Positions 1 to 64,000 of a stretch of 64,000 nt of DNA are shown piece by piece. Both the position numbers and the translations under genes were made by a program. Source of the stretch: a virus. How positions within the stretch are numbered: position 1 is the stretch's first letter; each line of letters begins with the position of its first letter. The notes under the pieces are model-generated. The model was given only the letters and a program-made list of their open reading frames with translations. It was not told where the DNA came from and did not search any database. The DNA lies in IMG/VR virus record IMGVR_UViG_3300009182_000050, positions 8,172 through 72,171 of that record. The stretch is one strand, 5' to 3'.

Positions 1-317
1 GTAGTCGTTTATTTCAAAACTACCCTCCAAAGGTTGAACCTTATGCTGAAGAGTACTCAGTTAGTAGGCCTATTGGATGGGCTATTGTTATTGCAGCTGA
101 GTTCTTTAAGTCTCAACCATATATAGTTCATCCAAGTTACCAGTGGTGGTTTGGGGATGATGACTTATTTAGACGCACAATTCAACTTGGTGGAAGAATT
201 TGTATTTCACGAGGAGTGGGGTCAGACCACTTTGGTTCTCAAAGTGACCCATACAATCCAAGAAAGCAAGAAATGATTAATAGTGATGTTCATATATACA
301 GAGAGATGTGGGGTTAG
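1..317 (+). CDS. Partial (5'-truncated) glycosyltransferase family 2-like protein
   Basis: Open frame from the window edge to TAG at 315-317, translating ...HPSYQWWFGDDDLFRR...MWG; the W-F-G-D-D-D motif resembles GT2 C-terminal motifs; directly upstream of sugar genes. Confidence 0.5.
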   Translation, partial: SRLFQNYPPKVEPYAEEYSVSRPIGWAIVIAAEFFKSQPYIVHPSYQWWFGDDDLFRRTIQLGGRICISRGVGSDHFGSQSDPYNPRKQEMINSDVHIYREMWG

Positions 318-319
318 TA

Positions 320-1348
320 ATGACTAAAAGAGTTTTACTTACAGGTGCTAGTGGTTTTGTAGGAAGTCATGTATTTAGACATTTACTTGTTAATACAGAT
401 TGGGAACTTGTTTGTCCAGTAACATTTACTCATAAAGGTGTTCAAGATAGGATTCGTCTTAATATTGAAGATAATCCTGAGTACCTTGACAGAGTAAAAC
501 TAGTTCATATTGATTTAGCATCTCCTATTAGTTCTGTAACTTCTCACGCTTTTGGTCGTATTGACTATGTTCTTAATCTTGCTAGTGAGAGTCATGTTGA
601 CCGTAGCATTGAGGACCCATCACCTTTTATCATTAACAATGTACAACTAATATGTTACTTACTTGATTGGGCTCGTAATTCAGAACATTTAGAGAAGTTT
701 ATACATATATCTACTGATGAAGTTTATGGACCAGCAGAGGCTGGGTACGCTCATCGTGAATGGAAAGACCTTCATCTCCCTAGTAATCCTTACTCAGCAT
801 CAAAATCTGCTCAAGAAGATATTTGCTATGCATACTGGCGTACATATGATGTTCCAATTATCATTACAAATACAATGAACATCATTGGTGAGATGCAGGA
901 CCCAGAAAAATATGTTCCTCTTGTTGTCAAAAAAATTCTTAGAGATGAAACACTTGAAATTCACGCTTCAATAGCTACTGGTCAAATTGGTAGTAGGTAT
1001 TATTTGCATGCAAGAAATCAAGCAGATGGTCTTTTGCATGTACTTAATAATGTTGACCCAGTTAAATATGATGGTGAAGGTAATAATCTTCCAAGACGGT
1101 TCCACATTGTTGGTGAAAAAGAACTTAATAATCTTCAGATGGCAGAACTTATTGCTGATGAACTTGGTCTACCTTTGAAATATAAATTAATTGATTTCAA
1201 CAAATCTCGACCTGGACACGACTTACGCTACGCGTTAGATGGTTCTCAGATGGCAGAAATTGGTTGGACTCCTCCAATTCCTTTAGAAGAATCTTTAAGA
1301 AAAACTGTTCGTTGGATTTATAACAATCAAGAATGGCTGTCTTTGTAA
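320..1348 (+). CDS. rmlB: dTDP-glucose 4,6-dehydratase (RmlB/RfbB-like SDR)
   Basis: LLTGASGFVG Rossmann motif, LASESHVDRSI, ISTDEVYG, YSASK, RPGHDLRYAL; ATG at 320. Confidence 0.9.
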   Translation: MTKRVLLTGASGFVGSHVFRHLLVNTDWELVCPVTFTHKGVQDRIRLNIEDNPEYLDRVKLVHIDLASPISSVTSHAFGRIDYVLNLASESHVDRSIEDPSPFIINNVQLICYLLDWARNSEHLEKFIHISTDEVYGPAEAGYAHREWKDLHLPSNPYSASKSAQEDICYAYWRTYDVPIIITNTMNIIGEMQDPEKYVPLVVKKILRDETLEIHASIATGQIGSRYYLHARNQADGLLHVLNNVDPVKYDGEGNNLPRRFHIVGEKELNNLQMAELIADELGLPLKYKLIDFNKSRPGHDLRYALDGSQMAEIGWTPPIPLEESLRKTVRWIYNNQEWLSL

Positions 1349-2163
1349 TTATGCTAATGTCCGAGTTAGTTGAGAGACAAAAAACAATATTTGTTCAAGA
1401 AGGTTCTGTTAGTAAAACCGGTGAATTCTCTGGTGACAAAGTTGCTATGTTTGCTACGCATATGGAAAATGGAAGAATGTCTCCATCTGTTATTGCACAG
1501 TTGAGTGAGTTTGAGTTAAATAAATGGCCTGTAGTTGTCATTGACACAAGTCCTGCTGAATATGACTTTGATTGGCCAAAATGGGCTACTGTTATTCGTA
1601 GACCAAATGATAATCAAGACTGGGGTAGCTGGGCTACCGCTTTGAATATTATGCCAGGTCTTTGGGAAGCAAAAACTCTTTTACAGACTAATGATTCTTT
1701 AGTTGGTCCTTTTTATCCACTAGGAAGTATTCTTAGACTTATGGATGCTGATGATGCTGATTTTGTTGGTTTAGTTGATAACACTCAAATTTCTTATCAT
1801 TTATCTGCAATGTTTGTTTCTTATTGCAATAATTCTATAAATAAAGAACCTTTCAAAACATTTTGGAAAGAATTATCAACTGTTGATACTCAGCCTGACC
1901 ATATTCTGCAGCACGAAATTAAATTAAGTATTGTTGCATTACAGAATAATCTAAAAGTTAAGTCACTATTTACTTGTGAAGATGCTGATGTTGATGTAAC
2001 TCCACTATATGCAGCACCTAGAAAACTTTTTGAACTTGGTTGTCCTTTTATGAAGCGTAGAATGGTGCATTGGAATCCTGATACTGTTAAAGATTATGTA
2101 GTAAATTATGGGTCAACTGCTATAGAAATGATTGACTATGCTTTAAGCGAGAAACTTATTTAA
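1333..2163 (+). CDS. Rhamnan synthesis RgpF-like protein (putative glycosyltransferase)
   Basis: RxNxxxDWGSW, TNDSLVGPFYPL, HLSAMF, HEIKLS and PFMKR motifs typical of RgpF-like domains. Confidence 0.65.
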   Translation: MAVFVIMLMSELVERQKTIFVQEGSVSKTGEFSGDKVAMFATHMENGRMSPSVIAQLSEFELNKWPVVVIDTSPAEYDFDWPKWATVIRRPNDNQDWGSWATALNIMPGLWEAKTLLQTNDSLVGPFYPLGSILRLMDADDADFVGLVDNTQISYHLSAMFVSYCNNSINKEPFKTFWKELSTVDTQPDHILQHEIKLSIVALQNNLKVKSLFTCEDADVDVTPLYAAPRKLFELGCPFMKRRMVHWNPDTVKDYVVNYGSTAIEMIDYALSEKLI

Positions 2164-2176
2164 TGAAAAGAGTGAA

Positions 2177-3460
2177 ATGATGAATACGGAAAAGACAAAT
2201 ACTTGTATTGCTTGTGGTAAATCTAATATAGAAAAAATTCTTGATTTAGGTCATCAAGTACCAGCAAATAACTTGCTTGAAGATAGAGATGACAAAGACT
2301 ACACACTCTATCCTTTAGGTATTAATGCTTGCTCGGACTGTAGCCACGGTCAGTTATCATATTTTGTTGAACCAGCAAAGATGTTTAAGCAATACTCTTA
2401 TGTAAGTTCAACAAGTCAGACTATGAAATCTCATATGGAAAAACTTGCAAACTTTGTGTTAAATCTAAAAGGTAATGCAGTTTCAGTACTAGAGATTGGC
2501 TCTAATGATGGATTGTTTCTTAAGTCTCTAAAAGATGCTGGTATTACAAATATTTGTGGTGTAGACCCAGCAGAGAACATTGCATCTAAAGCAAATGAAG
2601 AAGGTCTTACAACAATTGTTGGTTTCTGGCCTGAAGTATCAGATGAGTTTTCATCTTTTGCATTTGATATTGTGATTGGTCAAAATGTGTTTGCTCACAC
2701 GCCAAACCCATACGAGGCTCTAAAAGAAATTAAACGAGTTCTTACTCAAGATGGTTTTGCAGTATTTCAAACATCACAGGCAGATATGATTGCCAATGGT
2801 GAATTTGATACTATCTACCACGAGCATTACTCATTTTTCTGTGAAGCATCTATGGCTGCTCTTGCAGAACGCGTAGGTCTTCAACTTGTCTACACACACT
2901 ATGTAGATATCCACGGTGGGTCATCATTGTATGTTCTTACACACGATTACCTAGACCCTGACATTGTTTCTATTGAGTTATCAGCTATCTCATCTGGACT
3001 TATAAATGTTGAGGCTAGAGACGATAGAACTGCTCGCGTTCGTAAATACCGGACTGAAGAAGACTGGGAAAAATTTGAAAAGTCTTCTATAGATACAAGT
3101 GTTGGTGCTCTAAAAGTAGTTGAAGAGTGGCTTGATAAAGATAAAAGAATTGTTGCTGTAGGTGCAGCAGCCAAAGCAATAACTTTTTTGCGTGCTGCTC
3201 AAATACCGATTGATGCACTACTTGATGAATCCCCATTAAAACTAGGTAAGTGGGTAGCCGGTCTTGATACTCAAATTACAGATTTTAAGAATGTAACTGA
3301 TTCTGACGCATACATAATTGGTGCTTGGAATTTTGCTAAAGAGATTGCAGCAAAACTACTACATGCTGGAGCAGACCACGCTGCACCTTGTATGGTTTAT
3401 TTCCCTGAAGGAGTTACAACAACTCTTGGATATCTAGCTCTTAATGGTTTAGATAATTAA
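2177..3460 (+). CDS. NDP-hexose C-methyltransferase (zinc-binding N-terminus, SAM domain, C-terminal domain)
   Basis: CIACG...LDLG...PANN...CSDC, LEIGSNDG, GVDPA, NVFAH, FDTIYHEHYSFF, HGGS, GAAAKA. Confidence 0.85.
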   Translation: MMNTEKTNTCIACGKSNIEKILDLGHQVPANNLLEDRDDKDYTLYPLGINACSDCSHGQLSYFVEPAKMFKQYSYVSSTSQTMKSHMEKLANFVLNLKGNAVSVLEIGSNDGLFLKSLKDAGITNICGVDPAENIASKANEEGLTTIVGFWPEVSDEFSSFAFDIVIGQNVFAHTPNPYEALKEIKRVLTQDGFAVFQTSQADMIANGEFDTIYHEHYSFFCEASMAALAERVGLQLVYTHYVDIHGGSSLYVLTHDYLDPDIVSIELSAISSGLINVEARDDRTARVRKYRTEEDWEKFEKSSIDTSVGALKVVEEWLDKDKRIVAVGAAAKAITFLRAAQIPIDALLDESPLKLGKWVAGLDTQITDFKNVTDSDAYIIGAWNFAKEIAAKLLHAGADHAAPCMVYFPEGVTTTLGYLALNGLDN

Positions 3461-4152
3461 TGACAAATGTTGAAAACTTTGAAAATTTTTATAAAAAAGT
3501 CTCTATTGATTCAAGAATATCATATAAAGATTTTTACAAACTAAGAATTCTTAATCAAATAAATTATTCTGATTTATATAAAGATGTTCGTATTCTCAAA
3601 TTTCCTGAGGACTTGCGTACATATGAACGTCTTATTGATGACTCTAAGCCAGAGGTAATTATTGAACTTGGTGTTGAGGCTGGAGGTTCTAGTTTATGGT
3701 TTGCTGACCGCCTAGATGCTTTATGTGGAGGTGGTGAAGTTATTGCAGTTGATATTGATATCTCTCAAGTACAGCAGCCAGTTCTTGATGATAAAAGAAT
3801 TACTCTTATAGAAGGTGATATTTCCTCACCTGAAGTAGTTAATAAAGTCAAGAAATTAGTCTCTAATCGTAGAGTAATGATAATTGAAGATGCTGCTCAT
3901 ACATATGATTGCACACTTTCTGCACTTCAAAATTACTGGGATTTAGTACCTGTAGATGGTTGGTTTATAGTTGAAGATGGGATAGTAGATATTGAATATT
4001 TAAGATTCCATCATAAACTTCCTCGTGGTGTTATTAGTGCATTAGACTATTTTTGTAGTTCACCTGCTGGTAAAAAGTTCTCAAGAAACTCTTTGGCTCC
4101 GTATGGAATTACTTCAAATCCTACTGGATGGCTTCAAAGGAAGTCTGAATAA
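3460..4152 (+). CDS. CmcI-family (cephalosporin hydroxylase / rhamnosyl O-methyltransferase-like) protein
   Basis: KFPEDL, KPEVIIELGVEAGGS, VIAVDID, IIEDAAH, IVEDG, TSNPTGWL. Confidence 0.85.
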   Translation: MTNVENFENFYKKVSIDSRISYKDFYKLRILNQINYSDLYKDVRILKFPEDLRTYERLIDDSKPEVIIELGVEAGGSSLWFADRLDALCGGGEVIAVDIDISQVQQPVLDDKRITLIEGDISSPEVVNKVKKLVSNRRVMIIEDAAHTYDCTLSALQNYWDLVPVDGWFIVEDGIVDIEYLRFHHKLPRGVISALDYFCSSPAGKKFSRNSLAPYGITSNPTGWLQRKSE

Positions 4153-4194
4153 AGATGTATACTTATAAAAACGCATACGCTATGACTTTAAGGA

Positions 4195-4677
4195 GTGAAG
4201 ACCGTGTACGAAGTTAAAGACGGCTCTAGAACTCTTCAATTTAATGGTCGCCTATTAGGTAAATCTTCTTCTTGGAGACGAGGCTCTACTCGCTGGATTG
4301 AGTTTGAACTTTATCAAACAGAAAATGGTTCTTATGTACTTTCAAGAATTGGTGTTTCTCTCGTTTATCATGGTTCTGTTTGCCCTCTTGTAAAGCGTTA
4401 TGGATTAGTTGAAGTATCACCTAAAGATGTATCAAAAGATTCAATCCCTTGTGAAGAGTGTGGACCTATCCGCTCAGAACTTCCAGTTGTATTTCCAGAA
4501 AGAAATCGTACTTGGGCACAAGTATCTGATGACCCAGATGCTGTACTTGAAGCTTTATATAAGTATGATGATGGTGGTGCTCGCTATCTAACAAAAGTTG
4601 CTCAGAGGCTTCTTGAGGAAGCATCTAAACAAGACTCAAGGATTGAGTCGGTGTATAGGGTAGAGATAATCCCATAA
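4195..4677 (+). CDS. Hypothetical phage protein (Cys-containing)
   Basis: 160-aa ORF between sugar cluster and DNA polymerase; RWIEFELY motif and CxxC. Confidence 0.6.
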   Translation: MKTVYEVKDGSRTLQFNGRLLGKSSSWRRGSTRWIEFELYQTENGSYVLSRIGVSLVYHGSVCPLVKRYGLVEVSPKDVSKDSIPCEECGPIRSELPVVFPERNRTWAQVSDDPDAVLEALYKYDDGGARYLTKVAQRLLEEASKQDSRIESVYRVEIIP

Positions 4678-4689
4678 ATTAGTAAGGAA

Positions 4690-6534
4690 ATGACAAAAAT
4701 GACAGAACGACAGACACATGATTTATCAGAAGTAAAACTACATTTAGTTGATTCTGTAGAAAAAGCAAGTGAGTTTTTGACTTGGCTAAGCCAGAGACGA
4801 CCTTATGGTGCTGTTTCCGTTGATATTGAAACTGGTGAACTTCCCGGCGGAGAACGTAATGACGCACTATCTCCTTGGCACGGACAGATTCGCTTGGCTC
4901 AAATTGGTGATGGTGAGCAGGGTTGGTCTATTCCTTGGGAAGATTGGTCTGGTGTTTTTTATCAGGCTATGGATAAATTTTCTGGTCCTATTGTGTGCCA
5001 CAATATTGCTTTTGAAGCAAAATGGTTTGCTGTTAAATCTAAGTGGCAACTACCTTGGCATCAAGCTCACGACACAATGATTATGGCTCAGATTATTGAC
5101 CCACTTGGTTCAGGTGCTCTTAAGCGGTTAGCCTCTAGATATATTGACCCTCGTGCTGTGGCACTTCAAGAAACTTTAGGTACATCTCTGGCTATTAATG
5201 GATGGACTTGGGGGACTGTTCCTACAAACTTTGAACCTTACTGGTCATACGGTGCTCTTGATACTGTTCTTACAATGCGTATCTGGGAGCAGTTTTATGG
5301 ACAATGTGGTCCAGAGGGTTCATACAATCGTGCTTACGAAATTGAGATGGCTGCTAGAAAGATTGTCACTCGTATGGAAATCAATGGTGCTCGTGTAGAC
5401 CTTGACTACTCTCGTCGCAAATACGATGAACTAGTAAACTACACAGAGTCAGTAAAAGAGTGGGCTAAGGGTGCTTATGGTGGAGCATCTATTACTAGTA
5501 ATGTTCAACTAGTCAGACTCTTTGAGTCTTTAGGTGCAGAGATTACCGAGTTCACGCCTACAGGACAAAAATCTGCAACTAAAGACCAATTAAAACTTCT
5601 TACTATTACAGGTAATGATGAAGTAAAAAATCTTGCTGAAGTAGTTTTGAAACAGCGTAAAGCTGACAAACTTGCTAGTAGTTATTTCTCAAACTTTATT
5701 AGTAAAAATGTAAATGGTTTTGTTCATCCATCTGTTAAAACAATGGGTGCTCGTACCGGTCGTATGTCAATTACTGACCCAGCGTTGCAGACTCTTCCAA
5801 AGGGTGATGATGTAGTTCGTACTGCGTTCTTACCTAAAGATGATGACCATGTAATTATTACTTCTGACCTTGACCAAGTTGAGTTCCGTATGTTTGCTTC
5901 GTTGTCTCAGGACCCAAACTTGATTCAACTATTCCATCGTGCTGATGCAACTGGCTCTGACCCATTTACTGAAATTGGCCGTGAGGTTTATCAAGAACCT
6001 GAAATGACTAGGTCTGATAAACGACGTAATCTTATTAAGGGCGTTGTTTACGGTCGTCTTTACGGTGCTGGTGTAGCAAAGCAAGCCCTCACTGCTGGTG
6101 TTCCTGAGTCTCAGATGCGTGCAGTTTCCGATTCGTTTGACCGTAACTATCCAGGAATGATTTCTTTTCAAAAGAAAATTGAAGATATTGGTATGCGTCG
6201 TCTTCGTGGTGAAGGTCAGGGCTATGTACACACTTGGACTGGTCGTCGTCTTCCTTGTGATGATGACCGTACTTATACGCTCGTTAACTATTTAATTCAG
6301 GGTGGTGCTGCTGAGGTATTTAAGTCAAACTTAATCAAACTTGACCAAGCAGACCTAACTGAGCTTTTGATTGTGCCTGTGCACGATGAAATTGTTCTTA
6401 ACTGTCCTCGTGACCAAGTTGCAGAAGTTATGAAGACTGTTCAGGAATGTATGACAACAACCGAAGGATGGTCAGTGCCTCTTACATCAGGTATTGATGG
6501 TCCACTAGAGACTTGGGGAGATAAATACCGCTAA
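4690..6534 (+). CDS. polA: DNA polymerase family A with 3'-5' exonuclease
   Basis: Exo DIET, CHNIAFE, HDTM; RTGRMS, DLDQVEFR (motif A), KGVVYGRLYG (motif B), VHDEIV (motif C). Confidence 0.95.
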   Translation: MTKMTERQTHDLSEVKLHLVDSVEKASEFLTWLSQRRPYGAVSVDIETGELPGGERNDALSPWHGQIRLAQIGDGEQGWSIPWEDWSGVFYQAMDKFSGPIVCHNIAFEAKWFAVKSKWQLPWHQAHDTMIMAQIIDPLGSGALKRLASRYIDPRAVALQETLGTSLAINGWTWGTVPTNFEPYWSYGALDTVLTMRIWEQFYGQCGPEGSYNRAYEIEMAARKIVTRMEINGARVDLDYSRRKYDELVNYTESVKEWAKGAYGGASITSNVQLVRLFESLGAEITEFTPTGQKSATKDQLKLLTITGNDEVKNLAEVVLKQRKADKLASSYFSNFISKNVNGFVHPSVKTMGARTGRMSITDPALQTLPKGDDVVRTAFLPKDDDHVIITSDLDQVEFRMFASLSQDPNLIQLFHRADATGSDPFTEIGREVYQEPEMTRSDKRRNLIKGVVYGRLYGAGVAKQALTAGVPESQMRAVSDSFDRNYPGMISFQKKIEDIGMRRLRGEGQGYVHTWTGRRLPCDDDRTYTLVNYLIQGGAAEVFKSNLIKLDQADLTELLIVPVHDEIVLNCPRDQVAEVMKTVQECMTTTEGWSVPLTSGIDGPLETWGDKYR

Positions 6535-6989
6535 TGAGTAAATATGTTTTGTCCGTAGACCCTGGTAAAGCAACTGGAGTTGCTTTAGTTAGTTTTGAAA
6601 AAGGCTCTGAGCCAGAAATTATCTATTCTGGTGAAGTTCAGCCAGATGAGTTTGCCATAGTTGTCAGAGATTTAATGACTAACTATCAAATAAAAGAGAT
6701 AGTGTGTGAAAAGTTTACAATAAATGCTCAAACTGTTAGAAATTCTCAGGCTCCGTACTCTTTAGAGCAAATTGGGGTTCTAAAACAGATTATGCAGGAC
6801 TTTGAGTTTGATAGAGAGTCAATTATCTGGCAATTACCTGTTGATGCTAAGAAAATGTTTCCAAATGAAGCTCTTAAAACCTTAAAATTATGGCATAAAG
6901 GTGGAGAAGGGCACGCAAATGATGCTCTGAGGCACGCTTTACTACGACTTGTTAAGACTGGCTGGATACCTAGACAACTTCTACAATAA
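6534..6989 (+). CDS. RuvC-like Holliday junction resolvase
   Basis: SVDPGKATG, VCEKF, HANDALRH RNase H-fold motifs; overlaps polymerase stop. Confidence 0.75.
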   Translation: MSKYVLSVDPGKATGVALVSFEKGSEPEIIYSGEVQPDEFAIVVRDLMTNYQIKEIVCEKFTINAQTVRNSQAPYSLEQIGVLKQIMQDFEFDRESIIWQLPVDAKKMFPNEALKTLKLWHKGGEGHANDALRHALLRLVKTGWIPRQLLQ

Positions 6990-7074
6990 AAGATACTATT
7001 TGAAAAAACTTGTACTAATTAAAATGTGTGATAGTATCTTTGCACAGACGAAATGACATAGAAGAGAGAAGTAA

Positions 7075-8880
7075 ATGGCTGTAATAGCAAAGCTGGACTT
7101 AGACGGTATTCATATCCGTTTAGATGTTGAGTATCGTTACAAAGAATTATGTAAAAGCATCCCTGGCTCTGCTTGGTCTACTGCTGACCAAGTGTGGCGT
7201 TTACCACTAAGCTGGTCTACTTGTTTAGCACTTCGCTCAACATTTAGAGATGACCTTGTGATTTCTGAAGACCTTTCTGAATGGGCTATGAATCAACTTA
7301 CAACTCGTATTGCTCCAGCAAATGAACTACGAGATTTAGAAGAATTTATTGACTCAAATAATGAAGATTTGTTTCCTCATCAGCGTGCTGGTGTAAAATT
7401 TTTAGCAACTGCAAAGCGTGCTTTACTTGCTGATGAACCAGGTCTTGGTAAGACTGCTCAGGCTATCCGTGCACTTAAGGAACTTCAAGAACAGGGTGAA
7501 GATGTATTTCCTGCTCTTATTGTTTGTCCAAATACTTTGAAAAAGAACTGGGCTCGTGAGTTTGGTCGCTGGTGGCCTAGTGTTACCTGTCAAGTTATTA
7601 AGGGTACATCTACACAGCGTCGTAAGCAGTTTGATACTCAGGCAGATGTATATGTAATCAACTGGGAATCACTTCGTACTCACTCACGACTTGCTCCTTA
7701 CGGTTCTGTTGCTCTTGCACGTTGCACAGAGTGTGGTGGGCACGATAGCAAGGTAACTTTAACTAGGTGTGAAGTTCACAAGCGTGAACTCAACGGTATT
7801 GATTTTAAGTCTGTAGTAGCGGATGAAATTCATCGCTCTAAGGACCCTAAATCAAAGCAGACTCGTGCTTTGTGGTCAGCAACTGGAAATGCAAAGATTC
7901 GTTTTGCTCTTACAGGAACTCCTGTAGCCAACAATGTGGTTGATATGTGGTCTATTCTTCACTGGCTTTCTCCAGAGGATTGGCCATCAAAGACAAAATG
8001 GATTGACCGGATGGTTGACACTATGCTTAATGCTTTTGGTGGTCTTATGGTTCTTGGTGTAAAGCCTCATATGGAAGAAGAGTTCCAAAAAACAATCAGT
8101 CACCATATGCGTCGTATGCTCAAGGCTCGTGTACTTCCTTGGTTGCCTCCGGTAATCAATGAGCGTCGTGATATTGAAATGTCTACAAAACAGAAAAAAG
8201 CTTACGAGCAGATGCGTGACCATATGATTGCAGAACTAGAGTCTGGAGATGCATTATCTGCTCCTAGCGTTTTGACTCAGACTATTCGTCTACTTCAATT
8301 TGCTAGTTCATATGCAGATATTGTTGTTGACGAAAAGACTGGTGAACCACGAGCAGTTTTGTCAGAGCCTTCTTGTAAGGTTGACTCACTTATGGACGAT
8401 ATTAAAAATGGTGACTTTGGAGACGACTCTGTAGCCGTCTGTGCTGTGTCACGTCAGTTGATTGAACTTCTAAGTGCTGCTCTTACAAAGGCTGGAATCT
8501 CTCACGGTTTAATCACCGGTGCTCAGTCTGAAGAAGAGCGTCAAGATGCTATTGATGATTTTCAATCTGGTGTAAATAAGTGGATTCTTTTCACTGCTCA
8601 GGCTGGTGGTGTTGGTGTAACTCTTACAGCAGCTCGCCGTTTGATTATGCTCCAGCGTCCGTGGTCACTTGTTGACCATAAGCAAGCCCTTGACCGCGTA
8701 CATCGTATTGGTTCAGAGATTCACGATTCTGTCATCATTAGCGACTATGTTACAGAAGGAACTATTGAAGAACGAGTTCTTCAAGTTCTAGAAACCAAGG
8801 CTGATAACTTTGAGCAAATCGTTCACGACCGTGTGAGATTACTTGATTTGCTAAAAGAAGATAAAGCAGGTAAGTTGTGA
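7075..8880 (+). CDS. SNF2/SF2 DNA helicase
   Basis: LFPHQ, DEPGLGKT, DEIH, LTGTP, GGVGVTL, QALDRVHRIG. Confidence 0.92.
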   Translation: MAVIAKLDLDGIHIRLDVEYRYKELCKSIPGSAWSTADQVWRLPLSWSTCLALRSTFRDDLVISEDLSEWAMNQLTTRIAPANELRDLEEFIDSNNEDLFPHQRAGVKFLATAKRALLADEPGLGKTAQAIRALKELQEQGEDVFPALIVCPNTLKKNWAREFGRWWPSVTCQVIKGTSTQRRKQFDTQADVYVINWESLRTHSRLAPYGSVALARCTECGGHDSKVTLTRCEVHKRELNGIDFKSVVADEIHRSKDPKSKQTRALWSATGNAKIRFALTGTPVANNVVDMWSILHWLSPEDWPSKTKWIDRMVDTMLNAFGGLMVLGVKPHMEEEFQKTISHHMRRMLKARVLPWLPPVINERRDIEMSTKQKKAYEQMRDHMIAELESGDALSAPSVLTQTIRLLQFASSYADIVVDEKTGEPRAVLSEPSCKVDSLMDDIKNGDFGDDSVAVCAVSRQLIELLSAALTKAGISHGLITGAQSEEERQDAIDDFQSGVNKWILFTAQAGGVGVTLTAARRLIMLQRPWSLVDHKQALDRVHRIGSEIHDSVIISDYVTEGTIEERVLQVLETKADNFEQIVHDRVRLLDLLKEDKAGKL

Positions 8881-8916
8881 TACAGAAAGAAATGACATAC
8901 AAGGACGGAATGATAA

Positions 8917-9849
8917 ATGTCTAAAGTTATTCGACTCTCCAACTCGGAGATTCAAACATTCAAAGACTGTCGTCGCCGGTGGTGGTTTACCTACTACCGT
9001 CGTCTAAAACCACGCTCACAGGATATGACTGGTGCTCTTGCATTAGGTACACGAATCCACGCTGCACTTGACGACCACTATGCAAATGGAACTCCACTGC
9101 TTCAAGCTCATTCAAAACTAGTTGAGGTTGACCGCAATCTTTTGGTTGCTGATTTCCGCGATACTTTTGAACTTGATAGTGAAGCAGAACTTGGTCACAT
9201 TATGCTTGAGGGTTACGAGCAGTGGGTTGAAGAAGAAGGTATTGATGCTGAACTAGAATTCATCTCTAGTGAAGAAACAATCATTGCTCCACTATTCAAC
9301 GGTGAAGTTGAACTTCAAGGAAAGCTTGATATGCGAGTTCGTCGTAAGTCAGACGGTGTTCGTATGTTCCGTGACTTCAAAACTGTTGGTGGCTCGTTAT
9401 CTGAGTTCTCCAGCCTTGCACATATGAATGAGCAAGTACTAACCTATATGCTTCTGGAATCAACCCAGAATAAAGAGGGAGAGCGTTCCGATGGAGGCAT
9501 CTTTACGATGCTAAAAAAGGTAAAGCGCACTGCTTCTGCACGACCTCCGTTCTATGACCAGATTGAAGTACGACACAATGTGTTTGCACTTCGCTCATTC
9601 TGGAATCGTATTCACGGAACAATCACAGACCTGATGAGAGTGCGTACTGCACTTGATGAAGGTACTGACCACACATTTGTTGCTTACCCAAAACCAAGCC
9701 GCGAGTGTAAATGGAAATGCCAGTTCTTCTCTATCTGTCCATTGTTTGATGATGGCAGTAGTGCAGAGCAAGCAATCAGTGAACTATTCATAGAGGGAGA
9801 CCCCTATGCATATTACGAAAACGAAAATGACAAGAAAGGACTGGAATAA
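8917..9849 (+). CDS. Cas4/RecB-like PD-(D/E)XK exonuclease
   Basis: SNSEIQTFKDCRRRW, GTRIH, GKLD...DFKT, QVLTY, C-terminal CxWxCxxxxxC cluster. Confidence 0.85.
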   Translation: MSKVIRLSNSEIQTFKDCRRRWWFTYYRRLKPRSQDMTGALALGTRIHAALDDHYANGTPLLQAHSKLVEVDRNLLVADFRDTFELDSEAELGHIMLEGYEQWVEEEGIDAELEFISSEETIIAPLFNGEVELQGKLDMRVRRKSDGVRMFRDFKTVGGSLSEFSSLAHMNEQVLTYMLLESTQNKEGERSDGGIFTMLKKVKRTASARPPFYDQIEVRHNVFALRSFWNRIHGTITDLMRVRTALDEGTDHTFVAYPKPSRECKWKCQFFSICPLFDDGSSAEQAISELFIEGDPYAYYENENDKKGLE

Positions 9850-9851
9850 CT

Positions 9852-10634
9852 ATGAGTGACATTCAGCGTTCATTAACAGTTATGGTCTACGGTGAATCAA
9901 AGGTTGGAAAGTCCACCTTTGCAGTTACCTCCCCATATCCACGTCTTATGCTTGATGTTGAGGGTGGACATCGTTTCCTCCCAATCGTCGTCAAGTACTG
10001 GGACCCACTACGCGAAGAACCACCTGTCGCAGATGGAACTTGGGACACTTGTGTCGTCCAGGTTCGTAACTATGATGATGTCATAAAGGCATACCAGTGG
10101 CTTCAGAGCGGTAAGCACCAGTTCAAGAGTTTGATTATTGATTCAATCTCAGAACTACAAGTTAAGTGTATGGATTCAATTGCTGGCAGCGAGCAGATGA
10201 AAATGCAACAATGGGGCGAACTACTTCGTCATATGGGTGCACTTCTTCGCGACTTGCGTGACCTCACAATGCACGCAACGAATCCACTAGAAGCAGTAGT
10301 CCTAACTGCAATGGCTCGTACCGGGCAGGATGGTCGCTACCGTCCTTACCTACAGGGTCAACTTGCAATTCAGGCTCCATACTTCTACGATATTCTCGGT
10401 GGTATTACCATTGAGGAAATGCCAAATCCTGACCCAATGCAACCTCCATACAAAGTTCGTAAGATGTATGTAGAACGCACTGCTCAGTATGAGGCAGGAG
10501 AACGAGTCCAAGGTCGCCTTGGAGCAATTGTTCAACAAGAAAATCTATCCATTGAGCGGATGTTAGACATCATCTTTGGAGAGAAACAATCTGTAGCGAC
10601 CGCTACCAAAACGACAAATAAGAAAGAAGGTTAA
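9852..10634 (+). CDS. AAA_24 (Sak4-like) ATPase / recombination protein
   Basis: YGESKVGKST Walker A, LDVEGG, IIDSISE; sits between exonuclease and SSB. Confidence 0.85.
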   Translation: MSDIQRSLTVMVYGESKVGKSTFAVTSPYPRLMLDVEGGHRFLPIVVKYWDPLREEPPVADGTWDTCVVQVRNYDDVIKAYQWLQSGKHQFKSLIIDSISELQVKCMDSIAGSEQMKMQQWGELLRHMGALLRDLRDLTMHATNPLEAVVLTAMARTGQDGRYRPYLQGQLAIQAPYFYDILGGITIEEMPNPDPMQPPYKVRKMYVERTAQYEAGERVQGRLGAIVQQENLSIERMLDIIFGEKQSVATATKTTNKKEG

Positions 10635-10637
10635 GGT

Positions 10638-11168
10638 ATGAGTACCTTAAACTGGGCTGACCTCATCAAAGAGGCTGGCGAAACTGCATCATACGAACCA
10701 CTACCAGATGGTGATTACGACTTGGTAGTACTAGAGGGAGTCGCTAAGCAGACTCAATCAGGAAAAACCATGTTCTCAGTTAAGTCTGAAGTACAAGGTG
10801 GTCCTCACAACAAGCGTCTCATTTGGGATAACTTGGTTGTAAGTCCAGATAACCCAACAGCCTTGGGTATCTTCCTATCAAAGATGTCTGCTCTTGGTCT
10901 TGGCCGTGAGTTCTTTGAACAGGGTCCAAGCAACGCACAGATTGAGGCCGCTCTTCGTGGTCGCGCTTTCCGTGCACAGGTTGGTAGTCGTGTTTACCAA
11001 GGCACAAAGCGTAACGAACTAAAGCGTTACTACTCTGCTGCTTCTGCACAGACTGCTACCATTGCTGCTCCTGCTCCTGCAGTTGCTGCGCCAGCACCGG
11101 CTCCTGCACCTGCACCTGCCCCAGCACCGGCTCCTGCACCTGCTGCAGCACCTGCTGCTCCTTTCTAA
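10638..11168 (+). CDS. DUF669-type single-stranded DNA-binding protein
   Basis: YEPLPDGDY, SGKTM, LIWDNL; Pro/Ala-rich tail ending APF. Confidence 0.75.
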   Translation: MSTLNWADLIKEAGETASYEPLPDGDYDLVVLEGVAKQTQSGKTMFSVKSEVQGGPHNKRLIWDNLVVSPDNPTALGIFLSKMSALGLGREFFEQGPSNAQIEAALRGRAFRAQVGSRVYQGTKRNELKRYYSAASAQTATIAAPAPAVAAPAPAPAPAPAPAPAPAPAAAPAAPF

Positions 11169-11181
11169 GTCTTTGGCTTAG

Positions 11182-11222
11182 TGAGATTGCCTTCCAGCGA
11201 AAGTTGGAAGGCTTTCTCATTA
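11182..11222 (+). terminator. Hairpin after SSB gene (putative intrinsic terminator)
   Basis: gccttccagc-gaaa-gttggaaggc stem followed by T-rich sequence. Confidence 0.55.
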
Positions 11223-11257
11223 GTCCACAAATAGTAGAAAGCAAATAGGTTGAAATT

Positions 11258-12283
11258 GTGAAAGTATTACTAACCGGTTGCAGTGCTCCACAATCTTCTC
11301 ATTCATTAAATGGAAGATTGCCAACATTTTCTGGACTAATTAGAAATGCTCTTAGTTATGCTGGGCACGATATTACTTGGGAACATCCATCAATATCTAT
11401 GACTGAAGAGTTTCTAAGCCAGTTTGATGTAGTTATTGTAGGACTTAGTTCTCCAACTAGTATGTCAGCTTACAGACTTTATGGTGCTTTATCAGTAATT
11501 GAAAGGGCTAGAAAAGTTACTAATGTTCGCTATTTAATTGATGCTCCGGAGCCTCACAAACTTTGGGCAGGTATTAGAGCATTAGTTAATAGTCCAGAAG
11601 ATTTGATAAAAGACTTCTACTCAAAACGACCAGAGTATCAACAGGTTAGTGAGTCTAAAGAATTTTCTAGACTTCACTCTGTATTAGTTGATTTATATGA
11701 AAATTCTTGGGAGCGTACTATTGTTCCTGCTTTTCCTTGGTCTACTAAAACTCATATTACAGAATATATACCTAATATTCTTGAAGATTCTATTGAACTT
11801 GTGTGCTTAGATTCTGTTTTATTGACTGCTATTCCAGATGGTTTATATATGAAAAGTGAAGCAGATTATTGGACTGTCAATCAAGAAACACCGTGGACAA
11901 AAAAACTGCAAAAAACATTAATAAATAATGTTGAGCCTATGAATGATTCTAAATGGAATAATAACTCTGCTGTACTAGTGAAACTTAACAAATCAATTGG
12001 TTCAATTATTACAACTTATAAAAATGGTGACCCTTGGTGGTCAGTAAATCTATCTCAGTCTTTGTTTGTTAATACCCCTGTAGTGACTGACTGGAGACAT
12101 ACCGCTTACTTAGGGGAGTCTTGGTCTATTCTTGCTCATCAAATTGAAGAACTGTCTATGAATGAAAGAGCATCTCTTGCTATAAATCAAAGAGAACAGT
12201 ATGTAAAATCAATACCTAATTTTTCGGACTCAATAACTGGGGTTTTGTCTGCTGTATTTAATGACTCTTATAGTAAAATTTAA
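11258..12283 (+). CDS. GT-B fold glycosyltransferase-like protein
   Basis: MKVLLTG...ALSYAGHDITW...FDVVIVG...PVVTDW pattern; resembles (from memory) glycosyltransferases in actinophage replication modules. Confidence 0.55.
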   Translation: MKVLLTGCSAPQSSHSLNGRLPTFSGLIRNALSYAGHDITWEHPSISMTEEFLSQFDVVIVGLSSPTSMSAYRLYGALSVIERARKVTNVRYLIDAPEPHKLWAGIRALVNSPEDLIKDFYSKRPEYQQVSESKEFSRLHSVLVDLYENSWERTIVPAFPWSTKTHITEYIPNILEDSIELVCLDSVLLTAIPDGLYMKSEADYWTVNQETPWTKKLQKTLINNVEPMNDSKWNNNSAVLVKLNKSIGSIITTYKNGDPWWSVNLSQSLFVNTPVVTDWRHTAYLGESWSILAHQIEELSMNERASLAINQREQYVKSIPNFSDSITGVLSAVFNDSYSKI

Positions 12284-12288
12284 CTAGA

Positions 12289-12729
12289 TTGGATGTACTA
12301 AAAATGAAAAATATAGATATGACTTGGGTTAGGTCTCAACTAGAAAATGCTAAAGTTTCTATCCCTGTTGGTGAATCAGTTCTAGAACTAATTGATACTT
12401 GGGCTAAAACAGAACATGCAGATAGTAGTAGTGACCAAGTCCTAGAGCTATTTTCTAAACTTTGCAAATCAAATTCATTAGTTAGTACTCCAGAAAACGA
12501 AGTATGGCAACCAGCAGGTCCGGGCTTTATCCGTGTAGGAGATGAAGTACGAGTTATGTCTGATGCTTTTGAAGGAGACCTTGGTCAAATACATAATGGT
12601 CGTCGTGGTCGTGTAGTTGCTGTTCGCTATGGTGACATTATTATTAAAACAACAGATGGAAAAGAACCAGTTCTTGATGGGTCACATTATTCTCCATATA
12701 AGTTAGAAAAACTGGTTACAGTACTATGA
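12289..12729 (+). CDS. Hypothetical protein with SH3/KOW-like C-terminus
   Basis: IRVGDEVRV...HNGRRGRVVAVRYG; likely start at ATG 12304. Confidence 0.55.
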   Translation: MDVLKMKNIDMTWVRSQLENAKVSIPVGESVLELIDTWAKTEHADSSSDQVLELFSKLCKSNSLVSTPENEVWQPAGPGFIRVGDEVRVMSDAFEGDLGQIHNGRRGRVVAVRYGDIIIKTTDGKEPVLDGSHYSPYKLEKLVTVL

Positions 12730-12941
12730 GTACCATAGTTACTGCTCGTTTTATTGTTTATGGTGATACATATGATGAGTTGGTAACTGCTTCTGAAGAC
12801 CGTCTTTCAGAATTTTTTGAAGTTAATCTTGCAGATATTAAAAAAACTTTTAACTACGAACTTGTAGTTACAGAAAATGAAAATATGAGTAGTGAATATA
12901 GCTACGAAGCGACTGTAGTAGTAAGGAAACGAGATGTCTGA
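12726..12941 (+). CDS. Hypothetical protein
   Basis: ATGA overlap with upstream gene. Confidence 0.55.
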   Translation: MSTIVTARFIVYGDTYDELVTASEDRLSEFFEVNLADIKKTFNYELVVTENENMSSEYSYEATVVVRKRDV

Positions 12942-13260
12942 AGAAGTAAATGTTGAGCAAGATGTAACTCCTCGTGTTGCCGCTCTTAGAGAAGCAGCCA
13001 GAATTATTTCTGGAGAGCGTAATAAACAGTATGGTGGTCCTGAAGAAAACTTCACTCGTACTGCTCAAATTTGGACAGCAATTATTGGATATGAATTTAC
13101 TGCTGAAGATGTGGCAATGATGATGGTTGGTCTAAAAGTTGCTCGTTATGCTTCTAAGTCTGGATTTCAACCAGATACTTGGATTGACATTGCAGGATAT
13201 GCAGGTTGCGGTTATGAAGTTGGTAGTGTAGAAATGACTAAGCAAGATACCAACAAATAA
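12934..13260 (+). CDS. DUF6378-family protein
   Basis: GERNKQYGGPEENFTRTAQIW...VAMMMVGLKVAR...DTWIDIAGYA. Confidence 0.8.
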   Translation: MSEEVNVEQDVTPRVAALREAARIISGERNKQYGGPEENFTRTAQIWTAIIGYEFTAEDVAMMMVGLKVARYASKSGFQPDTWIDIAGYAGCGYEVGSVEMTKQDTNK

Positions 13261-13270
13261 AGGAATAACT

Positions 13271-13570
13271 TTGAGCAATGGACTACAAGAGCCTTGGACA
13301 TTTGAGCAACCTGTTTGTAGAGAAGTTGGTGGTGAAGCATTTTATGCTGGTGATGAAGATGACCCTCAATCACTAGACACTAATATCTTAAATAATCAAC
13401 TAGCCAAAAAAATATGTCAGACATGTAGTCATATTGTTGAGTGTGCTGAGTGGGGTATTCATCACGAAAGATACGGTATATGGGGTGGATTATCGCCTCA
13501 CGAAATTGTTACTATAAGAAGAAAAAGAAACATAATTATGAAAACCGTAACTCTTCCTAGAGTCCTGTAG
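13271..13570 (+). CDS. whiB: WhiB-family transcription factor
   Basis: C...AKKICQTCSHIVECAEWG...GIWGGLS; four Cys. Confidence 0.9.
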   Translation: MSNGLQEPWTFEQPVCREVGGEAFYAGDEDDPQSLDTNILNNQLAKKICQTCSHIVECAEWGIHHERYGIWGGLSPHEIVTIRRKRNIIMKTVTLPRVL

Positions 13571-13606
13571 AATCTAAATAACATTTAACATACAGGAGGT
13601 CTAGAA

Positions 13607-13918
13607 ATGGCCGCAAAAGAAGTTGCTAGACCTATGCCTGTCTGTGAAAACTGCTTTCTTGAAGAACATACTAAATGGGAGCCAGATAGTATGGATGAAG
13701 AAGGTAATGTTTTAATGAGGCTTACTGGTGTTGATACACCTCTAAGAGCAACCCCTGAATCAGTTGAAACTTGCTCATTATGCGGTGCAATAACTGTAGC
13801 TGGAATTTATGAAATGTTTAAGCCATCAGAAATATATTTTGATGAGAATTCTCAATTAGAAAATAAATTTGAAATGCCTCTAAATGAATTTTATGGTGAC
13901 TCTGATGAAGGATTCTAG
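13607..13918 (+). CDS. Hypothetical zinc-binding protein
   Basis: AGGAGG RBS; CENC and CSLC motifs. Confidence 0.6.
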   Translation: MAAKEVARPMPVCENCFLEEHTKWEPDSMDEEGNVLMRLTGVDTPLRATPESVETCSLCGAITVAGIYEMFKPSEIYFDENSQLENKFEMPLNEFYGDSDEGF

Positions 13919-14240
13919 AGTTGGTGAATCCCTATGGAACGAATGGGATGGAGATGGCTATACTAATACACTTGTTTCTGGAACAGTTTTCTACACTATT
14001 GAACATATTTCAATTGAGAATGAGTTAGTTCGTAGAGCTCTTGCCTCTAATCTACAAAGAGATGGGGTAGCAGATTCTCTTGGAGATGGTTTTAGAATCC
14101 TTGAAAATGCTGTAATTAGTCAAGGTTGGGCTGGTTATGTTGATTCAGATAATGAGATATCTTCTTGTAGTGAAGTTGGACTTACTGAGTATGGTGACAT
14201 TGTTGACCAAGTTTTTCCAGTAACTTGGGTTGAATTTTAG
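13884..14240 (+). CDS. Hypothetical acidic protein
   Basis: ORF in operon; likely start at MKDSR. Confidence 0.55.
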   Translation: MNFMVTLMKDSRVGESLWNEWDGDGYTNTLVSGTVFYTIEHISIENELVRRALASNLQRDGVADSLGDGFRILENAVISQGWAGYVDSDNEISSCSEVGLTEYGDIVDQVFPVTWVEF

Positions 14241-14300
14241 AAATAATATAGGTGTGTTTTTCACCCTATTTTTATACATCTTTCCTGTAGAATTTATATT

Positions 14301-14792
14301 ATGTGGAAACCTGCTGATAATTTAAGATGGCAAAAGGATGCTAAATGCGCCGACCCATCTAATAAAAAATCACTTGTATGGTTTTACTCTAAAGATTCTG
14401 TAGAAAAAAATAATGCAAAAAATATGTGCTTCTCTTGTCCTGTCCGTAAAACCTGTCTACAGTGGGCTCTAGAGCACAGAGAGATTTGGGGTATCTGGGG
14501 AGGCAAAGATGAGATTGAACTTCGTAGGGCTTTGTCTGTGGCTTACAATGGTGAAGAAACTCGTCGTAATCGTCCACCAAACTGCCCATACTGCACTGCT
14601 CGTCCTAGCAAGTTAGCAACTTCAATTGAAAAACTTCCGCCCGGTGGACGCTGGACTCGTGCAAAAGTAGTTACTTGTACAGAGTGTGGATTTGCTTGGC
14701 GTAGTCGCTCAAGTGCAAATGCTGTTGAAGCATATAAAGAAGAAAAAGAAAAACGAAAAAGACTTAAGAAGTCAGCTACTAAGGCTGAATAA
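14301..14792 (+). CDS. whiB: WhiB-family protein with C-terminal zinc ribbon
   Basis: WQKDAKC...AKNMCFSCPVRKTCLQWAL...GIWGG followed by CPYC...CTECG. Confidence 0.88.
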   Translation: MWKPADNLRWQKDAKCADPSNKKSLVWFYSKDSVEKNNAKNMCFSCPVRKTCLQWALEHREIWGIWGGKDEIELRRALSVAYNGEETRRNRPPNCPYCTARPSKLATSIEKLPPGGRWTRAKVVTCTECGFAWRSRSSANAVEAYKEEKEKRKRLKKSATKAE

Positions 14793-15984
14793 TACTAATA
14801 TCTCTTCTTGGATTAAATCCTTCTCCGACTGTAAATGTGAGTAGACCAGGTTGACTTTCTAATCCTGCTCTATCACGCCACCAAGGACTGCCGTTATCAG
14901 TAGTCGGAGCCTGAAGCCATAGGCGAGAACCAATATCAAGTGCTTTGAAGTGATGATAGTGACCTGATACCCAGAGGTCTGCTTGACCTAGTGCTGTCTG
15001 ACCTGCTGCTTGACCTGATAAATACTTAACAACATCTTTACCGCATTGATGTCCGTGAAATAAACCTACAAGAGTTCCGCAGATATTTACTGTAAGAGTC
15101 TGATGGTCTTTTTCTGGATAGCGAAACTTAATATGAGATAGAGCGTCATTCTCAGCGCAAGCATCTTGAACGGCTGATGCAATCTCTACATTCCAACCGT
15201 CTGATGGGTCTGCTACAACTTGTCGTGTAACTTCATCGTGATTACCATTTACGACTGCAATAATCATTTCTTCACAATGCGGTGCAAAAGTTTTAATTTG
15301 TTGCATCAAAAGACGACGAGCAACACGAGTCTGCTCTGTTTGTCCAAGGTCTGATGCTGCAGGACTTTGAAGACGACCATTTTGAGAAGTGTTACCTTCC
15401 ACATGGTCTCCAGCGAGAAGAATAGAAACCGTTCCTAGACTACGACCAATCTTTTGTAGTTCTTTGTATCGCTGAAACGCTCCATCAGTAACACTTAAAA
15501 TTTTCTGAATTGAATCTTCAGTTCCTAAACCATTGGCTTTTTTACCAATCTGTTGGTCTGATGGAACAATTACAAATGCACCGTCTCCAGTTGCTTGCTT
15601 AGAACCTTTAGTTGGTTTCCATTTTTTAATTTCATCTACAAGTTGCTCTAAATCAAAATCAGGTCCATCAATCAAATCTGCTGGAACAACTGAAACCTTA
15701 TAAGCTTCTAGCCAATCTTGATTAAATGTCTGCCACTTACTTTGACGCACACTTGTTACACGCCAAGCCTTTGGGTCTAAGCCAAAGTCTTTAAGAATTT
15801 CGTCTGCATCGGCTGAGTTACCAGCAGGACGAGGAGTACTGACAACAAAGCCACCAATATTGTGGTCAATATCCATACGCGCTCTCCACGCTTCTGGGGT
15901 TTCATTTGAGCGTCTATCAGAGCCTGTCTGACCAGGAGATGCTAATTCTTCTAAAACTTTTTTTGAAAAACTCTCTGACATCAC
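14779..15984 (-). CDS. Calcineurin-like metallophosphoesterase (Mre11-like)
   Basis: SDQQIGK, GDHVEG, GNHDE, HGH, GHYHH motifs. Confidence 0.85.
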   Translation of the reverse strand: MMSESFSKKVLEELASPGQTGSDRRSNETPEAWRARMDIDHNIGGFVVSTPRPAGNSADADEILKDFGLDPKAWRVTSVRQSKWQTFNQDWLEAYKVSVVPADLIDGPDFDLEQLVDEIKKWKPTKGSKQATGDGAFVIVPSDQQIGKKANGLGTEDSIQKILSVTDGAFQRYKELQKIGRSLGTVSILLAGDHVEGNTSQNGRLQSPAASDLGQTEQTRVARRLLMQQIKTFAPHCEEMIIAVVNGNHDEVTRQVVADPSDGWNVEIASAVQDACAENDALSHIKFRYPEKDHQTLTVNICGTLVGLFHGHQCGKDVVKYLSGQAAGQTALGQADLWVSGHYHHFKALDIGSRLWLQAPTTDNGSPWWRDRAGLESQPGLLTFTVGEGFNPRRDISIIQP

Positions 15985-16286
15985 TGATTACCTAATGCTT
16001 CTATACGAGCATTAATTCCTGTGAAGCACCGGCATTGCTTACGACGATGAAGTGCTAAAGAAGATTGAGCAATGTCATATCCTTCTGATATGAGTAATTC
16101 TTGTATTTGACGATTTGAGAATCTTTTCACTTTATCACTTTGTGGAAAAAGAATAAGTTCTAATGTATTTTTATCGTCTTTATCCATAACGGACATTACT
16201 TTTGAAACACCGCAAGGCAATCCAAATTGGGGTGCGCTAAGTTCTGATACTTTTTGTGCCAGTTTTCCCATATTCAGTCCTTCCAT
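15981..16286 (-). CDS. Hypothetical HTH-like protein with HRRxxCxC tail
   Basis: CGV...SLALHRRKQCRC; overlaps the phosphoesterase start. Confidence 0.65.
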   Translation of the reverse strand: MEGLNMGKLAQKVSELSAPQFGLPCGVSKVMSVMDKDDKNTLELILFPQSDKVKRFSNRQIQELLISEGYDIAQSSLALHRRKQCRCFTGINARIEALGNQ

Positions 16287-16397
16287 AAAACAAGTCTTGT
16301 GACTAGTTATGTAAGAACTTTAGCAGAAATATAGTTAAAAATAATGACTATGTTATGGGCGTGTCTAAATATTATAAATATAAAAACTGCTAGAAAA

Positions 16398-16709
16398 CTA
16401 TGCTTGTTTTCTTGTTCTAGTTCGCTTTATTGCGACTGGTTTAGTTAACTCTTGAGCCACTGCTGTAGCCTCTGAGTGAGAGAGTAGGTGGTCTGTCATC
16501 GCTTGTCGAACTTCTCTAACATCTTTGTGGACATCTTCTAAGTGAGCCGTAAGGTGTTTTAGACTACCCTGCACACTGCCAGCAAAGCCATTACTTATTG
16601 GTCTAGTATTCTTTTCTGCACGAGAGGCTTTAACCAATCCATAGGCTGAGACACCAGCAGCTAGAACAGAACCTAAAGCAGCAATCAGTGCTACTGAAGC
16701 ATCAGACAT
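16398..16709 (-). CDS. Small membrane protein with coiled coil
   Basis: N-terminal hydrophobic helix, then PISNG and heptad-like segment. Confidence 0.55.
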   Translation of the reverse strand: MSDASVALIAALGSVLAAGVSAYGLVKASRAEKNTRPISNGFAGSVQGSLKHLTAHLEDVHKDVREVRQAMTDHLLSHSEATAVAQELTKPVAIKRTRTRKQA

Positions 16710-16903
16710 GATTACTCCTGATAAGATACAAAAGTGTATTAAGCAATGTCTTAACTATACCATAGATGACCTAAATACCTTTAGTATTGACTTTGGCTCC
16801 CTCTGGTGTATAGTCTTCATACAAGCCAAATTCACCAAATTTTCAAATTCTTTTTCCGAAGGGGTAATGATGCAAGCGACGGTAAAAAGACTAAGTATTA
16901 TTA

Positions 16904-19567
16904 ATGAAGGTGTCTGTGAGTAAGCACGAAAAAGCAAATCTTGATGGTAGATTTGAAAAAGCGACATCTTGGTATGCCTCACAGGGGTGGAAGATTCTCC
17001 CTTGCTACGGCATTGTTGGTGGTCGTTGTACTTGTAATGGTTCTCACGCTGAGCCAAAAGATATTGGAAAGCACCCAGCAATTAATGGCTGGCACACAGA
17101 AGCATCAAGCGATTTACTAGAAATTCAGCGTTGGTGGGAACGTGACTCAGAAGCAAATATTGGTGTCTTCTGTCGTCCATCAGGATTTTTTGTAATTGAT
17201 ATTGACCCTCGCTCCGGTGGTCACGATGCATTTGAAGAGTTTGAAAAACTAGTTGAGGGTGCTCTTCCTCCAACGGTTGAAGCATTGACCGGTGAGTACA
17301 CACTTGCTGGTAAAACAATGCGTGGTCGTCATATTTTTTATCGTTGCGACCCTTCAGAAGACCTTGTTGGGAATCTAAAAGCTGCTGGTATCAAGGGAAT
17401 TGATATTAAGCACAATGGTTATGTTCTTATTGCTCCATCGCGTCACTTTTCTGGTGAAAACTATGAATGGGTGAATGGCAAAGCTCCTTGGGAAACTGAG
17501 ATGGCTGATGCTCCAGAAGAACTTCTTGCATTTCTTCGTAAGAGGACTCGTCGTTCTGCATCAACAAGTACAACTCTTGGAACTATGGACTGGAGTGCTG
17601 CCTTTGATGGTGTTGACTTTGGTGCAAATAAAGCAGAGATTGAAAAACTTCTTGATGAAGGTATTGATGAAGGTTCTCGCGCTGTTGATATTTATCGCCT
17701 TACCTGTTCACTTGCTAATCAATATCCAGTAGACAAAGAACACGGTCGTCAGGCTCTTGAGACTTTGATGATTCGTTTTAATGCTGAGAAGGTTCGTCCA
17801 CCTCTTGAACTTGAAGGAACAAACGGTCTTCTTCACCATGTTCGTCGTGCAATTAAGTATGTTGCAGAAAATCCAAAGTCTGAATTTTTATGGCCTGGCA
17901 TCTCTGACAAAGAAACTGGATGGGCTAAAAAATCTACAGAAGAGACTGCTGAAAAGTTTAGGTCAACTACTACTCCTATTCAGCCAATTCTTGGTGTTGC
18001 TTATCCAAAAAATATTGATGCTCTTCCAGGAACTATGGCTGGTGCTATCTCAAAAAGTATTCACGAGGGTGAGTCAATTGCTGAAGCATCATCACTATCT
18101 AATCTCAATGTGCCTAAAGACCCTGATGCAATTCTTGAAGAAGATGGTGGGGAAGTTGGTAAGCGTACTCTTTCTGATACAGGTAATGGTCGTCGCTTTG
18201 TAGATACTTTTGGTGAAGCGATTCGCTATTCAGAAGGTCTTGGATTTTTTCACTGGTCTGGTGGATATTGGAAGCCCGACATTGAAGGCTTAGAAATGCA
18301 GGAACTTGCAAAGCATCTTGCACCGGTTATCGCTAGTGAAGTAGTTCACTATGAAGGTGATACTGATAAGCAGTCTGAAGTAATCAAATGGGCGCAACTT
18401 TCAAAATCAAATGCTCGTATCAAGTCAGCAATTGATAACGCAAATTCTGACCGTCGTATTCGTGTTGAAGTTTCTAAGTGGGATTCTGAGCCACATATGC
18501 TTGGTGTACTTAATGGTGTAGTTGATTTGCGTACTGGTGAACTTCTTAAGAATCGTCCAGACCTCTACATCACACGTCGTGCACCTGTTGCTTATACACC
18601 GGGACTTAGTAATGTTCGTTGGCAACAATTCTTAGACTTTGCTACAGGTGGAGATAAAGAATATCAAGATTGGCTACAAAGAGCAGCAGGATATTCACTT
18701 ACTGGTTTGAGTAAGTATGACTTGATGTTTCTTGTATATGGTCCTGCAGGTTCTGGTAAAAATACATTTGTTGAAGCAATTGTTAAATGTCTTGGTACTC
18801 AGCAATACGCTTGGCCATTTGACTCAAGTATTCTTGCAAGTGGTGATGGAAACGCTAACGGCTCTGATATGTATCACTGGGCTGAACTTCGTGGTCGTCG
18901 TCTTGTTTGGGTTGATGAACTTCCAGACTCAGAGCGTCTAAAAGAAAACTCAGTTAAAAAGTTAACTGGTTCATCTGAAATTTCTGCTCGTTCTCCCGGT
19001 GAGCGTCCATTTACATTTGCCTCACAAGCAAAACTTTGGATTTCTACTAACCACCGTCCAATTATTACTGACGATGCAATGTGGCGACGTATTCGTCCAA
19101 TTCCATTTACATTTGTACCTGAGAATCCTGACCCAGACTTAAAAGAATATATCTTTGACCCAGAAGGTGCGCTTCCTGCTGTACTTTCTTGGGCAGTTGA
19201 GGGTGCTATCAAGATGCTGAACTCTAGCTCTCGTGATGCTCTTGGTTGGTGTTCTGTAGTTTCTGAAGCTGCTGAAATTTACCGAAAGACAGAAGACCGT
19301 ATTGGTATTTTCTTAGATGAAGAAACTATTGAGAATGAGGGTGCAACTACCCCTATTAAATCTTTGTACAGTATTTATCGTATTTGGGCTGAAGAACGTG
19401 GCGAAAAGCCTATGAGTCAGACTGCTTTCCAGCGCAAAATGCACGAAAGAAATGTTAATATTGTTGGTATGGGGTCTCAGGCTATTATACACGGCAGGTC
19501 ACTTAAACCTCGTACAGTTGTTACTGGAGAAATTGACTGGGGAGCAGCAACTAGATTTGCTAGATAG
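16904..19567 (+). CDS. Bifunctional primase-polymerase fused to D5/P4-type SF3 helicase
   Basis: GKHP, NIG, DIDPRSGG, GRHIFY, GYVLIAPS (Prim-Pol); GPAGSGKNT Walker A, KKLTG, STNHRP. Confidence 0.92.
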   Translation: MKVSVSKHEKANLDGRFEKATSWYASQGWKILPCYGIVGGRCTCNGSHAEPKDIGKHPAINGWHTEASSDLLEIQRWWERDSEANIGVFCRPSGFFVIDIDPRSGGHDAFEEFEKLVEGALPPTVEALTGEYTLAGKTMRGRHIFYRCDPSEDLVGNLKAAGIKGIDIKHNGYVLIAPSRHFSGENYEWVNGKAPWETEMADAPEELLAFLRKRTRRSASTSTTLGTMDWSAAFDGVDFGANKAEIEKLLDEGIDEGSRAVDIYRLTCSLANQYPVDKEHGRQALETLMIRFNAEKVRPPLELEGTNGLLHHVRRAIKYVAENPKSEFLWPGISDKETGWAKKSTEETAEKFRSTTTPIQPILGVAYPKNIDALPGTMAGAISKSIHEGESIAEASSLSNLNVPKDPDAILEEDGGEVGKRTLSDTGNGRRFVDTFGEAIRYSEGLGFFHWSGGYWKPDIEGLEMQELAKHLAPVIASEVVHYEGDTDKQSEVIKWAQLSKSNARIKSAIDNANSDRRIRVEVSKWDSEPHMLGVLNGVVDLRTGELLKNRPDLYITRRAPVAYTPGLSNVRWQQFLDFATGGDKEYQDWLQRAAGYSLTGLSKYDLMFLVYGPAGSGKNTFVEAIVKCLGTQQYAWPFDSSILASGDGNANGSDMYHWAELRGRRLVWVDELPDSERLKENSVKKLTGSSEISARSPGERPFTFASQAKLWISTNHRPIITDDAMWRRIRPIPFTFVPENPDPDLKEYIFDPEGALPAVLSWAVEGAIKMLNSSSRDALGWCSVVSEAAEIYRKTEDRIGIFLDEETIENEGATTPIKSLYSIYRIWAEERGEKPMSQTAFQRKMHERNVNIVGMGSQAIIHGRSLKPRTVVTGEIDWGAATRFAR

Positions 19568-19627
19568 GGTTTTCTAGAATCAGGTAAAATAGAAAGCAGT
19601 ATCTTTCTATTCACTAAAGGATTAAAA

Positions 19628-20368
19628 ATGGCTAACCCGGTAAAAAACCCTAAGATTTCACAACCTTGGGGTCGTCCAAATCCTCGTTATTCGGCTAAGC
19701 GTCATACAGGTATTGACTTTGCATGTCCTATTGGCACACCTATTTTTGCAGTTGCAAATGGTGTAATTGAAGATGTTATTACAGACACATCTTACGGTAA
19801 AGTTGTAATTCTTCGTTGCTCATCTGCTGAGAAAAAAATTGTACATATTTGGTACTGCCATTTATCACGTCAAGATGTTAAAAAAGGTCAAAAAGTTGAA
19901 GAGGGTGCTCAACTAGGTCTTACAGGTAATACAGGAAACTCAACTGGTCCGCATCTTCATCTAGAAACTCGCGTTGCACCATTCCGTTACGGTAATGATG
20001 TAAGCAATCCATTCTTGGATATTGCAGGAATCATTGACCCTAATGCTCCATCAGAGCGCAAGATTGGTCTTTGGAAGAAAACTATTGGTGCTGTAAAACC
20101 TGCTTCTTCATCAAAGCCAACAAAAGTTGTGCATATGTCTGGTCTTGTTTTTGGTGCTACTAATGATGACATTAAGGTTGTTCAGTCTGCACTTGTTGAC
20201 TTATGCGGTGCAGAAATTAATGCTGATGGTCATTATGATGACAAAACAAAAGAAGCTTATAAGTTATGGCAACATAAGTTAGGTTTCCACGGTAAAGATG
20301 CTGATGGTATTCCAGGCAAGAAGTCTATGGCTGAACTTGCAAAGCGATATGGATTTAAGTTGGTCTAG
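19628..20368 (+). CDS. M23 peptidase with C-terminal peptidoglycan-binding domain (endolysin-like)
   Basis: HTGIDF, YCHL, GNTGNSTGPHLHLE; DGHY...T...WQ and ADGIPG PG-binding motifs. Confidence 0.9.
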   Translation: MANPVKNPKISQPWGRPNPRYSAKRHTGIDFACPIGTPIFAVANGVIEDVITDTSYGKVVILRCSSAEKKIVHIWYCHLSRQDVKKGQKVEEGAQLGLTGNTGNSTGPHLHLETRVAPFRYGNDVSNPFLDIAGIIDPNAPSERKIGLWKKTIGAVKPASSSKPTKVVHMSGLVFGATNDDIKVVQSALVDLCGAEINADGHYDDKTKEAYKLWQHKLGFHGKDADGIPGKKSMAELAKRYGFKLV

Positions 20369-21783
20369 GGTCTAAAAACCCGACCACCACGTCCACTACT
20401 ACCGCCACCACGATTACGACCAGTATCAATTTTTCTATTGGCATGTGAGTGTGCAGTAATTCTTCCACCAACAAAACCTTGTGGTGGCTTAATAAGGAGA
20501 GCAGTAAGTGCATGGACTAGAGCGTCAACTCTATCAGGAGATTTACCTTCTCCTGGAATCCATGAGGTCATCTGGTCTTCAAGTTCAGCGAGAAAACCAA
20601 TATGGTGAACTCGTCCCTGCTCGTAAGCCAAAACTGTTGGTTCGGCTCTCAAAGCCTTACCGTGCTTTGAGTGAACTTCTAAAACAGTAACACTTGGGTC
20701 AATAGCATTAATTGCATTACGCACCAATGCTCCACCCTGATTAACTTCAGCAATAACTGGACACATCCATTTACGAGCCATCTCTACAACTTTATTTGCC
20801 CATACATCTGGTGAACCAAGTACAGAAGCATCTTCAAGAATCCATGCCTCACGCTTATAAAGGTCGCGGTCTCCAGTAGATGCACAAACTACAATTCCAC
20901 ACTCATCTCGTGGATTCTCAGCAACAGATGGGTCAACACCAATACAACGAAGCGGTGTTCCCATAGGAAATGAAGCGTGACGATTACGCTCAATCATTTC
21001 AATAGTCCACAAAGCACCTTCAATATCGTCAAGCATCTCACCATAAAGTTCTTGAGCTGCCAGACGAGTTCCTTCATAAACACCCATAATGGCATCCATA
21101 TATGCGGTAGAAAGATTTCCTGCGTTATCCATTGTGCTTCCACGAGTAATAACTACATTTCCACTTTTCTTTGATTCTTCAATAAGTTGATAAAGTAGTG
21201 CTACTCGTTTGGGTGTAGTGGTGACCATAATCTTTGGACGAGCACCAAGACGAGTACCAACTCGTAAGTTATCAAATGCAGTCATGCCAGCAGCGTCTGG
21301 AGTCTGTCGCCATGCGGCTACCTCGTCTCCCCAAGCGTGAGTGAATTGTGGTCCACGAAGTGAGTCAGGTTCATCTGCAGTAAAGCAAGTTGCAGTATTT
21401 CCATTAGGCCAAGTTAGACGACGCTTAGATGGTTCATAATGTGGTTTTTCACTAGGAGGTGAAACATTAATAATTCCTGATTCACCTTCAACAATAACAT
21501 CGCGCACATCGGCAGCAGTACGAGCAACAAGGGCAAAACGAAGTTGTCCATTAGTTGTGTACTTTGCCTCTTCACGAACCCACTCGGCAGCAGTACGAGT
21601 TTTGCCAGCACCACGACCAGCAATATAAGCCCAAATATTCCAATCACCTTGAGGTGATTGTTGTTCAGGACGACCCCAAGCCTTCCAGTCCCAAAGAAGA
21701 TTGTCCATATCCATATCAGCAAGAACAGCATTACGCTCTGCTTCTGAAAGCAAAGCAATCTGCTCCATCAAACTCTTGCCCAT
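20365..21783 (-). CDS. terL: Terminase large subunit
   Basis: AGRGAGKT Walker A, LRGPQF, WGDE Walker B, TTTP, GVDPS, SPDRVDA nuclease motif; ATG at 21783 with GAGG RBS. Confidence 0.92.
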   Translation of the reverse strand: MGKSLMEQIALLSEAERNAVLADMDMDNLLWDWKAWGRPEQQSPQGDWNIWAYIAGRGAGKTRTAAEWVREEAKYTTNGQLRFALVARTAADVRDVIVEGESGIINVSPPSEKPHYEPSKRRLTWPNGNTATCFTADEPDSLRGPQFTHAWGDEVAAWRQTPDAAGMTAFDNLRVGTRLGARPKIMVTTTPKRVALLYQLIEESKKSGNVVITRGSTMDNAGNLSTAYMDAIMGVYEGTRLAAQELYGEMLDDIEGALWTIEMIERNRHASFPMGTPLRCIGVDPSVAENPRDECGIVVCASTGDRDLYKREAWILEDASVLGSPDVWANKVVEMARKWMCPVIAEVNQGGALVRNAINAIDPSVTVLEVHSKHGKALRAEPTVLAYEQGRVHHIGFLAELEDQMTSWIPGEGKSPDRVDALVHALTALLIKPPQGFVGGRITAHSHANRKIDTGRNRGGGSSGRGGRVFRP

Positions 21784-21846
21784 ATTTCCTCGCTTAAAAT
21801 AAATACCCCCAGTACCAAGTAGTACCGGGGGCATAAGTTTTATTAT

Positions 21847-22341
21847 TTAACTATTGCGCTTCAAACTACTCTGTACTCCATAATACAGGGGAGCAGCTGA
21901 ACTTAGTCCAAGTTCACGCGCAAGAATTGAAAGAGAAACACCACTACGGTATTCATCTGCTAGTTGGTCATGGTACTGGTCAATACCAATTTCTTTTGCT
22001 TCCTTGACTCGCTGTGCAGCATCAAGATTCTGTTGCTTTGTTGCTCGTGTCTTTGGCTTAATGCTGGACACTGATACATCTTTCATAACAACTCGGCGGC
22101 GCAGTCCTGGGTAAGCAACTTTAAGTGCTACAGCAAGTTGTGGAAGACTTCCACCCTTTTCCTGATACTCAACAAGAAGTTCCGTATAGGTACGACTTGC
22201 TGTGTGTTCTGGACTATTTTGGCTACGAGAACCGTAAGCCTTTTTAGCCAATGGCAGGATAGGAGTAATCTTTTCCGTATACTCAACTAAAAGTTCATTC
22301 ATAATGTCTTTTTTCTCCAATTTGTCATTAGCGTGTGTCAT
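21847..22341 (-). CDS. Tandem HTH-like DNA-binding protein
   Basis: GGSLPQLAVALKVAYPGLRRR and GVSLSILARELGL segments. Confidence 0.6.
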   Translation of the reverse strand: MTHANDKLEKKDIMNELLVEYTEKITPILPLAKKAYGSRSQNSPEHTASRTYTELLVEYQEKGGSLPQLAVALKVAYPGLRRRVVMKDVSVSSIKPKTRATKQQNLDAAQRVKEAKEIGIDQYHDQLADEYRSGVSLSILARELGLSSAAPLYYGVQSSLKRNS

Positions 22342-22411
22342 AGAACTATGGTACAAGCTATTAATAACTAATGCAAATCAGATAGATATCTAAAGACATC
22401 TTCCTGCACTT

Positions 22412-22624
22412 TTATTCGTTATTGTCTTTAGAATCTTCTTTTTCTAATGGCTCACGAAGGCGTAGCGTGATAAGCCATAAAACTAGAGAAAAGAGGATTG
22501 CATAACCCACAATAACTCTGGCTGAACCGTCAAGCACGCACCAAGCAACAAACATACCTAAAAGTGTCCATGTCTGGTTTAGTGACTCAACGATGATATC
22601 TTTAATCCAACGAAGTAGTCTCAT
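22412..22624 (-). CDS. Small two-TM membrane protein
   Basis: Two hydrophobic helices; coupled to the upstream large surface protein. Confidence 0.65.
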   Translation of the reverse strand: MRLLRWIKDIIVESLNQTWTLLGMFVAWCVLDGSARVIVGYAILFSLVLWLITLRLREPLEKEDSKDNNE

Positions 22625-25089
22625 TATATTTTCCTTGTCAATAGTGATGCAGTTCCAGCAATAACCTGAGTTACAATTACAGCTGGAATTGCTGCTTGTT
22701 GTGCTTTCTTGCGTGTTTCTGGTGTCATATCTGCACCAACATTTGCGATAGCAGTAAGTGCTTTACCTGGGTTGGTAAATACTGCTGACAAAATCTCGGA
22801 AGGGGCTTCAAAAATTTGTAGAGCGTCAGCAACATTAGCTGTCAAAACTACGCCATTTTCCAAAGTAATTGGTTGCTCTGGTGGCAAGTCTGAGTAATCC
22901 AAGCCGGACTCTGCAAAGACATCAGCAGGAATTGCTGTATCTGCATAAGCCGTAACAAGAACATCAGAAACTAATTGTTTTTCTTCCTCGGATAACTGAC
23001 CATCTGCTTGCAAGTTATCAACAAGATTTGTTACTTCTTCTTGACTAAGATTTCCATCAGATAATAAATTACTAACAATTGCTTGAGTCTCTGCTTGAGT
23101 TATAACTCCATCAGATGATGCATTGTCTACAAGAACTTGTTGCTCTTGCTGAGAAGAGATAGTAGGCTCAACTGTAGGTTCAACATTAGGAGTTGGTTCA
23201 GGTGAAGAAGTTACTACGGGCTTTGGGGACGGTTCTGATGATGGGGTTTTGGATGGTTTTGGTTCAGGCTCTTTTGTTGGGGTCACTATGGGCGGTTCTG
23301 TTGGTTCTGACGTCGGTGTGGGAGTAGGTTCAACAGTTGGTTCTACAGTAGGTTCAGGTGTTGGTTCAACAGTTGGAGTTGGTTCAACAGTTGGCTCTAC
23401 AGTTGGAGTTGGCTCAATAGTTGGGCTAGGTTCTACAGTTGGGGTTGGGGTTGGCTCTGGTGTTGGTTCAACAGTTGGTTCTGGAGTTGGAGTTGGAGTT
23501 GGAGTTGGAGTTGGAGTAGGAGTAGGTTCAACTACAATACCTAAATCACAAATAGAATCTCCAGAAACTCTTTGACAAGAATTAGTTCCTGGGCCACCAT
23601 AAAATAAACCATTCTCATCTATGACAAGATTAGTGTCGTCTCCTTCACCACCATAAAATGCTGAGTGCCACTGTTGAACAACAATGTCATTCCCAGCACC
23701 ACCAAAAAAGTAATCTCTAGTTTGTGCATCAGAATCTAAAGAATAAACAGTATTATTTTCAGAGTTACCACAAAAAATATCTGGACTATTGCCATAGTTA
23801 TTACCAAATTCTCTAGAACCTTCAGCCAAATTTATATGCCAGTATCCTGAGTAAACTCCTGCTAATAATTGTTCTCTAGTAATTCCTATGATTGAAAGTA
23901 TTGAATCTGCAGTAAAACTTGGGTCATCAATGTTTGCTGCACATTGGTCAATTGTTGGAGGCTCTGCTGGACATTGCTGATTCCACTCAACATATGAACT
24001 ATCCCAACAATGAACAGGTGGTGGAATTACTGGACAAACACCATTCCACGGAACTACATCATTATTCCAACAAATAATATCGGGTGGAGTTGGAGCACAC
24101 TCTGATTGATAGTGAACTACGGAGTCGTCCCAGCAAACTACTTGAGGCTCTATAGGACAAGTATCATTCCAAGCAATAGAAGCACCATTCCAGCATTGAA
24201 TAGGTGGTGGTTCTGGTAAGCAAGTACCATTCCAAGAAACAGTAGAACCGTTCCAACATTGAACATCAGGAGGAGTTGGTGGACAAGTTTGATTGTAAGG
24301 AATTGTAGAGCCATCCCAGCATTGAATTGGCTGAGGAATTACTGGACAAGTTTGACTCCAAGTTACCCAAGAACCGTCCCAGCACTGTGTGTCTGGTGGA
24401 ACTGGTGGGCAGGTCTGATTCCACGCGACTGTTGAGCCATCCCAACATTGACCTGCTGGAGGTTCTGCAGGACAGGTTGAAGTAAGAGGAATTACAGAAC
24501 CATCCCAACAAGATTGCATTTCAATTGGTCGGCCACCATTAACAGTAAATGCCTCAGAGATGGTAACTACATCTTGCCCAGAAATAAATCTAATACCTCT
24601 ACGAAGACTACTTGGAAGCCATCCTGTTGTTTCAATAGTTCCTGACCAAGCTGGTAAACGAGAAGTATCAACAGTCAATGTAATTTTTGTAAAATCACCA
24701 TTGTTTTGTGGGTATGGACGAACCATCCACTCTACACAAAAACCTGTTTCAGTTGCTCCATAACTCAGGTAACCACCAGACCAAGTAACCCAATCCCATC
24801 CGGCTAAAGAGATAGAAGGAGTATTTGGATAACTACTAAATGTTGCATCAGGTGAACCAAATGTGAGCGTTCCATTTGTAGTTGCGTAGACAGTATCGTA
24901 AGAAGTGTCACCAAGATTTATATTTGTAGGAAGAAATATTTGATGTGCAACATCATCTTCGCCTGTCCAAGAAACTTGGTTGCAAGGCTGAGGGGCTACC
25001 GCATTTGCAGGACTCTGAAATGCTAATGGTAAAACTACCAATAATGCTAAATATGTATAAGCGGTTAAGGCTCTAATAAACTTAGACAA
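22624..25089 (-). CDS. Large secreted/membrane-anchored protein with CW(D/N) repeats, GGxGxD motifs and PT/PE linker
   Basis: Signal-like N-terminus, nine CW(D/N)xx...C-x-x-x-P repeats, GGAGND/GGEGDD motifs, long PTPEPT linker, hydrophobic C-terminus. Confidence 0.8.
23160..23535 (-). repeat. Pro/Thr/Glu linker tandem repeats (coding)
   Basis: (ggagtt)n and ggttcaacagtt repeats encoding [12 protein letters not shown]. Confidence 0.8.
23957..24518 (-). repeat. Nine ~21-aa cysteine repeats (coding)
   Basis: e.g. [57 protein letters not shown]. Confidence 0.8.
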
Positions 25090-25170
25090 AGTAGCCCCTC
25101 CAGCAAGGGTATTCGTTCCGTGTGTCAGCCTGTGTGTCGTCAGACTTATATCACTATTTTACTTTAGTTA

Positions 25171-25848
25171 CTAACTATCTAAGTTATCTATTTGTTTCAC
25201 ATAAGCAATGTATGCGTGTCTAACAGTTGCTGGATACCATTGCTTTCCTTCGTGTGCAGTAGGTATTCCCTCAGCATTAAGAGCATTAGCAATAAGTTGA
25301 TAAGACATTCCTAACTGTCTATTTTTATAGATTCTTTCTCGTACTTCTTTCTCAATATCTGGTGTAGGTCCAAGGTCTATACCCCAAACTTTTCCATTAC
25401 TTCGTCTATCACGGTGAACATCTTTTTGACGTTCAGAAATCATTCCGCGTTCCATCTCCGCCATAGCAGCCATAATGGTAACAACAAAACGACCCTGATG
25501 AGTTGCAGTATCAAGACCAAGGTCAAGAAGAGCCAAACGCCAACCAAACTTATGAGAACGGTCAACAATGCTAAGAAAATCTTTAGTTGAACGCGCCAAT
25601 CTATCAAGACGTGTGACATAAATTGCCTGAGCCTTTCCTGCGTCTAGGTCATCTAGCGCATTTCTTAGTACTGGTCGTCCTTGAATACTTTTACCTGAGC
25701 GACCTTCTTCTCTTAAAATTACTGGTTCATAGTCAGCAGCAAGTGCTGCATACTCCATTTGTTTGACCTGAGCATCAAGACTGATTCCATCATTGACCTG
25801 CATCTGTGTTGATACGCGAGCATAGAGGTAAGCAATTCCGTTAAACAT
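25171..25848 (-). CDS. Serine recombinase (resolvase-like with short C-terminal recombinase domain)
   Basis: YARVST, SG...RP, RLDRLAR, EMERGMISER, IANALNAEGIPT...W. Confidence 0.9.
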   Translation of the reverse strand: MFNGIAYLYARVSTQMQVNDGISLDAQVKQMEYAALAADYEPVILREEGRSGKSIQGRPVLRNALDDLDAGKAQAIYVTRLDRLARSTKDFLSIVDRSHKFGWRLALLDLGLDTATHQGRFVVTIMAAMAEMERGMISERQKDVHRDRRSNGKVWGIDLGPTPDIEKEVRERIYKNRQLGMSYQLIANALNAEGIPTAHEGKQWYPATVRHAYIAYVKQIDNLDS

Positions 25849-26050
25849 TTAAGTTTGTGTATTTCTGAGCATACTTGTAAACAAGGCCAGCTATGAGTAT
25901 GTCGTCTAGTTGGCCTAGGACTGGGATAAAGTCTGGGATTAAGTCAATGGGGGATAAGAGGTATATAACTAAAAAAACTACAGCAATCTTTACTTTAAGA
26001 GGGGCGTGACTAAAAGTCTCTCTATTAATCATTTCTTTGACTTTAAGCAT
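25841..26050 (-). CDS. DUF1232 (YkvA) membrane protein
   Basis: YLLSPIDLIPDFIPVLGQLDD. Confidence 0.9.
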   Translation of the reverse strand: MLKVKEMINRETFSHAPLKVKIAVVFLVIYLLSPIDLIPDFIPVLGQLDDILIAGLVYKYAQKYTNLNV

Positions 26051-26423
26051 TTACTACTCTTTTAATACCTGCGGAAGCAATTAGCTTTGTACATCCAGGG
26101 CAAGGTTGACCAGTTATGTAAAGAGTTGCCCCTAAAAGGTCGCTCCAGGAAGCCCGTAGAAGCGCGTTTGACTCTGCGTGGGTACTCCAACATAGGTCAT
26201 ATTGACCCTTTGCGTGTTCTGAAGTGGAGTCAAGTGCTCGTGGGCATTGACCTGTCGTACCACAAGAACGCTCATCTCCTGCTGGAGTTCCATTGTATCC
26301 TGTTGAAACAATCTTATGGTCTTTAACGACTACTGCTCCGTGCTGAGCACGAACGCAATCTCCTCGTAAAGAAACTGCTTTGGCAATTCCTAAGTAGTAG
26401 TCATCCCAACTTGGACGATTCAC
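26043..26423 (-). CDS. dCMP deaminase
   Basis: RPSWDDYY, STGYNG, HAESNA, PCPGC. Confidence 0.92.
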   Translation of the reverse strand: MNRPSWDDYYLGIAKAVSLRGDCVRAQHGAVVVKDHKIVSTGYNGTPAGDERSCGTTGQCPRALDSTSEHAKGQYDLCWSTHAESNALLRASWSDLLGATLYITGQPCPGCTKLIASAGIKRVVNA

Positions 26424-26623
26424 TTTGATTCAGCAGTAGGTACTGACTTGAGTCCACTTGACTCAACTTCTTTGACTTCAGTTAACTCATCTTCACTAAT
26501 AAAAAGATTAACTAAACCTTTGAAGCATCCAATTACTGCAGCAATGCAGAACATAAATACAATAAAAAGTAGGCTGTAGGCAAACATAGTCCAGATAGCA
26601 TCTACAACAACAGATAAACTCAT
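26420..26623 (-). CDS. Small membrane protein
   Basis: Hydrophobic N-terminus, GAAAGGG RBS, overlap with deaminase. Confidence 0.5.
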   Translation of the reverse strand: MSLSVVVDAIWTMFAYSLLFIVFMFCIAAVIGCFKGLVNLFISEDELTEVKEVESSGLKSVPTAESK

Positions 26624-26900
26624 TGATTCCGCCCTTTCTAAGGCAATATAACATATAGACTTAAACTTAAGTGTATACGATAATTATGCCATAAAGCAAG
26701 CAAAACGCCCAATTAGAGCCTGTGGATAACTTTTGACATTTTCCGGGCCTTAAAGCATTGCATCACAATGCAACAAAAGGGGGTAAAAAGTTGCATTGTG
26801 GTGCAACGCTACCAATTTCACAGGTTCTACGCTACCAATAGCACAAAAAGAACCGCCCCTCTACCGTAAGGATGAAGAGGGACGGTCTCTTATGTCGGAA

Positions 26901-27638
26901 CTACTTGACGAGTGCTGCCCACGATTTAGGGCCAATGATGCCATCAGCGTTGCCGAACTTTGGATTTGCCTTTTGCCAAGCAACAACAGCCTTCTTGGTC
27001 ACAGGACCATAAACGCCATCTGCCTTAAGCCCAAGAGCAGTTTGAATCAACTTAATATGTGCGCCCGACTCACCTGGGTCAATCGTCTCGCCGGGATAGT
27101 CTTTAGGACCTGGAGCCTTTTCAACCTTAGTAGCGATAGCAACGCCAAACTTAGGGCGACCAAAACCAACAATGCTGATATCAACGCCTTTCTTATTAGC
27201 CTTGAATCCCCGAACCTTTTTCTGAACCATTCCACCATTACGCTGGTCACCAACGCGACCGGCAGTGTTGCCTTCAATGGTAGTTACAGTTCCGTCATTG
27301 TTATCCTTCACAACAATGCCAACATGCGAGATTCCAGTGAAACCATCTTCAGGGAAATCAAAATATACAATGTCACCCGGCTGGGGCTTAGCAACATCTG
27401 CATCTTCCCAAGACTTTGCTTTCTTAAAAGCGTCAGCACCTGCTGGAGTGTAAACAGTATTAGGAACTTTTACACCTGCCTGATTAGCGCACCACATAAC
27501 AAAACTTCCACACCAAGGCTGGTAGTTAGCCTTTGTGAAAGCACCGTAGCGTGTTTGGTTTTCCTTTGGACCTTCAACGGTTCCAATTTCTTTTGTAGCA
27601 ACTTCAATAAGTCGAGTTGCTGTACCTTGCTCTGCCAT
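26901..27638 (-). CDS. CHAP/amidase endolysin with peptidoglycan-binding domain
   Basis: PWCGSFVMWC, PGDIVYF, HVGIV, TIEGNT; DGVYGPVT...ADGIIGPKSW. Confidence 0.9.
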   Translation of the reverse strand: MAEQGTATRLIEVATKEIGTVEGPKENQTRYGAFTKANYQPWCGSFVMWCANQAGVKVPNTVYTPAGADAFKKAKSWEDADVAKPQPGDIVYFDFPEDGFTGISHVGIVVKDNNDGTVTTIEGNTAGRVGDQRNGGMVQKKVRGFKANKKGVDISIVGFGRPKFGVAIATKVEKAPGPKDYPGETIDPGESGAHIKLIQTALGLKADGVYGPVTKKAVVAWQKANPKFGNADGIIGPKSWAALVK

Positions 27639-27759
27639 AAGACCTCTTCTTTGACTTCTTTGATTGATAAAACAATTTTATCTAATAATGAAAAAGGCTA
27701 TTTTGAACATAGAAAAACCCCCCTAGAAAACTAGAGGGGCTTTATTATAAATCTAAAAC

Positions 27760-28878
27760 CTAATTTTCCGGGCCTTCTAGGTCTATAAACGGAACCCCTT
27801 TAGGTTCCCGAAGATTAGCCAGAATGTTTTTGAGGGGAAGGGATGCGATGTGGGAGGAGGAGTCAAGTGCCCCGAAGGAAACAAGAACCTTTCCATCTTT
27901 GATTGCTAGGCCGGCCGCAAACTCAATGGATTTATTAAGGAAGTTAAACATCTCGGAGACTTTAATAACTTGACCTTTTTCATTGAACTGAATAAATCGG
28001 TGAACATATCTGCGACGGATTAGAGTCTCTTTTGTTAAAGATGCAAAACGAATTGTTTCAGTAGTTACAGTCTGATGAATGATTGCAAGCATTGTCCCAT
28101 TATCAAGACCAATAACCTGTGAGCCACCTCTAATGGGTAAGTCATAGCCACCAATGGTTTTAAGTTCTTGGCCTTCAAGGTTGAAAGTCTTAGAGCAACT
28201 ATAAATATAATCAAATGACACATCATCTGAATTAGTCAGACTTGGACGGTTAACTGGCATCCAGTTCTTTTCAACAGTTCCGTGATGGATTGGTGACTCA
28301 ATTACAGTCATAGTTCCACCAACAGGTTTACCACTAGATATATCAAGAGTTAAGTTACACATCTTAGCTACTGGAATTTTGTCAAACTCAAAAATGTTTG
28401 CGCTAATACGCAAAGTCTTCCCATCGTGGTAAAGGCGACCATCTTCAATTCCACGGAAAAGTTTAATACCAGTCTCTTCCTCAAACTTAGCGTAAGTACC
28501 TGACAAATCTACTTCTTGCATATTGCTAATAGTTAAAGTTGTTGGATTTAACTTTGCAATAAACATCTTATTTTGGAATAGCTTTTCGCTACCTAATTGA
28601 GCATTGATATAAGCATTGACATACCACTCAGATGGTTCATCATAAGAATCAGCAGTAGTGAGTTCTTCTCCAAGAGGTGTTTGCCACTCTGGTCTATGGT
28701 CTTTTAGAACAGCATTTGCAGAGCGAAACAATACAAGATAACCGTGCTCTTCTGTATAACATACAGAAGGGTTAAAAGCAGACCATACTGGTTCATCGCA
28801 GAAGCGAGCAATCTGCTTTATTTTTGCTCCCAGCAAATCTACAATCGTAGGAATGTTTTTTGGGTAATCTACTGTCAT
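27760..28878 (-). CDS. Five-bladed beta-propeller glycoside hydrolase-like protein (GH130/GH43-like)
   Basis: AFNPSV, IEDGRL, EKNWMP, RGGS, YVHRF, IEFAAGL, VSFG-x-x-D. Confidence 0.65.
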   Translation of the reverse strand: MTVDYPKNIPTIVDLLGAKIKQIARFCDEPVWSAFNPSVCYTEEHGYLVLFRSANAVLKDHRPEWQTPLGEELTTADSYDEPSEWYVNAYINAQLGSEKLFQNKMFIAKLNPTTLTISNMQEVDLSGTYAKFEEETGIKLFRGIEDGRLYHDGKTLRISANIFEFDKIPVAKMCNLTLDISSGKPVGGTMTVIESPIHHGTVEKNWMPVNRPSLTNSDDVSFDYIYSCSKTFNLEGQELKTIGGYDLPIRGGSQVIGLDNGTMLAIIHQTVTTETIRFASLTKETLIRRRYVHRFIQFNEKGQVIKVSEMFNFLNKSIEFAAGLAIKDGKVLVSFGALDSSSHIASLPLKNILANLREPKGVPFIDLEGPEN

Positions 28879-28961
28879 AAAAGAACAGTAACATAACTAA
28901 GTTGTATTCTTATAAACAAACACGATTTTGATTTTGTCACCCTCTATGATAGGATTGATTT

Positions 28962-29249
28962 ATGGGACGTAAAAAGAAAGAACTTAATAATGTTCAATCA
29001 GCGCATCCGACATGGGTAGTATCTGATAAAATTCAAATCAACGGAAGAACCGTTACAGTAGGGACAGAACTATCTATCCGTGGAGAATCTGGAAGATTCC
29101 GATTCATTAAACACGTCAGGACTCCAGACAGCGAATGGGTAGATGTTATTGGTGGAAAGAAAAACTACGAAATGTGGCGGTCTTTTGCTATGGAAAACAT
29201 AAAAACAGTTCACCGACTGAATCGGACTAAACAGAATTCTGAGAGTTAA
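28962..29249 (+). CDS. Hypothetical phage protein
   Basis: GTELSIRGESGRFRF...WVD...RSF; promoter-like sequence just upstream. Confidence 0.6.
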   Translation: MGRKKKELNNVQSAHPTWVVSDKIQINGRTVTVGTELSIRGESGRFRFIKHVRTPDSEWVDVIGGKKNYEMWRSFAMENIKTVHRLNRTKQNSES

Positions 29250-29250
29250 G

Positions 29251-29757
29251 ATGACACCTCAAGAGACTTTACTAGCCACCGCTAGAGAAGAAATTGGCTA
29301 TACCTCTGGAGACAATAGCGATAACAAGTATGGTAAATGGTATGGGTTAAATAATCAGCCCTACTCAGCAATGTTTGTGTCTTGGTGCTTTGCCAAGTAT
29401 GGGTTGAGTTCTGCAGTAAACGCCACAACTGAAAAAGGATTCTCTTCACCCAAGAGTGGCTATGAGTGGTTTAAGAATAATAATAGATTAGTAGAAAAGG
29501 CTCAGCCAGGAGATTTAGTATTCCTTGCCTTTAACTCATTACACCCAAACCATATTGGAATTGTAGAGAAAGTTCTTTATACCAAGTTTATGGGGTTCAA
29601 AGTTCCTTGCGCTATCAAAACAATTGAAGCAAATGTTTGTAAGCCGCTGGGTAGAGCTGAAGGTGTCTTCACTCGTGTACGTCATTTAGGTGAAGATACA
29701 CACATCATTGGAATTGCTCGACCGGAGTGGGAACCTAAGCCCCTATCGGAGAACTAG
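29251..29757 (+). CDS. CHAP-like protein, catalytic Cys apparently replaced by Ser
   Basis: NKYGKWYG, QPYSAMFVSWC (usual PWC is PYS), PGDLVF, HIGIV, TIEAN. Confidence 0.75.
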   Translation: MTPQETLLATAREEIGYTSGDNSDNKYGKWYGLNNQPYSAMFVSWCFAKYGLSSAVNATTEKGFSSPKSGYEWFKNNNRLVEKAQPGDLVFLAFNSLHPNHIGIVEKVLYTKFMGFKVPCAIKTIEANVCKPLGRAEGVFTRVRHLGEDTHIIGIARPEWEPKPLSEN

Positions 29758-29993
29758 TCTTCTAGTAAAGTCTCGTATATGTCCTTGCACTCTGGACAAG
29801 TCTGATAGTTTTCTGGATTGCGAGATGGAACCCAAATCTTTCCACAAAGAGCCATAATAGGAGTTCCGTTGATTAGTGCTTCAGTAATCTCATCTTTAGG
29901 AGCGTAGTGAGCAAACATATCGTGGTCACCATTATCGGTGTTGATATGAGTTTCTGTATCTAATTGGATACCTGAACCAAGTAAGGGTTTCAA
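29754..29993 (-). CDS. DUF3039 actinobacterial zinc-binding protein
   Basis: GDHDMFAHY...ALCGKIWVPSR...CPECKDIY. Confidence 0.9.
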   Translation of the reverse strand: MKPLLGSGIQLDTETHINTDNGDHDMFAHYAPKDEITEALINGTPIMALCGKIWVPSRNPENYQTCPECKDIYETLLED

Positions 29994-30661
29994 AAGTTAT
30001 GTCCTAACACTATTGGAATATGTTGATAAGAAAATCTCTTACACATATCTTCATAAATAATACCATCTGCTTCTTCTTTAGTAGAATACCAGAATCCAAC
30101 TTCTTTCCAGATATCTTTATGAGCCACTAGTTGCATTGCATCAATGCCCCCACCTGCAGCAGTACCTCCACGGATTGGAGGGTTACCTGTCCAAGGACTA
30201 TCCATAGCGTAAATTGGTTGACTGAGAGGCCATATCTTCCAATGATAAATTTGAAAGATTATTATATTCTTTTCAAACTCATCTATGGCATCACTAATTA
30301 TTTGAAAAGCTTCAGGTAAAAATTCGTTATCTATATTGTGTTGAATATAGTAGTCACCAAGATTATTTTCATATGCATAACGCATAGCGTAATCAGAAGA
30401 TGTATGTCCCCAAACTCCGTGATGCTCTGGAGTATTTATAATATAAGGTTCTATACCTAGTTCTTTGAAGTCAATGCCTTCTTCTTCATAAGTCTTTTCT
30501 TTTGGACCGTCATGGCAGATAACAACATTAAAATCTTTGAAAGTTTGATTACCTAAAGAAGCAAGACCTCTACGGATACTTGTAGAAGTTATCTCATTTG
30601 AATTATGTTCTCTAGGGACATGATATTCATAGTCTTTAGAAATCACACAAAAGCGAGTCAC
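29990..30661 (-). CDS. Glycosyltransferase family 2-like protein
   Basis: SLGNQTFKDFNVVICHDG, NIDN, IDAMQ, ADG. Confidence 0.7.
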   Translation of the reverse strand: MTRFCVISKDYEYHVPREHNSNEITSTSIRRGLASLGNQTFKDFNVVICHDGPKEKTYEEEGIDFKELGIEPYIINTPEHHGVWGHTSSDYAMRYAYENNLGDYYIQHNIDNEFLPEAFQIISDAIDEFEKNIIIFQIYHWKIWPLSQPIYAMDSPWTGNPPIRGGTAAGGGIDAMQLVAHKDIWKEVGFWYSTKEEADGIIYEDMCKRFSYQHIPIVLGHNF

Positions 30662-30852
30662 TAGACTCCAAACTCTTTTCTTCGTTCATTAGCGTAGAAC
30701 CCACCAGCACGGAAAGTAACTGGAGTAGATTCAAAAACGCGCTTAAGTTCCGCGTCACACTCTGGGCACTTAAAAACCTGCTGGTCTTCGTGAATTGAAC
30801 GAACCTCTATATAGGTATGTCCGTTCTCACAGATGAATTCATAACTAGGCAT
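30661..30852 (-). CDS. FmdB-family zinc ribbon protein
   Basis: MPSYEFICENGH...CPEC...F-x-x-GGFY; ATG at 30852. Confidence 0.85.
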   Translation of the reverse strand: MPSYEFICENGHTYIEVRSIHEDQQVFKCPECDAELKRVFESTPVTFRAGGFYANERRKEFGV

Positions 30853-31696
30853 CAAGATTCTCCTCTGCTTTTGCTTTCTCAATCTCTTCGTCAATATCGC
30901 CATAATCAACAAAGCAGTTACATCCACCAATATCAAACTCGTCAACAGTCGCTGGATTCTCTTGATTACGAATACGAAGTTCCTCAAGAGATAAATTCTT
31001 TTTAACACCCTTGACTTGTTCTTTTAATATAGTCACATCTTTACCCAAGAACTCTTGAATCTCTTTTTCTTTTGCTTCCCATACTGCGTAACGCTCTGGC
31101 ATAATCTGCAAAAGTTGTTTGAACTGACCTTGACCTGCACGCACGCAACCACCACCGCAATTGTTGTGTGAAAACCCTAAGTCATACAAGCGAGGAGTTT
31201 CAATACCTTCACTTTGGGCCCACTCAATTAATTGCTTCTTGTCAAGAAAAGGAGCATCAGTCAACGGTGCTTTTGCTGTGTAAGGAAGATAGTTATTGAC
31301 AATAGCCGGTAGACGGTGAGTCTCTGACCAGTCAATACCTACATAAACAATAGTTTCCTCTGGTGGACAATTCTCCACAAGCCATTTACGCGCTGGCTTC
31401 TGCTTCAACTCGTGAGAGCACGAAGCTAAACGAGAGTTCCCAAGGAAACGCTTATCCTTGAAAACTTGCCAGATGTCACGACCATCACGGAGTATTACAA
31501 GAGTTCCGCCAACATTCTTGGCAGCATCTTCAATGAAACGATAAGTATCCTCATCTTCGCCAACATGAGGGTCGTCAGTAAAACCCTTGACATCGCTAAA
31601 TAGTAGATACAAATCTTTAGTCCCATACTGCTCAGCAACTCGCTTGGCACAAGCCCAAGAGCCAATACCACCGCTAAACATAACGACGTGTTTCAT
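30845..31696 (-). CDS. PAPS reductase-like (PP-loop) protein
   Basis: VVMFSGGIGS, CSHELK, YVGID...E...R, GFSHNNCGGGCVRAG, GGCNCF. Confidence 0.8.
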   Translation of the reverse strand: MKHVVMFSGGIGSWACAKRVAEQYGTKDLYLLFSDVKGFTDDPHVGEDEDTYRFIEDAAKNVGGTLVILRDGRDIWQVFKDKRFLGNSRLASCSHELKQKPARKWLVENCPPEETIVYVGIDWSETHRLPAIVNNYLPYTAKAPLTDAPFLDKKQLIEWAQSEGIETPRLYDLGFSHNNCGGGCVRAGQGQFKQLLQIMPERYAVWEAKEKEIQEFLGKDVTILKEQVKGVKKNLSLEELRIRNQENPATVDEFDIGGCNCFVDYGDIDEEIEKAKAEENLDA

Positions 31697-31706
31697 TGTT
31701 TGTCCT

Positions 31707-33767
31707 TTATTTGTCTTTTGTATTCTCAGTGATTAGTTTAATCTCACAAGCGTCAGTTGTGCAATACGCCTCACCAATAGCATCGGCTGCCATACCTGCA
31801 TAAACACCTGAGAAATCAATTGGGAACAACTTAAGTTCGCCCTCTTCACGGTACTCATCTTCGGTAATCTGCGTGTAAGGCATCTGAGGATAAGTGAAGT
31901 TGCCAGACGGTAGAAATGAGACCGTCTTCAACTGACCGTCATACATATGAAGAACAGTACCAACGTGCTCTGCTTCAGTCTCTGGGTCAAATGAGATTGT
32001 CACGGATACAGAGTTGTCTGACCAATAACGCTGTGCAGTCGCTGCAAGTGACATCTTCTCAAAGATTGTTACATCGCGTTCTGCACGCTCTGCATCAGAC
32101 TTGATTGGGAAGAATACTACTGAGGTAGTATCTGGAGATTCACTGGCTGGTTCAACTCGGTAGTTCGCCATTTTGAAAAGTGGGAGCATAGGGTCAGAAT
32201 TTGCAAAGCGTATTGCTCGGTTGAAGAACTTTCCACCTGGTGTCCAATGAACGCCGGGCGATTCACCAGCAAGGATTGATACTGTTCCTGAAGGCTTAAC
32301 GGTTGTTGTCTTGATTGATTCACGAATACCTAACCACTCTGAGTAAGTACTGTCGTATGACTGAACTGTATTGTATCCGGCATCCATCCACTCACGAAGA
32401 ATTGGAAGACCATTAATGTCAGCAAAATTTGCTACGCCAGACATAGAAGTTCCGATGCGACGGTTGCGTTGCATAATTGCGTTTGTTTGTTCCCAGTGGG
32501 TTGGAAGAAGAGTTACAGTCTTAGCGTAGAGATAAGCAAACTTTAGAGTGCGCTTGTAGTCTTCAACACTCTCGTGACGATTGAGATAAGTCTCAACCAG
32601 TGTGCACATTTCGTAAGACTCTAGTGACTGCTCAGCACAAGGGTTGTATCCCATAATGCGATGGTCTTTGTTATTCTCTGGGTCAGCAAGACGACCATAC
32701 TTCTTAGAGATATCCATCCAGATAACGCCCGGCTCACCGTTGCGAGCAATACCATCAACAATGTTTGACAAGTCCTTGCCAACTTCAACAGCAACAGAAT
32801 TGTTTGACATCCAACCCCAGCCCGGAGCCTCTGCATCATATGAGTTGCGCTCAGGGAATACTTCAGCGTTCTTCAGGTTAAGGAAGTCTGGGTCATCAAT
32901 AGAACCAATTAAGAGTTCTGCAGAGCGACGAACATTTCCAGATACGACACATACACCAATGAGATTACCAATATCAGCAATATCCCTTTTCGTAACAAGT
33001 TCACCAGCACGCCCCTTGAATAGTTTGCGAATGTAATTATGTAGACGCTCAAGTGGAGCGTGACCTGCAGCCGTTCCACCAAAGGTAGCAATAGGTTCAC
33101 CCTCTGGACGAATCGCTGAGTAATCAAATTCGTAAGTTGATTGCTCTGACTTTAGGTAAGAGTTAATAAGTGCAACGGTTGATTCAACCCAACCCTCACG
33201 AGTATCTGGGATAGCAAAAACTTCTACATCAGCCTTAGGTGCGTAGATAGTGAATTCCTTTTCAGCACCTTTATCATCAAAGCCCACACCAACACCAAGC
33301 ATTGACGCTTCCATCAAGAAAGCAAATGGGGCCGCTGGATTGTTCTTGTTCATCTCAAGTGTAGAAACAAAAGCACAGTTCTGAAGAGCAGCTGAGTTCT
33401 TTTGAACATTGACAATAGGAGTTCCCATAACCCAGAGTCCACGACCGGGAGGAGTCCACTTCAGATTGAACAGACGGTCAAATGCTTCCTTAGCAGAAGC
33501 GGAAGCCTTAGCATCAGACCACGGAAGACGGTTTGTCTTGCAGTGCTCTTTCTGAAGTGAGTACATACCATTGATGACTCGCTCACAAACATCTACCCAA
33601 GTTTCTTTAGTTCCATCTTCCTTCTTGCGTGAGTAAGTACGCAGGAAAGTAATCTCACCTACAGAGTTTCCAGCAGCGTCACGATAACCAAACGGTGCTT
33701 TCTTATCCTTGTAGGAAGCAACAAATTCTTCGTTGAGACGGAAAGCAAACTGGACAGAAGTAGACAT
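31707..33767 (-). CDS. nrdJ: Class II (AdoCbl-dependent) ribonucleotide reductase, monomeric type
   Basis: PPGRGLW, LQNCAF, GNVRRSA, GEPG, NPCAEQ, TTVKPSGT, C-terminal YCTTDAC. Confidence 0.93.
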   Translation of the reverse strand: MSTSVQFAFRLNEEFVASYKDKKAPFGYRDAAGNSVGEITFLRTYSRKKEDGTKETWVDVCERVINGMYSLQKEHCKTNRLPWSDAKASASAKEAFDRLFNLKWTPPGRGLWVMGTPIVNVQKNSAALQNCAFVSTLEMNKNNPAAPFAFLMEASMLGVGVGFDDKGAEKEFTIYAPKADVEVFAIPDTREGWVESTVALINSYLKSEQSTYEFDYSAIRPEGEPIATFGGTAAGHAPLERLHNYIRKLFKGRAGELVTKRDIADIGNLIGVCVVSGNVRRSAELLIGSIDDPDFLNLKNAEVFPERNSYDAEAPGWGWMSNNSVAVEVGKDLSNIVDGIARNGEPGVIWMDISKKYGRLADPENNKDHRIMGYNPCAEQSLESYEMCTLVETYLNRHESVEDYKRTLKFAYLYAKTVTLLPTHWEQTNAIMQRNRRIGTSMSGVANFADINGLPILREWMDAGYNTVQSYDSTYSEWLGIRESIKTTTVKPSGTVSILAGESPGVHWTPGGKFFNRAIRFANSDPMLPLFKMANYRVEPASESPDTTSVVFFPIKSDAERAERDVTIFEKMSLAATAQRYWSDNSVSVTISFDPETEAEHVGTVLHMYDGQLKTVSFLPSGNFTYPQMPYTQITEDEYREEGELKLFPIDFSGVYAGMAADAIGEAYCTTDACEIKLITENTKDK

Positions 33768-34223
33768 AAATTAATCCCTAAAAGTTGATTGGTATTTAGA
33801 ACAGAACTCAAATACTAGCACTTCATACCTTAGGGGTATTTGATTGGAGTAGCAAGTACTACTTTACTTTTTATATTTTTGTCCATAAAACTAAGAACTA
33901 ACAACATCAGTATTTGCTTAGGTACTTAAAACAAACTGTTCTAATTTATTAAGCATATTTTCTTTGTAGCAAATACTGTCTAACTTACTGAGAATCTCTA
34001 ACACTTTTTCGCAAGTAAATACGTTCCTTATCTATGCGTTCAATCTCTGCAAGAATGACATCTTTATCTAAACCAGTGTCGCGAATAATCTCTTTCAAAA
34101 AACTATCTTGAAGACTGTGAACTATGCTCGCATAAAATCCAACAGACATATAGCTTTGCAAAGAAAGATAAGCGTGGACAATACCTAAAGAATATTCGTT
34201 AAGGATTTCACTAGACATAGATA

Positions 34224-34649
34224 CTAAAAATCTCCTGGCTGAACTTGAAGACACTTCAAGCCAATCTCTCGCCACATATCTACAACTTGATTACGGTCAT
34301 CAAAAACACAAAGCACATCATAAAGAGGTTCAATAAAGCGTTCATAAATCTCACGCTTAACAATTGAATCTTCACGAAAATCTTTAGAGCCTCGCATAAA
34401 AAGTTTTACATAAGGAGGACAGTGAAGACGAAGCCACTCGCTGGTGACATCTTGCGAATCATCATTGCGACCGGACACAATGAGAATCTTGTAGCCCTGA
34501 AGCCATAAACATTTAATAACTTCAATCACTGCTGTATCTGCTGCATCTGTATGAGCCTTCTCATACTCAAACCAGTCACGGTCTACGCGGTGAGCAACCG
34601 TGCCATCAATATCAACAATGATTGCTTTTTCTCTCTTCACGATTCCCAC
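34224..34649 (-). CDS. HAD-family polynucleotide 3'-phosphatase (PseT C-terminal-like)
   Basis: VDIDGTVA, VSGR, LFMR...D.REDSIVK, FDDRNQVVDMWR. Confidence 0.88.
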   Translation of the reverse strand: MGIVKREKAIIVDIDGTVAHRVDRDWFEYEKAHTDAADTAVIEVIKCLWLQGYKILIVSGRNDDSQDVTSEWLRLHCPPYVKLFMRGSKDFREDSIVKREIYERFIEPLYDVLCVFDDRNQVVDMWREIGLKCLQVQPGDF

Positions 34650-34734
34650 TCACATTTCTTACAGCCATCGCCATACGCTTTGTTATGTTCACAATACCAA
34701 AGTGGTTCATCGTCTAAAACTTCAGTGCTCATCT

Positions 34735-35151
34735 TTATTCTCCTGATGCGTAACTAAACCAAGCGTCAATAAACTCTTGGAAAGTTCTACCTTTAATATC
34801 TTGCGTAGGACCTGACTCAGTTAAAAGTTCGTAGTAGTAAACCTGCCTTGTGCTGGTGTCACCATAACCAAGAATAACCGTAAAGTCTTCCTTACAGCCT
34901 AAAGCTGCTAGTGCTTTCATCTGACCGGATAGACGATTAACTTTTGGAACATCTCCCTGACCATCCCAGTGCTTCATCTCCACAACAAGAAAATGACTCC
35001 TACGCTCAGCAAAGAAAGGAGTGAACCCATCCATATCTGACATAGTGCATTTGTTGCCCCAGTTCTCAGTGAAGCCCCACTCATCCCATAACCAGGTGTT
35101 ACGAAGATGAGCGTTCATATCTCGCATATAGTGTGTATCGTCATTTGTCAT
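34735..35151 (-). CDS. Hypothetical PD-(D/E)XK-like protein
   Basis: SDMDG...LVVEMK...GQ pattern. Confidence 0.5.
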   Translation of the reverse strand: MTNDDTHYMRDMNAHLRNTWLWDEWGFTENWGNKCTMSDMDGFTPFFAERRSHFLVVEMKHWDGQGDVPKVNRLSGQMKALAALGCKEDFTVILGYGDTSTRQVYYYELLTESGPTQDIKGRTFQEFIDAWFSYASGE

Positions 35152-35371
35152 TTGTTTTTATCTTTCTTCTCCACTGTCTAAATGATTTAATATAAACAAT
35201 TGAATATGCAACTGCCATAAAAATAAAACCATACTGCTTGGTCACTATTGAATAGACAATCCAGATGCACTCATTTACTAAGAGGACAAGCCAACCCCAA
35301 ACGGTCTGTCTACCGACAAAAAAGATTCCAGTTACACCAATGATGCCTAGTACATAAGACCAATATGTCAT
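35141..35371 (-). CDS. Short PnuC-like membrane protein
   Basis: Three hydrophobic segments, WGWLV...WIVY...QYGF. Confidence 0.6.
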   Translation of the reverse strand: MTYWSYVLGIIGVTGIFFVGRQTVWGWLVLLVNECIWIVYSIVTKQYGFIFMAVAYSIVYIKSFRQWRRKIKTNDK

Positions 35372-35602
35372 TGCTTTTTCTTTTTATTATTTAAGTAGTT
35401 AACTAGATTCACAATAGAATTCAATGCAACAAAAAATAAAATAAGTACCTCTGTGACGGTTGATGCTAGTTTCATTTTTTATCCTTCTTATTTTTGTGTT
35501 CTCTATAGTCTTCCCAAACCATAATAGTCATAGAGATAAACAAGCAAGCATAAGCAATCGCTAAACCTGCACAGATAATCCCGCCAAGAATATTGTCCCA
35601 AG

Positions 35603-36771
35603 TCATCTTGGAAAATTCTTTAACGCGTTTTCGTTGACTTCTGCCCACCACTTTTTAATAGCTTTTCTTGTTCTCCAGTTAGAGATAAAAGATTTCATCC
35701 AGTTAGATTCCCATCTGTCATACTGCTCTTGATTCATTGAGTCTGCTTGCTTCTGTCCAAGAGGACAACTTCTACACCGAATTGCGTAAGCCTTACCGTG
35801 AATACAAAACCAAAGTTCTGGGTCTTTAATCATCAGTCACCAAAATCAAACTGTAAAGTTTCAGGAATATCTAAAGTTTCCTCTATATAGATACCATCTA
35901 CAATCTTTCGGGTATCACAAGGAAACTGAGCATTGTGTTCAGGATTCTTGGGGTCACGACAAATAATGCACCAATCATAAAACTGCTGATGCATCTCTCG
36001 GATTTTTTGAATAATCTCTTCATTCTTTTGAGCTTTGTAAATATCAAGCCACTTCTTTGTATAGTCTGGAGGCAGAGTCATTTTTTATCCTTACCCCTAC
36101 TTTTTTGTTTATCTTCAACAAATCTAGTACAACTACAATCAAAACAGTTTGCCATCATTAAAAGATGTTGAGATTCCGGATGGCCGCAGTCGCAGGGTAG
36201 GTCTGGAAGTTTTGAGTTAGAAGTTTTACGCTTCACTAGATTCCTCTTCTAGTAAAAAGTCAGTCCACTCTGGGATATAACTTTCAATCAATATTCCTAG
36301 TTCATTACAATTGTCGTGCTTGGTGCAAGAGTTTAAGTCAATAACTTTATCTAGTATGTTTCCAACAATTCGTTCTCTAATCTCATTGTTGGTCATTGCT
36401 CATCGTCTAACGCTTCAATAGTTGGGCACGGATAAATGTGGTCACATCCTACACAGTCACCTGTGTCTGGGTATTCGTAATGCAACTCACGCACTCGCTC
36501 AATGGCTTCAGTCTTTTGCTTGTTTAGTTCTATATAGTGAACAGCAGTTGCGTTCCAGTCAACTTCACCAACATCAATAGTTTCAATTTTTTTCGGTGTC
36601 GTCATTTAGAATCCTAGAAACTTCCTCTGCCGAAATAAGGTGCTGGTTAACTACAGGGTCACGCTCAATAGAACGCTTAACTAAATCCTTGAGACGCGCA
36701 ATGGTCTTTTCAAACTTATCAATCTGCTTGAGATAGTAAGTTTCGGTAGCGTACTTCTTTCTCTCAGTCAT
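35603..36771 (-). CDS. Cluster of short hypothetical proteins (35603-35833, 35833-36081, 36393-36605, 36583-36771)
   Basis: Overlapping co-oriented ORFs; two share R(E)LH...CxxC...(Y/F)PCxT motif. Confidence 0.55.
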
Positions 36772-37052
36772 ACTTGAACAGACCCTTCCTTCTCTATGAG
36801 TTCGCTTAGTTCTAATTCTAAGGACTTGTCCATACTAAAGGCTGTAGCAACAAGCAACTCTGAGACAGAGATGTTAAGAGCTCGACAAATGTTCTCCAGC
36901 AACTCTGAAGAAACTTCTTTAAGCCCTCGCTCAACTTCGCTGAGATAACCAAGAGACATAAAGGAATTCTTTGCAATCACGCGCATAGTGCGATTATTCT
37001 TATCTCGCTCTGCACGGATTGCCTGACCTAAAGCTTCTCTAAGTAATGTCAT
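36768..37052 (-). CDS. ClgR-like XRE transcriptional regulator
   Basis: LLREALG...R...SLGYLSEVERGLKEVSSELL..IC.AL matches actinobacterial ClgR pattern. Confidence 0.8.
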   Translation of the reverse strand: MTLLREALGQAIRAERDKNNRTMRVIAKNSFMSLGYLSEVERGLKEVSSELLENICRALNISVSELLVATAFSMDKSLELELSELIEKEGSVQV

Positions 37053-37270
37053 TGTGTAGGTGGTTCCTGTCTAGTTCGGTAAATATCTGTTAGAGAATCA
37101 ACAACTGCGTAAGTTGCTTCAAAAAAATCTGCTGTTGTGACTGCCAAATCAGATGGGTGATGCTTCTGAGATTTATCATTCTTGTATCGCTGTCTAAAGA
37201 AAGCCTCGTGTGCTTTGTTCACAAAAGAAATGTACTCATCAATTGTCATATAAACATCTGGTTTTCTCAT
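37049..37270 (-). CDS. Hypothetical protein
   Basis: Overlaps ClgR-like start. Confidence 0.5.
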   Translation of the reverse strand: MRKPDVYMTIDEYISFVNKAHEAFFRQRYKNDKSQKHHPSDLAVTTADFFEATYAVVDSLTDIYRTRQEPPTQ

Positions 37271-37283
37271 ATCTGTATGTTAG

Positions 37284-38099
37284 ATGATTGTGTCGTTGCT
37301 TGCAAGTATCGGGGTGGGGTATTGTTTGAATATGAATGAAATTAATAAAAATGAAACAGTTTGTGTGTCTTGGTGTCACCACGGTCAAGTGGATGCCTTC
37401 TTTGCTCACTCTATGATAGACCTTATCCGGACAAGAAGTGAGAAGATTAAAAACTTCCACGATATTCTAGGAACTGGTCTTCTAGCCAAAAGTCGTAATA
37501 TCTTGGTTAACTCTTTTTTGGAGAATACGGAAGATGACTGGCTGCTTCTTGTGGACTCTGATGAATATATAACGGTAGATGCTTTTGACAAGCTTATGTC
37601 AGTGGCAGATAAAGATAAGTATCGTATTATATCAGGTTTGTGTTTTTCTGCAAGTCCTGCTACGGATGGGGCTTTGATGCCAACTCCTACGCCAACAATT
37701 TATATTATAGATGAAGAGCAGGGATTCCTGGTTCCATATCTGGACTACCCTAAAAATAGCCTTGTGGAGATTGATTCAGCAGGAACAGGCTGTTTGCTTA
37801 TACATCGCAGTGTTTTAGAGGAAATGCGGAAAGAATATAGCGGTGCAACTGGTGATAAGTGGTGCTGGTTCCAAGACGGTCCAGTTGAGGATAATGGTGT
37901 CGTGGAGTGGATATCTGAAGACCTTATGTTCTGCCGCAGGGTAAAAGGTATTGGAGTGAAGATTTTTGCCCATACAGGTGCACTTTTCCCACATCACAAG
38001 GACTTTTGGCTACTTGAGTCGCATTATGACAGTTGGTATGCAGATACTAAGGCTACCCTGCTTAATCGTAGAGAACGCAGAAAAAAGTCTAAATCTTGA
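37284..38099 (+). CDS. Glycosyltransferase family 2-like protein
   Basis: SRN...WLLLVDSD (DxD), AGTGCLLIHRSV, SEDLMFC. Confidence 0.8.
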   Translation: MIVSLLASIGVGYCLNMNEINKNETVCVSWCHHGQVDAFFAHSMIDLIRTRSEKIKNFHDILGTGLLAKSRNILVNSFLENTEDDWLLLVDSDEYITVDAFDKLMSVADKDKYRIISGLCFSASPATDGALMPTPTPTIYIIDEEQGFLVPYLDYPKNSLVEIDSAGTGCLLIHRSVLEEMRKEYSGATGDKWCWFQDGPVEDNGVVEWISEDLMFCRRVKGIGVKIFAHTGALFPHHKDFWLLESHYDSWYADTKATLLNRRERRKKSKS

Positions 38100-38182
38100 G
38101 TTTAACTAGTTAGTTATACTAGGGAAAAGATAATAATTCCCTGAAGACTGGCCGGCTGGAAACAGCTGGCTTTTCTTTTGCC

Positions 38183-38524
38183 TGTGGATAACTTTTTGGG
38201 GTTGGAGGATTTTGGGGGGTTATAGGGGGTAGATTGGGGGGTTGGAAATCAGTTTTCTGGGGTCAGAGGAGGGGGTGCTAGACGTGGTAGAAGAGGGGGT
38301 AAATTGAAAGATACTATCGGGAAAAATGTAGTTGCGATGAAAAAAATTGGATAGTAAGACTATAAAAACTATATATGCATATTGCATATACTACTTTATT
38401 TCTACTACGCGCGTACGCGCACGCGTATGGGGTACTGAAAAAGTTAGTTGGATATGCAATATGCATATATAGTTTATAGTTTGCTAAGGTATATAGTTTG
38501 TGCTAGGATGTTGGCTGTGGATAA
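38183..38524. promoter_or_regulatory. Putative replication origin: two DnaA boxes flanking a 24-bp inverted repeat
   Basis: TGTGGATAA at 38183 and 38516; perfect IR 38366-38389 / 38452-38475; central ACGCGCGTACGCGCACGCGT; G-run tract upstream. Confidence 0.55.
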
Positions 38525-38548
38525 CTTTAAGAAGAAAAGGTTGGAAGT

Positions 38549-38954
38549 ATGAGTGCGATGAAGCGTGAGCTTGAAGACAGGGCTGAACAATTACTTGGAT
38601 ATTTATTTCCGAAAGAGGAACGAGACAAGTGGACCTTGGAAGAACAGATGACTTGGGCTGGGTACGCACGAAGTGCAGCAGGAGAAATTATTGAAGCAGA
38701 AATTAAATCAGACAGAAAAAAGAAAGGACTCTAAATTGAATTTGGGATTGGAGTTGGTGCTATTGCTTGGAATCTTTTTAGCAGGTTTTGCTGGAAGTTT
38801 GCTCGCGATACTTGGATACACGAGTTACCAGAAAAGAAAGCAACTGAAAGTTGCAATGAATCTCTATAAAGAACTTAGAGAAAAGATAGATACCGAAATT
38901 AGTTTTGCTGAATTAGCAGAGCAACTACGAAAGGAAGGTTTTGGAAATGACTGA
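38549..38954 (+). CDS. Two short hypothetical proteins (38549-38734; membrane protein ending 38954)
   Basis: Consecutive ORFs; second has a hydrophobic helix. Confidence 0.5.
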
Positions 38955-39423
38955 AACTAATAACGCATCGCGTGATGCTTTAGCAGCACTTGGACTAACC
39001 GTTGAGGAAGTTCAAGAAGTTGATGGGACACTACGACAGCAAAAGTTTGGGACAGATAGACGAGTTTGTTTATGTGGACACGGAGCACCGAAGCATACGG
39101 AAGTTGCTGGGCGTTCAATGTGTAAACCATCACGATACGCCTGTCCTTGCAAGAACCTACGACCGGTACTAGAAGCCGAAGATGTAAGACCGTTTCTGTG
39201 CCGGACAGTCGGTGGTGGAGCGATGCACGCTTTGGTTCGTGGAATCAGTTCGCTCGCAGTTCGTGGAAAAAGTTCGCATTGGATTATTGAGTTGAAGTGC
39301 GATAGATGTCAGGGAACAGACGAAGTTGTCGTACCAGTTCCTGTAACCGAACACGGTAAAGCAACTACCTACGCAACTGGGTTTGATGCTCTGTTATGTC
39401 AGACTTGCCGAGAGGAAGTCTAA
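38947..39423 (+). CDS. Cys-rich hypothetical protein
   Basis: CLCGH, CPC, CDRC, CQTC; GGAAGG RBS. Confidence 0.65.
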   Translation: MTETNNASRDALAALGLTVEEVQEVDGTLRQQKFGTDRRVCLCGHGAPKHTEVAGRSMCKPSRYACPCKNLRPVLEAEDVRPFLCRTVGGGAMHALVRGISSLAVRGKSSHWIIELKCDRCQGTDEVVVPVPVTEHGKATTYATGFDALLCQTCREEV

Positions 39424-39883
39424 CAATGAGATGCATCATTTGTGATGCTATTGTCTACGATGAGTTTATGTTGATAGATGGAATGGATGACAAGCCAATC
39501 TGTCTCAACTGTGATGATGAAGAAACAATCTCACTTTGGAAGGAGGAAAGAAACTAATGTGGGAGTTTTTAGTTGGGCTGTCTATGGGAACAATTTTTGG
39601 ATTTCTTATCTACGCTTTAGTCAACTCTGATGAGTTAGATAAACTAGACCGTCCGTCCGACACGCGCAAAAAGTAATTTCTGGAAACAGTTTTTCAGCAA
39701 GTTTCTCTATAATAGTTTTGTTTTTTAAGAATCCTTTTCCTGCACGAAAAAAGAGATTTTTGTTTATGAAAGGCCGAAAAGGTACGCCTGTCTCTCCACG
39801 CGCCGTTTTTTCGTCCAAACTTTTTGGTAATATCCTTTGGTATATCGGAACTTCAGGTTCTGACTTGACAAAGGATAAAAAAT

Positions 39884-40264
39884 ATGTATGATACAAAATT
39901 CCTGACGGCCGTCGCTGAACGAGCTATCAAGACATTTGCACAGACTCTCTTAGCAACCATCGGAGCTGATTCTGCTGGCGTGCTAGATGCAACAACCGTA
40001 GATGCAGCCAAAGTTGCTGCAGGTGCGACCCTTCTCTCAATCTTGACCAGTTTCGCTTCTAGCGCAACCGGTCGCTCAGGTCCATCACTTGCCAGCGAAA
40101 CAACCGACCCGGATGTGGAATTTATTCTTCCAACTCCTGTAACGGCATCAACGGCCTCTAAGACCACAACCAATGCGGCCAGCACAAAGGCAACCGTAAA
40201 GGTTACTCCTGCTAAGAATCCAACGGCCAAGAAGAAGCCAGCGGCTAAGAAAACTGAGCAATAG
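39884..40264 (+). CDS. r1t-type holin
   Basis: AERAIKTFAQTLLA...ATLLSILTSFAS...GPSL. Confidence 0.85.
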   Translation: MYDTKFLTAVAERAIKTFAQTLLATIGADSAGVLDATTVDAAKVAAGATLLSILTSFASSATGRSGPSLASETTDPDVEFILPTPVTASTASKTTTNAASTKATVKVTPAKNPTAKKKPAAKKTEQ

Positions 40265-40424
40265 CAAGGAAAAAAATTCCAACGGGGTCGGATAGTTGAA
40301 TCTTCAGCTATCCGGCCTGGTTCTAGATAATATAACTTCCCATCTCCCTCCTGGCGGCTAGCTAGAAAACAACGGCCAGCTCTTACAGTGAGTGGGAAAA
40401 AAATTCCGAGAGGGGTAACGGCCA

Positions 40425-41390
40425 GTGTCAGAGCTTGAAAATTTTTTTCCTCCTGAGAAGCCAGCAGAAGACCCAACCGACGGCGAGCCTCGTGTAGATG
40501 CTCCTTATGACCGGCGGCCTGACTTATCGGAACTTGGTATCATAGAACACGAACGGGGCGTGTGCGAAGACACATTTGACAACCGGGCCACATTGCGGCG
40601 TGCCAAATTGAACTGGGACCCAGTGTATGACCAGTCCGGAGGGGCAACGGGTCTTATTGCGGCGAGGTCCCAAGAGTCATCCGTTGAGCGACGGTTGCTC
40701 AGTTTAGCTGAAAAGAAGCCGCTGCTAACGGACCCAAAAAATAATAACTCAGATTTCCTAACCGGTCTTGACCTTCTGGTTGATGACGCGGCGTGCAAGA
40801 TTGTCCCACCGTGGGTGTTGGGCTCAACTCGTGCTTGGCAGCTGGAACAAAATAACGGTGGTCCGGCCAGCCCTAACCGCCAACCTGCTGGCCTGCCTCA
40901 TCGGTGCCGCATTATGAAATCAGACGGCCTGCGTTGCCAGTTGTGGTCATCGGGTCGCATCAAGGATGACGGCCTGTGTCGTGTGCATTTGAAGACGGTT
41001 CGTAAACCGGGTGAGGATGTTGAACGGGCAAGACGCAAACTCATCCAAGCTGCACCGTACGCTGTAGATGTTCTTGAAGAATTAATGGAAACGGCTGAGT
41101 CTGAACCGGTGCGTCTGAAGGCGAGCACCGAGATTCTTGACCGTGCCGGCGTGCGTGCTGGTATGGATTTGAGCGTGGACATTGAAGTTAACGATGCACG
41201 GCCTCCGCATGTAATTGTGGCGGAACGGTTGCAACGGCTTGCTGCTGGAGCTGCAAACATTGCCGCTCAGTTGGAAGCAACAAATAATATTATAGATGCC
41301 GAAGTTGTTGAGAGCAGCGGCGAGCCAGTACAGGAAAAAAATTCTGAGGAACCAACGGATGCTCAGTCGGATGAGAGCGGCGAGCGATGA
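40425..41390 (+). CDS. Putative terminase small subunit-like protein
   Basis: RC...RC...CRVH zinc motif then A.DVLEEL...SEPVRLKASTEILDRAG and IIDAEVVE tail. Confidence 0.5.
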   Translation: MSELENFFPPEKPAEDPTDGEPRVDAPYDRRPDLSELGIIEHERGVCEDTFDNRATLRRAKLNWDPVYDQSGGATGLIAARSQESSVERRLLSLAEKKPLLTDPKNNNSDFLTGLDLLVDDAACKIVPPWVLGSTRAWQLEQNNGGPASPNRQPAGLPHRCRIMKSDGLRCQLWSSGRIKDDGLCRVHLKTVRKPGEDVERARRKLIQAAPYAVDVLEELMETAESEPVRLKASTEILDRAGVRAGMDLSVDIEVNDARPPHVIVAERLQRLAAGAANIAAQLEATNNIIDAEVVESSGEPVQEKNSEEPTDAQSDESGER

Positions 41391-41551
41391 CAACGGAAAA
41401 TATAATAGCAGCGGCGAGCAAGCTAGCCGATGAGCTAACTGGTGACATTGAACTCGCGAAGAACCGGGAAGACCACATCCGAGTAACGGCGAGGGCTAAC
41501 GCAGCTAGGGAACTGGTTAATCTTTTAACGGCCAGCGGCGTGCAGGCCTGA
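41387..41551 (+). CDS. Short hypothetical protein
   Basis: ATGA overlap; MTTENIIAAASKLADEL... Confidence 0.55.
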   Translation: MTTENIIAAASKLADELTGDIELAKNREDHIRVTARANAARELVNLLTASGVQA

Positions 41552-41643
41552 CCCCCCAGAAATTTTTTTCCTAACGGCCAGCTCCTGCAGCTCCGGAGAA
41601 AAACCTGCAGCAAGAAAAAATAATAACGGCGTGCACTGAAGGC

Positions 41644-41762
41644 TTGACAAACGAAGCCAACCGTGCTAACGTATGTAACGAGTGCTGGTGGGGAAGCTGG
41701 TACTCAACCGATGAACCTCAGGGTTTCGCTTAACGGCGAGAGGCCTGGGGTTTTTCGTTTTT
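41644..41762 (+). ncRNA. Candidate small RNA (promoter, two hairpins, U-tract, no ORF)
   Basis: TTGACA at 41644 and TGcTAACGT; stems gagtgc/gtactc and cctcagg/cctgggg; ends in tttttcgttttt. Confidence 0.4.
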
Positions 41763-42022
41763 AACTGGGACTGGGGAGGTAGCTCGCCTGGCGGATGTAC
41801 AAATTATAATTTCCGCTTTCCCAGGCACTGGAAACTTGAACAGCTTTTGAACAGCTTTTGATTTGAAACGGTTGAAACGGTTGTCTACCGGGGAAGATGA
41901 CCAAGTTATTATCTTTTCCCGAAAAACCCCTTAGGGACATAAAACTCAGATTTGCAAAATCTTTTTCAAACTTTTTTCAAAAACTTTCAAAAAATGTCAG
42001 ACCCCTGTGTAACAATGTATTT

Positions 42023-42262
42023 ATGACACATTCACAGAACGACCCAGACACAACCGCAAACTATCTAGGCTTGATGCTGATGATGGGATTCCCAGCAACT
42101 TCGCTGCAGAAGTTCGGGAATGAAATTGAGATTCCAGATGGTGCTATTGAAGACCGGCTTCTGGAAATTGCAAAGCTTCGGAACAACCTTCCAGAAGTTG
42201 TTGACCCTGATACCGGACTCAATGCTGAAGTCATTGATTTGTTCACAAAGCGTCCGATTTGA
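42023..42262 (+). CDS. Hypothetical protein
   Basis: ATG at 42023 after a promoter-like sequence. Confidence 0.5.
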   Translation: MTHSQNDPDTTANYLGLMLMMGFPATSLQKFGNEIEIPDGAIEDRLLEIAKLRNNLPEVVDPDTGLNAEVIDLFTKRPI

Positions 42263-42319
42263 CACGAGGCCTGAAAGGGCGTAAACTCCATCATAGATTC
42301 ATTACGAAGGGAGAATCAC

Positions 42320-42472
42320 ATGCGTAATTGCGACATTTGCAAAGACCGCGAATCAAAGTACGATGCTCGTACGATTTGGGGTCCTTGGGCTTATGTGTGC
42401 GAGAACTGCTTCAAGCAGTACACACATAACAAAGTTGAACTCGGTTTTGCTACCAAGTTGACAGCGGCGTAA
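42320..42472 (+). CDS. Short zinc-binding hypothetical protein
   Basis: GAAGGGAGA RBS; CDIC...YDART..GPWAYVCENC. Confidence 0.65.
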   Translation: MRNCDICKDRESKYDARTIWGPWAYVCENCFKQYTHNKVELGFATKLTAA

Positions 42473-42486
42473 GACCCGTGTATAAC
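42458..42486 (+). promoter_or_regulatory. Sigma70-type promoter
   Basis: TTGACA (42458) - 17 nt - TATAAC (42481). Confidence 0.7.
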
Positions 42487-42492
42487 TGAATA

Positions 42493-42730
42493 ACAACATT
42501 CTATCCCTAGATTATTTTGGACATTTAGGGCTAGATAACCGCACAGGCCTGAGGGTTTTGCCTTACTCCTCCCTCAGACTTTTGGGAGTGCGTTGTCCCG
42601 GCACTCGCGAACACGGGACACTTAAGTTTCCTAACTCAAAAGGTTAGGATTTCGCAAGCATCAAAGGAACGGTTCTGGAGATGCGAGGCTTGGTGGGTTG
42701 CTCCGCCACCTGCGAACACGGAGCATTTCA
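42493..42730 (+). ncRNA. Candidate structured RNA / long leader with two H-type pseudoknots
   Basis: Multiple hairpins plus pseudoknots at 42586-42620 and 42692-42725 with shared loops and compensated stems. Confidence 0.55.
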
Positions 42731-42754
42731 AACTACAGAAGGAAAAAAACTACA

Positions 42755-42976
42755 GTGACAAAACAACTGACCGGCATGCCGTGGCTTCGCCAGCGCATGA
42801 CCACACTGAAATACACATCACTAGAGCAAGTAGCTGTTGACATGGGAATCAACCGTGGCAACCTGTACCGGTACTTCGCGTTAGAGACGCGGCCAAGTAT
42901 CGCGATGCTTCCGGTGATGACAGAAGTTCTCGGCGTGAAGACGGACGAGATGCTACGCGTACTGGAAGTCAAGTAA
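42755..42976 (+). CDS. XRE-type HTH protein
   Basis: SLEQVAVDMGINRGNLYRYF...RPS; GTG start after GAAGGA. Confidence 0.75.
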   Translation: MTKQLTGMPWLRQRMTTLKYTSLEQVAVDMGINRGNLYRYFALETRPSIAMLPVMTEVLGVKTDEMLRVLEVK

Positions 42977-43373
42977 TGGAATACCTAATCGGTTCTATTA
43001 TTTTGATAGTCGGCCTGATTGGATACTCCATCTGGTGGGACTTGTACAAATCACGGCGTGTACTTATCCCAATCATCTTCAATCAGAAGAAGTATGAACG
43101 GATACAGAACGGCCTGGATAAGCACATTGAAGCGATGTGGGAACTAGCTGGAGGAAAAAAATAGTGACGGACATCTTTCAGAGATTTGTCGCAGACATCT
43201 CTAACGAATACGGTTACTTCTGCGAAGAAGAAGGTAACACGGTGTCAATCTACAAATCGGCTCAATCCGTTGAAACCGGTGCTCAGAAGATTGGCAATTA
43301 CAAAGACACAAAGACATCAACCAAGTGGGCTAAAGCAGCTATCTCATTGATTGCAGAGATTGCAGCAGCCTAG
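42976..43373 (+). CDS. Two short hypothetical proteins (42976-43164 membrane; ~43164-43373)
   Basis: Coupled ORFs followed by terminator-like hairpin at ~43385-43435. Confidence 0.55.
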
Positions 43374-43623
43374 CAAGAAAAAATAAATCCCCCTTCAAGC
43401 TGGTGCAAAGATGCCAGCAAGGGGGATTTTCTTTTTGCTAGGTCCGGGAAAAAAATTTTTGATACCTCGTGCGGCCGGCCAACTCAGCTGCCCCCGGACC
43501 AGAAAAGATAATTTCGGTTCTCGTCATCTCCGGCGATTGACGACACGCTACGATTTGACAAAAAAGAAATAATAGACATAGAATCAGTTTTGTAAGTCCA
43601 ACACCTACACAAGGGAGATACCA

Positions 43624-43824
43624 GTGAACTGGAATCAGTTTCTAAATGCAGTACGCGAGAGTTACAACTTCTGGGAAGATGAAGAAACTCTCACCAAGTT
43701 ACAAGATGCTTTCTACAACACAGAGAAAGATGTTGAGAACGAAGGCAACGAAGAACTTGACCAAGATGGTTGGTGGGAGATTGCAATCATCAACATCGAG
43801 CAACTCGGATTTGAGGTGAAGTAG
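43624..43824 (+). CDS. Short acidic hypothetical protein
   Basis: TTGACA promoter at 43555 and AAGGGAGA RBS. Confidence 0.65.
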   Translation: MNWNQFLNAVRESYNFWEDEETLTKLQDAFYNTEKDVENEGNEELDQDGWWEIAIINIEQLGFEVK

Positions 43825-43826
43825 AG

Positions 43827-44354
43827 ATGCCAAACTGGGTCTACAACTCGTTACTCATAGAAGGTGACGAAGACACGATTGACAAACTTCGTGCGACTCT
43901 CAAACAGCCTCACGACTTAGTAGATGGTGGTACTCCATACAAAGTGGACCAACCAATCTCATTTCATAACATCGTGCCGCTACCTTCAGAAGAACTAACC
44001 ACGATTGACCAGCACACAGCGTGGGGAACAAAATGGGACGCTTGTTATCCAGAAGAAAGTGATGCTGATGATGTCACACAACTCGTCTACACTTTCCAGA
44101 CTGCGTGGTCTGTTCCTACTCCGGTGATGTACGCACTCGCAACTCAATGGCCGACTCTGGACATCTTTCTTGACTTTGAAGAAGAGACAGGTTGGTTCGG
44201 AGAACTTCAATTCAAAGGTGGAGTTATGGTCAAGGAAAGCTTCATCGAACCTGTCTGCCATCAAGACTATGTTGATGGTGACAGAGTGTGTCAATGCGAG
44301 AATGACGAAGCACGATACGAAGACTGTCCAAACTACGAAGACCCTGAAGACTAA
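43827..44354 (+). CDS. DUF1281/YubB ferredoxin-like domain protein
   Basis: MPNWVYN, WGTKWDA, FQTAWSVP. Confidence 0.8.
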   Translation: MPNWVYNSLLIEGDEDTIDKLRATLKQPHDLVDGGTPYKVDQPISFHNIVPLPSEELTTIDQHTAWGTKWDACYPEESDADDVTQLVYTFQTAWSVPTPVMYALATQWPTLDIFLDFEEETGWFGELQFKGGVMVKESFIEPVCHQDYVDGDRVCQCENDEARYEDCPNYEDPED

Positions 44355-44358
44355 GGAC

Positions 44359-44428
44359 GACACGCGGTTTTCTAGATGGATTTGACATTGGAATAATAAG
44401 TCGCTAATGTCTGTTATGTAAGACAAAA
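44359..44428 (+). promoter_or_regulatory. Repeated early-type promoter cassette (near-copies at 50046-50110 and 50570-50640)
   Basis: GACACGC...ATTTGACA..GGAA.AATAAGTC..TAATGT...TTATGTAAGA with 17-nt spacing in all three. Confidence 0.75.
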
Positions 44429-44547
44429 TAACTGAATAAAGATTCTCTAGCAGATACGATTTGAAAATGTCATAGAGTGATGCTAGAGTGTGAATACTTC
44501 ATTAGAAGGTCTACTGAAGTAAGACACCTACAAAGGGGTGATGCGGT

Positions 44548-44889
44548 GTGAGTACCGCAACTGTAAGCAAGACCAAGACCACGACAGCAGTCGTCTTGGA
44601 GTCCAATACCATTGCACTTGATGGTACGAATCTCGCTGAGCTTATCGCTACGCTCAACGACACCAAAGATGCACTCAAGGTGCTAGAAGCACAAGAGAAG
44701 GCAACTCGCTCTGCAATTCTAGATTTGATGCAGGGTGCTGAAGAAGCCACCATTGGTGGAGTCGTTCAGGTCAAGGCAGTAGAGCAGACTCGCTCTGGCA
44801 TTGACAGCAAGATGCTCAAGGAAGTTTTCCCTGAAGCAGCCTCTGCTTGTGCGACCAGCACGACCTACACGACTCTGCGAGTCAAGTAA
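44548..44889 (+). CDS. Hypothetical protein resembling YqaJ C-terminal region
   Basis: Coiled coil then R.GIDSKMLKEVFPE; AAAGGGGTG RBS. Confidence 0.6.
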   Translation: MSTATVSKTKTTTAVVLESNTIALDGTNLAELIATLNDTKDALKVLEAQEKATRSAILDLMQGAEEATIGGVVQVKAVEQTRSGIDSKMLKEVFPEAASACATSTTYTTLRVK

Positions 44890-45019
44890 GTTCTCGTCAA
44901 GTCGGGGGGTGCGACACACCATCTCACTCCCCGATTTGACACCATTCTAGAAGTAATGTACCTTTAGAGATGTAAGACAGTAAGACACCAAAACGACACC
45001 TACACAAGGGAGAAATAAA

Positions 45020-45481
45020 GTGAGCACAGCATCACTCGTAGCACCGGCTACAAAAGAAGTTCAGGGTTGCGCGTTCTACGCGGAATTCACGAACGCTGCT
45101 GGTGACATCTATCAGATGTTCATCACGCCAGATGGTATCAACGAAGAGGGAGACTTCGTAGTCTCTCATGTATTCAAGCGTCGCTTGACTGCCGAAGCTC
45201 AGAAGAAGCAGTGGAGAACTACGGTTCTTTCAGCGATGCTGGTGGACGAAAATGGAATGAGCACAGAAGAACATCGCTTGACTCGTCTCAACAACATCAA
45301 AGACACATTGAATCGTCTCAACTTGCGTTTCACGCTCGTGGGTGAACCATTCTTTGTTGAAGTATCAAAAACAGACTTGAGTGAAATCGCTCAAGGTAAG
45401 ACACCAATCAAAGTAATCTATCGAATTGGACAGACTCGCAAAGGCTTAGGCTTTGACGAGATGTTCGCAGAAGCCAAGTAA
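45020..45481 (+). CDS. Hypothetical protein upstream of AAA ATPase
   Basis: TTGACA promoter at 44936, AAGGGAGA RBS. Confidence 0.7.
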   Translation: MSTASLVAPATKEVQGCAFYAEFTNAAGDIYQMFITPDGINEEGDFVVSHVFKRRLTAEAQKKQWRTTVLSAMLVDENGMSTEEHRLTRLNNIKDTLNRLNLRFTLVGEPFFVEVSKTDLSEIAQGKTPIKVIYRIGQTRKGLGFDEMFAEAK

Positions 45482-45495
45482 GGGAGAAAATCATA

Positions 45496-46542
45496 ATGGC
45501 TACTATCAAAGACACATACGCAATCATAGGCACGACTTTCGCATCTCGTCTTGACGAGTTTATGGCTCAATCAACTGTCGTTGATGCTGCACTTCGCATC
45601 AACTCAATGGTGACTCCACAGGGTCGCTACACGAAGCGAGCACCACGCACCACGAAGCCAAAGAGCACGACACCAGCAGTTGATGTTGATGTAGTTTCTG
45701 CGACTTCTGTAATCGCAAGTGAAGATAACATCTTTACTCGTCCTAATGGCTCTGCCTATCACGCACGCAAGTGGGGTGAACATCAAGATGTCGCAACTCT
45801 TCGCAAAGCTCGTGAAGCAACTGCGATGGTGATGTCAGGTGTTGTAGGTTCGCCTATGTTCGCACTTCTCTATGGTGCGCCGGGAACTGGCAAGACTGCT
45901 CTCGTTGAGGGTGCGTTTGGTGAAGTCAATCTTGTAATGGGAACTGGCGACACAGAAGTCTCTGACTTCATTGGTGGTTATGTTCAGACTCCATCAGGTG
46001 GCTTTGAGTGGATTGATGGTCCACTACTAAAGGCCGCAGAAAATGGTGAAGTTATCTTCATTGACGAGATTGGTCTCATTGACCCAAAGGTCTTGTCTGT
46101 TGTTTATGGAGCGATGGACGGTCGCAAGGAAATCGTAGTAACTGCGAATCCGGAGCGCGGAGCAGTCGCTATCAAAGAAGGTTTCTATGTTGTAGCAGCG
46201 ACTAACCCTAACGCTCCCGGCGTTCGACTTTCGGAAGCATTACTATCTCGCTTTACTATTCAAGCAGAGATGGCAACTGACTGGTCACTTGCTCGCACTC
46301 TACATGTTCCAACTGCGATTGTGACTTGCGCTCAAAACTTGAGCAAGAAGCAAAGTTCAGGTGAAGTTAGTTGGTCTCCACAGATGCGTGAGTTGCTCGC
46401 GTTCCGCGACATCGCAGGTGTCTTTGGTAACACATTCGCTGTATCAAACCTACTCGCCTCTGCACCAGAGATGGACCGACCTGTTGTGTCTGATGTCCTG
46501 TCTCGCGTGTTCGGTAGCGAGTGCAAGCCAGCGAGAATCTAA
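45496..46542 (+). CDS. MoxR/CbbQ-NirQ-NorQ (CobS-like) AAA+ ATPase
   Basis: YGAPGTGKT, WIDGPL, IFIDEI, AATNP, LSEALLSRF. Confidence 0.88.
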   Translation: MATIKDTYAIIGTTFASRLDEFMAQSTVVDAALRINSMVTPQGRYTKRAPRTTKPKSTTPAVDVDVVSATSVIASEDNIFTRPNGSAYHARKWGEHQDVATLRKAREATAMVMSGVVGSPMFALLYGAPGTGKTALVEGAFGEVNLVMGTGDTEVSDFIGGYVQTPSGGFEWIDGPLLKAAENGEVIFIDEIGLIDPKVLSVVYGAMDGRKEIVVTANPERGAVAIKEGFYVVAATNPNAPGVRLSEALLSRFTIQAEMATDWSLARTLHVPTAIVTCAQNLSKKQSSGEVSWSPQMRELLAFRDIAGVFGNTFAVSNLLASAPEMDRPVVSDVLSRVFGSECKPARI

Positions 46543-46683
46543 CTCCCTTTAGGTTCTCGCTAGGGTGGGGTTGAGTCGCACTTGGTGTCGCGACTCCCCC
46601 ACCCACCACTCAACTTGACACCATCATAGAACTACTGTAACTTTGGTCTTAGACACACAGACCCTTTTAGGGAAGGACAAGAA

Positions 46684-48462
46684 ATGGCACATCTAGACAC
46701 AGCAACAACAGAGCAAGGAACTCGTCACAATGAGTGGCTCACAGTTGGAGCACAGATTGGACAGCTCGTCAATGAGGCAGCAGGTCGCTACGACCTTGTA
46801 GGTCTTGCAGGACCTGTCGCCGGTAGTGGAGCACCAGCGTGTTTCAAGCCAGCGATTGCGGAAGTTGAAGTGAACACCACAGTCGCGTTCGGCGCAGGTA
46901 CAACACCAGAGATGATTGGTGACATCAACCTACGCGAAACTCAATACGAGTTTCCAAAAGCAACTGGAGCAATTCTTCACGAAGCTTTTCACGCAAGATT
47001 CTCTGCTTGGGAACTTGTAGATGCTCAAGCAGTTCTCAAAGCAGACGAGTACGAAGCACTCGTGCTACTTGAAGAGACTCGCATTGAGAAGCAGGGTCTT
47101 GACCTTGACTACAAGAATCGCGTGTTCTTGCGTGCATCAGCACTTGAGATTGCACTAGGTGACATTGAGGCCGCCAAAGAAGCAAGTAGTGTTTCACAAC
47201 TTGCACAGTTGGTTGGTCTGATTCACGGACGAGTGCTCGCCGGTATTCTTGAATTTGACGAAGTTGAAGAAGTCATAACATCTGTGAACTCCGCACTTGG
47301 TGAAGACATCGTTCGCCAACTCTCAACTATCTTGCGTAAGTTTCAATCACACTACAACAATTCAGATTTGACTGATGTCTACCCACTAGCAATCGAATGG
47401 GCACGAATCGTTCGCGAAGCAAAAGAAGAGCGTGGCGAAACTGATGGTGGTTCAGGTTCAGGTGCAGGTGCTGGAGAGATTGCAGAGATTCTTGAGAAGT
47501 TAGCAGAAGCAGCTGATGGAGTTTCTATCAAGAACTATGGCGAACTTTGTGACCAGCAAGAAAGCGAAGAGTGGGAGCAAGAAGTCAAAGAGCGTGCATC
47601 AGCATCTAAAGAACAGCACGAGCACGCAAGCGAAGCAGCAGAAGTATTTGGTAAAGGTACAGGACCTGCACCAGAGTCTTCAACAACAAGTCACCTGATT
47701 GAAACTCGCAAGCCTACAAGTAGCGAGCGTTCGGCAGCAGTTGTGGTTGCTCGTATGCTTGAGAAAGCAAAGTATCGTGAGCGCGATGCGATTGAGATTA
47801 CCAGCGTACTTCCTCCCGGTCGTCTTCGCACAAAGGCTCTCGTCCAGCAAGCAGCACTTCGCGACAAGGGCATACACAAACCTGTTGAAGCTTTCCGCAA
47901 GACTGTACGCAAGCACACAGACGACCCAACTCTTTCTGTTGGTGTCTTGGTAGACATCTCTGGCTCAATGAACTCTGCGATGAACCCAATGGCAGTTACA
48001 GCGTGGGTAATGAGCGAAGCAGTAAAGCGTGTTCAAGGTCGCGCATCTATGGTCTACTTTGGTCAAGATGTATTTCCAACTCTCAAAGCCGGACAAAGCC
48101 TTGATGATGTGAATGTGTATTCCGCGACAGATGGCACAGAGAAGTTTGACAAAGCGTTCAAGGCTCTTGATGGCTCTCTCAACCTGCTACACGGAAATGG
48201 AGCACGATTGCTAGTTGTCGTCTCTGATGGCTGCTTTACAGGTAAAGAAGTCAAAGCGACACGCAAGTGGATTGCTAGATGTGAGCAAGCCGGAGTTGCG
48301 GTATTGTGGATACCGTTCGATGGTGGCTATCACGCACGGAAACTCTTGAGCGACTCAAAGGTGAAACCTTTAGTCGGAGTGAGTGACCCTGTTGAGGCCG
48401 CCACAGAAATCGGGCAAGCGTGCGCTAAGGCTCTTACTCAAGCAGGTGCTCGCAACTCATAA
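46684..48462 (+). CDS. vWA-domain protein with N-terminal HExxH metallopeptidase-like region (CobT-like)
   Basis: ILHEAFHA, LEETRIE, GRL, VLVDISGSM MIDAS, VVVSDG. Confidence 0.88.
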   Translation: MAHLDTATTEQGTRHNEWLTVGAQIGQLVNEAAGRYDLVGLAGPVAGSGAPACFKPAIAEVEVNTTVAFGAGTTPEMIGDINLRETQYEFPKATGAILHEAFHARFSAWELVDAQAVLKADEYEALVLLEETRIEKQGLDLDYKNRVFLRASALEIALGDIEAAKEASSVSQLAQLVGLIHGRVLAGILEFDEVEEVITSVNSALGEDIVRQLSTILRKFQSHYNNSDLTDVYPLAIEWARIVREAKEERGETDGGSGSGAGAGEIAEILEKLAEAADGVSIKNYGELCDQQESEEWEQEVKERASASKEQHEHASEAAEVFGKGTGPAPESSTTSHLIETRKPTSSERSAAVVVARMLEKAKYRERDAIEITSVLPPGRLRTKALVQQAALRDKGIHKPVEAFRKTVRKHTDDPTLSVGVLVDISGSMNSAMNPMAVTAWVMSEAVKRVQGRASMVYFGQDVFPTLKAGQSLDDVNVYSATDGTEKFDKAFKALDGSLNLLHGNGARLLVVVSDGCFTGKEVKATRKWIARCEQAGVAVLWIPFDGGYHARKLLSDSKVKPLVGVSDPVEAATEIGQACAKALTQAGARNS

Positions 48463-48534
48463 CTGAATAACACAGACCCTTGTCGTCGGGTATCGTCCTT
48501 CCAGCGTGTGTCAGCCTTACGACAAGTTTTGGAA

Positions 48535-48567
48535 AAGCCTCTGCCAATCGGTGGGGGCTTTTTCTTT
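48535..48567 (+). terminator. Intrinsic terminator after vWA gene
   Basis: aagcctctgcc-aatc-ggtggggctt followed by T-tract. Confidence 0.7.
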
Positions 48568-48644
48568 GGTCGGCGTGTTGTGATTTGACAAGATGTCAGG
48601 GGGAGCGTGTATGATAGGTACATAACACCTACAAGGGAGAAATT

Positions 48645-48944
48645 ATGAAAAGACTTACAAAAGAATACGCAATCGTATTTGACGGCGACCGCTCAAACAT
48701 TGTTCTATCGGACGGCGTGGAAGCGTATGTGACGGCGTACTTCTCGGAGCTGATTGACGATAGTCGCGCACGGTTGGTATCTTTTGACCGGAGCGAGATG
48801 ACGGCGGTCTACTCATACGAACCAGCAGACTGCTTGGCGTGCTGTGAGACCGATGAAGACAACGGCGAGGACATCTGTACGAAGCACCAAGAGACGGTAG
48901 AACTTGAGTACCGGTCCGTTGATGTATGGACGGCGGTCTCATAA
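48645..48944 (+). CDS. Hypothetical protein
   Basis: Promoter at 48585, AAGGGAGA RBS; CLAC motif. Confidence 0.65.
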   Translation: MKRLTKEYAIVFDGDRSNIVLSDGVEAYVTAYFSELIDDSRARLVSFDRSEMTAVYSYEPADCLACCETDEDNGEDICTKHQETVELEYRSVDVWTAVS

Positions 48945-49671
48945 CGGGACGGCTCTCGACTGGCGGTAAGAAGAGCAGGAAAAAAACTTGACGGCCAGCT
49001 TCTGAAGCAGTGGGGAAGTAAAACATAGGGCAACTGGTCCTACCGAATACGACCGGAAAATTGATTAGACGGCGAGAACCCAGACGAACGGTGTCTGGGT
49101 TTCTTTGTGTCCGGACCCAGATGACGGCGTGCTGTGTAGGAAAAAAACTTTGCGGCGTGCTTGTATGTAGCACTGAAGATGACGGAGTGCTAACGGGTGG
49201 GAAAAGATAAGTTCTAGATGCTGGGACTGAAGACCGGATTGCCGGGTAGTTACCGGGTAACTAGCTGCTCTAGCTGGTGGGGAAAAAATAATAAGCGGCT
49301 GAAGACTGGGTCGTCAGCTCCCAGGCGCAGCCGAAGAAAAGATAAGTTCCAGATGCTGATGACGCGCAGCTGGAAGATGGCCAAAAATTTTTTTCCCGTA
49401 GCTCGCAGCCGAAGCTTCGCCGCTTAGGAAAAGATAATTTCCCCGGTTCCCGGTTCCCAGGCAGCTCCGGATTTTCCAGCTGGTCAGGAAAAAAATTATG
49501 CGCCGCACAATCCAGATGCCAGCTGAGCTGACCAGGCCGATTTTTAATTTTATTTTGCGTTATCAAATTGTTATCAAAATAATCTCATTTGGATTTGCTT
49601 TTATCATAGAGGTACGCTATGTTTAGTTTTGTAAGTAAAACACTTACGACACCTAACAAGGGAGAAATGAA

Positions 49672-50025
49672 ATGGGTCAATACCATTCACTTGTCAATGT
49701 AGACAAGAAAGAAATTGTCAATCCACACCTACTAGGTATGGGCGCAAAGCAATACGAACACACAGGGTTCATTGGTTCACTATCTGATGTTCTCTACACG
49801 CTCGTCACAACATCACCTGCTCGTGGTGGTGGCGACTACCCATTTACAGAAATTGCTGGTCGCTGGGTAGGCGACAGAGTTCTTGTAGTTGGCGACTACA
49901 CAGAGGCAACAGATTTTCCAGAGTTCCCCAATCTGGCTGCTGAAACTCATAGTAGCGAAAGCCCCTTCACAGACATCTCCGAGATGTGTAATAAGGCGAT
50001 GGAAGCAGTTCGGGCAAAATACTAA
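49672..50025 (+). CDS. Conserved hypothetical phage protein
   Basis: MGQYH..VN.DKKE...GAKQYEH...GRWVGDRVLVVGDY; AAGGGAGA RBS. Confidence 0.75.
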   Translation: MGQYHSLVNVDKKEIVNPHLLGMGAKQYEHTGFIGSLSDVLYTLVTTSPARGGGDYPFTEIAGRWVGDRVLVVGDYTEATDFPEFPNLAAETHSSESPFTDISEMCNKAMEAVRAKY

Positions 50026-50139
50026 TCAGGTCGGGGAAGCCTTGCGACACGCAGGGTTTCCCCCCGATTTGACAATGGAATAATAAGTCACTAATGTTTG
50101 TTATGTAAGATGAAGACACCAACAACAAGGGAGAAAAAC

Positions 50140-50553
50140 ATGTCAAAGACATTTGAGCAAGTTTGGGAAGATGTAAGAGCAGAGCTTGACGAAGCAAAGG
50201 GAATTGCTTTTGATGGTTGCCACAAGATTTACATTTTGATGGACCACGCACAGGTTCACGAGATGGCCGGCTATGGCTACGGAATTGACGACACACACCT
50301 AATCACAGAACAAAGTATGACCCCTGCGGAAATGCTGGTCACAATCAAGAAGTGGTACGAAGATTCTTGTGGTCTTGAGTTTGTCCAGTCAGTAGCAACT
50401 GTTGAGGGCGACCCTAACAAGGGGTTTGACAACATAATCCCACAGGGATACAGAGAAGAGTTCTGCCAACTATGTGGCGAGTTCGGTGCTAACTACGATG
50501 GAACTTGTGACGAGTGCGCCGAAGAACACGACCAAGACGAAGACGACGAATAA
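50140..50553 (+). CDS. Hypothetical protein
   Basis: AKGIAFDGCHKIY...WYEDSCGLEF; promoter cassette and AAGGGAGA RBS. Confidence 0.7.
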   Translation: MSKTFEQVWEDVRAELDEAKGIAFDGCHKIYILMDHAQVHEMAGYGYGIDDTHLITEQSMTPAEMLVTIKKWYEDSCGLEFVQSVATVEGDPNKGFDNIIPQGYREEFCQLCGEFGANYDGTCDECAEEHDQDEDDE

Positions 50554-50662
50554 ATTGTTCGGGGGTCGGCGACACGCTGACCCCCACTCAATTTGACAAG
50601 GAAACAATAAGTCAGTAATGTTTCTTATGTAAGACAAAATGACACAAACAAGGGAGAACAAA

Positions 50663-52082
50663 ATGTCAGACACAATCGTAAACAGCGACACACGAGCTAC
50701 TGCTCGCTACACGCTGGTACAAGCAATCCTAGAAGCCGACAATCGGGAAATAATTCTAGGTGCGCTAACTCAACTTGGCTACGAGTACGCAGTCACAGTT
50801 CAGGTTCGAGCAGAACAAAACGACAAAGAAAGCGCGGTGCGCTGGGCGCACGCTGCCAACGAAATTGGCACAATCTTGGCTTGCGCTGCCTACAACCTAG
50901 AAGACGAAGGGAACTAAAGAAATGACAAATGACAATTTTGCGGAAGAAGACCTACGCGCTCTACCAGATACCGTGCCAGATTATGTGGCACAACTGTTTG
51001 ACCTGTCCGAGCAGATGCTACGCGCTGAGATGACAGGTTGGGCGGTAGAGGTGCGAGTAATCGCAAACTGCCTTGCTGAAGGCTTAGGGCTTTTTGAGTA
51101 CGCAACTGACAATAATGCGGTGCTTGACTCCGTGTATGTCAATGGTGACTTGATTGACTATGACAAAAACGGTAATCCGTTGGAAGCAGACTAAGGGGAT
51201 AATGATGGAAAAAAATCTTCCAGAGCGCATAAATGTGATGAAAGTTATTTCGTATGATGTTCAGAACATTATGGAAAGTATTGTTGCTATGAATAGCGAC
51301 AGAGATTTTGACAGCATAACTTTAGAAGAAGTTATGGAACAGGTTGAGGCGTGGGTTCAAGAAGATTTCCCTGCCGACAGAATAAAGGATTTGATTATCC
51401 AAGACCAAGACGGAGAGGACATCTAATGCCATACACAATCACAGCAGTAAGCGATGAAGGGCGAGTAGCTTTGGGAGGCCCGAAGAAGGGCGAACCGGTT
51501 GAGCATCGCTGGGAAAAAAACTTTGATACCTTAGCCGAAGCGATTGAGGAATACGGCAAGTTCGTAGACCACGGTTTCGCTGCTTGGGAACGAGTCATAA
51601 GCATCATTGACACGCACGGCGAGGTTCTTGCCAGCAAGACGCTCGTAACACCGACAGATTGATGCGGTATGGCTACGCTACTGATTTCGTGGAACAAACA
51701 TAATGAGCCGGTGACGGAGGCTACTGATGCTGCTTTCTATCGCGTCTACGGACACGACTTGGTAGGCACGGTCTTCTTGGACGGTGTGGAGTACGCGCAC
51801 ATTTATTGTGACGGCGAGATGCGGTTGTATCCAGCAGAAGACAATCCAGAACAGCAAGTGCTACGCGATTGTCTTGACCTAGCTGATGTTGGGATTTTGA
51901 CTGACAAGCAACTCTTTGATGCGGTGGAAAAAAATTTATGGACCTGGGACATGAACCCCTGGTTTGATTTCTATTTAGCTGACGGAACGCATCTGGACAT
52001 TGTGTGCGACACCATTGACGAGGCGGTTTCGGTCGCAGAGTTTATGGCAAATCAAGACGGCTCGGAAGAGGAAGAAATTTGA
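50663..52082 (+). CDS. Operon of five short hypothetical proteins (ending 50917, 51194, 51426, 51662, 52082)
   Basis: Closely spaced co-oriented acidic ORFs downstream of promoter at 50593. Confidence 0.6.
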
Positions 52083-52153
52083 TAACGAAATTGTTATCAA
52101 AATAATCTAGTTTCGGGTTGCGTCTGTCATAGATGTATGCTAGATTATTTCTT

Positions 52154-52256
52154 GTAAGGTGGTGAGAGTCACTCTCTAAGCTAGGCGGAGCAAGTGCCGA
52201 ACAGATACCTGCTAAGACAGAGGTCAGACTTCCGAAGTCCACCGCGGCCACCTTAC
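52154..52256 (+). ncRNA. Candidate structured 5' leader RNA
   Basis: 10-bp closing stem gtaaggtggt/gccaccttac enclosing several hairpins, between promoter and RBS. Confidence 0.45.
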
Positions 52257-52279
52257 ACTTACAACAAAGGGAGAAATAC

Positions 52280-52756
52280 ATGCACATTGGACACATCTTG
52301 TTAGTTGAGGCAGAGAGCCTTGACGAAGCAAAAGCAGAGGTGAACCACCGGCTAGACGAAGGATACTTTCGCTGGTCAGACTGGTCAGAAATCGGCGGTC
52401 GCTACATTGACTTTTATGTAGACGGCGACTCGCTACGGTACTCAGATAATCCTGAAAAGGCAGAGCAAGCGATTGCGACAGCCGAAGGTTTCCGTGAGGA
52501 GTGCTTAGAGCGTTACATTGACAGATGCGTAAAGGCTGGCATCACCATTGAGGGGCTTGATGTACCGAAGGATACAAAACAATCGTTTGATGTGTACCCG
52601 CTTTACAAGGCGGCACAGATTGCGACAGGGCTGAACTGCGAAGAAACTTATGTCTACGACATAACTTACTCAAGTCAAGAACTTGACGACTTCCGCAAGC
52701 GAGTTGCGGATAATCCAGAGAACCAATACCTAATCGTGGTGGACTTTCACCACTAA
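52280..52756 (+). CDS. Conserved hypothetical phage protein
   Basis: WSDWSEIGGRY, C-terminal YLIVVDFHH; AAAGGGAGA RBS. Confidence 0.75.
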   Translation: MHIGHILLVEAESLDEAKAEVNHRLDEGYFRWSDWSEIGGRYIDFYVDGDSLRYSDNPEKAEQAIATAEGFREECLERYIDRCVKAGITIEGLDVPKDTKQSFDVYPLYKAAQIATGLNCEETYVYDITYSSQELDDFRKRVADNPENQYLIVVDFHH

Positions 52757-53081
52757 AACTCCCAGCGAATTGGGGTCGGGCATCAGCTCGGCCCCTTTTT
52801 GTTTGCGCCGGTCAGCTGGCTGCTGGTATGATGATGCTAGGAAAAAAATTATGGAGGTGTATCTCGTGCCGAAGAAGAAGAAGCCGCTTGACAAACTTGT
52901 CCGGTCGCGGGGAAACTATGTTCTCAACCAAAAATCATTTGTGTTTCTGGACCGGAGGACACGGAGAAATCGTGATAAAAGTTCCCAGCAGCGACACGCA
53001 ATAAAAGAAAGTTCTGAATAATTAGGTATTTGTCATAGACCTATGCTAAAGTATCTACATAAGGGAAAAAGGAGAAACCCC

Positions 53082-54371
53082 ATGAAGTGGAAAACAGTAC
53101 GAAGCGTAGTAGACAACAAGGTACGCGGTTATGACAGCGTGGACTTAGTTGATGGTCGCTCAATCTCAATCAGTCGGTGGAACACCAAGTTGTACCCAGA
53201 TTGCTGGTCGGTTCATCACCCACGCATTGAGGCGCACAAATTGGACAACAATCGGGCTTTCTTTAGCACTCTTGCTAAGGCAAAAGAGTTCGCAGAAACT
53301 CTCGTCCGGTCCTAGAAAAATAAATACCAAATAGACTTGACACGGCTCTATGATACGATTAGTATCGTAGATGTAAGACAAACACACAAACAAAAGGGAG
53401 AAAGAAATGACAAACACAATCACAATCAAGTTTGCGGCAGACCGGGTTCTGACTCAACAAGAGATTGACAATCTTGCTAACGCTCTTTACGCACAGGTAC
53501 AAGAGCCAGCAGATGAGTTCGGTGATGATGAAACTTACACCACCAGCGACATCGAGATTGACTTAGAGGTGGAGGCATAATGAGTCGTGACTTGATAGTA
53601 AAAGGAAATGGTGCTTGTTGCGCCAACTGCGGCAAGTCTAAAGTTAGTCCGTTTGTTCTACTTGGCTACAAGGTTTGGGCTTGCGACTCAACTTGCGGTA
53701 GAGATGCGGTACACAAAACAATCTACGGAGCGAGAGTGTGATGAACAAAATTGAGATACCGGTCGGCACGACTTGCGAAAGTTGTGACGAGGTAGATGCC
53801 ACAGTTGTAGATGACCATAGCGGTTGGCTATTAGCATCTTTTTACTGCGCGGATTGCGTGGAAAAAAGGCAAGATGCTTATGACCCAACACCTAGTTCGT
53901 ATAGCATCATTGTTGAGAACGAATACGGAAGGGTGTTCTAATGAGGTGTCCTAAATGCGGTACTGAGCCGCACACGCCGGTACAAATACAACGCAAGGGC
54001 ATGTGCCGCTGGTGCGAAGAAGAGGTAGCAGCGAAATGAGTTGGGAAAAAAATTTTAGTGATGTGCAGCCAGAAGATGTTGGTTCGGTCCTGGTTGCGGC
54101 TTCGGAAACAAATAAATACCAGCTCGGCGTTGATGCGGTAGAACTGGCGATAAAACACGGCTATGACATTGTTCTTGATGTGTGGAATCAAGACAAGCCA
54201 ACCTTTCTTGCCGGACACGCCACACCTGAGATGCTTGATGACCTAAGCGTTGTTGTTGATTTCGCAATCCAATACCTTGAGGAAAAGTTGCCAGATGGTT
54301 TTTACCTTGATGCGGATACAAAAACAGGAATAGTTTTGCGACACGCCGACCACGATTTGACATTGGAATAG
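53082..54371 (+). CDS. Series of short hypothetical proteins (53082-53315, 53407-53580, 53740-53941, ~54036-54371 and smaller)
   Basis: RBS-bearing ORFs after promoter-like sequences at ~53030 and 53337. Confidence 0.55.
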
Positions 54372-54642
54372 AAATAAGCAATAATGGTGTTATCACAAAG
54401 GGAGAGGTGAGAAAATGAACACAGTTTCATGCACTAAGTGCGCTAAAGAGATTGACCGTTTAGAGGTCTTTCCGAAGGGCGTATGCCTAGACTGTCACGC
54501 AGAAACCTTCGTAATGCCAACAGCAGACGAATTGGTTGCTATGTGGGGTGGCAAGGCGTAATTAAGATGTTGGGGGTGGGGCGAAAGTCTCACCCCCTAC
54601 AAAAAAACCAAAATGACAAAATGACAAAAGGAGAAATGCCAG

Positions 54643-55053
54643 ATGGCAAATTACTACGGCGTTACACGCAGCAATTATTTTGCGGTGAAGAATGAAGAAG
54701 AGTTCCGTGCGGAGATTGCGAATCTTCCGGTGGAGCTGATTGAGGCAAAAGAAGAAGGAAAAAAAGTTTTCGGATTCATTGACTCAGACTCAGATGGCGG
54801 CGGAGACATCTTCTCTCGCTGGAATGAAGAGACAGAAACACACGAAGAGGTTGATTGGGAGGCGTTCTTCCAAAAGCATCTCGCAGATGATTGGGTTGCC
54901 ATCATTGTTTCTTCTGGCGCAGAAAAGCACCGATACATAAATGGTTTTGCGGTTGCTTACAACAACAAGGGCGAGAGTCGTTCGGTTGGTGTTGAGGACA
55001 TCTACAGACTTTCTGAAGATTTAGGTTCTCGCCGGACTCACGCAAGTTATTAA
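54643..55053 (+). CDS. Conserved hypothetical phage protein
   Basis: MANYYG.TRSNYFAVK...GAEKHRYING; AAGGAGA RBS. Confidence 0.75.
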   Translation: MANYYGVTRSNYFAVKNEEEFRAEIANLPVELIEAKEEGKKVFGFIDSDSDGGGDIFSRWNEETETHEEVDWEAFFQKHLADDWVAIIVSSGAEKHRYINGFAVAYNNKGESRSVGVEDIYRLSEDLGSRRTHASY

Positions 55054-55140
55054 AAAATAATAATTCAGGAGGGGTGGACTTGACAGTCTGCCCCTTCTGG
55101 GTTTATCATAGAGGTATCAGCTCAAACAAAGGAGAAAACA

Positions 55141-55485
55141 ATGAGCAAGCAAGGGACAGCACTAATTTTAACCTCGATGATGCGGTCAGAAGAAAAGACA
55201 TTCACCATTGGTGATTCATACCAGATGATACGAGATGCCGTTGATGGGTACATTGAGTGCGTACATCTACCATCTATTGGCGTTGACATGTGGTGTAACG
55301 AAGAAGGAAAACTTATCGGTCTTCCACAAAATGATTTCGCATCTTTATTCTTCCAAAAAGAATACGGCGTATTTGATTCCGTGCGTGGAGATGTTATCTT
55401 CACTGGTGGAGTAGACAAAGAAGGCGAAACTCTTGGGCTTACGGACACACAACTTGATGAACTAAAGAAACGGTTGGGGGTGTAA
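55141..55485 (+). CDS. DUF3846 domain protein
   Basis: VDGYIECV, MWCNEEGKL.GLP.N, GDVIFTGG.D.EGET.GL. Confidence 0.85.
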   Translation: MSKQGTALILTSMMRSEEKTFTIGDSYQMIRDAVDGYIECVHLPSIGVDMWCNEEGKLIGLPQNDFASLFFQKEYGVFDSVRGDVIFTGGVDKEGETLGLTDTQLDELKKRLGV

Positions 55486-57316
55486 TGATGAGGGACATTG
55501 AGCTCCGCCTGAGCGCGGAAAAAAAGTCATCTAGATGGGAACTCCAGGTGTATGACCCCAATGTCGCGCATCAGATTGGGCAGCAGGAAAAAAAGTTTGA
55601 TAGTGTCGGCCACGCGGAAGTTTGGCTGGAAGTTTTCTCCAGCAGCAGCATTAAAGTTATGGACCTTGGAGCATCTACCGTTCTTCGTGCGCTTGCTCCG
55701 GCTGAAGACTTCAACCTTGAGAAAATACTTGCTGGATAAACTTGACACAAGCATCATAGAGGCGTATTATTTACTTATCGCAACAAGGCGATACTGAAGG
55801 GAGACTCACATGAGTGAGATTCAGACTGCGGAGAAGGTTGTTATCTCAAACAACTGCTCCTGCGAAAATGAAGACGGAAGTTACACAACTGAGTGTTTCG
55901 GCTGCTACGAAGATGCGGTGTACGAACTTGACCAACTAATGAAGAACTGGGTTGAGGCTCAAGGCAACGAACTCACCAACACAGTACGCATTGAGGGTTC
56001 GGCTATGGGTTGGACAAGAGCCGAAGGCTATGCCGTGGTTGAGTTTGACGAAGTGTTTAATGCGCTCAAACTTAATGGCGACTGGACGCTGACTCTCAAA
56101 CTAGAAGGCGCAACGCTGACTGCGGTGCGTACCTCACACGACGAGCCAACTGGCGCGTCATTCACTTTCGCGTTCATTCCGGACGACGAGCAAGATTAAC
56201 CCTTGCGCCCCCTGAAGAAAGCCCTCACCGAAAGGTGGGGGTTTTTCTTTGGCGTGTTCGGTTTGCTTTTTGTCGGTGGTTGGGTGTATGATGAGTTTAT
56301 GAAGTTAGGGAAACTTCATAGAAGGAGAAACAAAGTGAACTACACGATAAGACTCACGCAGACAACTGCTTGGGAAGTAGAAGTCGAGGCAGATGACGAA
56401 GCACAAGCAATGGAACTTACAAAGGACTGGGGACGAGACGAACTCAGCGATGAAGAGATTGTGAGTAATTGTTGGGATACGGAAGTCCGATGATAAAAAC
56501 AAAGCCAATTCAGATTCTTGGATTCACGGTTGAGTTAGAGATTACTCCACGAGAACTGCCGTTCATTGGTAGATTCTTCCGATAGATTCCAGAACAAGCC
56601 CCCTCTTCGGAGGGGGTTTTGTTTTGCCGGAGATGACGCGGCTCAGGAAAAGATAATTTGATGCAGCAGCAGCCAGAGCCCGGAAGGTTGGCCTGGGTGG
56701 GAAAAAAATTACTGCCAGATGCCGGGAAGGGGAAGCTGGTCTCGTCCGGAGAAAACGCATCTAGACACGCTGAAGAATAATGGATTTGACATAGGTATGA
56801 TAAACGCGTACTATGTACTTATCGCAGTAATGCGAAACTAACAAGGGAGAACAAAATGAAGATGGAAACAACAACTTGCTACAAGTGCGACACTCAGATT
56901 GAGGCACTAGAGGGACAGGTACACCCATTGTGTGCCGATTGTGAAAAGTCGTTTGACAACTGGTTTGAGAAGACTCTTGCCGAAATGGGAATGGGGAACA
57001 AGTGAACACACAAGAAATTACTTACAGCAAGGAAATAAAGAAACTACTGAGTGGTCTTCGCCACCCAGCAACTCAACAGACACTAAAGAGTCGTGTGACA
57101 TTACACCCTTTGGTATCTGACTGTATCTACATTGAGATTGCTGAGAACGCTGATGCTCAGATTACGGCTTATCACTTTGATGAGGAACAGGTTATTTACA
57201 CGATTGAACTTTATGTAGATAATGTTGATGGGGACACGAAAGAAGTTTTCTCGTGGACTACCACGGACTGGAAAGAAATGCGGTCTAAGGTCCTAGAACT
57301 CAAGGCAGGGTTGTGA
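55485..57316 (+). CDS. Short hypothetical proteins (55485-55739, 55810-56199, ~56335-56493, 57002-57316 and smaller)
   Basis: Each preceded by TTGACA-type promoter and/or purine-rich RBS; terminators at ~56215 and ~56595. Confidence 0.55.
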
Positions 57317-57513
57317 TGGCTAAGAAGCATTACATCTTCCCTTGCTGCTGGAAGTGCGGAAAGCAATTCCGGATTGAGGAAAAAGACTACACGAATCACG
57401 CTTGTTGCGGTGATTGCTAGAACGGAAGAAGTCTGAAGACTGAGCCGCGCCTCCTTGCGGCTTAGTCTCAGATGGGACTCATCACAGGAAAAAAATTTGT
57501 GATAGAGTTTCAA

Positions 57514-57633
57514 TGTCTGTCGAGCCGGGTTTTCTCCCTTCTCCCAGAGCTCCAGACAAACTGGATGAGGCCACCCCTTTCCTCATCCTCCGGATGCGTC
57601 ACCTTACTCCCTTTCGGTGGCGCATCCTTTTTT
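57514..57633 (+). ncRNA. Candidate sRNA with three hairpins bearing C/U-rich anti-RBS loops
   Basis: Extended -10 TGaTAGAGT at 57500-57508; stems tgtctg/cagaca, ggatgagg/cctcatcc, ggatgcgtcacc/ggtggcgcatcc; U-tract at 57628. Confidence 0.6.
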
Positions 57634-57726
57634 ATTAAATTGTTATCAAATGAACTTGACATACATCTATGATGAGCATAGTATGTAGTTATGAAGTTAA
57701 GGGAACTTCATAGAAGGAGAACTCAA

Positions 57727-57942
57727 ATGAGTCAGGACGCTTTTTACAACAAGTACTACAAGGCACTAGAAGGAGCAACGATTCTCAAATTCGTTGAGAT
57801 GCGTGGAGATGAGTTTGGTGGCAAATCATTCCCAGTATTCTCAGTTATGTTTTCTGATGGTTCAGTAAACGAAGTTGAGGTTTCTCAAGATGAGGAAGGT
57901 AATGGCGGAGGTTTCTTGTTCGGACTCCCAGTACCTGCCTAA
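57727..57942 (+). CDS. Hypothetical protein
   Basis: VSQDEEGNGGGFL motif; promoter at 57656 and GAAGGAGA RBS. Confidence 0.7.
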   Translation: MSQDAFYNKYYKALEGATILKFVEMRGDEFGGKSFPVFSVMFSDGSVNEVEVSQDEEGNGGGFLFGLPVPA

Positions 57943-58032
57943 CCCATAAGCCGAAAGCCCTCCACTACTCCTTAGGGTGGGGGGCTTTCTTATGCCCAAA
58001 TAGCCTTCGCTAGGGTGCGGTAATCTCAGGGT

Positions 58033-58308
58033 ATGAAAAGATTAGAAATCCTTCAGCACGAATACCACGAGAACAAAAGTGGTGAACCCTTCGTCGTTGC
58101 CATCGTAGAAGATGTAGAACACAACGACACAAAACTTATTATTATGTTTGAGGACGATGGTTATACTGCGGTTCTCTCTCTTGACCAAATCATAGATGAA
58201 GAAGACATCTCGGAGAAGACGAACAGTTGGAACGCTGGCAAGTATGAAGAACGACTCCGGAACTTTCTTTGGAGCGAAGAAGGCGACAATTACTCAATTG
58301 AGTATTAG
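58033..58308 (+). CDS. Hypothetical protein
   Basis: ORF upstream of protease; SGEPF, TAVLSLD, NSW motifs. Confidence 0.6.
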   Translation: MKRLEILQHEYHENKSGEPFVVAIVEDVEHNDTKLIIMFEDDGYTAVLSLDQIIDEEDISEKTNSWNAGKYEERLRNFLWSEEGDNYSIEY

Positions 58309-58317
58309 GAAGAACTA

Positions 58318-58878
58318 ATGACAACGATTGTTGGGATACAAGGAGATGGGTTTGCCGTTATTGGCTACGACTCTCGCGTATCCGGAGAAAACGGTCGTAT
58401 TTATGTTTTGCCAAAAGACACCGGCAAGGTTGTGCGGAACGGAAATTATCTTTTAGGAGCAGCTGGGGACTTACGAGCGATAAATCTTCTGGCCGACATT
58501 GAGCTGCCGGACCCAGAAGAACTCGTGGGAAAAAAATTAGATAAGTTCTTCTCCACCCAGGTCGTGCCGCGCATCCGGACGCACTTTGAGCGACATGGTT
58601 ACGGTCGTGATGGTAGCCAGAGTTCTGACATCTTGGTGTGTATCTCTGGAATTATCTATGAAATCGCAGAAAACTATGACTGGAACAGGGATGCGTTTGG
58701 CATCTACGGTGTAGGAAGTGGTTCTGATTACGCAGTTGGAGCATTACATACATTAGTTGATGGCGACATAACAGTTGATGCGGCTAAGCTTTGGATTAAA
58801 GCTGCGATGAAGATTGCGCTGCGGCTTGACTCCGGAAGCGGCAACCCGGTAAACATTGTCGTCCAGCAGAACAGCTAA
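58318..58878 (+). CDS. Proteasome beta/HslV-like Ntn-hydrolase
   Basis: N-terminal MTTIVG (Thr nucleophile), DSR, GAAG, GSGSDYA.GAL, D..SG. Confidence 0.82.
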   Translation: MTTIVGIQGDGFAVIGYDSRVSGENGRIYVLPKDTGKVVRNGNYLLGAAGDLRAINLLADIELPDPEELVGKKLDKFFSTQVVPRIRTHFERHGYGRDGSQSSDILVCISGIIYEIAENYDWNRDAFGIYGVGSGSDYAVGALHTLVDGDITVDAAKLWIKAAMKIALRLDSGSGNPVNIVVQQNS

Positions 58879-58944
58879 TAATTTTTTTCCTACTTCCGGG
58901 CGCGGCGACTTGACATCCCGGACAAAGCTGCTAAGCTTGTCTGC

Positions 58945-59697
58945 ATGGGAACATTTGTATCTTTATTTGCCGGAGTAGGTGGCTTTGACCTCGGTCTTGA
59001 GTCTGGAGGACACACTTGTGTCGGTCAGGTTGAGATTGACCCGAAGTGCCTTGCGGTATTGGAAAAGCATTGGCCAGATGTGTCAAAGCATAATGATGTA
59101 GTAACAGCAAAGGAATGGGCTAATGAGCAAAACATCATCGGAAAAGTTGACATTGTCTGCGGAGGATTTCCGTGCCAAGACGTTAGCGTTGCAGGAAAAA
59201 GGGCTGGACTGGCTGGCGCAAGGACTGGACTATTCTTTGATGCACTCTCTTTCGCAACGCACGTCAAAGCAAAAACTCTCATCTTGGAGAATGTCCCAGG
59301 ACTTTTATCAAGCAACAACGGACGCGATTTCGGAGTCGTCCTCACTAGTCTGGCCGACGCAGGGTATAGCGACATCCAATGGCGTGTTCTTGATTCGCAA
59401 TTCTTCGGAGTCCCCCAACGCCGTCGTCGAGTCTTCATTGTCGCAAGTACTCCAGACGGAAGTTTCCCCGAAGTACTCTTTGAGCGCGAAAGCCTCGGAG
59501 GGAATCATCCGGAGAGCGGAACGCAGGGGCAAGACTCTACCGGAAGCACTGAAGAACGCGCTGCAAGCAGTGGTGGACGCGGCGAAGACCAGCGAGTAGG
59601 AAACTTTGAACTCTGGACTTTTCCAGAAGAAGCAGTAACACCAGCGTTATCAGCTCGTCGTTCCGGTGACATGCTGAACTACCAGCAGCCTGAGTAG
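58945..59697 (+). CDS. C5 cytosine DNA methyltransferase catalytic chain (motifs I-VIII only)
   Basis: SLFAGVGG (I), GGFPCQD (IV), ENVPG (VI), QRRRRVF (VIII); motifs IX and X absent. Confidence 0.92.
   Translation: MGTFVSLFAGVGGFDLGLESGGHTCVGQVEIDPKCLAVLEKHWPDVSKHNDVVTAKEWANEQNIIGKVDIVCGGFPCQDVSVAGKRAGLAGARTGLFFDALSFATHVKAKTLILENVPGLLSSNNGRDFGVVLTSLADAGYSDIQWRVLDSQFFGVPQRRRRVFIVASTPDGSFPEVLFERESLGGNHPESGTQGQDSTGSTEERAASSGGRGEDQRVGNFELWTFPEEAVTPALSARRSGDMLNYQQPE
59123..59599 (+). CDS. Nested +1-frame protein resembling the M.EcoHK31I beta chain N-terminal region
   Basis: AAGGA RBS; ...SSESPNAVVESSLSQVLQTEVSPKYSLSAKASEGIIRRAERRGKTLP... Confidence 0.65.
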   Translation: MSKTSSEKLTLSAEDFRAKTLALQEKGLDWLAQGLDYSLMHSLSQRTSKQKLSSWRMSQDFYQATTDAISESSSLVWPTQGIATSNGVFLIRNSSESPNAVVESSLSQVLQTEVSPKYSLSAKASEGIIRRAERRGKTLPEALKNALQAVVDAAKTSE

Positions 59698-59703
59698 GAA
59701 AAA

Positions 59704-60528
59704 ATGTTAAGCTGGTTCGTGAAGACGATTCGGTCTGGTGCGCGAGCTGCTGATGGAAGCCTTCCAGCTGATGTTTGGACTGAAGGAGTTGTTCATCCAA
59801 CTCTGAACTTGTTTGATGTTGGAGATACAAGGGCGGTTACATTGGTAATTCACTGGAAGCCGATTGACGAAGGGGTCGTTGGACCTTTAACAACTGGGAT
59901 GGATTCACCACGCGGTTCTGAAACATCTGACTCAAAGCATCTTGTGATTGGAGAAGAAGTGCCGACATACCCTATTGACACTCGTAATGCTCTTCGTGAC
60001 CCAGATAAGAAAGATGCGATGAACAGGCAAGGTCTTGGTGTTGGAGAAGATGGTGACCCATCACCAACATTGACAAGTCTTTTCGTACCAGCAGTAATTT
60101 CTACGGAGGAAGCAGAAGTGAGTAGCGTATTTCCCATCCAGAACACAGTGATTGGTCGTAAGGACACAGCCGGACCTCAGGGTCGTGGGCACGGAGATGC
60201 GGATGGACCGATGTTCACTCTTGACACCGGGGGAGGTCACGCAGTGGCCGTAGCTGAAGAGGAAAAAAATTTGGAACCAGCGGCTTACGATGAGTTTAAT
60301 GATTCAATTTCCCCGGTACATCACACGCTGCGTGCCGGAACAAAGCAGTCAACTGGGGTTTTTGCCAGCGTAGTTCGCCGGCTCACCCCGGTAGAGTGCG
60401 AGCGGCTACAAGGATTTCCAGATGACTGGACAATGGCTGATGCCAAAACAGTTGATTCGCATCGTTACAAGCAGATGGGTAATGCGGTTACAGTAAATGT
60501 GATTGGGTGGATTGGCTCTCGCCTCTGA
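59704..60528 (+). CDS. C5 MTase C-terminal chain 1 (several TRD-like segments + motifs IX/X)
   Basis: HPTL, PSPTL, MFTL, HHTL segments; RRLTPVECERLQGFPDDWT; RYKQMGNAV. Confidence 0.88.
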   Translation: MLSWFVKTIRSGARAADGSLPADVWTEGVVHPTLNLFDVGDTRAVTLVIHWKPIDEGVVGPLTTGMDSPRGSETSDSKHLVIGEEVPTYPIDTRNALRDPDKKDAMNRQGLGVGEDGDPSPTLTSLFVPAVISTEEAEVSSVFPIQNTVIGRKDTAGPQGRGHGDADGPMFTLDTGGGHAVAVAEEEKNLEPAAYDEFNDSISPVHHTLRAGTKQSTGVFASVVRRLTPVECERLQGFPDDWTMADAKTVDSHRYKQMGNAVTVNVIGWIGSRL

Positions 60529-60776
60529 TGGAGAAGCCTTTCCCCACCATCATTGCTGGGTTGTCGCATCGCGGAGGAACGACTCAGGATGCTTATGTCT
60601 TTGCTCTCATAGATGCTCTTGACCAAGTACGCCGTGTCACTCCTCCTGAGTGCGAGAAGTTACAAGGATTTCCTGAAGGCTGGACTGACCAACACTCAGA
60701 TACAACTCGCTACCATCAGATTGGTAATGCGGTAACAGTAAATGTCAGCAGTTGGATTGGTAGAAGGCTCAGATGA
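60528..60776 (+). CDS. C5 MTase C-terminal chain 2
   Basis: TGATG overlap; RRVTPPECEKLQGFPEGWT; RYHQIGNAV. Confidence 0.85.
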   Translation: MEKPFPTIIAGLSHRGGTTQDAYVFALIDALDQVRRVTPPECEKLQGFPEGWTDQHSDTTRYHQIGNAVTVNVSSWIGRRLR

Positions 60777-61036
60777 TTGTCAAATACCCTGAAGAGGTAG
60801 TAGGAACTATTACCACAGCCTTCGGTGCGAAGAACTACTCAAACCACCAAGAACTGATGGAAGGGAGCGTTGTTGTGTTAGAGAACGATGTTCGTCGTTT
60901 GTCACCGGAGGAGTGTGAACTCCTACAAGGATTTCCTTCTGGCTGGACTTGGATAAGTGCAGACGAGCCTCGGTACAAACAAATGGGCAATGCGGTAACA
61001 GTTAATGTTATTAAATGGATTGGTGGAAGATTATGA
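60773..61036 (+). CDS. C5 MTase C-terminal chain 3
   Basis: ATGA overlap; RRLSPEECELLQGFPSGWT; RYKQMGNAV. Confidence 0.85.
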   Translation: MIVKYPEEVVGTITTAFGAKNYSNHQELMEGSVVVLENDVRRLSPEECELLQGFPSGWTWISADEPRYKQMGNAVTVNVIKWIGGRL

Positions 61037-61308
61037 TTCTTTACGACGCAACACGAAATGAAGACCATCGTGAATACCACGACCTTTCTCCAACAGCCAC
61101 GGCTCGCTGGGGCACCGGGGGAAACAATGTTCCGTTCCTGGTTGATGCCGGAACAGCTCGCCGCCTGAGCCCGGAGGAAGTTGAGCTGCTCCAGGGGTTC
61201 CCGGTTGGTTGGACAGCTCCAGCAGCAGTATCTACCCGGTACAAACAGCTCGGAAACGCAGTTACGGTCAATGTAATTGGTTGGATTGCTGGAAAAATTG
61301 ATGTCTGA
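61033..61308 (+). CDS. C5 MTase C-terminal chain 4
   Basis: ATGA overlap; SPTATARWGTGGNNVP; RRLSPEEVELLQGFPVGWT; RYKQLGNAV. Confidence 0.85.
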   Translation: MILYDATRNEDHREYHDLSPTATARWGTGGNNVPFLVDAGTARRLSPEEVELLQGFPVGWTAPAAVSTRYKQLGNAVTVNVIGWIAGKIDV

Positions 61309-61783
61309 GGAAGAAATAATAGCGTTTAGTCACACTCAGGGGCTAGATTGTCAGCCATCTAACGAAAACTTTCCAACTTTGCGTTCCGGAGGCGGCGGAC
61401 ATGCGGTGATGGTAGCAGCTCCGATTCAGGATGGTAGAGAGATGGAAAAAAACCAGAACGGCCTTGGCGTAGCATCACCGGGCTCACCAAGTTACACGCT
61501 GGATTCAACCGGAGCACAGGCAGTTGCTACTTGGTGGGACGGCGGCCAAATCAGCCAGACGCTTGATGCCGTGCTTGCTAAAGGTCAAACTATGCCAGAT
61601 AAGAATCGTTTCCCTGCGGTGATTCAAGAAAGCAGGGTTCGCCGGCTGACACCAATTGAAGCGGAGCGTCTTCAGGGATTCCCCGATAACTGGACAGACC
61701 TACACGCTGATACAAACAGGTACAAGCAAATGGGTAATGCCGTGACAGTTGATGTCGTGGCTTGGATTGCGTCACGCCTCTAA
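61301..61783 (+). CDS. C5 MTase C-terminal chain 5 (three TRD-like segments)
   Basis: FPTL, SYTL, SQTL segments; RRLTPIEAERLQGFPDNWT; RYKQMGNAV. Confidence 0.87.
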   Translation: MSEEEIIAFSHTQGLDCQPSNENFPTLRSGGGGHAVMVAAPIQDGREMEKNQNGLGVASPGSPSYTLDSTGAQAVATWWDGGQISQTLDAVLAKGQTMPDKNRFPAVIQESRVRRLTPIEAERLQGFPDNWTDLHADTNRYKQMGNAVTVDVVAWIASRL

Positions 61784-61829
61784 ACAAGAAAGCCCCACCC
61801 TTTCGGGTGAGGCTCACTTGGGGATTTAT

Positions 61830-62120
61830 TTATTCGTCTTCGTCATCTTCTTCAGGAGCATCTGAACAAGTTACGCGAGTCCAATAAACGATTGTGTCGT
61901 AGCCCATTGAATCGGTTCGGCTATTGCTGAGTAGTTCCTTGCGGAGTTCTTCGTCCTCAACCGTCTCAGCGATTGCTGCGCCAAGTTCTAGCAGGTCACT
62001 AGCAACGATTCCTACGCAAACATTGCCGTACATTCCGCGACCTGAGTAATCAGCGCGAGCATCGCCATTAACTTCCTGAGCGATTTCTTCTAGCAGGTCT
62101 AGTGAGATTGTGTATGTCAT
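61830..62120 (-). CDS. Hypothetical phage protein
   Basis: YSGRGMYG..C.G and DSMG...IVYW motifs; AAGGGAGA RBS on minus strand. Confidence 0.75.
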   Translation of the reverse strand: MTYTISLDLLEEIAQEVNGDARADYSGRGMYGNVCVGIVASDLLELGAAIAETVEDEELRKELLSNSRTDSMGYDTIVYWTRVTCSDAPEEDDEDE

Positions 62121-62342
62121 CTCGGTTCTCCCTTATGAGTTTTATGAAGCCTCCCTGACTTCATACCTCTATCATACGCTTATTAGGGTAGGTGTCAAGT
62201 TGAAATGATGTGATTTAGATAACAATTTGATAACGCTAGAAAACCTTTATGACACGCCATAAAATCATTAACTTGACATTGTGCAGGAAGGTCTGTATCT
62301 TTAGATTATCACCAAACGGTGACCTTCCCCAAAGGAGACGAA

Positions 62343-63164
62343 ATGACAACTGCAACACACGAACCAATCCGCTTGACTCGCCGTGGACGAATCGTTCGCG
62401 CAATCCTAGTTACGGTATTAGCACTTGCTGTATTTAATTGGGTAGACGCAAAGATGACACCAGCAGAGTGCAAAGTACCTGCTAGTCAGATGTCACAAGG
62501 CTGTAAGGACTTGCTGTACCCATAATGCTGAGAGTAACAATAGAACTTGTGCCGTTCGGCGATGAGCGATACGCAAAGCCCATCGCCGAACTGTTCATCG
62601 CAAACACAGGCGGTGGCAACAACGAGGTAGCAAACTACGAAATGGTTGGCTATCACAAGTCCCCTGATAGGGGAGAGATACTTACATCAAAGGTCTACAA
62701 CTTCAGCCGTGATGCCGGAGCGATACAACTGCTTGGTCAAATCCTGAAGAGGATGAAGACTGGAGAGCCAGAAATGAAAACCAGATTAACAAACGAACTC
62801 AGAAAGAGAGTGAAGATGCTGCGATGATTAGTAAAAAAATTTCAACGCAAGCAGCCGAGCTGTATCAATCCGGAATGTCGGTAGATGCAGTTGCGGCTGA
62901 ACTAGATGTTGCTTACCGGACAGCCCGGAAAGCAATCAAGAGTACGGGAACTGAACTCCGGAACTCATCAGAAAGACTCGTTGGTCGTACTCGACCACAC
63001 AGAAAGGTAAAAGGATGAACAATCCAAACATTATCTGGACTGCGGTTATCGCTACAGTCCTTGGCTTGGGAAGTTTAATTGCTTCTTTAGCAGGAAATGA
63101 CTCGTTGGCGTTGTCAATGGGACTTACATCAATCACATCTGCTCTGCTTGCAGGACGAGAATAA
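62343..63164 (+). CDS. Short genes: membrane protein (62343-62525), hypothetical (62525-62827), HTH protein (62824-63018), membrane protein (63015-63164)
   Basis: Coupled ORFs; RLTRRGR+TM; LYQSGMSVDAVAAELDVAY HTH. Confidence 0.6.
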
Positions 63165-63183
63165 CAAGAAAAAGGAACACTTT

Positions 63184-63537
63184 ATGTGGCTATTCACAGA
63201 GACAGGATTCGTTAGCGCAGTCTGCGAATCAAAAGACAGCAACACAATGGCAGTACGCTCACGCGACAAGCAGTCGCTAGAGGGACTTGCTCTCATCTCA
63301 GGTACGGAAATCCTAGAACTTCCCAATCGTGATTACCCCTACAGGGTCATCGTGTCAAAGGAAATCCTCACGGACTGGATGACCAGCACAATCTCCGATG
63401 CAGGGTACACGAACTTCAAATCACGCATCTATCAAACTCGCGGTGAGAAGTTTGAACACGCACTTCACGATGTGTGGGCAACGATGCACAAGGTGACTGA
63501 TACGGCGAAAGCAAAGGCTAGGTCTCTCTATTACTGA
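63184..63537 (+). CDS. Conserved hypothetical protein
   Basis: MWLFTETGFVSAV...VRSR...DYPYR...YTNFK; AAGGA RBS. Confidence 0.75.
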   Translation: MWLFTETGFVSAVCESKDSNTMAVRSRDKQSLEGLALISGTEILELPNRDYPYRVIVSKEILTDWMTSTISDAGYTNFKSRIYQTRGEKFEHALHDVWATMHKVTDTAKAKARSLYY

Positions 63538-63656
63538 GAGACCTTCCTGCACTTTCTGTGGTAAAGTTGATACACAATGACGTACACCACAGAACGGATT
63601 AGACAAGTCGCCATAAGGCTGACACAGACCCTGCCCCCAATCAAAGGAACATTCCA

Positions 63657-64000
63657 ATGAACCAGCAGAAAGATACGCCAAACAAACTATCCAAGATACT
63701 TCTTGGAGGTGTACTTCTATCCATAATAACAACTCAAGTCGGACAATCACTGCCTTCGCCGGCAGCGGCTGAACACAAGACTGCAGCACCTTCCGCAACT
63801 GCGGCTAAGGCAAAAAAGAAAGCACCAACAGTCCTTGACAAACTCTCCGGAGCAAAGCGGCTTACCGACAAGCAACTCGTACAACTCCTCTACGCAACTG
63901 GCTTCAGAGGCAACTCCCTTCGTACTGCGTGGGCAATTGCCAAGCGTGAATCAGGTGGTCGCCCAACTGCGTACAACGGTAACTCAGGAACTGGAGATAA
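63657..64000 (+). CDS. Partial lysozyme-like transglycosylase (3'-truncated)
   Basis: N-terminal hydrophobic helix; AWAIAKRESGGRPTAYNGN catalytic-Glu motif; open to window end. Confidence 0.75.
   Translation, partial: MNQQKDTPNKLSKILLGGVLLSIITTQVGQSLPSPAAAEHKTAAPSATAAKAKKKAPTVLDKLSGAKRLTDKQLVQLLYATGFRGNSLRTAWAIAKRESGGRPTAYNGNSGTGD

Follow-up and report, generated by a model that had tools for sequence, protein, structure and literature searches.

As outlined in PMC8374639, the exoribonuclease-resistant RNAs (xrRNAs) of flaviviruses are built on a three-way junction that, together with the 5' end, forms a pseudoknot termed PK1 there, and a second pseudoknot acts as a latch. They often occur in series and block bacterial RNase J1 (PMC8374639). 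Among phages, the autoregulation of T4 gene 32 is cited in PMC10690425. The cluster K mycobacteriophages, as presented in PMC3203893, carry conserved motifs whose function is not known just upstream of the starts of unrelated genes: SAS is a 13-bp motif that overlaps the ribosome-binding site and occurs 11–19 times per genome, and ESAS is a 17-bp inverted repeat (PMC3203893). In addition, the DNAVirus_N catalogue of Fremin et al. (2023), compiled from IMG/VR, holds 8495 unnamed candidates, and for 879 of these the distance to a start codon is no more than 25 nt (PMC10690425).

Here we describe a pseudoknot fold of ~80 bases that recurs, usually once per genome, in more than 100 uncultured freshwater actinophages. 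It comes from the same data source as the DNAVirus_N catalogue; the main text of that paper, in the sections covered, names no such motif, pseudoknot topology or actinophage link (PMC10690425). No description of the motif was found in the literature searched, to which the supplements of PMC10690425 did not belong, and these supplements may contain a hairpin-level model of the unit. SAS and ESAS (PMC3203893) are the nearest actinophage precedent in concept but are different in form, there being here one knotted 80-nt fold per genome.

The fold was identified in a 64,000-nt stretch of phage DNA (the window) that belongs to an IMG/VR record of a 72 kb virus and encodes a DNA polymerase, helicase, primase, ribonucleotide reductase and terminase. 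A sequence-only reading had pointed to two H-type pseudoknots between a near-consensus promoter and the gene of an HTH regulator, and both pseudoknots are present on the plus strand exactly as it gave them. The features of the locus are as follows.

42459–42487, plus strand: sigma-70-like promoter candidate TTGACA-17-TATAAC, from sequence reading, kept in five relatives
42500–42535, plus strand: hairpin H0, on the 5' side and outside the conserved core, from the MFE fold
42540–42543, plus strand: box CGCA of unit 1, its CGC being the 5' strand of helix P0, which covaries with loop 3
42545–42581, plus strand: hairpin H1 of unit 1 with a C/U-rich loop, from the fold and a compensatory change in locus L042
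42586–42620, plus strand: H-type pseudoknot of unit 1 (PK1), 56.4 bits with covariance model R1; P1 is GAGTGC 42586–42591 with GCACTC 42601–42606, L1 is GT 42592–42593, P2 is TGTCCCG 42594–42600 with CGGGACA 42614–42620, and L3 is GCGAACA 42607–42613, of which 42607–42609 pair with the box
42630–42648, plus strand: inter-unit hairpin CCTAAC/GTTAGG, identical in L042
42653–42656, plus strand: box CGCA of unit 2; TCGCA at 42652–42656 is complementary to TGCGA at 42711–42715
42658–42684, plus strand: hairpin H1' of unit 2, from the fold
42691–42725, plus strand: H-type pseudoknot of unit 2, 54.2 bits with model R1 (PK2 itself 42692–42725); P1 is GGTGG 42692–42696 with CCACC 42706–42710, L1 is GT 42697–42698, P2 is TGCTCCG 42699–42705 with CGGAGCA 42719–42725, and a T at 42711 precedes L3, GCGAACA 42712–42718
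42726–42754, plus strand: G-poor spacer with a Shine-Dalgarno-like AAGGA at 42738–42742, from the sequence
42755–42976, plus strand: downstream gene with GTG start, a 73-aa HTH_3 regulator (Pfam HTH_3, E=1.6e-5)

Apart from the pseudoknots, the hairpin with a C/U-rich loop at 42545–42581, the lack of a credible ORF in the 282 nt that separate the stop at 42472 from the GTG at 42755, and the HTH regulator downstream were all borne out. The promoter agrees with the consensus in 11 of 12 letters but misses the final T of the −10 box, which is why it was not listed by the promoter scanner; TTGACA and a TATA-like box are kept at the same relative place in L042, L007, L035, L064 and L071. The region delimited by the sequence-only reading covers both units, but the CGCA box and its pairing with loop 3 had been missed. 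The two pseudoknots form a 36-nt direct repeat of 75% identity with 105 nt between the copies; the internal covariation claimed for them holds, as their loops are identical and their stem differences compensatory. The whole region folds with a z-score of −2.84 against shuffles. At the position of H0, other family members have different hairpins or none. In L042, the closest relative, H1 of unit 1 differs by a compensatory G>A and C>T pair. Natural variants occur in other samples at 42670, 42671, 42684 and 42685, in the region of H1', and the C>T change at 42684 matches a GATGC-to-GATGT difference in L042 and is read as a G-C pair turned into G·U. The locus was present in four DNA runs with 0–5 differences, none within either pseudoknot, and with no joints, which adds little; no RNA run is among the 21 runs listed as containing it. 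The N-terminus of the HTH_3 regulator resembles that of an orthologue in L004/L064, which itself stands behind a unit of the same kind (class 1). Just upstream, at 42320–42472, is a 50-aa zinc-ribbon-like ORF (CxxC...CxxC; Pfam matches weak and sub-threshold) with its own promoter match, TTGACA-17-TAAACT, at 42259–42287.

We scanned IMG/VR with a pattern in which the loops and five P2 pairs were fixed while P1 and two P2 pairs were left free, which returned 96 viral stretches. Both copies are present in only one relative among them, the near-identical L042. The 32 distinct 37-mers of this set pair in 98.3% of pair cells, with 6 of 13 pairs changed on both sides. To avoid the bias of the pattern, 160 loci were fetched by way of the two downstream proteins found most often, those of families A and B; these loci yielded relaxed variants, and covariation was counted on the combined set of 51 distinct 37-mers. 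Pairing is kept in 96.8% of pair cells, as against a shuffle mean of 82.2% that none of 500 shuffles raised to this level, and partners slid out of register pair in 33–46% of cells. Compensatory changes were found in 7 of 13 pairs, including G-C to A-U at P2 pair 12-36. As G·U pairs occur at columns 7-19 in 10 of the 51 sequences and U·G pairs occur in P2, only an RNA of the plus (gene) strand fits. Covariance model R1, built on the 51 sequences, matches 50 of the 80 loci of family A and 15 of the 80 of family B; all 65 matches among the 160 gene-anchored loci score at least 45 bits with no intermediate scores, and all are on the plus strand, in sense with the genes. These data confirm that both pseudoknots are real and above chance.

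The family had not been recognised from the sequence, and Rfam agrees: neither the window (Rfam 15) nor seven related loci gave a match at the gathering score. With E raised to 10, the sole match in 42300–42900 was RAGATH-28 (E=6.9, minus strand), and no Rfam model of preQ1, SAM-II, fluoride, guanidine-III or other riboswitches, or of ribozymes, matched. Searches of GenBank phages by blastn with the window region and the L311 unit, and by tblastn with the family A and B proteins, gave no match, so no cultured relative was found. A relaxed pattern run on 185,579 prokaryote species genomes returned 21 matches, the best at 28 bits with R1 compared with at least 45 bits for true members; they were rejected as chance, the five inspected being GC-rich and lacking box and hairpin by eye.

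The conserved unit extends beyond the pseudoknot. Of the distinct leaders, 104 extend far enough upstream to be judged; CGCA immediately precedes hairpin H1 in 102 of them and is present anywhere upstream in 103 when L206 is counted, whose nearest CGCA is far upstream in coding sequence; we estimate the chance expectation for CGCA in that span at about one leader in six. H1 itself is entirely variable in sequence and length and is joined to P1 by a linker of 4–9 nt. The CGC of the box can pair with GCG, the three bases that open loop 3, and the resulting 3-bp helix, P0, covaries as CGC:GCG, CAC:GUG and GCG:CGC. Thus, a CACA box goes with loop GTG in L154/L299, L203, L206/L210 and L300, a GCGT box with loop ACGC in L142/L309 and L304/L306, and a GCG box with loop CGC in the distant, GC-rich L311. 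Two relaxed box/loop scans gave 16 loci, in which P1 pairs at 6/6 positions in five, at 5/6 in three and at three or fewer in eight, the last being taken as chance. P0, H1, P1 and P2 are all supported by covariation, and units 1 and 2 of the window both carry the full set of box, H1 and pseudoknot. Read from the alignment, the topology shown is a predicted three-way junction (P0, H1 and P1) with P2 as a loop-to-tail pseudoknot. An A-rich linker, AACA, lies between P0 and P2; as only these four bases remain after P0, the two helices may need a sharp turn or may alternate. The loop of H1 is in many cases rich in pyrimidines (CTCCT or TCCTT) and shows complementarity, over up to 8 bases in the L007 group, to the Shine-Dalgarno sequence of the gene that follows, a property that is missing in family B leaders and in unit 2 of the window.

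The position of the unit relative to genes was examined in 118 distinct leaders, 92 of which have a Shine-Dalgarno site and start codon within 45 nt. The pseudoknot ends 20–24 nt before the start codon in 79 of these 92, and ~96 of the 117 real distinct leaders place the unit 20–37 nt before it. The spacer consists of 55% A, 32% C, 6.5% G and 6.8% T, compared with 30/21/22/27% overall. The 20–24 nt spacing partly reflects the shared ancestry of family A and B leaders, and it would fit a role in translation equally well. The remaining 26 leaders comprise 4 of family A with a GAGAGA-type site missed by the pattern, ~10 that precede an exonuclease gene after two more hairpins, 5 followed by a simpler pseudoknot in the same leader, 2 with the tandem pair (window and L042), 3 that run directly into an intrinsic terminator, 1 other and 1 false match (L310). 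The downstream genes are unrelated and encode two 140-aa families without assigned function, a PD-(D/E)XK exonuclease, HTH_3, DUF932 and MarR-like proteins. The upstream context also varies and includes a promoter-like site with a hairpin (window group and L009 group) and another structured element.

Fixed spacing to the start codon is also what a cis-regulatory sensor would show, i.e. a riboswitch aptamer or protein operator that controls translation of the next gene, for instance through a fold that competes with pairing between the H1 loop and the ribosome-binding site. The combination of three-way junction and pseudoknot, with loop bases that do not vary, is one typical of aptamers, the H1 loop of the L007 group can pair with 8 bases of the downstream Shine-Dalgarno region, and P0 and P2 might be mutually exclusive states. 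A pseudoknot followed by unstructured RNA further recalls the operator of T4 gene 32: in the T4/T2 gene 32 leader, as here, an H-type phage pseudoknot is followed by unstructured RNA and then by the ribosome-binding site, and the stem and loop sizes of the two pseudoknots are similar. The T4 operator, however, precedes the gene of a single-strand-binding protein, whereas the genes behind our unit vary, and no SSB was identified among them with Pfam and PHROGs; the unit also adds the helix between box and loop 3, H1, an A/C-rich spacer and copies adjoining tRNAs and terminators. We regard a sensor as unlikely, in that the downstream genes are unrelated and mostly without assigned function, families A and B, which hold most copies, show neither a terminator nor conserved sequestering of the ribosome-binding site, and copies in front of a tRNA or terminators have nothing to regulate. 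Moreover, no co-occurring phage protein was found, and no Rfam riboswitch model matched even at E up to 10. The tandem aptamer suggested by the sequence-only reading is unsupported: no expression platform is visible in the family A and B leaders, H1-loop complementarity to the Shine-Dalgarno site being confined to some groups, the downstream genes are unrelated, and 7/7 carrier genomes of 40 kb have a single copy.

The terminator-adjoining members (three distinct, in five contigs) take a different form. At L009:1560–1850, L058 and L098 (also L025 and L032), a promoter-like TTGACA...TATAAT, hairpin H0, the CGCA box, H1, the pseudoknot and an intrinsic terminator follow in this order, and the gene behind is convergent and read as NlpC/P60 peptidase-like. 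A divergent class-1 unit is found at L311:6075–6236, on a GC-rich viral contig of 97 kb, at the edge of an array in which 24 tRNA genes are packed into 6.3 kb; it has box GCG and loop 3 CGCAACA, gets no R1 score, and its pseudoknot ends at 6160, with tRNA-Pro starting at 6162.

These loci bring in a stand-alone RNA that would work in trans, as a decoy or a regulator, by binding a conserved host macromolecule (for instance RNA polymerase, the ribosome, a defence protein or an RNase), the leader copies being merely co-transcribed or cut out later. The run from promoter-like site through terminator with a convergent gene behind, at L009, L058 and L098, is what such an RNA would have, and between L009 and L058 the stems have changed in a compensatory way. 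A single base separates the pseudoknot from tRNA-Pro in L311, and RNase P would therefore release the unit. The high conservation of the loops, for which no phage protein partner was found, and the frequent pyrimidine-richness and Shine-Dalgarno complementarity of the H1 loops are in line with this explanation too. We still find it doubtful: a place 20–37 nt before the start codon in ~96 of 117 leaders is unneeded for action in trans, and neither the family B leaders nor unit 2 of the window have a pyrimidine-rich H1 loop. The same motif was not found in host RNA in the search of 185,579 species genomes, which makes mimicry of a host RNA unlikely.

A new small self-cleaving ribozyme that cuts polycistronic early transcripts would likewise account for the tRNA-adjoining copy, as well as for tandem copies and a scattered intergenic occurrence in phages without a fixed gene partner, a distribution that resembles the one reported for twister, pistol and hatchet. 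Size, pseudoknots and the few invariant junction bases fit as well. However, no Rfam ribozyme model matched, and by reading, the strand order of HDV-like and pistol folds does not map onto the unit. Given also the low prior, few new structured RNAs turning out to be catalytic, we judge self-cleavage quite unlikely.

The varied upstream context bears on a further explanation, namely a processive antiterminator RNA of the put type, by which the host RNA polymerase would be modified during transcription. Such an RNA needs no phage protein and is compatible with any gene downstream, and the unit is promoter-proximal in the window group and the L009 group. In G009 and G010, however, it begins inside an operon, only 4 nt behind the stop codon of the gene before it, and in G001 it is ~1 kb from the best promoter match, with no convincing terminator downstream on that strand. 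HK022 put consists of two plain stem-loops, and the unit differs from it in being intercistronic in G009 and G010 rather than promoter-proximal. An antiterminator is thus very unlikely in our view.

We next consider the carriers. WhiB (PF02467) was detected in 5/5 carrier records tested, including that of the window, and among 14 control genomes in Corynebacterium only; the carriers are therefore actinophages. The record of the window has two WhiB-family genes, at G000:C1:21475–21675 and 22499–22699 (about 13300–14530 of the window). The locus was found in freshwater metagenome runs of 14 studies. Among 10 complete 40 kb genomes, 7 have exactly one copy, 2 have the simpler pseudoknot only and 1 has neither, while the window has two copies. 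No ORF cluster was present in 7/7 carriers and 0/3 non-carriers, a comparison of low power with three non-carriers. All seven carriers share 36 clusters, of which just 2 include an ORF of the window, so the RNA moves between unrelated backbones, examples of which are the window, the 40 kb group and the L311 contig of 97 kb. The lack of a tracking ORF, together with these unrelated backbones, would suit an RNA that works by itself or through host machinery that is conserved. Both actinobacterial genomes tested contain RNase J family genes, above the family cut-off in one case; the true hosts, and with them their RNases, are ones that we infer. T7-like RNA polymerase (PF00940) was not detected in five complete genomes, which is uninformative as the control was also without signal. 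Within the window, G+C rises from ~0.36–0.43 (1–39000) to 0.46–0.51 (40000–64000) with a jump at about 39–40 kb, beyond which almost all genes are on the plus strand; the jump could be the boundary of a mosaic module or an assembly join.

Copy number also bears on mimicry of a type III antitoxin RNA that would neutralise a ToxN-like toxin of the host, another suggestion of the sequence-only reading. ToxI, CptI and TenpI are likewise pseudoknotted units of ~35 nt, matching the 35–37 nt of the unit and its two copies in the window, and phage mimics of type III antitoxin RNAs are known, with pseudo-ToxI as the precedent. The unit, however, has no head-to-tail array, no toxin gene and no host counterpart: the two copies are 105 nt apart with hairpins between them and only 75% identical, 7/7 carrier genomes have a single copy, and no matching repeat array or convincing counterpart was found in 185,579 species genomes. 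A ToxN/CptN/TenpN toxin gene was not found with Pfam among ten neighbouring ORFs, the next gene being HTH_3. Type III antitoxin mimicry is thus largely refuted, and we consider it extremely improbable. CsrA or Hfq binding, tRNA mimicry and CRISPR-repeat mimicry were set aside as poor fits, judged by eye.

Orthologous sites can have a simpler H-type pseudoknot (class 2) in place of the unit, or nothing at all. In class 2, a covarying P1 of 4–5 bp is followed by C-TGAGYA, the 3' strand of P1, a loop ending in AAAC, and TGCTCA. Related phages have 70 distinct copies of class 2 between their genes, with covarying P1, and Rfam gave no match for this pseudoknot. Examples are L106:1455–1483, L232 (three copies in 3.4 kb) and L255 (three copies), and the window has none; in L152, L157, L158, L162 and L077, class 2 stands behind class 1 in the same leader. 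A recurring element of ~75 nt, GGCATAGTGAACCAGCGTAAGG, a variable middle and GATGCAGGTAGTTTATGCC, with complementary ends, is located just 5' of class 1 or class 2 units, as at L260:11127–11200 (minus strand), L106:1400–1455 and many family A and B loci. A long hairpin in front of some family B genes, a supposed third class, was dropped as an RNA element because it is coding sequence, namely the conserved C-terminal portion of the transglycosylase-like gene upstream.

Nuclease-resistant RNA ends, the last of the suggestions made from the sequence, appear to be a viable reading, which is strengthened by the additional helix between box and loop 3 and its xrRNA-like topology. We tentatively propose that the unit is a cis-acting barrier and stabiliser for the downstream message that resembles exoribonuclease-resistant RNAs. 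This proposal draws on the covarying structure, the xrRNA-like topology, the sense orientation and the position before varied cistrons, as well as on the optional and interchangeable nature of the unit, the failure to find a phage partner, and actinobacterial hosts. Compared with the xrRNAs outlined in PMC8374639, the unit shares a three-way junction, pairing of a 5' strand with the junction and pairing of a hairpin loop with the 3' tail, here at the level of secondary structure alone, along with tandem occurrence, independence from protein and conserved tertiary bases. It differs in belonging to a DNA phage of bacteria and to 5' leaders, whereas xrRNAs lie in 3' UTRs, and it has neither the closing P1 helix of flavivirus xrRNAs nor a sequence or Rfam match to them.

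In the proposed mechanism, each unit of ~80 nt would be a self-contained fold transcribed with the early genes. Acting in cis where a cistron has its 5' edge, its knot-like fold would need no phage protein to form a mechanical barrier, stopping 5'-to-3' decay begun further upstream, whether by an RNase J-type exonuclease or by 5'-end-dependent attack. Just behind the fold, a short unstructured A/C-rich landing pad with the ribosome-binding site would be left, and the downstream early message would thereby be stabilised and insulated. The two tandem units of the window could serve as mutual backup. Against a barrier, the terminator-adjoining and tRNA-adjoining copies have nothing obvious to shield. 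The difficulty of forming P0 and P2 together, which could be alternative states, may also count against it.

A bolder form of the cis-acting barrier, which we hold to be rather doubtful, is that the unit would be the first exoribonuclease-resistant, knot-like RNA of a DNA phage, its three-way junction and double pseudoknot halting bacterial 5'-3' decay by RNase J at the heads of early cistrons, with the terminator-bound form as a stable decoy RNA, i.e. an analogue of xrRNA and sfRNA in the bacterial world.

In summary, the unit defines an RNA family without a catalogued Rfam counterpart that belongs among the structured leader RNAs of phages. Structured RNAs have hardly been explored in phages of the Actinobacteria that dominate fresh water, and this family offers strong covariation over four helices, one of them long-range, in a compact double-pseudoknot topology that spreads across unrelated phage backbones without a protein partner. 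Its size of ~80 nt permits direct biochemical and structural tests. If binding of a host factor or ligand, or self-cleavage, proves true, the unit would represent a new functional RNA class. If it does block nucleases, exonuclease resistance as a programmed feature would no longer be confined to eukaryotic RNA viruses but would reach bacteria as well, and the unit would provide a small, portable mRNA stabiliser.

Follow-up and report, generated by a model that had tools for sequence, protein, structure and literature searches.

A three-hairpin RNA conserved among uncultured lake phages, with loops complementary to early-gene leaders

Judged from its sequence and that of its relatives, the interval from 57514 to 57633 (+) appears to be a real phage RNA gene, conserved and structured, of a family absent from Rfam. 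Chances are about even that it yields a trans-acting sRNA of ∼119 nt (57515 to 57633, plus strand) whose loops would pair with the leaders of early-class genes, damping or shutting off their translation and possibly that of incoming related phages. The window, meaning the whole 64,000-nucleotide stretch of DNA that was analyzed, comprises bases 8172 to 72171 of a 72,171-bp viral contig estimated to be 54% complete. Its left 39 kb codes for a family A DNA polymerase, an SNF2 helicase, a primase-D5 helicase, a large terminase, and a class II ribonucleotide reductase. The right arm has a higher G+C content (0.46 to 0.51, versus 0.36 to 0.43) and carries many small plus-strand genes together with a MoxR-type ATPase, a VWA protein, a proteasome-like protein, and a split C5 methyltransferase. 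Two WhiB-family genes in the phage passed the Pfam cutoff, and since this Pfam model matched only Corynebacterium among 14 control genomes, an actinobacterial host is indicated. Together, the data point to an uncultured freshwater (lake) phage of actinobacteria. No clue to a bacterial host came from scanning for the pattern in one genome for each prokaryote species; a single stretch was returned, which did not match the covariance model and was attributed to chance.

Fold, promoter, and surroundings of the element

The initial annotation had described a candidate sRNA with three hairpins, a terminal U-tract, an extended −10 sequence directly upstream that is overlapped by a further motif, and no credible ORF. 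All of these features were recovered, with the motif placed just before the −10. The element and its surroundings are arranged as follows.

57313 to 57420 (+): ORF for a 35-amino-acid Cys-rich protein (CxxC...CxxC), the conserved upstream neighbor of the RNA
57431 to 57472 (+): extra hairpin (loop GCCUCCUU) upstream of the predicted RNA start, within the small gene's 3′ UTR
57474 to 57511 (+): inverted repeat H0, GGGACTCATCACA / TGTGATaGAGTTTC, surrounding the A7 motif and overlapping the −10
57487 to 57497 (+): dispersed 11-mer GGAAAAAAATT (A7 motif), abutting the −10
57500 to 57508 (+): extended −10, TGaTAGAGT, with the predicted start at G 57515
57514 to 57558 (+): hairpin 1, with loop 1 UUUUCUCCCUUCU at 57530 to 57542
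57563 to 57588 (+): hairpin 2, with loop 2 CCACCCCUUU at 57571 to 57580
57592 to 57633 (+): hairpin 3 (stem-loop to 57627) and U-tract, a terminator-like 3′ end, with loop 3 UUACUCCCUUUC at 57604 to 57615
57656 to 57684 (+): next early promoter, TTGACA-17-TAGTAT, serving the gene at 57727 to 57942

The three hairpins of 57514 to 57633 are stable, with a minimum free energy of −50.1 kcal/mol compared with −27.9 ± 3.1 kcal/mol for 200 dinucleotide shuffles (z, −7.16), none of which folded as well. The loops were predicted to be almost fully unpaired, at an opening cost of ∼0.1 kcal/mol. Hairpin 3, with its G+C-rich 12-bp stem followed by U6 (TTTTTT at 57628 to 57633), qualifies as an intrinsic (Rho-independent) terminator on the plus strand; the terminator pattern scanner passed over it because the scanner accepts loops of 3 to 8 nt and loop 3 has 12. 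At least five T residues were found within 10 bases 3′ of hairpin 3 in 13 of 15 aligned rows, with three in L146 and four in L160.

Stop-free frames of ∼40 codons are present in the element owing to its C/T-rich stretch. A coding reading was nevertheless discarded, as the homologs measure 126, 128, 129, or 137 nt, have no conserved start, and carry compensatory stem changes; length differences that are not multiples of three leave no frame preserved among them. An RNA from the minus strand was likewise rejected, given its less exceptional fold (z, −4.82) and the recurrent G-U pairs. These strand-diagnostic pairs (U-G in 12 of 15 rows at columns 104/125; G-C in six and G-U in six at columns 99/130) would become A-C mismatches on the opposite strand, which identifies the plus strand as the RNA strand.

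Within the extended −10, TTnTGnTAnnnT was invariant in all 10 aligned lineages, with variation at three inner hexamer positions (form TGnTAnnnT). In these 10 lineages the −10 was followed by six variable bases and then the G at the foot of hairpin 1, and the regular expression TG.TA...T was present in 17 of 17 loci. Extended −10 sequences of the TANNNT kind are usual in actinobacteria. No −35 hexamer was found upstream of the extended −10 of the RNA. In the relatives, a TTGACA promoter likewise lies directly 3′ of hairpin 3. From these sequence signals, the RNA probably forms a discrete transcript with its own promoter and a terminator-like end.

The A7 motif beside this promoter has 12 copies on the plus strand and four on the minus strand, all within 40268 to 60261. 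Lineages B and C carry a dispersed motif of their own, CTGAAATTTTTT, at the same spot, and it ranks as their most frequent 10-mer; in the L164-type lineage no dispersed-motif copy was found at the promoter. Shorter inverted repeats, in other letters but in the same place as H0, could be read by eye in L159, L138, L153/L156, L146, and the L164 type. H0 may be an operator, a processing site or hairpin, or a spacer.

Upstream of the RNA, a homologous CW(K/R)C...CxxC frame was found in 17 of 17 loci with upstream sequence; in PHROGs, the small Cys-rich gene gave a weak match to a family of unknown function. Its stop codon lies ∼14 to 80 nt before the element or its −10, a distance of 14 to 46 nt in most relatives, where no terminator lies in between; the element must therefore exist also as the 3′ UTR of the small-gene mRNA. 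The RNA does not depend on the Cys-rich protein, as L156 keeps it intact despite an in-frame stop in the small gene; the gene has also decayed in L148, where the RNA is kept. A partnership between the RNA and this protein was accordingly dropped as unsupported. The extra hairpin, seen in a fold of 57421 to 57640, occurs only in the window and the near-identical L002 and has no U-tract after it. In L137, a 72% homolog of the gene at 57002 to 57316 is followed by a plain terminator and the RNA is elsewhere on the contig; in G001, the RNA is ∼3.9 kb from the homolog of this gene.

Homologs and conservation

No Rfam family was matched at gathering score anywhere in the window, and BLASTN of 56800 to 58400 against 50,697 phage records returned no match among deposited phages. 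When the element was compared with the first 81 loci by BLASTN and nhmmer, only the window itself and L002 matched. A first covariance model, built from the window and one 98.6%-identical contig, identified a diverged copy in one of five related viral records (G001; 81 bits; E value, 5e−21). Scanning viral contigs with the exact three-loop pattern returned 54 stretches, of which 53 were chance and only the near-identical contig fitted the model. A scan with the loop-1 17-mer returned 15 stretches, with a full model match in three new ones (L148, L141, and L146) and renewed recovery of the known near-identical L124; the remaining 11 lay in unrelated contexts and were set aside. All eight stretches from a metagenome pattern scan and all 12 from a hairpin-3 pattern scan matched the model. 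The second model aligned 18 matches, of which 15 were distinct and two were cut by contig ends. These 15 distinct homologs derive from lake viral and metagenome contigs, and the RNA is present in one copy per genome. A homolog search by synteny through the proteasome-like gene found nothing.

In the 15-row model-based alignment, 94.1% of cells held standard base pairs, compared with 38.6 to 48.4% when partners were slid by one to three columns, and compensatory changes were identified in 21 of 34 pairs (7/14 in hairpin 1, 7/8 in hairpin 2, and 7/12 in hairpin 3); the alignment was fitted to the model, and these pair counts therefore lean towards structure. The observed pairing and covariation values were reached by none of 500 column shuffles. 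All cells of hairpin 3 were paired. The stems of hairpin 2 have no invariant column, so their pairing is explicable by compensation only. MAFFT with RNAalifold misaligned this hairpin, the stems of which have no letters in common between lineages, and the model-based alignment was used instead.

Mean pairwise identity (14 rows, with the L163 fragment left out) was 0.91 for loop 1 and 0.89 for loop 3, compared with 0.55 to 0.81 for the stems and 0.27 to 0.54 for the linkers. Twelve of the 15 columns of loop 1 are invariant, including a UUUU at its 5′ side, and loop 2 has an invariant five-column core; the common loop core of the family is the pyrimidine sequence YCCCUU. On this alignment the loops are the most constrained parts of the RNA, which bears out the conservation looked for in them by the initial annotation.

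Beyond the family, 79 loci with 40 to 46% protein identity to R1 or R2 contained no clear homolog of the RNA, giving only weak matches (E values, 0.13 to 2.1). Five of these weak-match loci carry a different element behind a TTGACA promoter, consisting of two hairpins with UUCCCUUUC and UCCCUCC-type loops. With such two-hairpin relatives bearing similar loops, the design seems to be widespread among phages, as far as sequence comparison can tell.

Complementarity between the loops and early-gene leaders

The following sites in the window are relevant to the possible targets of the loops.

42307 to 56850 (+): early-gene block with 13 AAGGGAGA leaders, candidate targets
44532 to 44540 (+): AAAGGGGTG, the sole 9-mer complement of loop 2, before the 44548 gene (−15.3 kcal/mol)
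62127 to 62134 (−): AAGGGAGA leader of the minus-strand gene at 61830 to 62120, a further candidate target (loop 1, −13.5 kcal/mol)

The plus strand carries 13 copies of AAGGGAGA (at 42307, 43611, 45006, 45480, 48633, 49658, 50127, 50650, 52267, 53394, 54398, 55797, and 56843), each a few bases before a start codon and behind a GATTTGACA-type promoter and shared leader; all lie between 42307 and 56843. The initial annotation had proposed that loop 1 complements the ribosome-binding leaders at 45480 and 50127 and those of most cassette genes, that loop 3 complements those at 52266 and 53393, and that loop 2 complements the ribosome-binding site (RBS) of the 44548 gene. An 11-mer complement of loop 1 is indeed found at 45480 and 50127, and the complement of loop 3, AAAGGGAG, starts at 52266 and 53393. 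Letter shuffling of the loops, which preserved their pyrimidine content, equaled the observed average over 14 early leaders in 3 of 500 trials with the letters of loop 1 and in 18 of 500 with those of loop 3, placing both matches above chance. For loop 2, the complement before the 44548 gene exists, but 237 of 500 shuffles fitted the early leaders equally well, leaving no excess over chance, and a 9-mer match of this kind has a chance expectation of ∼0.5 in 128 kb.

Any pyrimidine loop pairs somewhat with purine-rich Shine-Dalgarno sequences. Among the best 25 duplex sites in 128 kb (both strands), 15 of those for loop 1 were at the starts of ORFs, almost exclusively early-block ones, compared with nine and seven for control oligonucleotides; loops 2 and 3 each had eight of their best 25 at ORF starts. 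Initiation regions were then compared using a gene set from our own crude ORF caller, from which 62 genes with a good Shine-Dalgarno sequence were kept. Loop 1 gave a mean of −11.4 kcal/mol for early-block regions (n = 27) and −8.3 kcal/mol for left-arm regions (n = 26) (Mann-Whitney, P = 5e−4). The early block was also favored by loop 3 (P = 0.006); no significant difference was obtained for loop 2 (P = 0.11), and the 16S-tail control did not distinguish the two sets (P = 0.54). With the energies for opening target and loop included, the values were −8.1 kcal/mol for the early block versus −3.8 kcal/mol for the left arm (P = 2e−4), and 12 of the best 15 predicted sites lay in the early block. 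RNAcofold was uninformative on the RNA with its leaders, because a closed loop that pairs forms a pseudoknot, which lies outside its model; duplex energies plus opening energies were used instead. By the energy and shuffle tests, the fit of loops 1 and 3 to the early leaders is thus specific, beyond what general Shine-Dalgarno strength would give.

Loop variants were also compared with RBS variants across lineages, after masking of the RNA itself. RBS-positioned AAGGGAG occurred at 0.62 per kb in the right arm of the window and 0 in its left arm, at 0.23 to 0.54 per kb in three other lineage groups, and at 0.02 per kb in the 79 related, more distant loci without a model match; as five of these distant loci carry the two-hairpin element with similar loops, they are not clean negatives and serve as weaker controls. 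In the group in which loops 2 and 3 are UCCCCUUU, 16 AAAGGGG RBSs were counted in 47.9 kb, in five of six loci, compared with three in 85.9 kb for the other groups together (binomial P = 2e−5, uncorrected for ancestry). The check for covariation between loops and RBSs across related phages, raised with the original claim, thus returned a positive signal between lineages. In the window CCCC is found in loop 2 only, and in lineage B it is found in two loops, alongside AAAGGGG RBSs. Lineage C has one CCCCUUU loop yet no AAAGGGG RBS in 14.8 kb, and no RBS in 62 kb of lineages C and D carried AAAGGGA[AT], which exactly complements eight bases of the UUCCCUUU loops (2 and 3); the UUCCCUUU loops still cover AAGGGA inside AAGGGAG leaders. 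The lineage match between loops and RBSs is therefore suggestive; the groups are few and related, and perhaps one or two evolutionary events lie behind it.

Proposed action, alternatives, and known systems

In the proposed mechanism, the transcript would be a free, stable RNA with its 5′ end held within a stem and its 3′ end formed by the terminator hairpin. Its exposed loops would pair with the Shine-Dalgarno sequence and A-rich spacer of mRNAs that carry (A)AGGGAGAAA, and an extension of this pairing into the GAAAA spacer agrees with the UUUU that is invariant at the 5′ side of loop 1. The corresponding leader in sister lineages would be AAAGGGG, the tag being a private RBS variant of the phage's own early cassettes. 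Pairing between loop and leader would exclude the 30S subunit from early mRNAs, such that one stable multivalent RNA could damp or shut off translation of the whole early class, and the same pairing might be directed at incoming related phages. As the RNA lies among early genes behind a host-type promoter, a delayed switch needs an extra assumption, either accumulation of the stable RNA or control via the motif at the promoter. More tentative, and rather doubtful as a whole, is an elaborated scheme of an RNA-only class switch, in which a private tag (AAGGGAGAAA or AAAGGGG) would mark the early class, a three-headed RNA would silence that class after take-over as well as incoming kin, loops and leaders would coevolve, and the promoter would be gated by a factor recognizing the A/T-tract motif.

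Four other readings were weighed against this trans-acting regulator of early leaders. It is unlikely that the same RNA gene has host mRNAs as its main targets, as a take-over tool masking G-rich actinobacterial RBSs with the match to its own leaders secondary. Such a role would agree with the conservation of the RNA and the constraint on its loops, with the lack of a convincing phage partner for loop 2, and with a gene placed and promoted like an early gene, and host sRNAs of like design regulate many cellular mRNAs (6C and sX13; PMC6486639 and PMC3771888, respectively). It sits poorly with the fit of loops 1 and 3 to early-block leaders specifically rather than to Shine-Dalgarno strength generally, with the ∼10-fold enrichment of exactly complementary RBSs in the RNA-carrying clade, and with the absence of the element from every bacterial genome scanned (one per prokaryote species). 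A decoy is a somewhat weaker candidate still; in this reading, an RNA-binding protein of the host or the phage would be captured by the three YCCCUU loops, or these loops would attach to the ribosome. Protein-titrating RNAs, too, repeat one short motif in several loops on otherwise free stems, and here the loop sequences are conserved beyond structural need; against this, we know of no pyrimidine-loop-binding regulator in actinobacteria, the RNA persists in L156 and L148, where the neighboring Cys-rich gene has decayed, and a match of loop and RBS variants at the level of lineages is expected of pairing and not of protein binding.

The remaining two readings treat the element as part of a longer mRNA. 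It is improbable that the element serves the small-gene operon at 56856 to 57420 only as a structured 3′ UTR and terminator, stabilizing the mRNA and insulating it from the next promoter, with the complementarity incidental. The short distance from the upstream stop (14 to 80 nt, mostly with no terminator between), the end of the operon at the last hairpin, and the plain terminator that follows the homologous gene in L137, where the RNA is elsewhere, all lend this reading something. Set against it are loops more conserved than stems, the opposite of what a mere terminator would give, an invariant extended −10 at a fixed distance, the movement of the element relative to other genes (as in G001, ∼3.9 kb from the 57002 to 57316 homolog), and its survival where the upstream gene has decayed. 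A 3′ UTR acting in cis, with the loops pairing to the AAGGGAGA leader (56843) of their own operon mRNA in a 3′-to-5′ UTR feedback, is more improbable again. The first gene of the operon does have a matching leader (loop 1, −13.6 kcal/mol; total, −12.8 kcal/mol), and the fourth hairpin of the window lineage, with loop GCCUCCUU, can belong only to a long transcript because it lies upstream of the predicted start. Yet that extra hairpin is missing from all other lineages, the conserved promoter predicts a free RNA, and 14 other leaders match equally well or better.

The agents known to time phage gene expression are mostly proteins, namely sigma factors, anti-sigma factors, and RegA- or RegB-type factors. 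Here, a whole regulon is seemingly addressed by a single small RNA through a shared RBS tag, in abundant uncultured lake actinophages whose hosts are without Hfq-type chaperones. Should this hold, early-gene shutoff would have an RNA-based solution, and the phage would supply a natural orthogonal Shine-Dalgarno tag together with its own repressor, a useful compact part for translation control. Judging from the family and its looser relatives, RNAs directed against Shine-Dalgarno sequences seem to be in common use among phages, undescribed in the literature covered. No phage RNA of such design was found in that literature, which took in the main text of openly accessible articles.

Among bacterial RNAs, the closest in architecture is sX13 of Xanthomonas (RF02232), which is described in PMC3771888 as an RNA of ∼115 nt with three stems and apical C-rich loops that represses mRNAs with G-rich RBS motifs in an Hfq-free manner. 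The phage RNA has the same trio of stable stems, with C-rich loops at all three apices, a likeness of architecture only. sX13 was also the best subthreshold Rfam match over the whole element (24.1 bits; E value, 0.01; model positions 1 to 115), and with a gathering score of 50 the phage RNA is not a member. sX13 is chromosomal and proteobacterial, with a CCCC loop motif and host-gene targets, whereas the loop core of the phage family is YCCCUU. Cuckoo/αr14 of Alphaproteobacteria (RF02344) has two to four adjacent hairpins that share the same pyrimidine loop motif on highly variable stems and, like sX13, acts on ribosome-binding sites (PMC4615179), and the phage RNA shows this pattern of adjacent hairpins, a common loop motif, and variable stems. 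Its score against that model (22.8 bits; E value, 0.021) is below the gathering score of 58.8, which makes it a nonmember, and the defining cuckoo/αr14 loop motif given in PMC4615179, CCUCCUCCC, is missing from UUUUCUCCCUUCU, CCACCCCUUU, and UUACUCCCUUUC; cuckoo/αr14 also belongs to a different phylum and is not phage borne. 6C of high-GC Gram-positive bacteria, whose C-rich loops are reported in PMC6486639 to bind many mRNAs directly and independently of chaperones, with repression by pairing to G-rich sequences at RBSs or close to them, shares C-rich loops and the host phylum proposed for the phage. The 6C model was not among the six Rfam matches at E values up to 10 for 57380 to 57700, and 6C is a host gene, whereas the loops of the phage RNA are C/U rich and mirror the Shine-Dalgarno sequence plus spacer.

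Among phages, the c4 RNA of P1 and P7 is the nearest precedent in mode of action, being a phage RNA with loop sequences that pair around the RBS of a phage mRNA and block its translation (reviewed in PMC12197685). No sequence relation between the two was found among the Rfam matches for 57380 to 57700, and c4 controls one antirepressor operon within a temperate immunity circuit, whereas the phage RNA matches a class of ∼15 leaders. The likeness to T4 lies in the logic, as early mRNAs are there inactivated as a class, by RegB through destruction at the GGAG-type Shine-Dalgarno sequence by this endoribonuclease (PMC1702504). RegB and RegA are proteins, whereas the agent proposed here is an RNA, and its tag would be a private Shine-Dalgarno variant.

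Immediate surroundings of the small-RNA gene

The candidate small-RNA gene, with its three hairpins and U-tract, lies downstream of a conserved 35-amino-acid Cys-rich small gene. Among the lake viral loci carrying homologues of the RNA, L156 has an in-frame stop in the small gene (CWRCGK*...), located approximately 14 to 120 nt upstream of its RNA copy, and L148 encodes Tyr in place of the last Cys. The RNA was intact in both loci. Two further structures were identified upstream of the RNA.

Window 57431-57472: additional, lineage-specific hairpin, downstream of the small gene and upstream of the RNA's promoter
Window 57474-57511: inverted repeat overlapping the RNA's promoter, found in the same place in L159, L138, L153, L146 and L164

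The loop of the additional hairpin reads GCCUCCUU, within which a core resembles an anti-Shine-Dalgarno sequence. The arms of the inverted repeat vary among lineages while complementarity is kept (e.g., CACAAA/TTTGTG versus CATAAA/TTTATG), and candidate roles for the repeat are operator, processing hairpin and spacer.

Dispersed motif and composition of the right arm

One copy of the 11-mer GGAAAAAAATT (A7 motif) abuts the −10 of the RNA. Motif counts across the window gave 12 copies on the + strand and 4 on the − strand, all between 40268 and 60261 and confined to the high-GC right arm. Copies were located within ORFs as well as in intergenic sequence, and the motif is a signal at the DNA level. 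In relatives, the most frequent 10-mers represent another dispersed motif, CTGAAATTTTTT. Recurring ACGGCCAG and CTGGCCGT words adjoin several A7 motif copies in window 40395-41561.

G+C content steps from 0.36 to 0.43 in the left 39 kb to 0.46 to 0.51 in the right arm, at approximately 39500-40500, and ribosome-binding site usage shifts together with it, AAGGGAG in this position rising from 0 to 0.62 per kb. Features common to the early-gene cassettes (window 42240-56850) extend beyond this Shine-Dalgarno variant to a shared −35 sequence, GATTTGACA, with a 17-nt spacer, and a shared leader (..tgtaagaca..acacctacac) followed by AAGGGAGA.

A two-hairpin element in distant phages

Five loci without a clear match to the RNA's covariance model carry a different element.

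L061:860-945, also in L037, L062, L072 and L077: two-hairpin element behind a TTGACA promoter

Its loops read UUCCCUUUC and UUUCUUCCCUCCUGU, and it has no U-tract. The phages carrying it are distant, their proteasome protein being 41% identical. The element appears to be analogous in design and to occupy a leader position.

What the first reader, a model, noticed from the sequence alone, without database searches (positions are those of the whole stretch)
58945..61783. Split cytosine methyltransferase with five alternative specificity/motif IX-X subunits
Seen: one ORF carries C5-MTase motifs I-VIII but no IX/X. Five following ORFs (59704, 60528, 60773, 61033, 61301), the last four coupled by stop/start overlaps, each end in intact motif IX (RRL(T/S)PxExExLQGFPxxWT) and X (RY(K/H)QxGNAV) but have different N-terminal TRD-like segments (about 5, 1, 1, 1 and 3). 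Known: motif X completes the SAM site and the TRD lies between VIII and IX; two-chain C5 MTases exist (M.AquI, M.EcoHK31I) and Bacillus phage multispecific MTases stack TRDs in one chain. Inference: one catalytic chain pairs with interchangeable subunits to methylate many sites, an expandable anti-restriction system. Caveat: the catalytic ORF and chain 1 are in frame across a single TAG, so readthrough or a recent nonsense change is possible, but that would not explain chains 2-5.
Basis: partly seen in the sequence, partly recalled or inferred. Interest (0 to 1): 0.9.

Follow-up and report, generated by a model that had tools for sequence, protein, structure and literature searches.

The report
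Split phage methylase, five alternative tails
A freshwater phage encodes the catalytic half of a DNA cytosine methyltransferase once and its DNA-reading, closing half five times as separate small genes; selection keeps them all, and related phages gain and lose them as cassettes, so one enzyme core probably protects the phage DNA against many host restriction enzymes.

Summary
ORF 58945-59697 carries C5-methyltransferase motifs I-VIII only. Five following ORFs each carry motifs IX-X behind different TRD-like modules (5, 1, 1, 1, 3).

The split is not a recent nonsense change. The catalytic ORF stops in 12 of 12 related IMG/VR loci, with TAG, TAA or TGA and in different frames. The number of tail genes varies from 1 to 5. 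Contigs from two studies delete exactly cassette 3 at a 9-nt shared stretch.

All tail chains are under purifying selection, with dN/dS 0.05-0.27. The five IX-X cores are old paralogues. Every junction keeps a stop/start overlap. Modules move between their own chains and stacked chains.

A co-fold of the catalytic chain with the 82-residue chain 2 passed (0.86, best control 0.00). This pass may reflect solved single-chain enzymes.

The catalytic gene also contains a conserved +1-frame gene laid out like M.EcoHK31I beta.

Assembly, translation and specificities remain untested. I found no paper describing such an array. Earlier AI notes of this scan describe similar multi-chain C5 methyltransferases in other phage genomes.

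The parts
58910..58937 (+). Weak promoter-like site (TTGACA, 16 nt, TAAGCT) 7 nt upstream of the catalytic ORF's ATG
   Evidence: Read from the sequence. The consensus scan did not call it, because the -10 hexamer matches only 3 of 6. This is a lead only.
58945..59697 (+). Alpha chain (250 aa): C5-MTase motifs I-VIII, a low-complexity linker and one TRD-like tail module (a0). It has no motif IX or X. Stop codon TAG.
   Evidence: PF00145 positions 2-164 of 324, E 1.3e-49. TIGR00675 E 4.7e-49. Aligns with M.HhaI 14-174. The stop is conserved in 12 of 12 viral loci.
59123..59599 (+). Overprinted +1-frame gene (158 aa) inside the alpha gene, laid out like the M.EcoHK31I beta chain but without motif IX
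   Evidence: The frame is open in 13 of 13 sequences (the window plus 12 viral loci), while the other frame reaches only 35-73 codons. It is also open in unsplit relatives, in Mycobacterium phage Omega and in virus Rctr41k. After motif VIII this frame is more conserved than the alpha frame in 11 of 11 comparisons. It matches phrog_16143 at E 2e-11. 3230 cluster representatives match at E<=1e-3.
59704..60528 (+). Beta chain 1 (274 aa): five TRD-like modules (1A-1E) followed by motifs IX-X
   Evidence: PF00145 positions 259-320, E 5e-14. Module boundaries coincide with natural indels in relatives. dN/dS is 0.10-0.17.
60528..60776 (+). Beta chain 2 (82 aa): one module (2A) followed by motifs IX-X. 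Its ATG overlaps the TGA of chain 1.
   Evidence: Eleven orthologue clusters of 81-97 aa at 67-99% identity keep module residues 5-28 almost invariant. dN/dS is 0.045-0.22. Co-fold with alpha scored 0.86, best control 0.00.
60773..61036 (+). Beta chain 3 (87 aa): one module (3A) followed by motifs IX-X. ATGA overlap at both ends. This cassette is present or absent in natural variants.
   Evidence: It is absent from L021, which is 97% identical in alpha. It is skipped exactly (60752 to 61016) in contigs of runs X5 and X7. Module 3A is fused to 5B-5C in L014-L017, L024, L027 and L033.
61033..61308 (+). Beta chain 4 (91 aa): one module (4A) followed by motifs IX-X
   Evidence: dN/dS is 0.047-0.12. 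A 4A-like module lies inside the single beta chain of L018. By my reading of the printed sequences it also lies in unsplit enzymes and in the extra chain of L036.
61301..61783 (+). Beta chain 5 (160 aa): three modules (5A-5C) followed by motifs IX-X. Its ATG lies 8 nt inside the end of chain 4. Stop codon TAA.
   Evidence: dN/dS is 0.067-0.27. In L012 and L013, module 5A has its own IX-X chain.
61790..61823 (.). Hairpin read as a two-way terminator that closes the operon, facing a convergent gene at 61830-62120
   Evidence: Terminator-like sites on both strands. The total number of sites in the scanned region was not above the shuffled expectation (5 found against a mean of 3.8).

Best explanation
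This is a multi-chain, multispecific phage DNA cytosine-5 methyltransferase operon. One alpha chain carries the SAM-binding and catalytic motifs I-VIII.

Five beta chains are made from one transcript by translational coupling. Each brings one to five short target-recognition modules plus motifs IX-X. Motifs IX-X close the catalytic domain, with the motif X helix packing on motif I.

Each alpha molecule takes one beta chain. The infected cell would therefore hold a mixture of holoenzymes that together methylate many sequences and protect the phage DNA from host restriction enzymes.

New cassettes (module plus IX-X) are gained and lost by recombination between the conserved ends of the IX-X repeats. 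A third, overprinted protein, read in the +1 frame of the alpha gene and laid out like M.EcoHK31I beta, probably belongs to the enzyme as well.

Shown here: the layout, its conservation, selection, the coupling overlaps, cassette turnover and a predicted canonical interface. Inferred: translation of every chain, assembly, distinct specificities, and the anti-restriction role.
For: 1. Anatomy. One motif I-VIII half and five IX-X halves, with a terminator-like hairpin straight after chain 5.

2. The split is old and kept. 12 of 12 viral loci at 65-100% identity end alpha at 244-253 aa, with TAG, TAA or TGA, and chain 1 follows in various frames. Of the 120 nearest alpha homologues, 107 have no motif IX in the same chain.

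3. Coupling. In the 11 loci printed, every beta-to-beta junction that I read is a stop/start overlap: ATGA, GTGA, TTGA, TGATG, TAGTG or NTGnnTGA.

4. Selection. For pairs that I chose, dN/dS is 0.10-0.17 for chain 1, 0.045-0.22 for chain 2, 0.047-0.12 for chain 4 and 0.067-0.27 for chain 5. Chain 3 differs from its L007 copy by 3 synonymous and 0 non-synonymous changes. Within the window the five IX-X cores are 65-82% identical in protein but only 62-75% in DNA, with pS 0.51-0.91 and pN 0.11-0.28. The module of chain 2 is almost invariant across 12 sequences.

5. Modularity.
- Module 1C is present in the window and L033 but absent from L007 (100% identical in alpha) and L021 (97%).
- Module 3A has its own chain here but is fused to 5B-5C in seven loci.
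- Module 5A has its own IX-X in L012 and L013.
- 4A-like and 5A-like modules occur inside single chains.

6. Turnover.
- Arrays have 1 chain (7 loci), 2 (1 locus), 3 (6 loci), 4 (2 loci) or 5 (the window and 3 loci).
- One contig in each of two runs from two studies joins 60752 to 61016. This removes cassette 3 in frame at 9 shared letters, in the codons just after motif X (my reading). Contigs of two other runs keep the cassette.

7. Co-fold of alpha with chain 2: score 0.86, best of 3 controls 0.00.
- The mark was reached by 58 of 80 solved complexes and 2 of 110 mismatched pairs. These counts hold only roughly, because my own alignments were used.
- The runs agree in at least 73% of contacts, and the partner's pLDDT is at least 75.
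- The interface joins alpha residues 10-23, 70-74, 111-115 and 149-166 (the spans of motifs I, IV, VI and VIII) with chain 2 residues 44-48 and 60-82 (the spans of motifs IX and X).

8. Precedent. M.AquI is a natural two-chain enzyme split in the variable region, and fragments of M.BspRI, M.BsuRI, M.HhaI and M.SssI complement each other (PMC3404938, passages read). Bacillus phages array several TRDs in one polypeptide (PMC12707154 and PMC8936443, passages read).
Against: - There is no measurement of translation, assembly or methylation.
- The co-fold pass may come from the model's memory of solved single-chain C5 methyltransferases such as M.HhaI. It tested only chain 2.
- L036 encodes an unsplit 461-aa enzyme followed by a coupled 91-aa tail chain. 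There a tail chain exists without a free alpha chain.
- The short chains 2-4 lack module 1A, which all 10 chain 1 sequences aligned have and which is the only module I see in a 309-aa unsplit relative. They might therefore build an incomplete small domain.
- In L017, chain 1 has lost the motif X core, so single copies do decay.
- The modules match nothing in 50,697 deposited phage records at E<=1e-3, so no specificity can be assigned and distinct specificities are unproven.
- Arrays of two or more tails are rare outside this clade: 1 of 80 sampled IMG/VR loci.
- Five tails compete for one core, and their relative amounts are unknown.
Confidence: 0.68

Rival explanations
1. The layout is an accident. 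A recent nonsense mutation, or TAG readthrough or recoding, splits a normal gene, and the extra tails are leftovers.
For: In the window the alpha ORF and chain 1 are in frame across a single TAG. Unsplit relatives exist at 51-69% identity (L026, L029, L031).
Against: 12 of 12 viral loci are split, using TAG, TAA or TGA and different frames or overlaps. L007 and contigs of two runs carry one extra A in the spacer, which puts the ORFs out of frame. ARAGORN found no tRNA gene in the window. 107 of the 120 nearest alpha homologues lack motif IX.
Confidence: 0.03
2. The tails are real proteins but redundant. They would be duplicated closing pieces that give the same or no added specificity, for example as dosage or spare copies, and the N-terminal segments would be structural rather than target-reading.
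For: No specificity could be assigned. The IX-X cores are alike, at 65-82% protein identity.
Against: The N-terminal modules are unrelated to one another, yet each is conserved among orthologues. Module 2A is more conserved than its own IX-X part. Modules are exchanged as units between chains. Synonymous sites between the paralogues are saturated, which argues against recent dosage duplication.
Confidence: 0.12
3. The short tails do not complete the alpha chain. They act otherwise, for example as competitive regulators of the alpha-chain 1 enzyme, or as add-on subunits of an already complete enzyme.
For: L036 has a complete enzyme plus a coupled extra tail. The short chains lack module 1A.
Against: Chain 2 is predicted to occupy the canonical IX-X position on alpha with high confidence. 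The tails keep the residues of motifs IX and X intact under selection. An inhibitor would not need a conserved, chain-specific module.
Confidence: 0.12
4. Ribosomes shift frame at the overlaps and make one long protein with several IX-X repeats.
For: Three of the four overlaps in the window are offset by -1.
Against: The overlaps are ordinary stop/start couplings of several types, with start codons kept (ATG, GTG or TTG). I saw no conserved slippery site when reading the junctions, though I ran no formal search. Gene callers report chain 2 orthologues as free 81-97-aa proteins. A protein with several motif X helices has no known fold.
Confidence: 0.03

Closest known systems
M.AquI (two-chain C5 methyltransferase of Agmenellum quadruplicatum; as described in PMC3404938, passages read)
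   Same: [quoted passage not shown] The smaller chain holds the rest of the variable region and motifs IX-X. This is the same split position as found here.
   Different: M.AquI has one beta chain and one specificity. Here five alternative beta chains follow one alpha chain, their number varies between relatives, and a third overprinted gene is present.
Multispecific C5 methyltransferases of Bacillus phages (M.SPRI, M.Phi3TI, M.H2I and others; as described in PMC12707154 and PMC8936443, passages read)
   Same: These are phage enzymes with several short target-recognizing domains in tandem between motifs VIII and IX, taken to protect against many restriction systems. Chains 1 and 5 stack five and three such modules.
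   Different: Those enzymes are single polypeptides with one IX-X. Here the modules are spread over five chains, each with its own IX-X, behind a separate catalytic chain. The modules have no sequence match in deposited phage records.
M.EcoHK31I (alpha/beta C5 methyltransferase; beta encoded in another frame inside alpha; PMC2836561 and PMC3404938, passages read)
   Same: A conserved gene lies in another reading frame inside the alpha gene. Some homologues of the +1-frame protein run on to motif IX and then stop, which matches the published description of the beta chain.
   Different: Here the overprinted protein ends before motif IX, and motifs IX and X sit on separate downstream chains. I had no M.EcoHK31I sequence, so homology to it was not tested directly.
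Mycobacterium phage Omega gp127/gp128 (both annotated as DNA methyltransferase in NC_004688.1)
   Same: A deposited phage with the catalytic half and the IX-X half as two adjacent genes, and with the same +1-frame ORF inside the first gene.
   Different: It has one tail gene only. None of 49 deposited phage records matched by chain 2 had more than one matching place.
Type I restriction-modification systems with alternative hsdS specificity genes (recalled, not tested here)
   Same: The logic is analogous: a constant catalytic subunit and exchangeable specificity subunits that recombine at conserved repeats.
   Different: It is an unrelated enzyme class (N6-adenine, M2S1 complexes). The variants are usually switched by inversion, not all co-expressed by coupling.

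Membership tests
C5 cytosine DNA methyltransferase (Pfam PF00145 / TIGR00675 dcm) | Motifs I, IV (PCQ), VI (ENV) and VIII (QxRxR) of the large domain | tested here: met
   The alpha chain matches PF00145 positions 2-164 (E 1.3e-49), TIGR00675 (E 4.7e-49) and M.HhaI 14-174.
C5 cytosine DNA methyltransferase (Pfam PF00145 / TIGR00675 dcm) | Motifs IX and X present | tested here: met
   They are present on each of the five beta chains, PF00145 positions about 253-322.
C5 cytosine DNA methyltransferase (Pfam PF00145 / TIGR00675 dcm) | All ten motifs in one polypeptide (the usual monomeric form) | tested here: not met
   A stop follows the alpha chain here and in 12 of 12 viral relatives.
Two-chain C5 methyltransferase of the M.AquI type | Alpha holds I-VIII plus part of the variable region; beta holds the rest of the variable region plus IX-X | tested here: met
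   The description of M.AquI comes from PMC3404938.
Two-chain C5 methyltransferase of the M.AquI type | The two chains associate and both are needed for activity | tested here: inconclusive
   The co-fold of alpha with chain 2 scored 0.86 against a best control of 0.00, which supports binding but may come from memory of solved structures. Activity cannot be tested with these tools.
Two-chain C5 methyltransferase of the M.AquI type | A single beta chain | tested here: not met
   There are five beta chains in the window and 1-5 in relatives.
Multispecific phage C5 methyltransferases (Bacillus phage type) | Several short TRDs in tandem between motifs VIII and IX | tested here: met
   Chain 1 has five modules and chain 5 has three, of 33-52 residues each. 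Their boundaries coincide with natural indels.
Multispecific phage C5 methyltransferases (Bacillus phage type) | All TRDs in one polypeptide with one IX-X | tested here: not met
   Twelve modules are spread over six chains, with five IX-X copies.
Multispecific phage C5 methyltransferases (Bacillus phage type) | Each TRD confers its own target sequence | not testable with these tools
   This needs methylation mapping. The modules match no deposited phage record at E<=1e-3.
M.EcoHK31I-type dual-frame methyltransferase | A second polypeptide encoded in another frame inside the alpha gene | tested here: met
   The +1-frame ORF 59123-59599 is open in 13 of 13 sequences. It is more conserved than the alpha frame after motif VIII in 11 of 11 comparisons.
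M.EcoHK31I-type dual-frame methyltransferase | The overprinted chain carries motif IX, and alpha carries the TRD and motif X | tested here: not met
   Here the overprinted chain ends before any motif IX, and alpha lacks motif X. Some homologues do carry motif IX.

The most novel reading that the evidence does not exclude
A natural plug-and-play methyltransferase. One catalytic chain, probably with an overprinted accessory chain, accepts any of a library of small 'module plus IX-X' adaptor chains. Each roughly 35-50-residue module sets its own target, giving up to twelve specificities in this phage. The library is reshuffled in wild populations by recombination at the conserved codons just after motif X. 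The result would be an arms-race organ against host restriction, comparable in logic to hsdS shufflons but built from co-expressed subunits.
Probability: 0.45. Interest if true: 0.85.

Novelty: new variant of a known kind. Interest (0 to 1): 0.72.

Why it matters
If one catalytic chain really works with several alternative closing chains, the textbook monomeric C5 methyltransferase can also exist as a combinatorial multi-subunit enzyme. Phage counter-defence against restriction could then evolve by adding or dropping 250-bp cassettes, a process seen here between near-identical phages from lake metagenomes.

The small self-contained modules, 30-50 residues plus a generic IX-X adaptor, would be natural parts for studying how C5 methyltransferases read DNA. 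They could also serve for engineering split, targetable methyltransferases, a goal so far pursued with artificially cut enzymes (PMC3404938, PMC2836561).

The layout also shows that standard annotation under-reports these systems. The tails are called 'hypothetical' or fragmentary methylases, and the overprinted gene is not called at all.

Tried and rejected
- DNA search of the region against deposited phages found only short matches of 4-13% of the query, centred on motif VIII. No close cultured relative exists.
- The genome-contig scan with alpha found no relative, so there is no host clue from prophages.
- tblastn of the module regions of chains 1 and 5 against deposited phages gave no match at E<=1e-3. 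No specificity can be borrowed.
- The overprinted protein folded with confidence only in its last 50 residues or so (mean pLDDT 65.9, pTM 0.36). Foldseek against the PDB gave no match at E<=0.001, so its fold stays unassigned. Pfam and NCBIfam gave nothing for it.
- The promoter scan did not call a promoter in front of alpha. The TTGACA/TAAGCT site is my own reading.
- A search for a GG-A-run leader motif at the alpha/chain 1 spacer did not match this junction, and I dropped it.
- No RNA holder was listed among 21 public runs, so expression could not be examined. Parts of the stretch without contig cover in single runs are not interpreted.
- Original papers on M.AquI, M.EcoHK31I, the TRDs of multispecific enzymes and M.(phi)BssHII are not held. 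What I say of them rests on passages of PMC3404938, PMC2836561, PMC12707154 and PMC8936443.
- Literature searches for such an array returned nothing that describes one. I read listings and abstract starts only, except for the four papers named.
- I considered recoding of TAG and rejected it (see rivals).
- I did not fold an unsplit relative or compare the modules with Bacillus phage TRDs.

Full report
WHAT IS THERE

The window is the last 64 kb of a 72,171-base IMG/VR virus record that CheckV rates 54% complete. It is a phage: PHROG matches include DNA polymerase, helicase, primase, ribonucleotide reductase and the large terminase subunit.

At 58945-59697 lies a 250-codon ORF. It matches the C5 cytosine methyltransferase family only over its first half: Pfam PF00145 positions 2-164 of 324 (E 1.3e-49), TIGR00675, and M.HhaI residues 14-174. 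It ends with TAG.

Five ORFs follow on the same strand: 59704-60528 (274 aa), 60528-60776 (82 aa), 60773-61036 (87 aa), 61033-61308 (91 aa) and 61301-61783 (160 aa). Each matches only the last 50-70 positions of PF00145, that is motifs IX and X (E 2e-11 to 5e-15). Residues 110-158 of chain 5 align with M.HhaI 268-316.

The last four start inside or at the stop codon of the one before, with the overlaps TGATG, ATGA, ATGA and ATGTCTGA. A hairpin read as a terminator on both strands follows chain 5 at 61790-61823. The whole record has one motif I-VIII match and five IX-X matches.

IS THE SPLIT REAL?

A scan of IMG/VR with the catalytic (alpha) chain gave 12 loci at 65-100% identity. In 12 of 12, the alpha ORF stops after 244-253 codons, with TAG (8 loci), TAA (3) or TGA (1). 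Chain 1 follows in the same frame after a short spacer, or in another frame with an overlap.

L007, identical in alpha, has one more A in the spacer, which puts alpha and chain 1 out of frame. The same extra A stands in contigs of two public runs. ARAGORN found no tRNA gene in the window. The in-frame TAG of the window is therefore incidental.

A metagenome scan gave 15 more loci:
- 8 with split-type arrays (L021-L025, L027, L030, L033)
- 3 unsplit enzymes at 51-69% identity (L026, L029, L031)
- 4 uninformative (L028, L032, L034, L035)

Of the 120 nearest alpha homologues in the 5.8-billion-protein set, 107 have motifs IV and VIII but no motif IX in the same chain. They are 184-315 aa long, and some may be cut by contig ends. 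The other 13 are unsplit.

In a wider sample of 80 IMG/VR loci picked by the IX-X consensus:
- 37 are unsplit.
- 26 have a separate IX-X ORF beside one motif IV ORF.
- 15 show a tail only.
- 1 shows no IX-X by my pattern.
- 1 (L036) has two IX-X copies.

Two-chain enzymes are thus common in this clade, while arrays are rare outside the window's close relatives. Among deposited phages, Mycobacterium phage Omega has the two halves as gp127 and gp128. None of the 49 records matched by chain 2 had more than one matching place.

ARE THE TAILS ALIVE?

Pairwise Nei-Gojobori estimates between orthologues, for pairs that I chose, gave these dN/dS values:
- Chain 1: 0.10-0.17 (3 of 5 pairs measurable, the others saturated)
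- Chain 2: 0.045-0.22 (4 of 5 pairs)
- Chain 4: 0.047-0.12 (3 of 3 pairs)
- Chain 5: 0.067-0.27 (4 of 6 pairs)

dS often exceeded 1.5. Chain 3 differs from its L007 copy by 3 synonymous and 0 non-synonymous changes. Against the fused copies in L014 and L016, dN is 0.21 with saturated dS.

Inside the window the five IX-X cores share 65-82% of residues but only 62-75% of bases. Their pS is 0.51-0.91 against pN 0.11-0.28, and the longest identical runs are 8-14 bases. They are old paralogues kept at the protein level, not fresh duplicates or decaying remains.

Chain 2 has 11 orthologue clusters, called as free genes of 81-97 aa at 67-99% identity. In their alignment the N-terminal module (residues 5-28) is almost invariant, more so than motifs IX-X.

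In the 11 loci printed, every beta-to-beta junction that I read is a stop/start overlap, although the codons differ (ATGA, GTGA, TTGA, TGATG, TAGTG, NTGnnTGA). This is the signature of translational coupling.

One counter-example exists. In L017, chain 1 has an in-frame deletion that removes the motif X core.

MODULES AND CASSETTES

I cut the pre-IX parts at the places where relatives differ by whole blocks. This gives twelve modules of 33-52 residues in the window: a0 on the alpha tail, 1A-1E, 2A, 3A, 4A and 5A-5C. Each has a P-T-L-like turn followed by a glycine-rich stretch and a hydrophobic strand (my reading).

The alignment of ten chain 1 sequences shows the blocks as clean indels. The modules behave as units:
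- 1C is in the window and L033 but not in L007 or L021.
- 1B is only in the window, L007 and L021.
- 3A has its own IX-X here but is fused to 5B-5C in L014-L017, L024, L027 and L033.
- 5A has its own IX-X in L012 and L013.
- A 4A-like module lies inside the single tail of L018. By my reading it also lies in unsplit enzymes P0195, P0197 and P0199.
- A 5C-like module sits on the alpha tail of P0218 (my reading).

Cassette number runs from 1 to 5:
- 1 chain: L008, L009, L010, L018, L022, L023, L025
- 2 chains: L011
- 3 chains: L014-L017, L024, L027
- 4 chains: L021, L033
- 5 chains: the window, L007, L012, L013

L008 and L025 come from contigs of the same length and may be one sequence filed twice.

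I laid public contigs on the region. One contig in each of runs X5 and X7, from two studies, joins 60752 to 61016. This skips 263 bases with 9 letters shared by both sides.

The joint lies in the codons just after motif X of chains 2 and 3. It keeps the reading frame and the ATGA start of chain 4, so it removes exactly cassette 3, as in L021. Contigs of runs X1 and X4 keep the cassette. Cassettes are therefore gained or lost by recombination between the conserved ends of the repeats, among phages that are otherwise nearly identical.

A THIRD GENE IN THE SAME DNA

I tested it.
- The frame is open for 156-167 codons in 13 of 13 sequences, while the remaining frame reaches 35-73 codons.
- It is also open in the unsplit relatives, in phage Omega gp127 and in virus Rctr41k ydiP, always at +1.
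- After motif VIII the +1 frame is more conserved than the alpha frame in 11 of 11 comparisons, for example 0.86 against 0.45 in L008 and 0.48 against 0.28 in Omega. There are no stops in the motif IV-VIII part of that frame in any of the 11.
- This double duty may explain why alpha has low dS (0.21-0.69) and raised dN/dS (0.23-0.53) compared with the tails.
- The protein matches phrog_16143 (E 2e-11).
- It matches 3230 cluster representatives at E<=1e-3 (603 at 1e-10) among 1.84 billion.
- By tblastn it matches 189 deposited phage records. In the 40 rows listed, the feature under the match is a methyltransferase, a hypothetical protein or unannotated.
- Some homologues continue through a Ser/Thr/Pro-rich stretch to an in-frame motif IX and then stop. 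That is the layout published for the beta chain of M.EcoHK31I (PMC2836561 and PMC3404938, passages read).

Here the protein stops before any motif IX. Only its last 50 residues or so fold with confidence, and no solved structure matches.

By analogy with M.EcoHK31I, where beta is needed for activity, it is probably a further subunit, but I did not test binding. Other notes of this scan describe this overprinted family in many genomes.

HOW IT MOST LIKELY WORKS

The alpha chain supplies the SAM site and the catalytic cysteine loop. A tail chain supplies motif IX, the motif X helix and one or more recognition modules.

The co-fold of alpha (alignment of 42 rows) with chain 2 (12 rows) scored 0.86, against 0.00 for the best of 3 controls.
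- The mark was reached by 58 of 80 solved complexes and 2 of 110 mismatched pairs. These counts hold only roughly, because my own alignments were used.
- The runs agree in at least 73% of contacts, and the partner's pLDDT is at least 75.
- The contacts join alpha residues 10-23, 70-74, 111-115 and 149-166 (the spans of motifs I, IV, VI and VIII) to chain 2 residues 44-48 and 60-82 (the spans of motifs IX and X).
- Residues 4-8 of the module touch alpha residues 174-178.

This is the arrangement of single-chain enzymes whose structures are solved. The pass may therefore come from memory: it shows likeness, not that this copy binds.

Precedents exist for each element. M.AquI is split at the same place, and fragments of four monomeric enzymes complement each other in cells (PMC3404938). 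Bacillus phages stack several TRDs in one chain to resist many restriction systems (PMC12707154 and PMC8936443).

The new feature is the combination: several alternative tails, co-expressed by coupling, behind one core, with cassette turnover.

WHAT SPEAKS AGAINST THIS, OR IS OPEN

- Nothing here measures translation, assembly or methylation.
- L036 has an unsplit 461-aa enzyme followed by a coupled 91-aa tail with a 4A-like module. A tail can therefore exist without a free core, either by displacing the built-in IX-X or through a role that I have not understood.
- Chains 2-4 lack module 1A. All 10 chain 1 sequences aligned have it, and it is the only module I see in a 309-aa unsplit relative.
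- The modules match nothing in deposited phages, so the targets are unknown.
- The relative amounts of five tails competing for one core are unknown.

NOVELTY

Two-chain C5 enzymes, multi-TRD phage enzymes and the dual-frame M.EcoHK31I are all in print. I found no paper that describes an array of alternative IX-X chains (searches; listings and abstract starts only, beyond the four papers read in passages).

This scan's own AI notes report similar multi-chain C5 methyltransferases in other phage genomes, for example e1-5713047, e1-5707989 and e1-5634268 with three alternative tails, and e1-6042345 with two tails and a nested gene. I did not check those notes, so the kind is probably widespread among uncultured phages.

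I class this as a new variant of a known kind. What this case adds:
- the largest array I saw (five tails, twelve modules)
- the whole range from one to five tails within one clade
- direct evidence of cassette loss in natural populations

Noticed in passing
window 59123-59599 (+): A conserved 158-codon gene lies in the +1 frame inside the catalytic methyltransferase gene. It is laid out like the M.EcoHK31I beta chain, matches thousands of protein clusters, and is more conserved than the main frame after motif VIII.
   Followed up: yes
L036 2259-3919: A relative has an unsplit 461-aa multi-module methyltransferase followed by an ATGA-coupled 91-aa chain (one module plus motifs IX-X). This is a tail chain without a free catalytic chain.
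   Followed up: partly
L017 6722-7279: Chain 1 of this relative, otherwise like L014 and L015, has an in-frame deletion that removes the motif X core. It is either a decaying copy or an assembly variant.
   Followed up: no
L012 3919-4176 (and the same place in L013): An unrelated 85-codon ORF with two Cys-x-x-Cys-like pairs (my reading) sits inside the tail array. It is coupled by stop/start overlaps on both sides. Its function is unknown.
   Followed up: no
window 58318-58878 (+): The gene just upstream of the methyltransferase operon encodes a 186-aa proteasome/HslV-like protein (Pfam PF00227, E 2e-08).
   Followed up: no
window 1-40000 versus 40000-64000: G+C rises from about 0.36-0.43 in the left arm (replication, ribonucleotide reductase and terminase genes) to 0.46-0.51 in the right arm (many small genes and the methyltransferase operon). 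Both arms carry phage genes.
   Followed up: partly
window 60745-60776, 61009-61036: The codons for the conserved W-I-G-x-R-L end of each tail contain GGA/GGT-rich stretches just upstream of the next start codon. The protein's tail may double as the ribosome-binding site of the next cassette. It is also the site of the 9-nt recombination joint.
   Followed up: no
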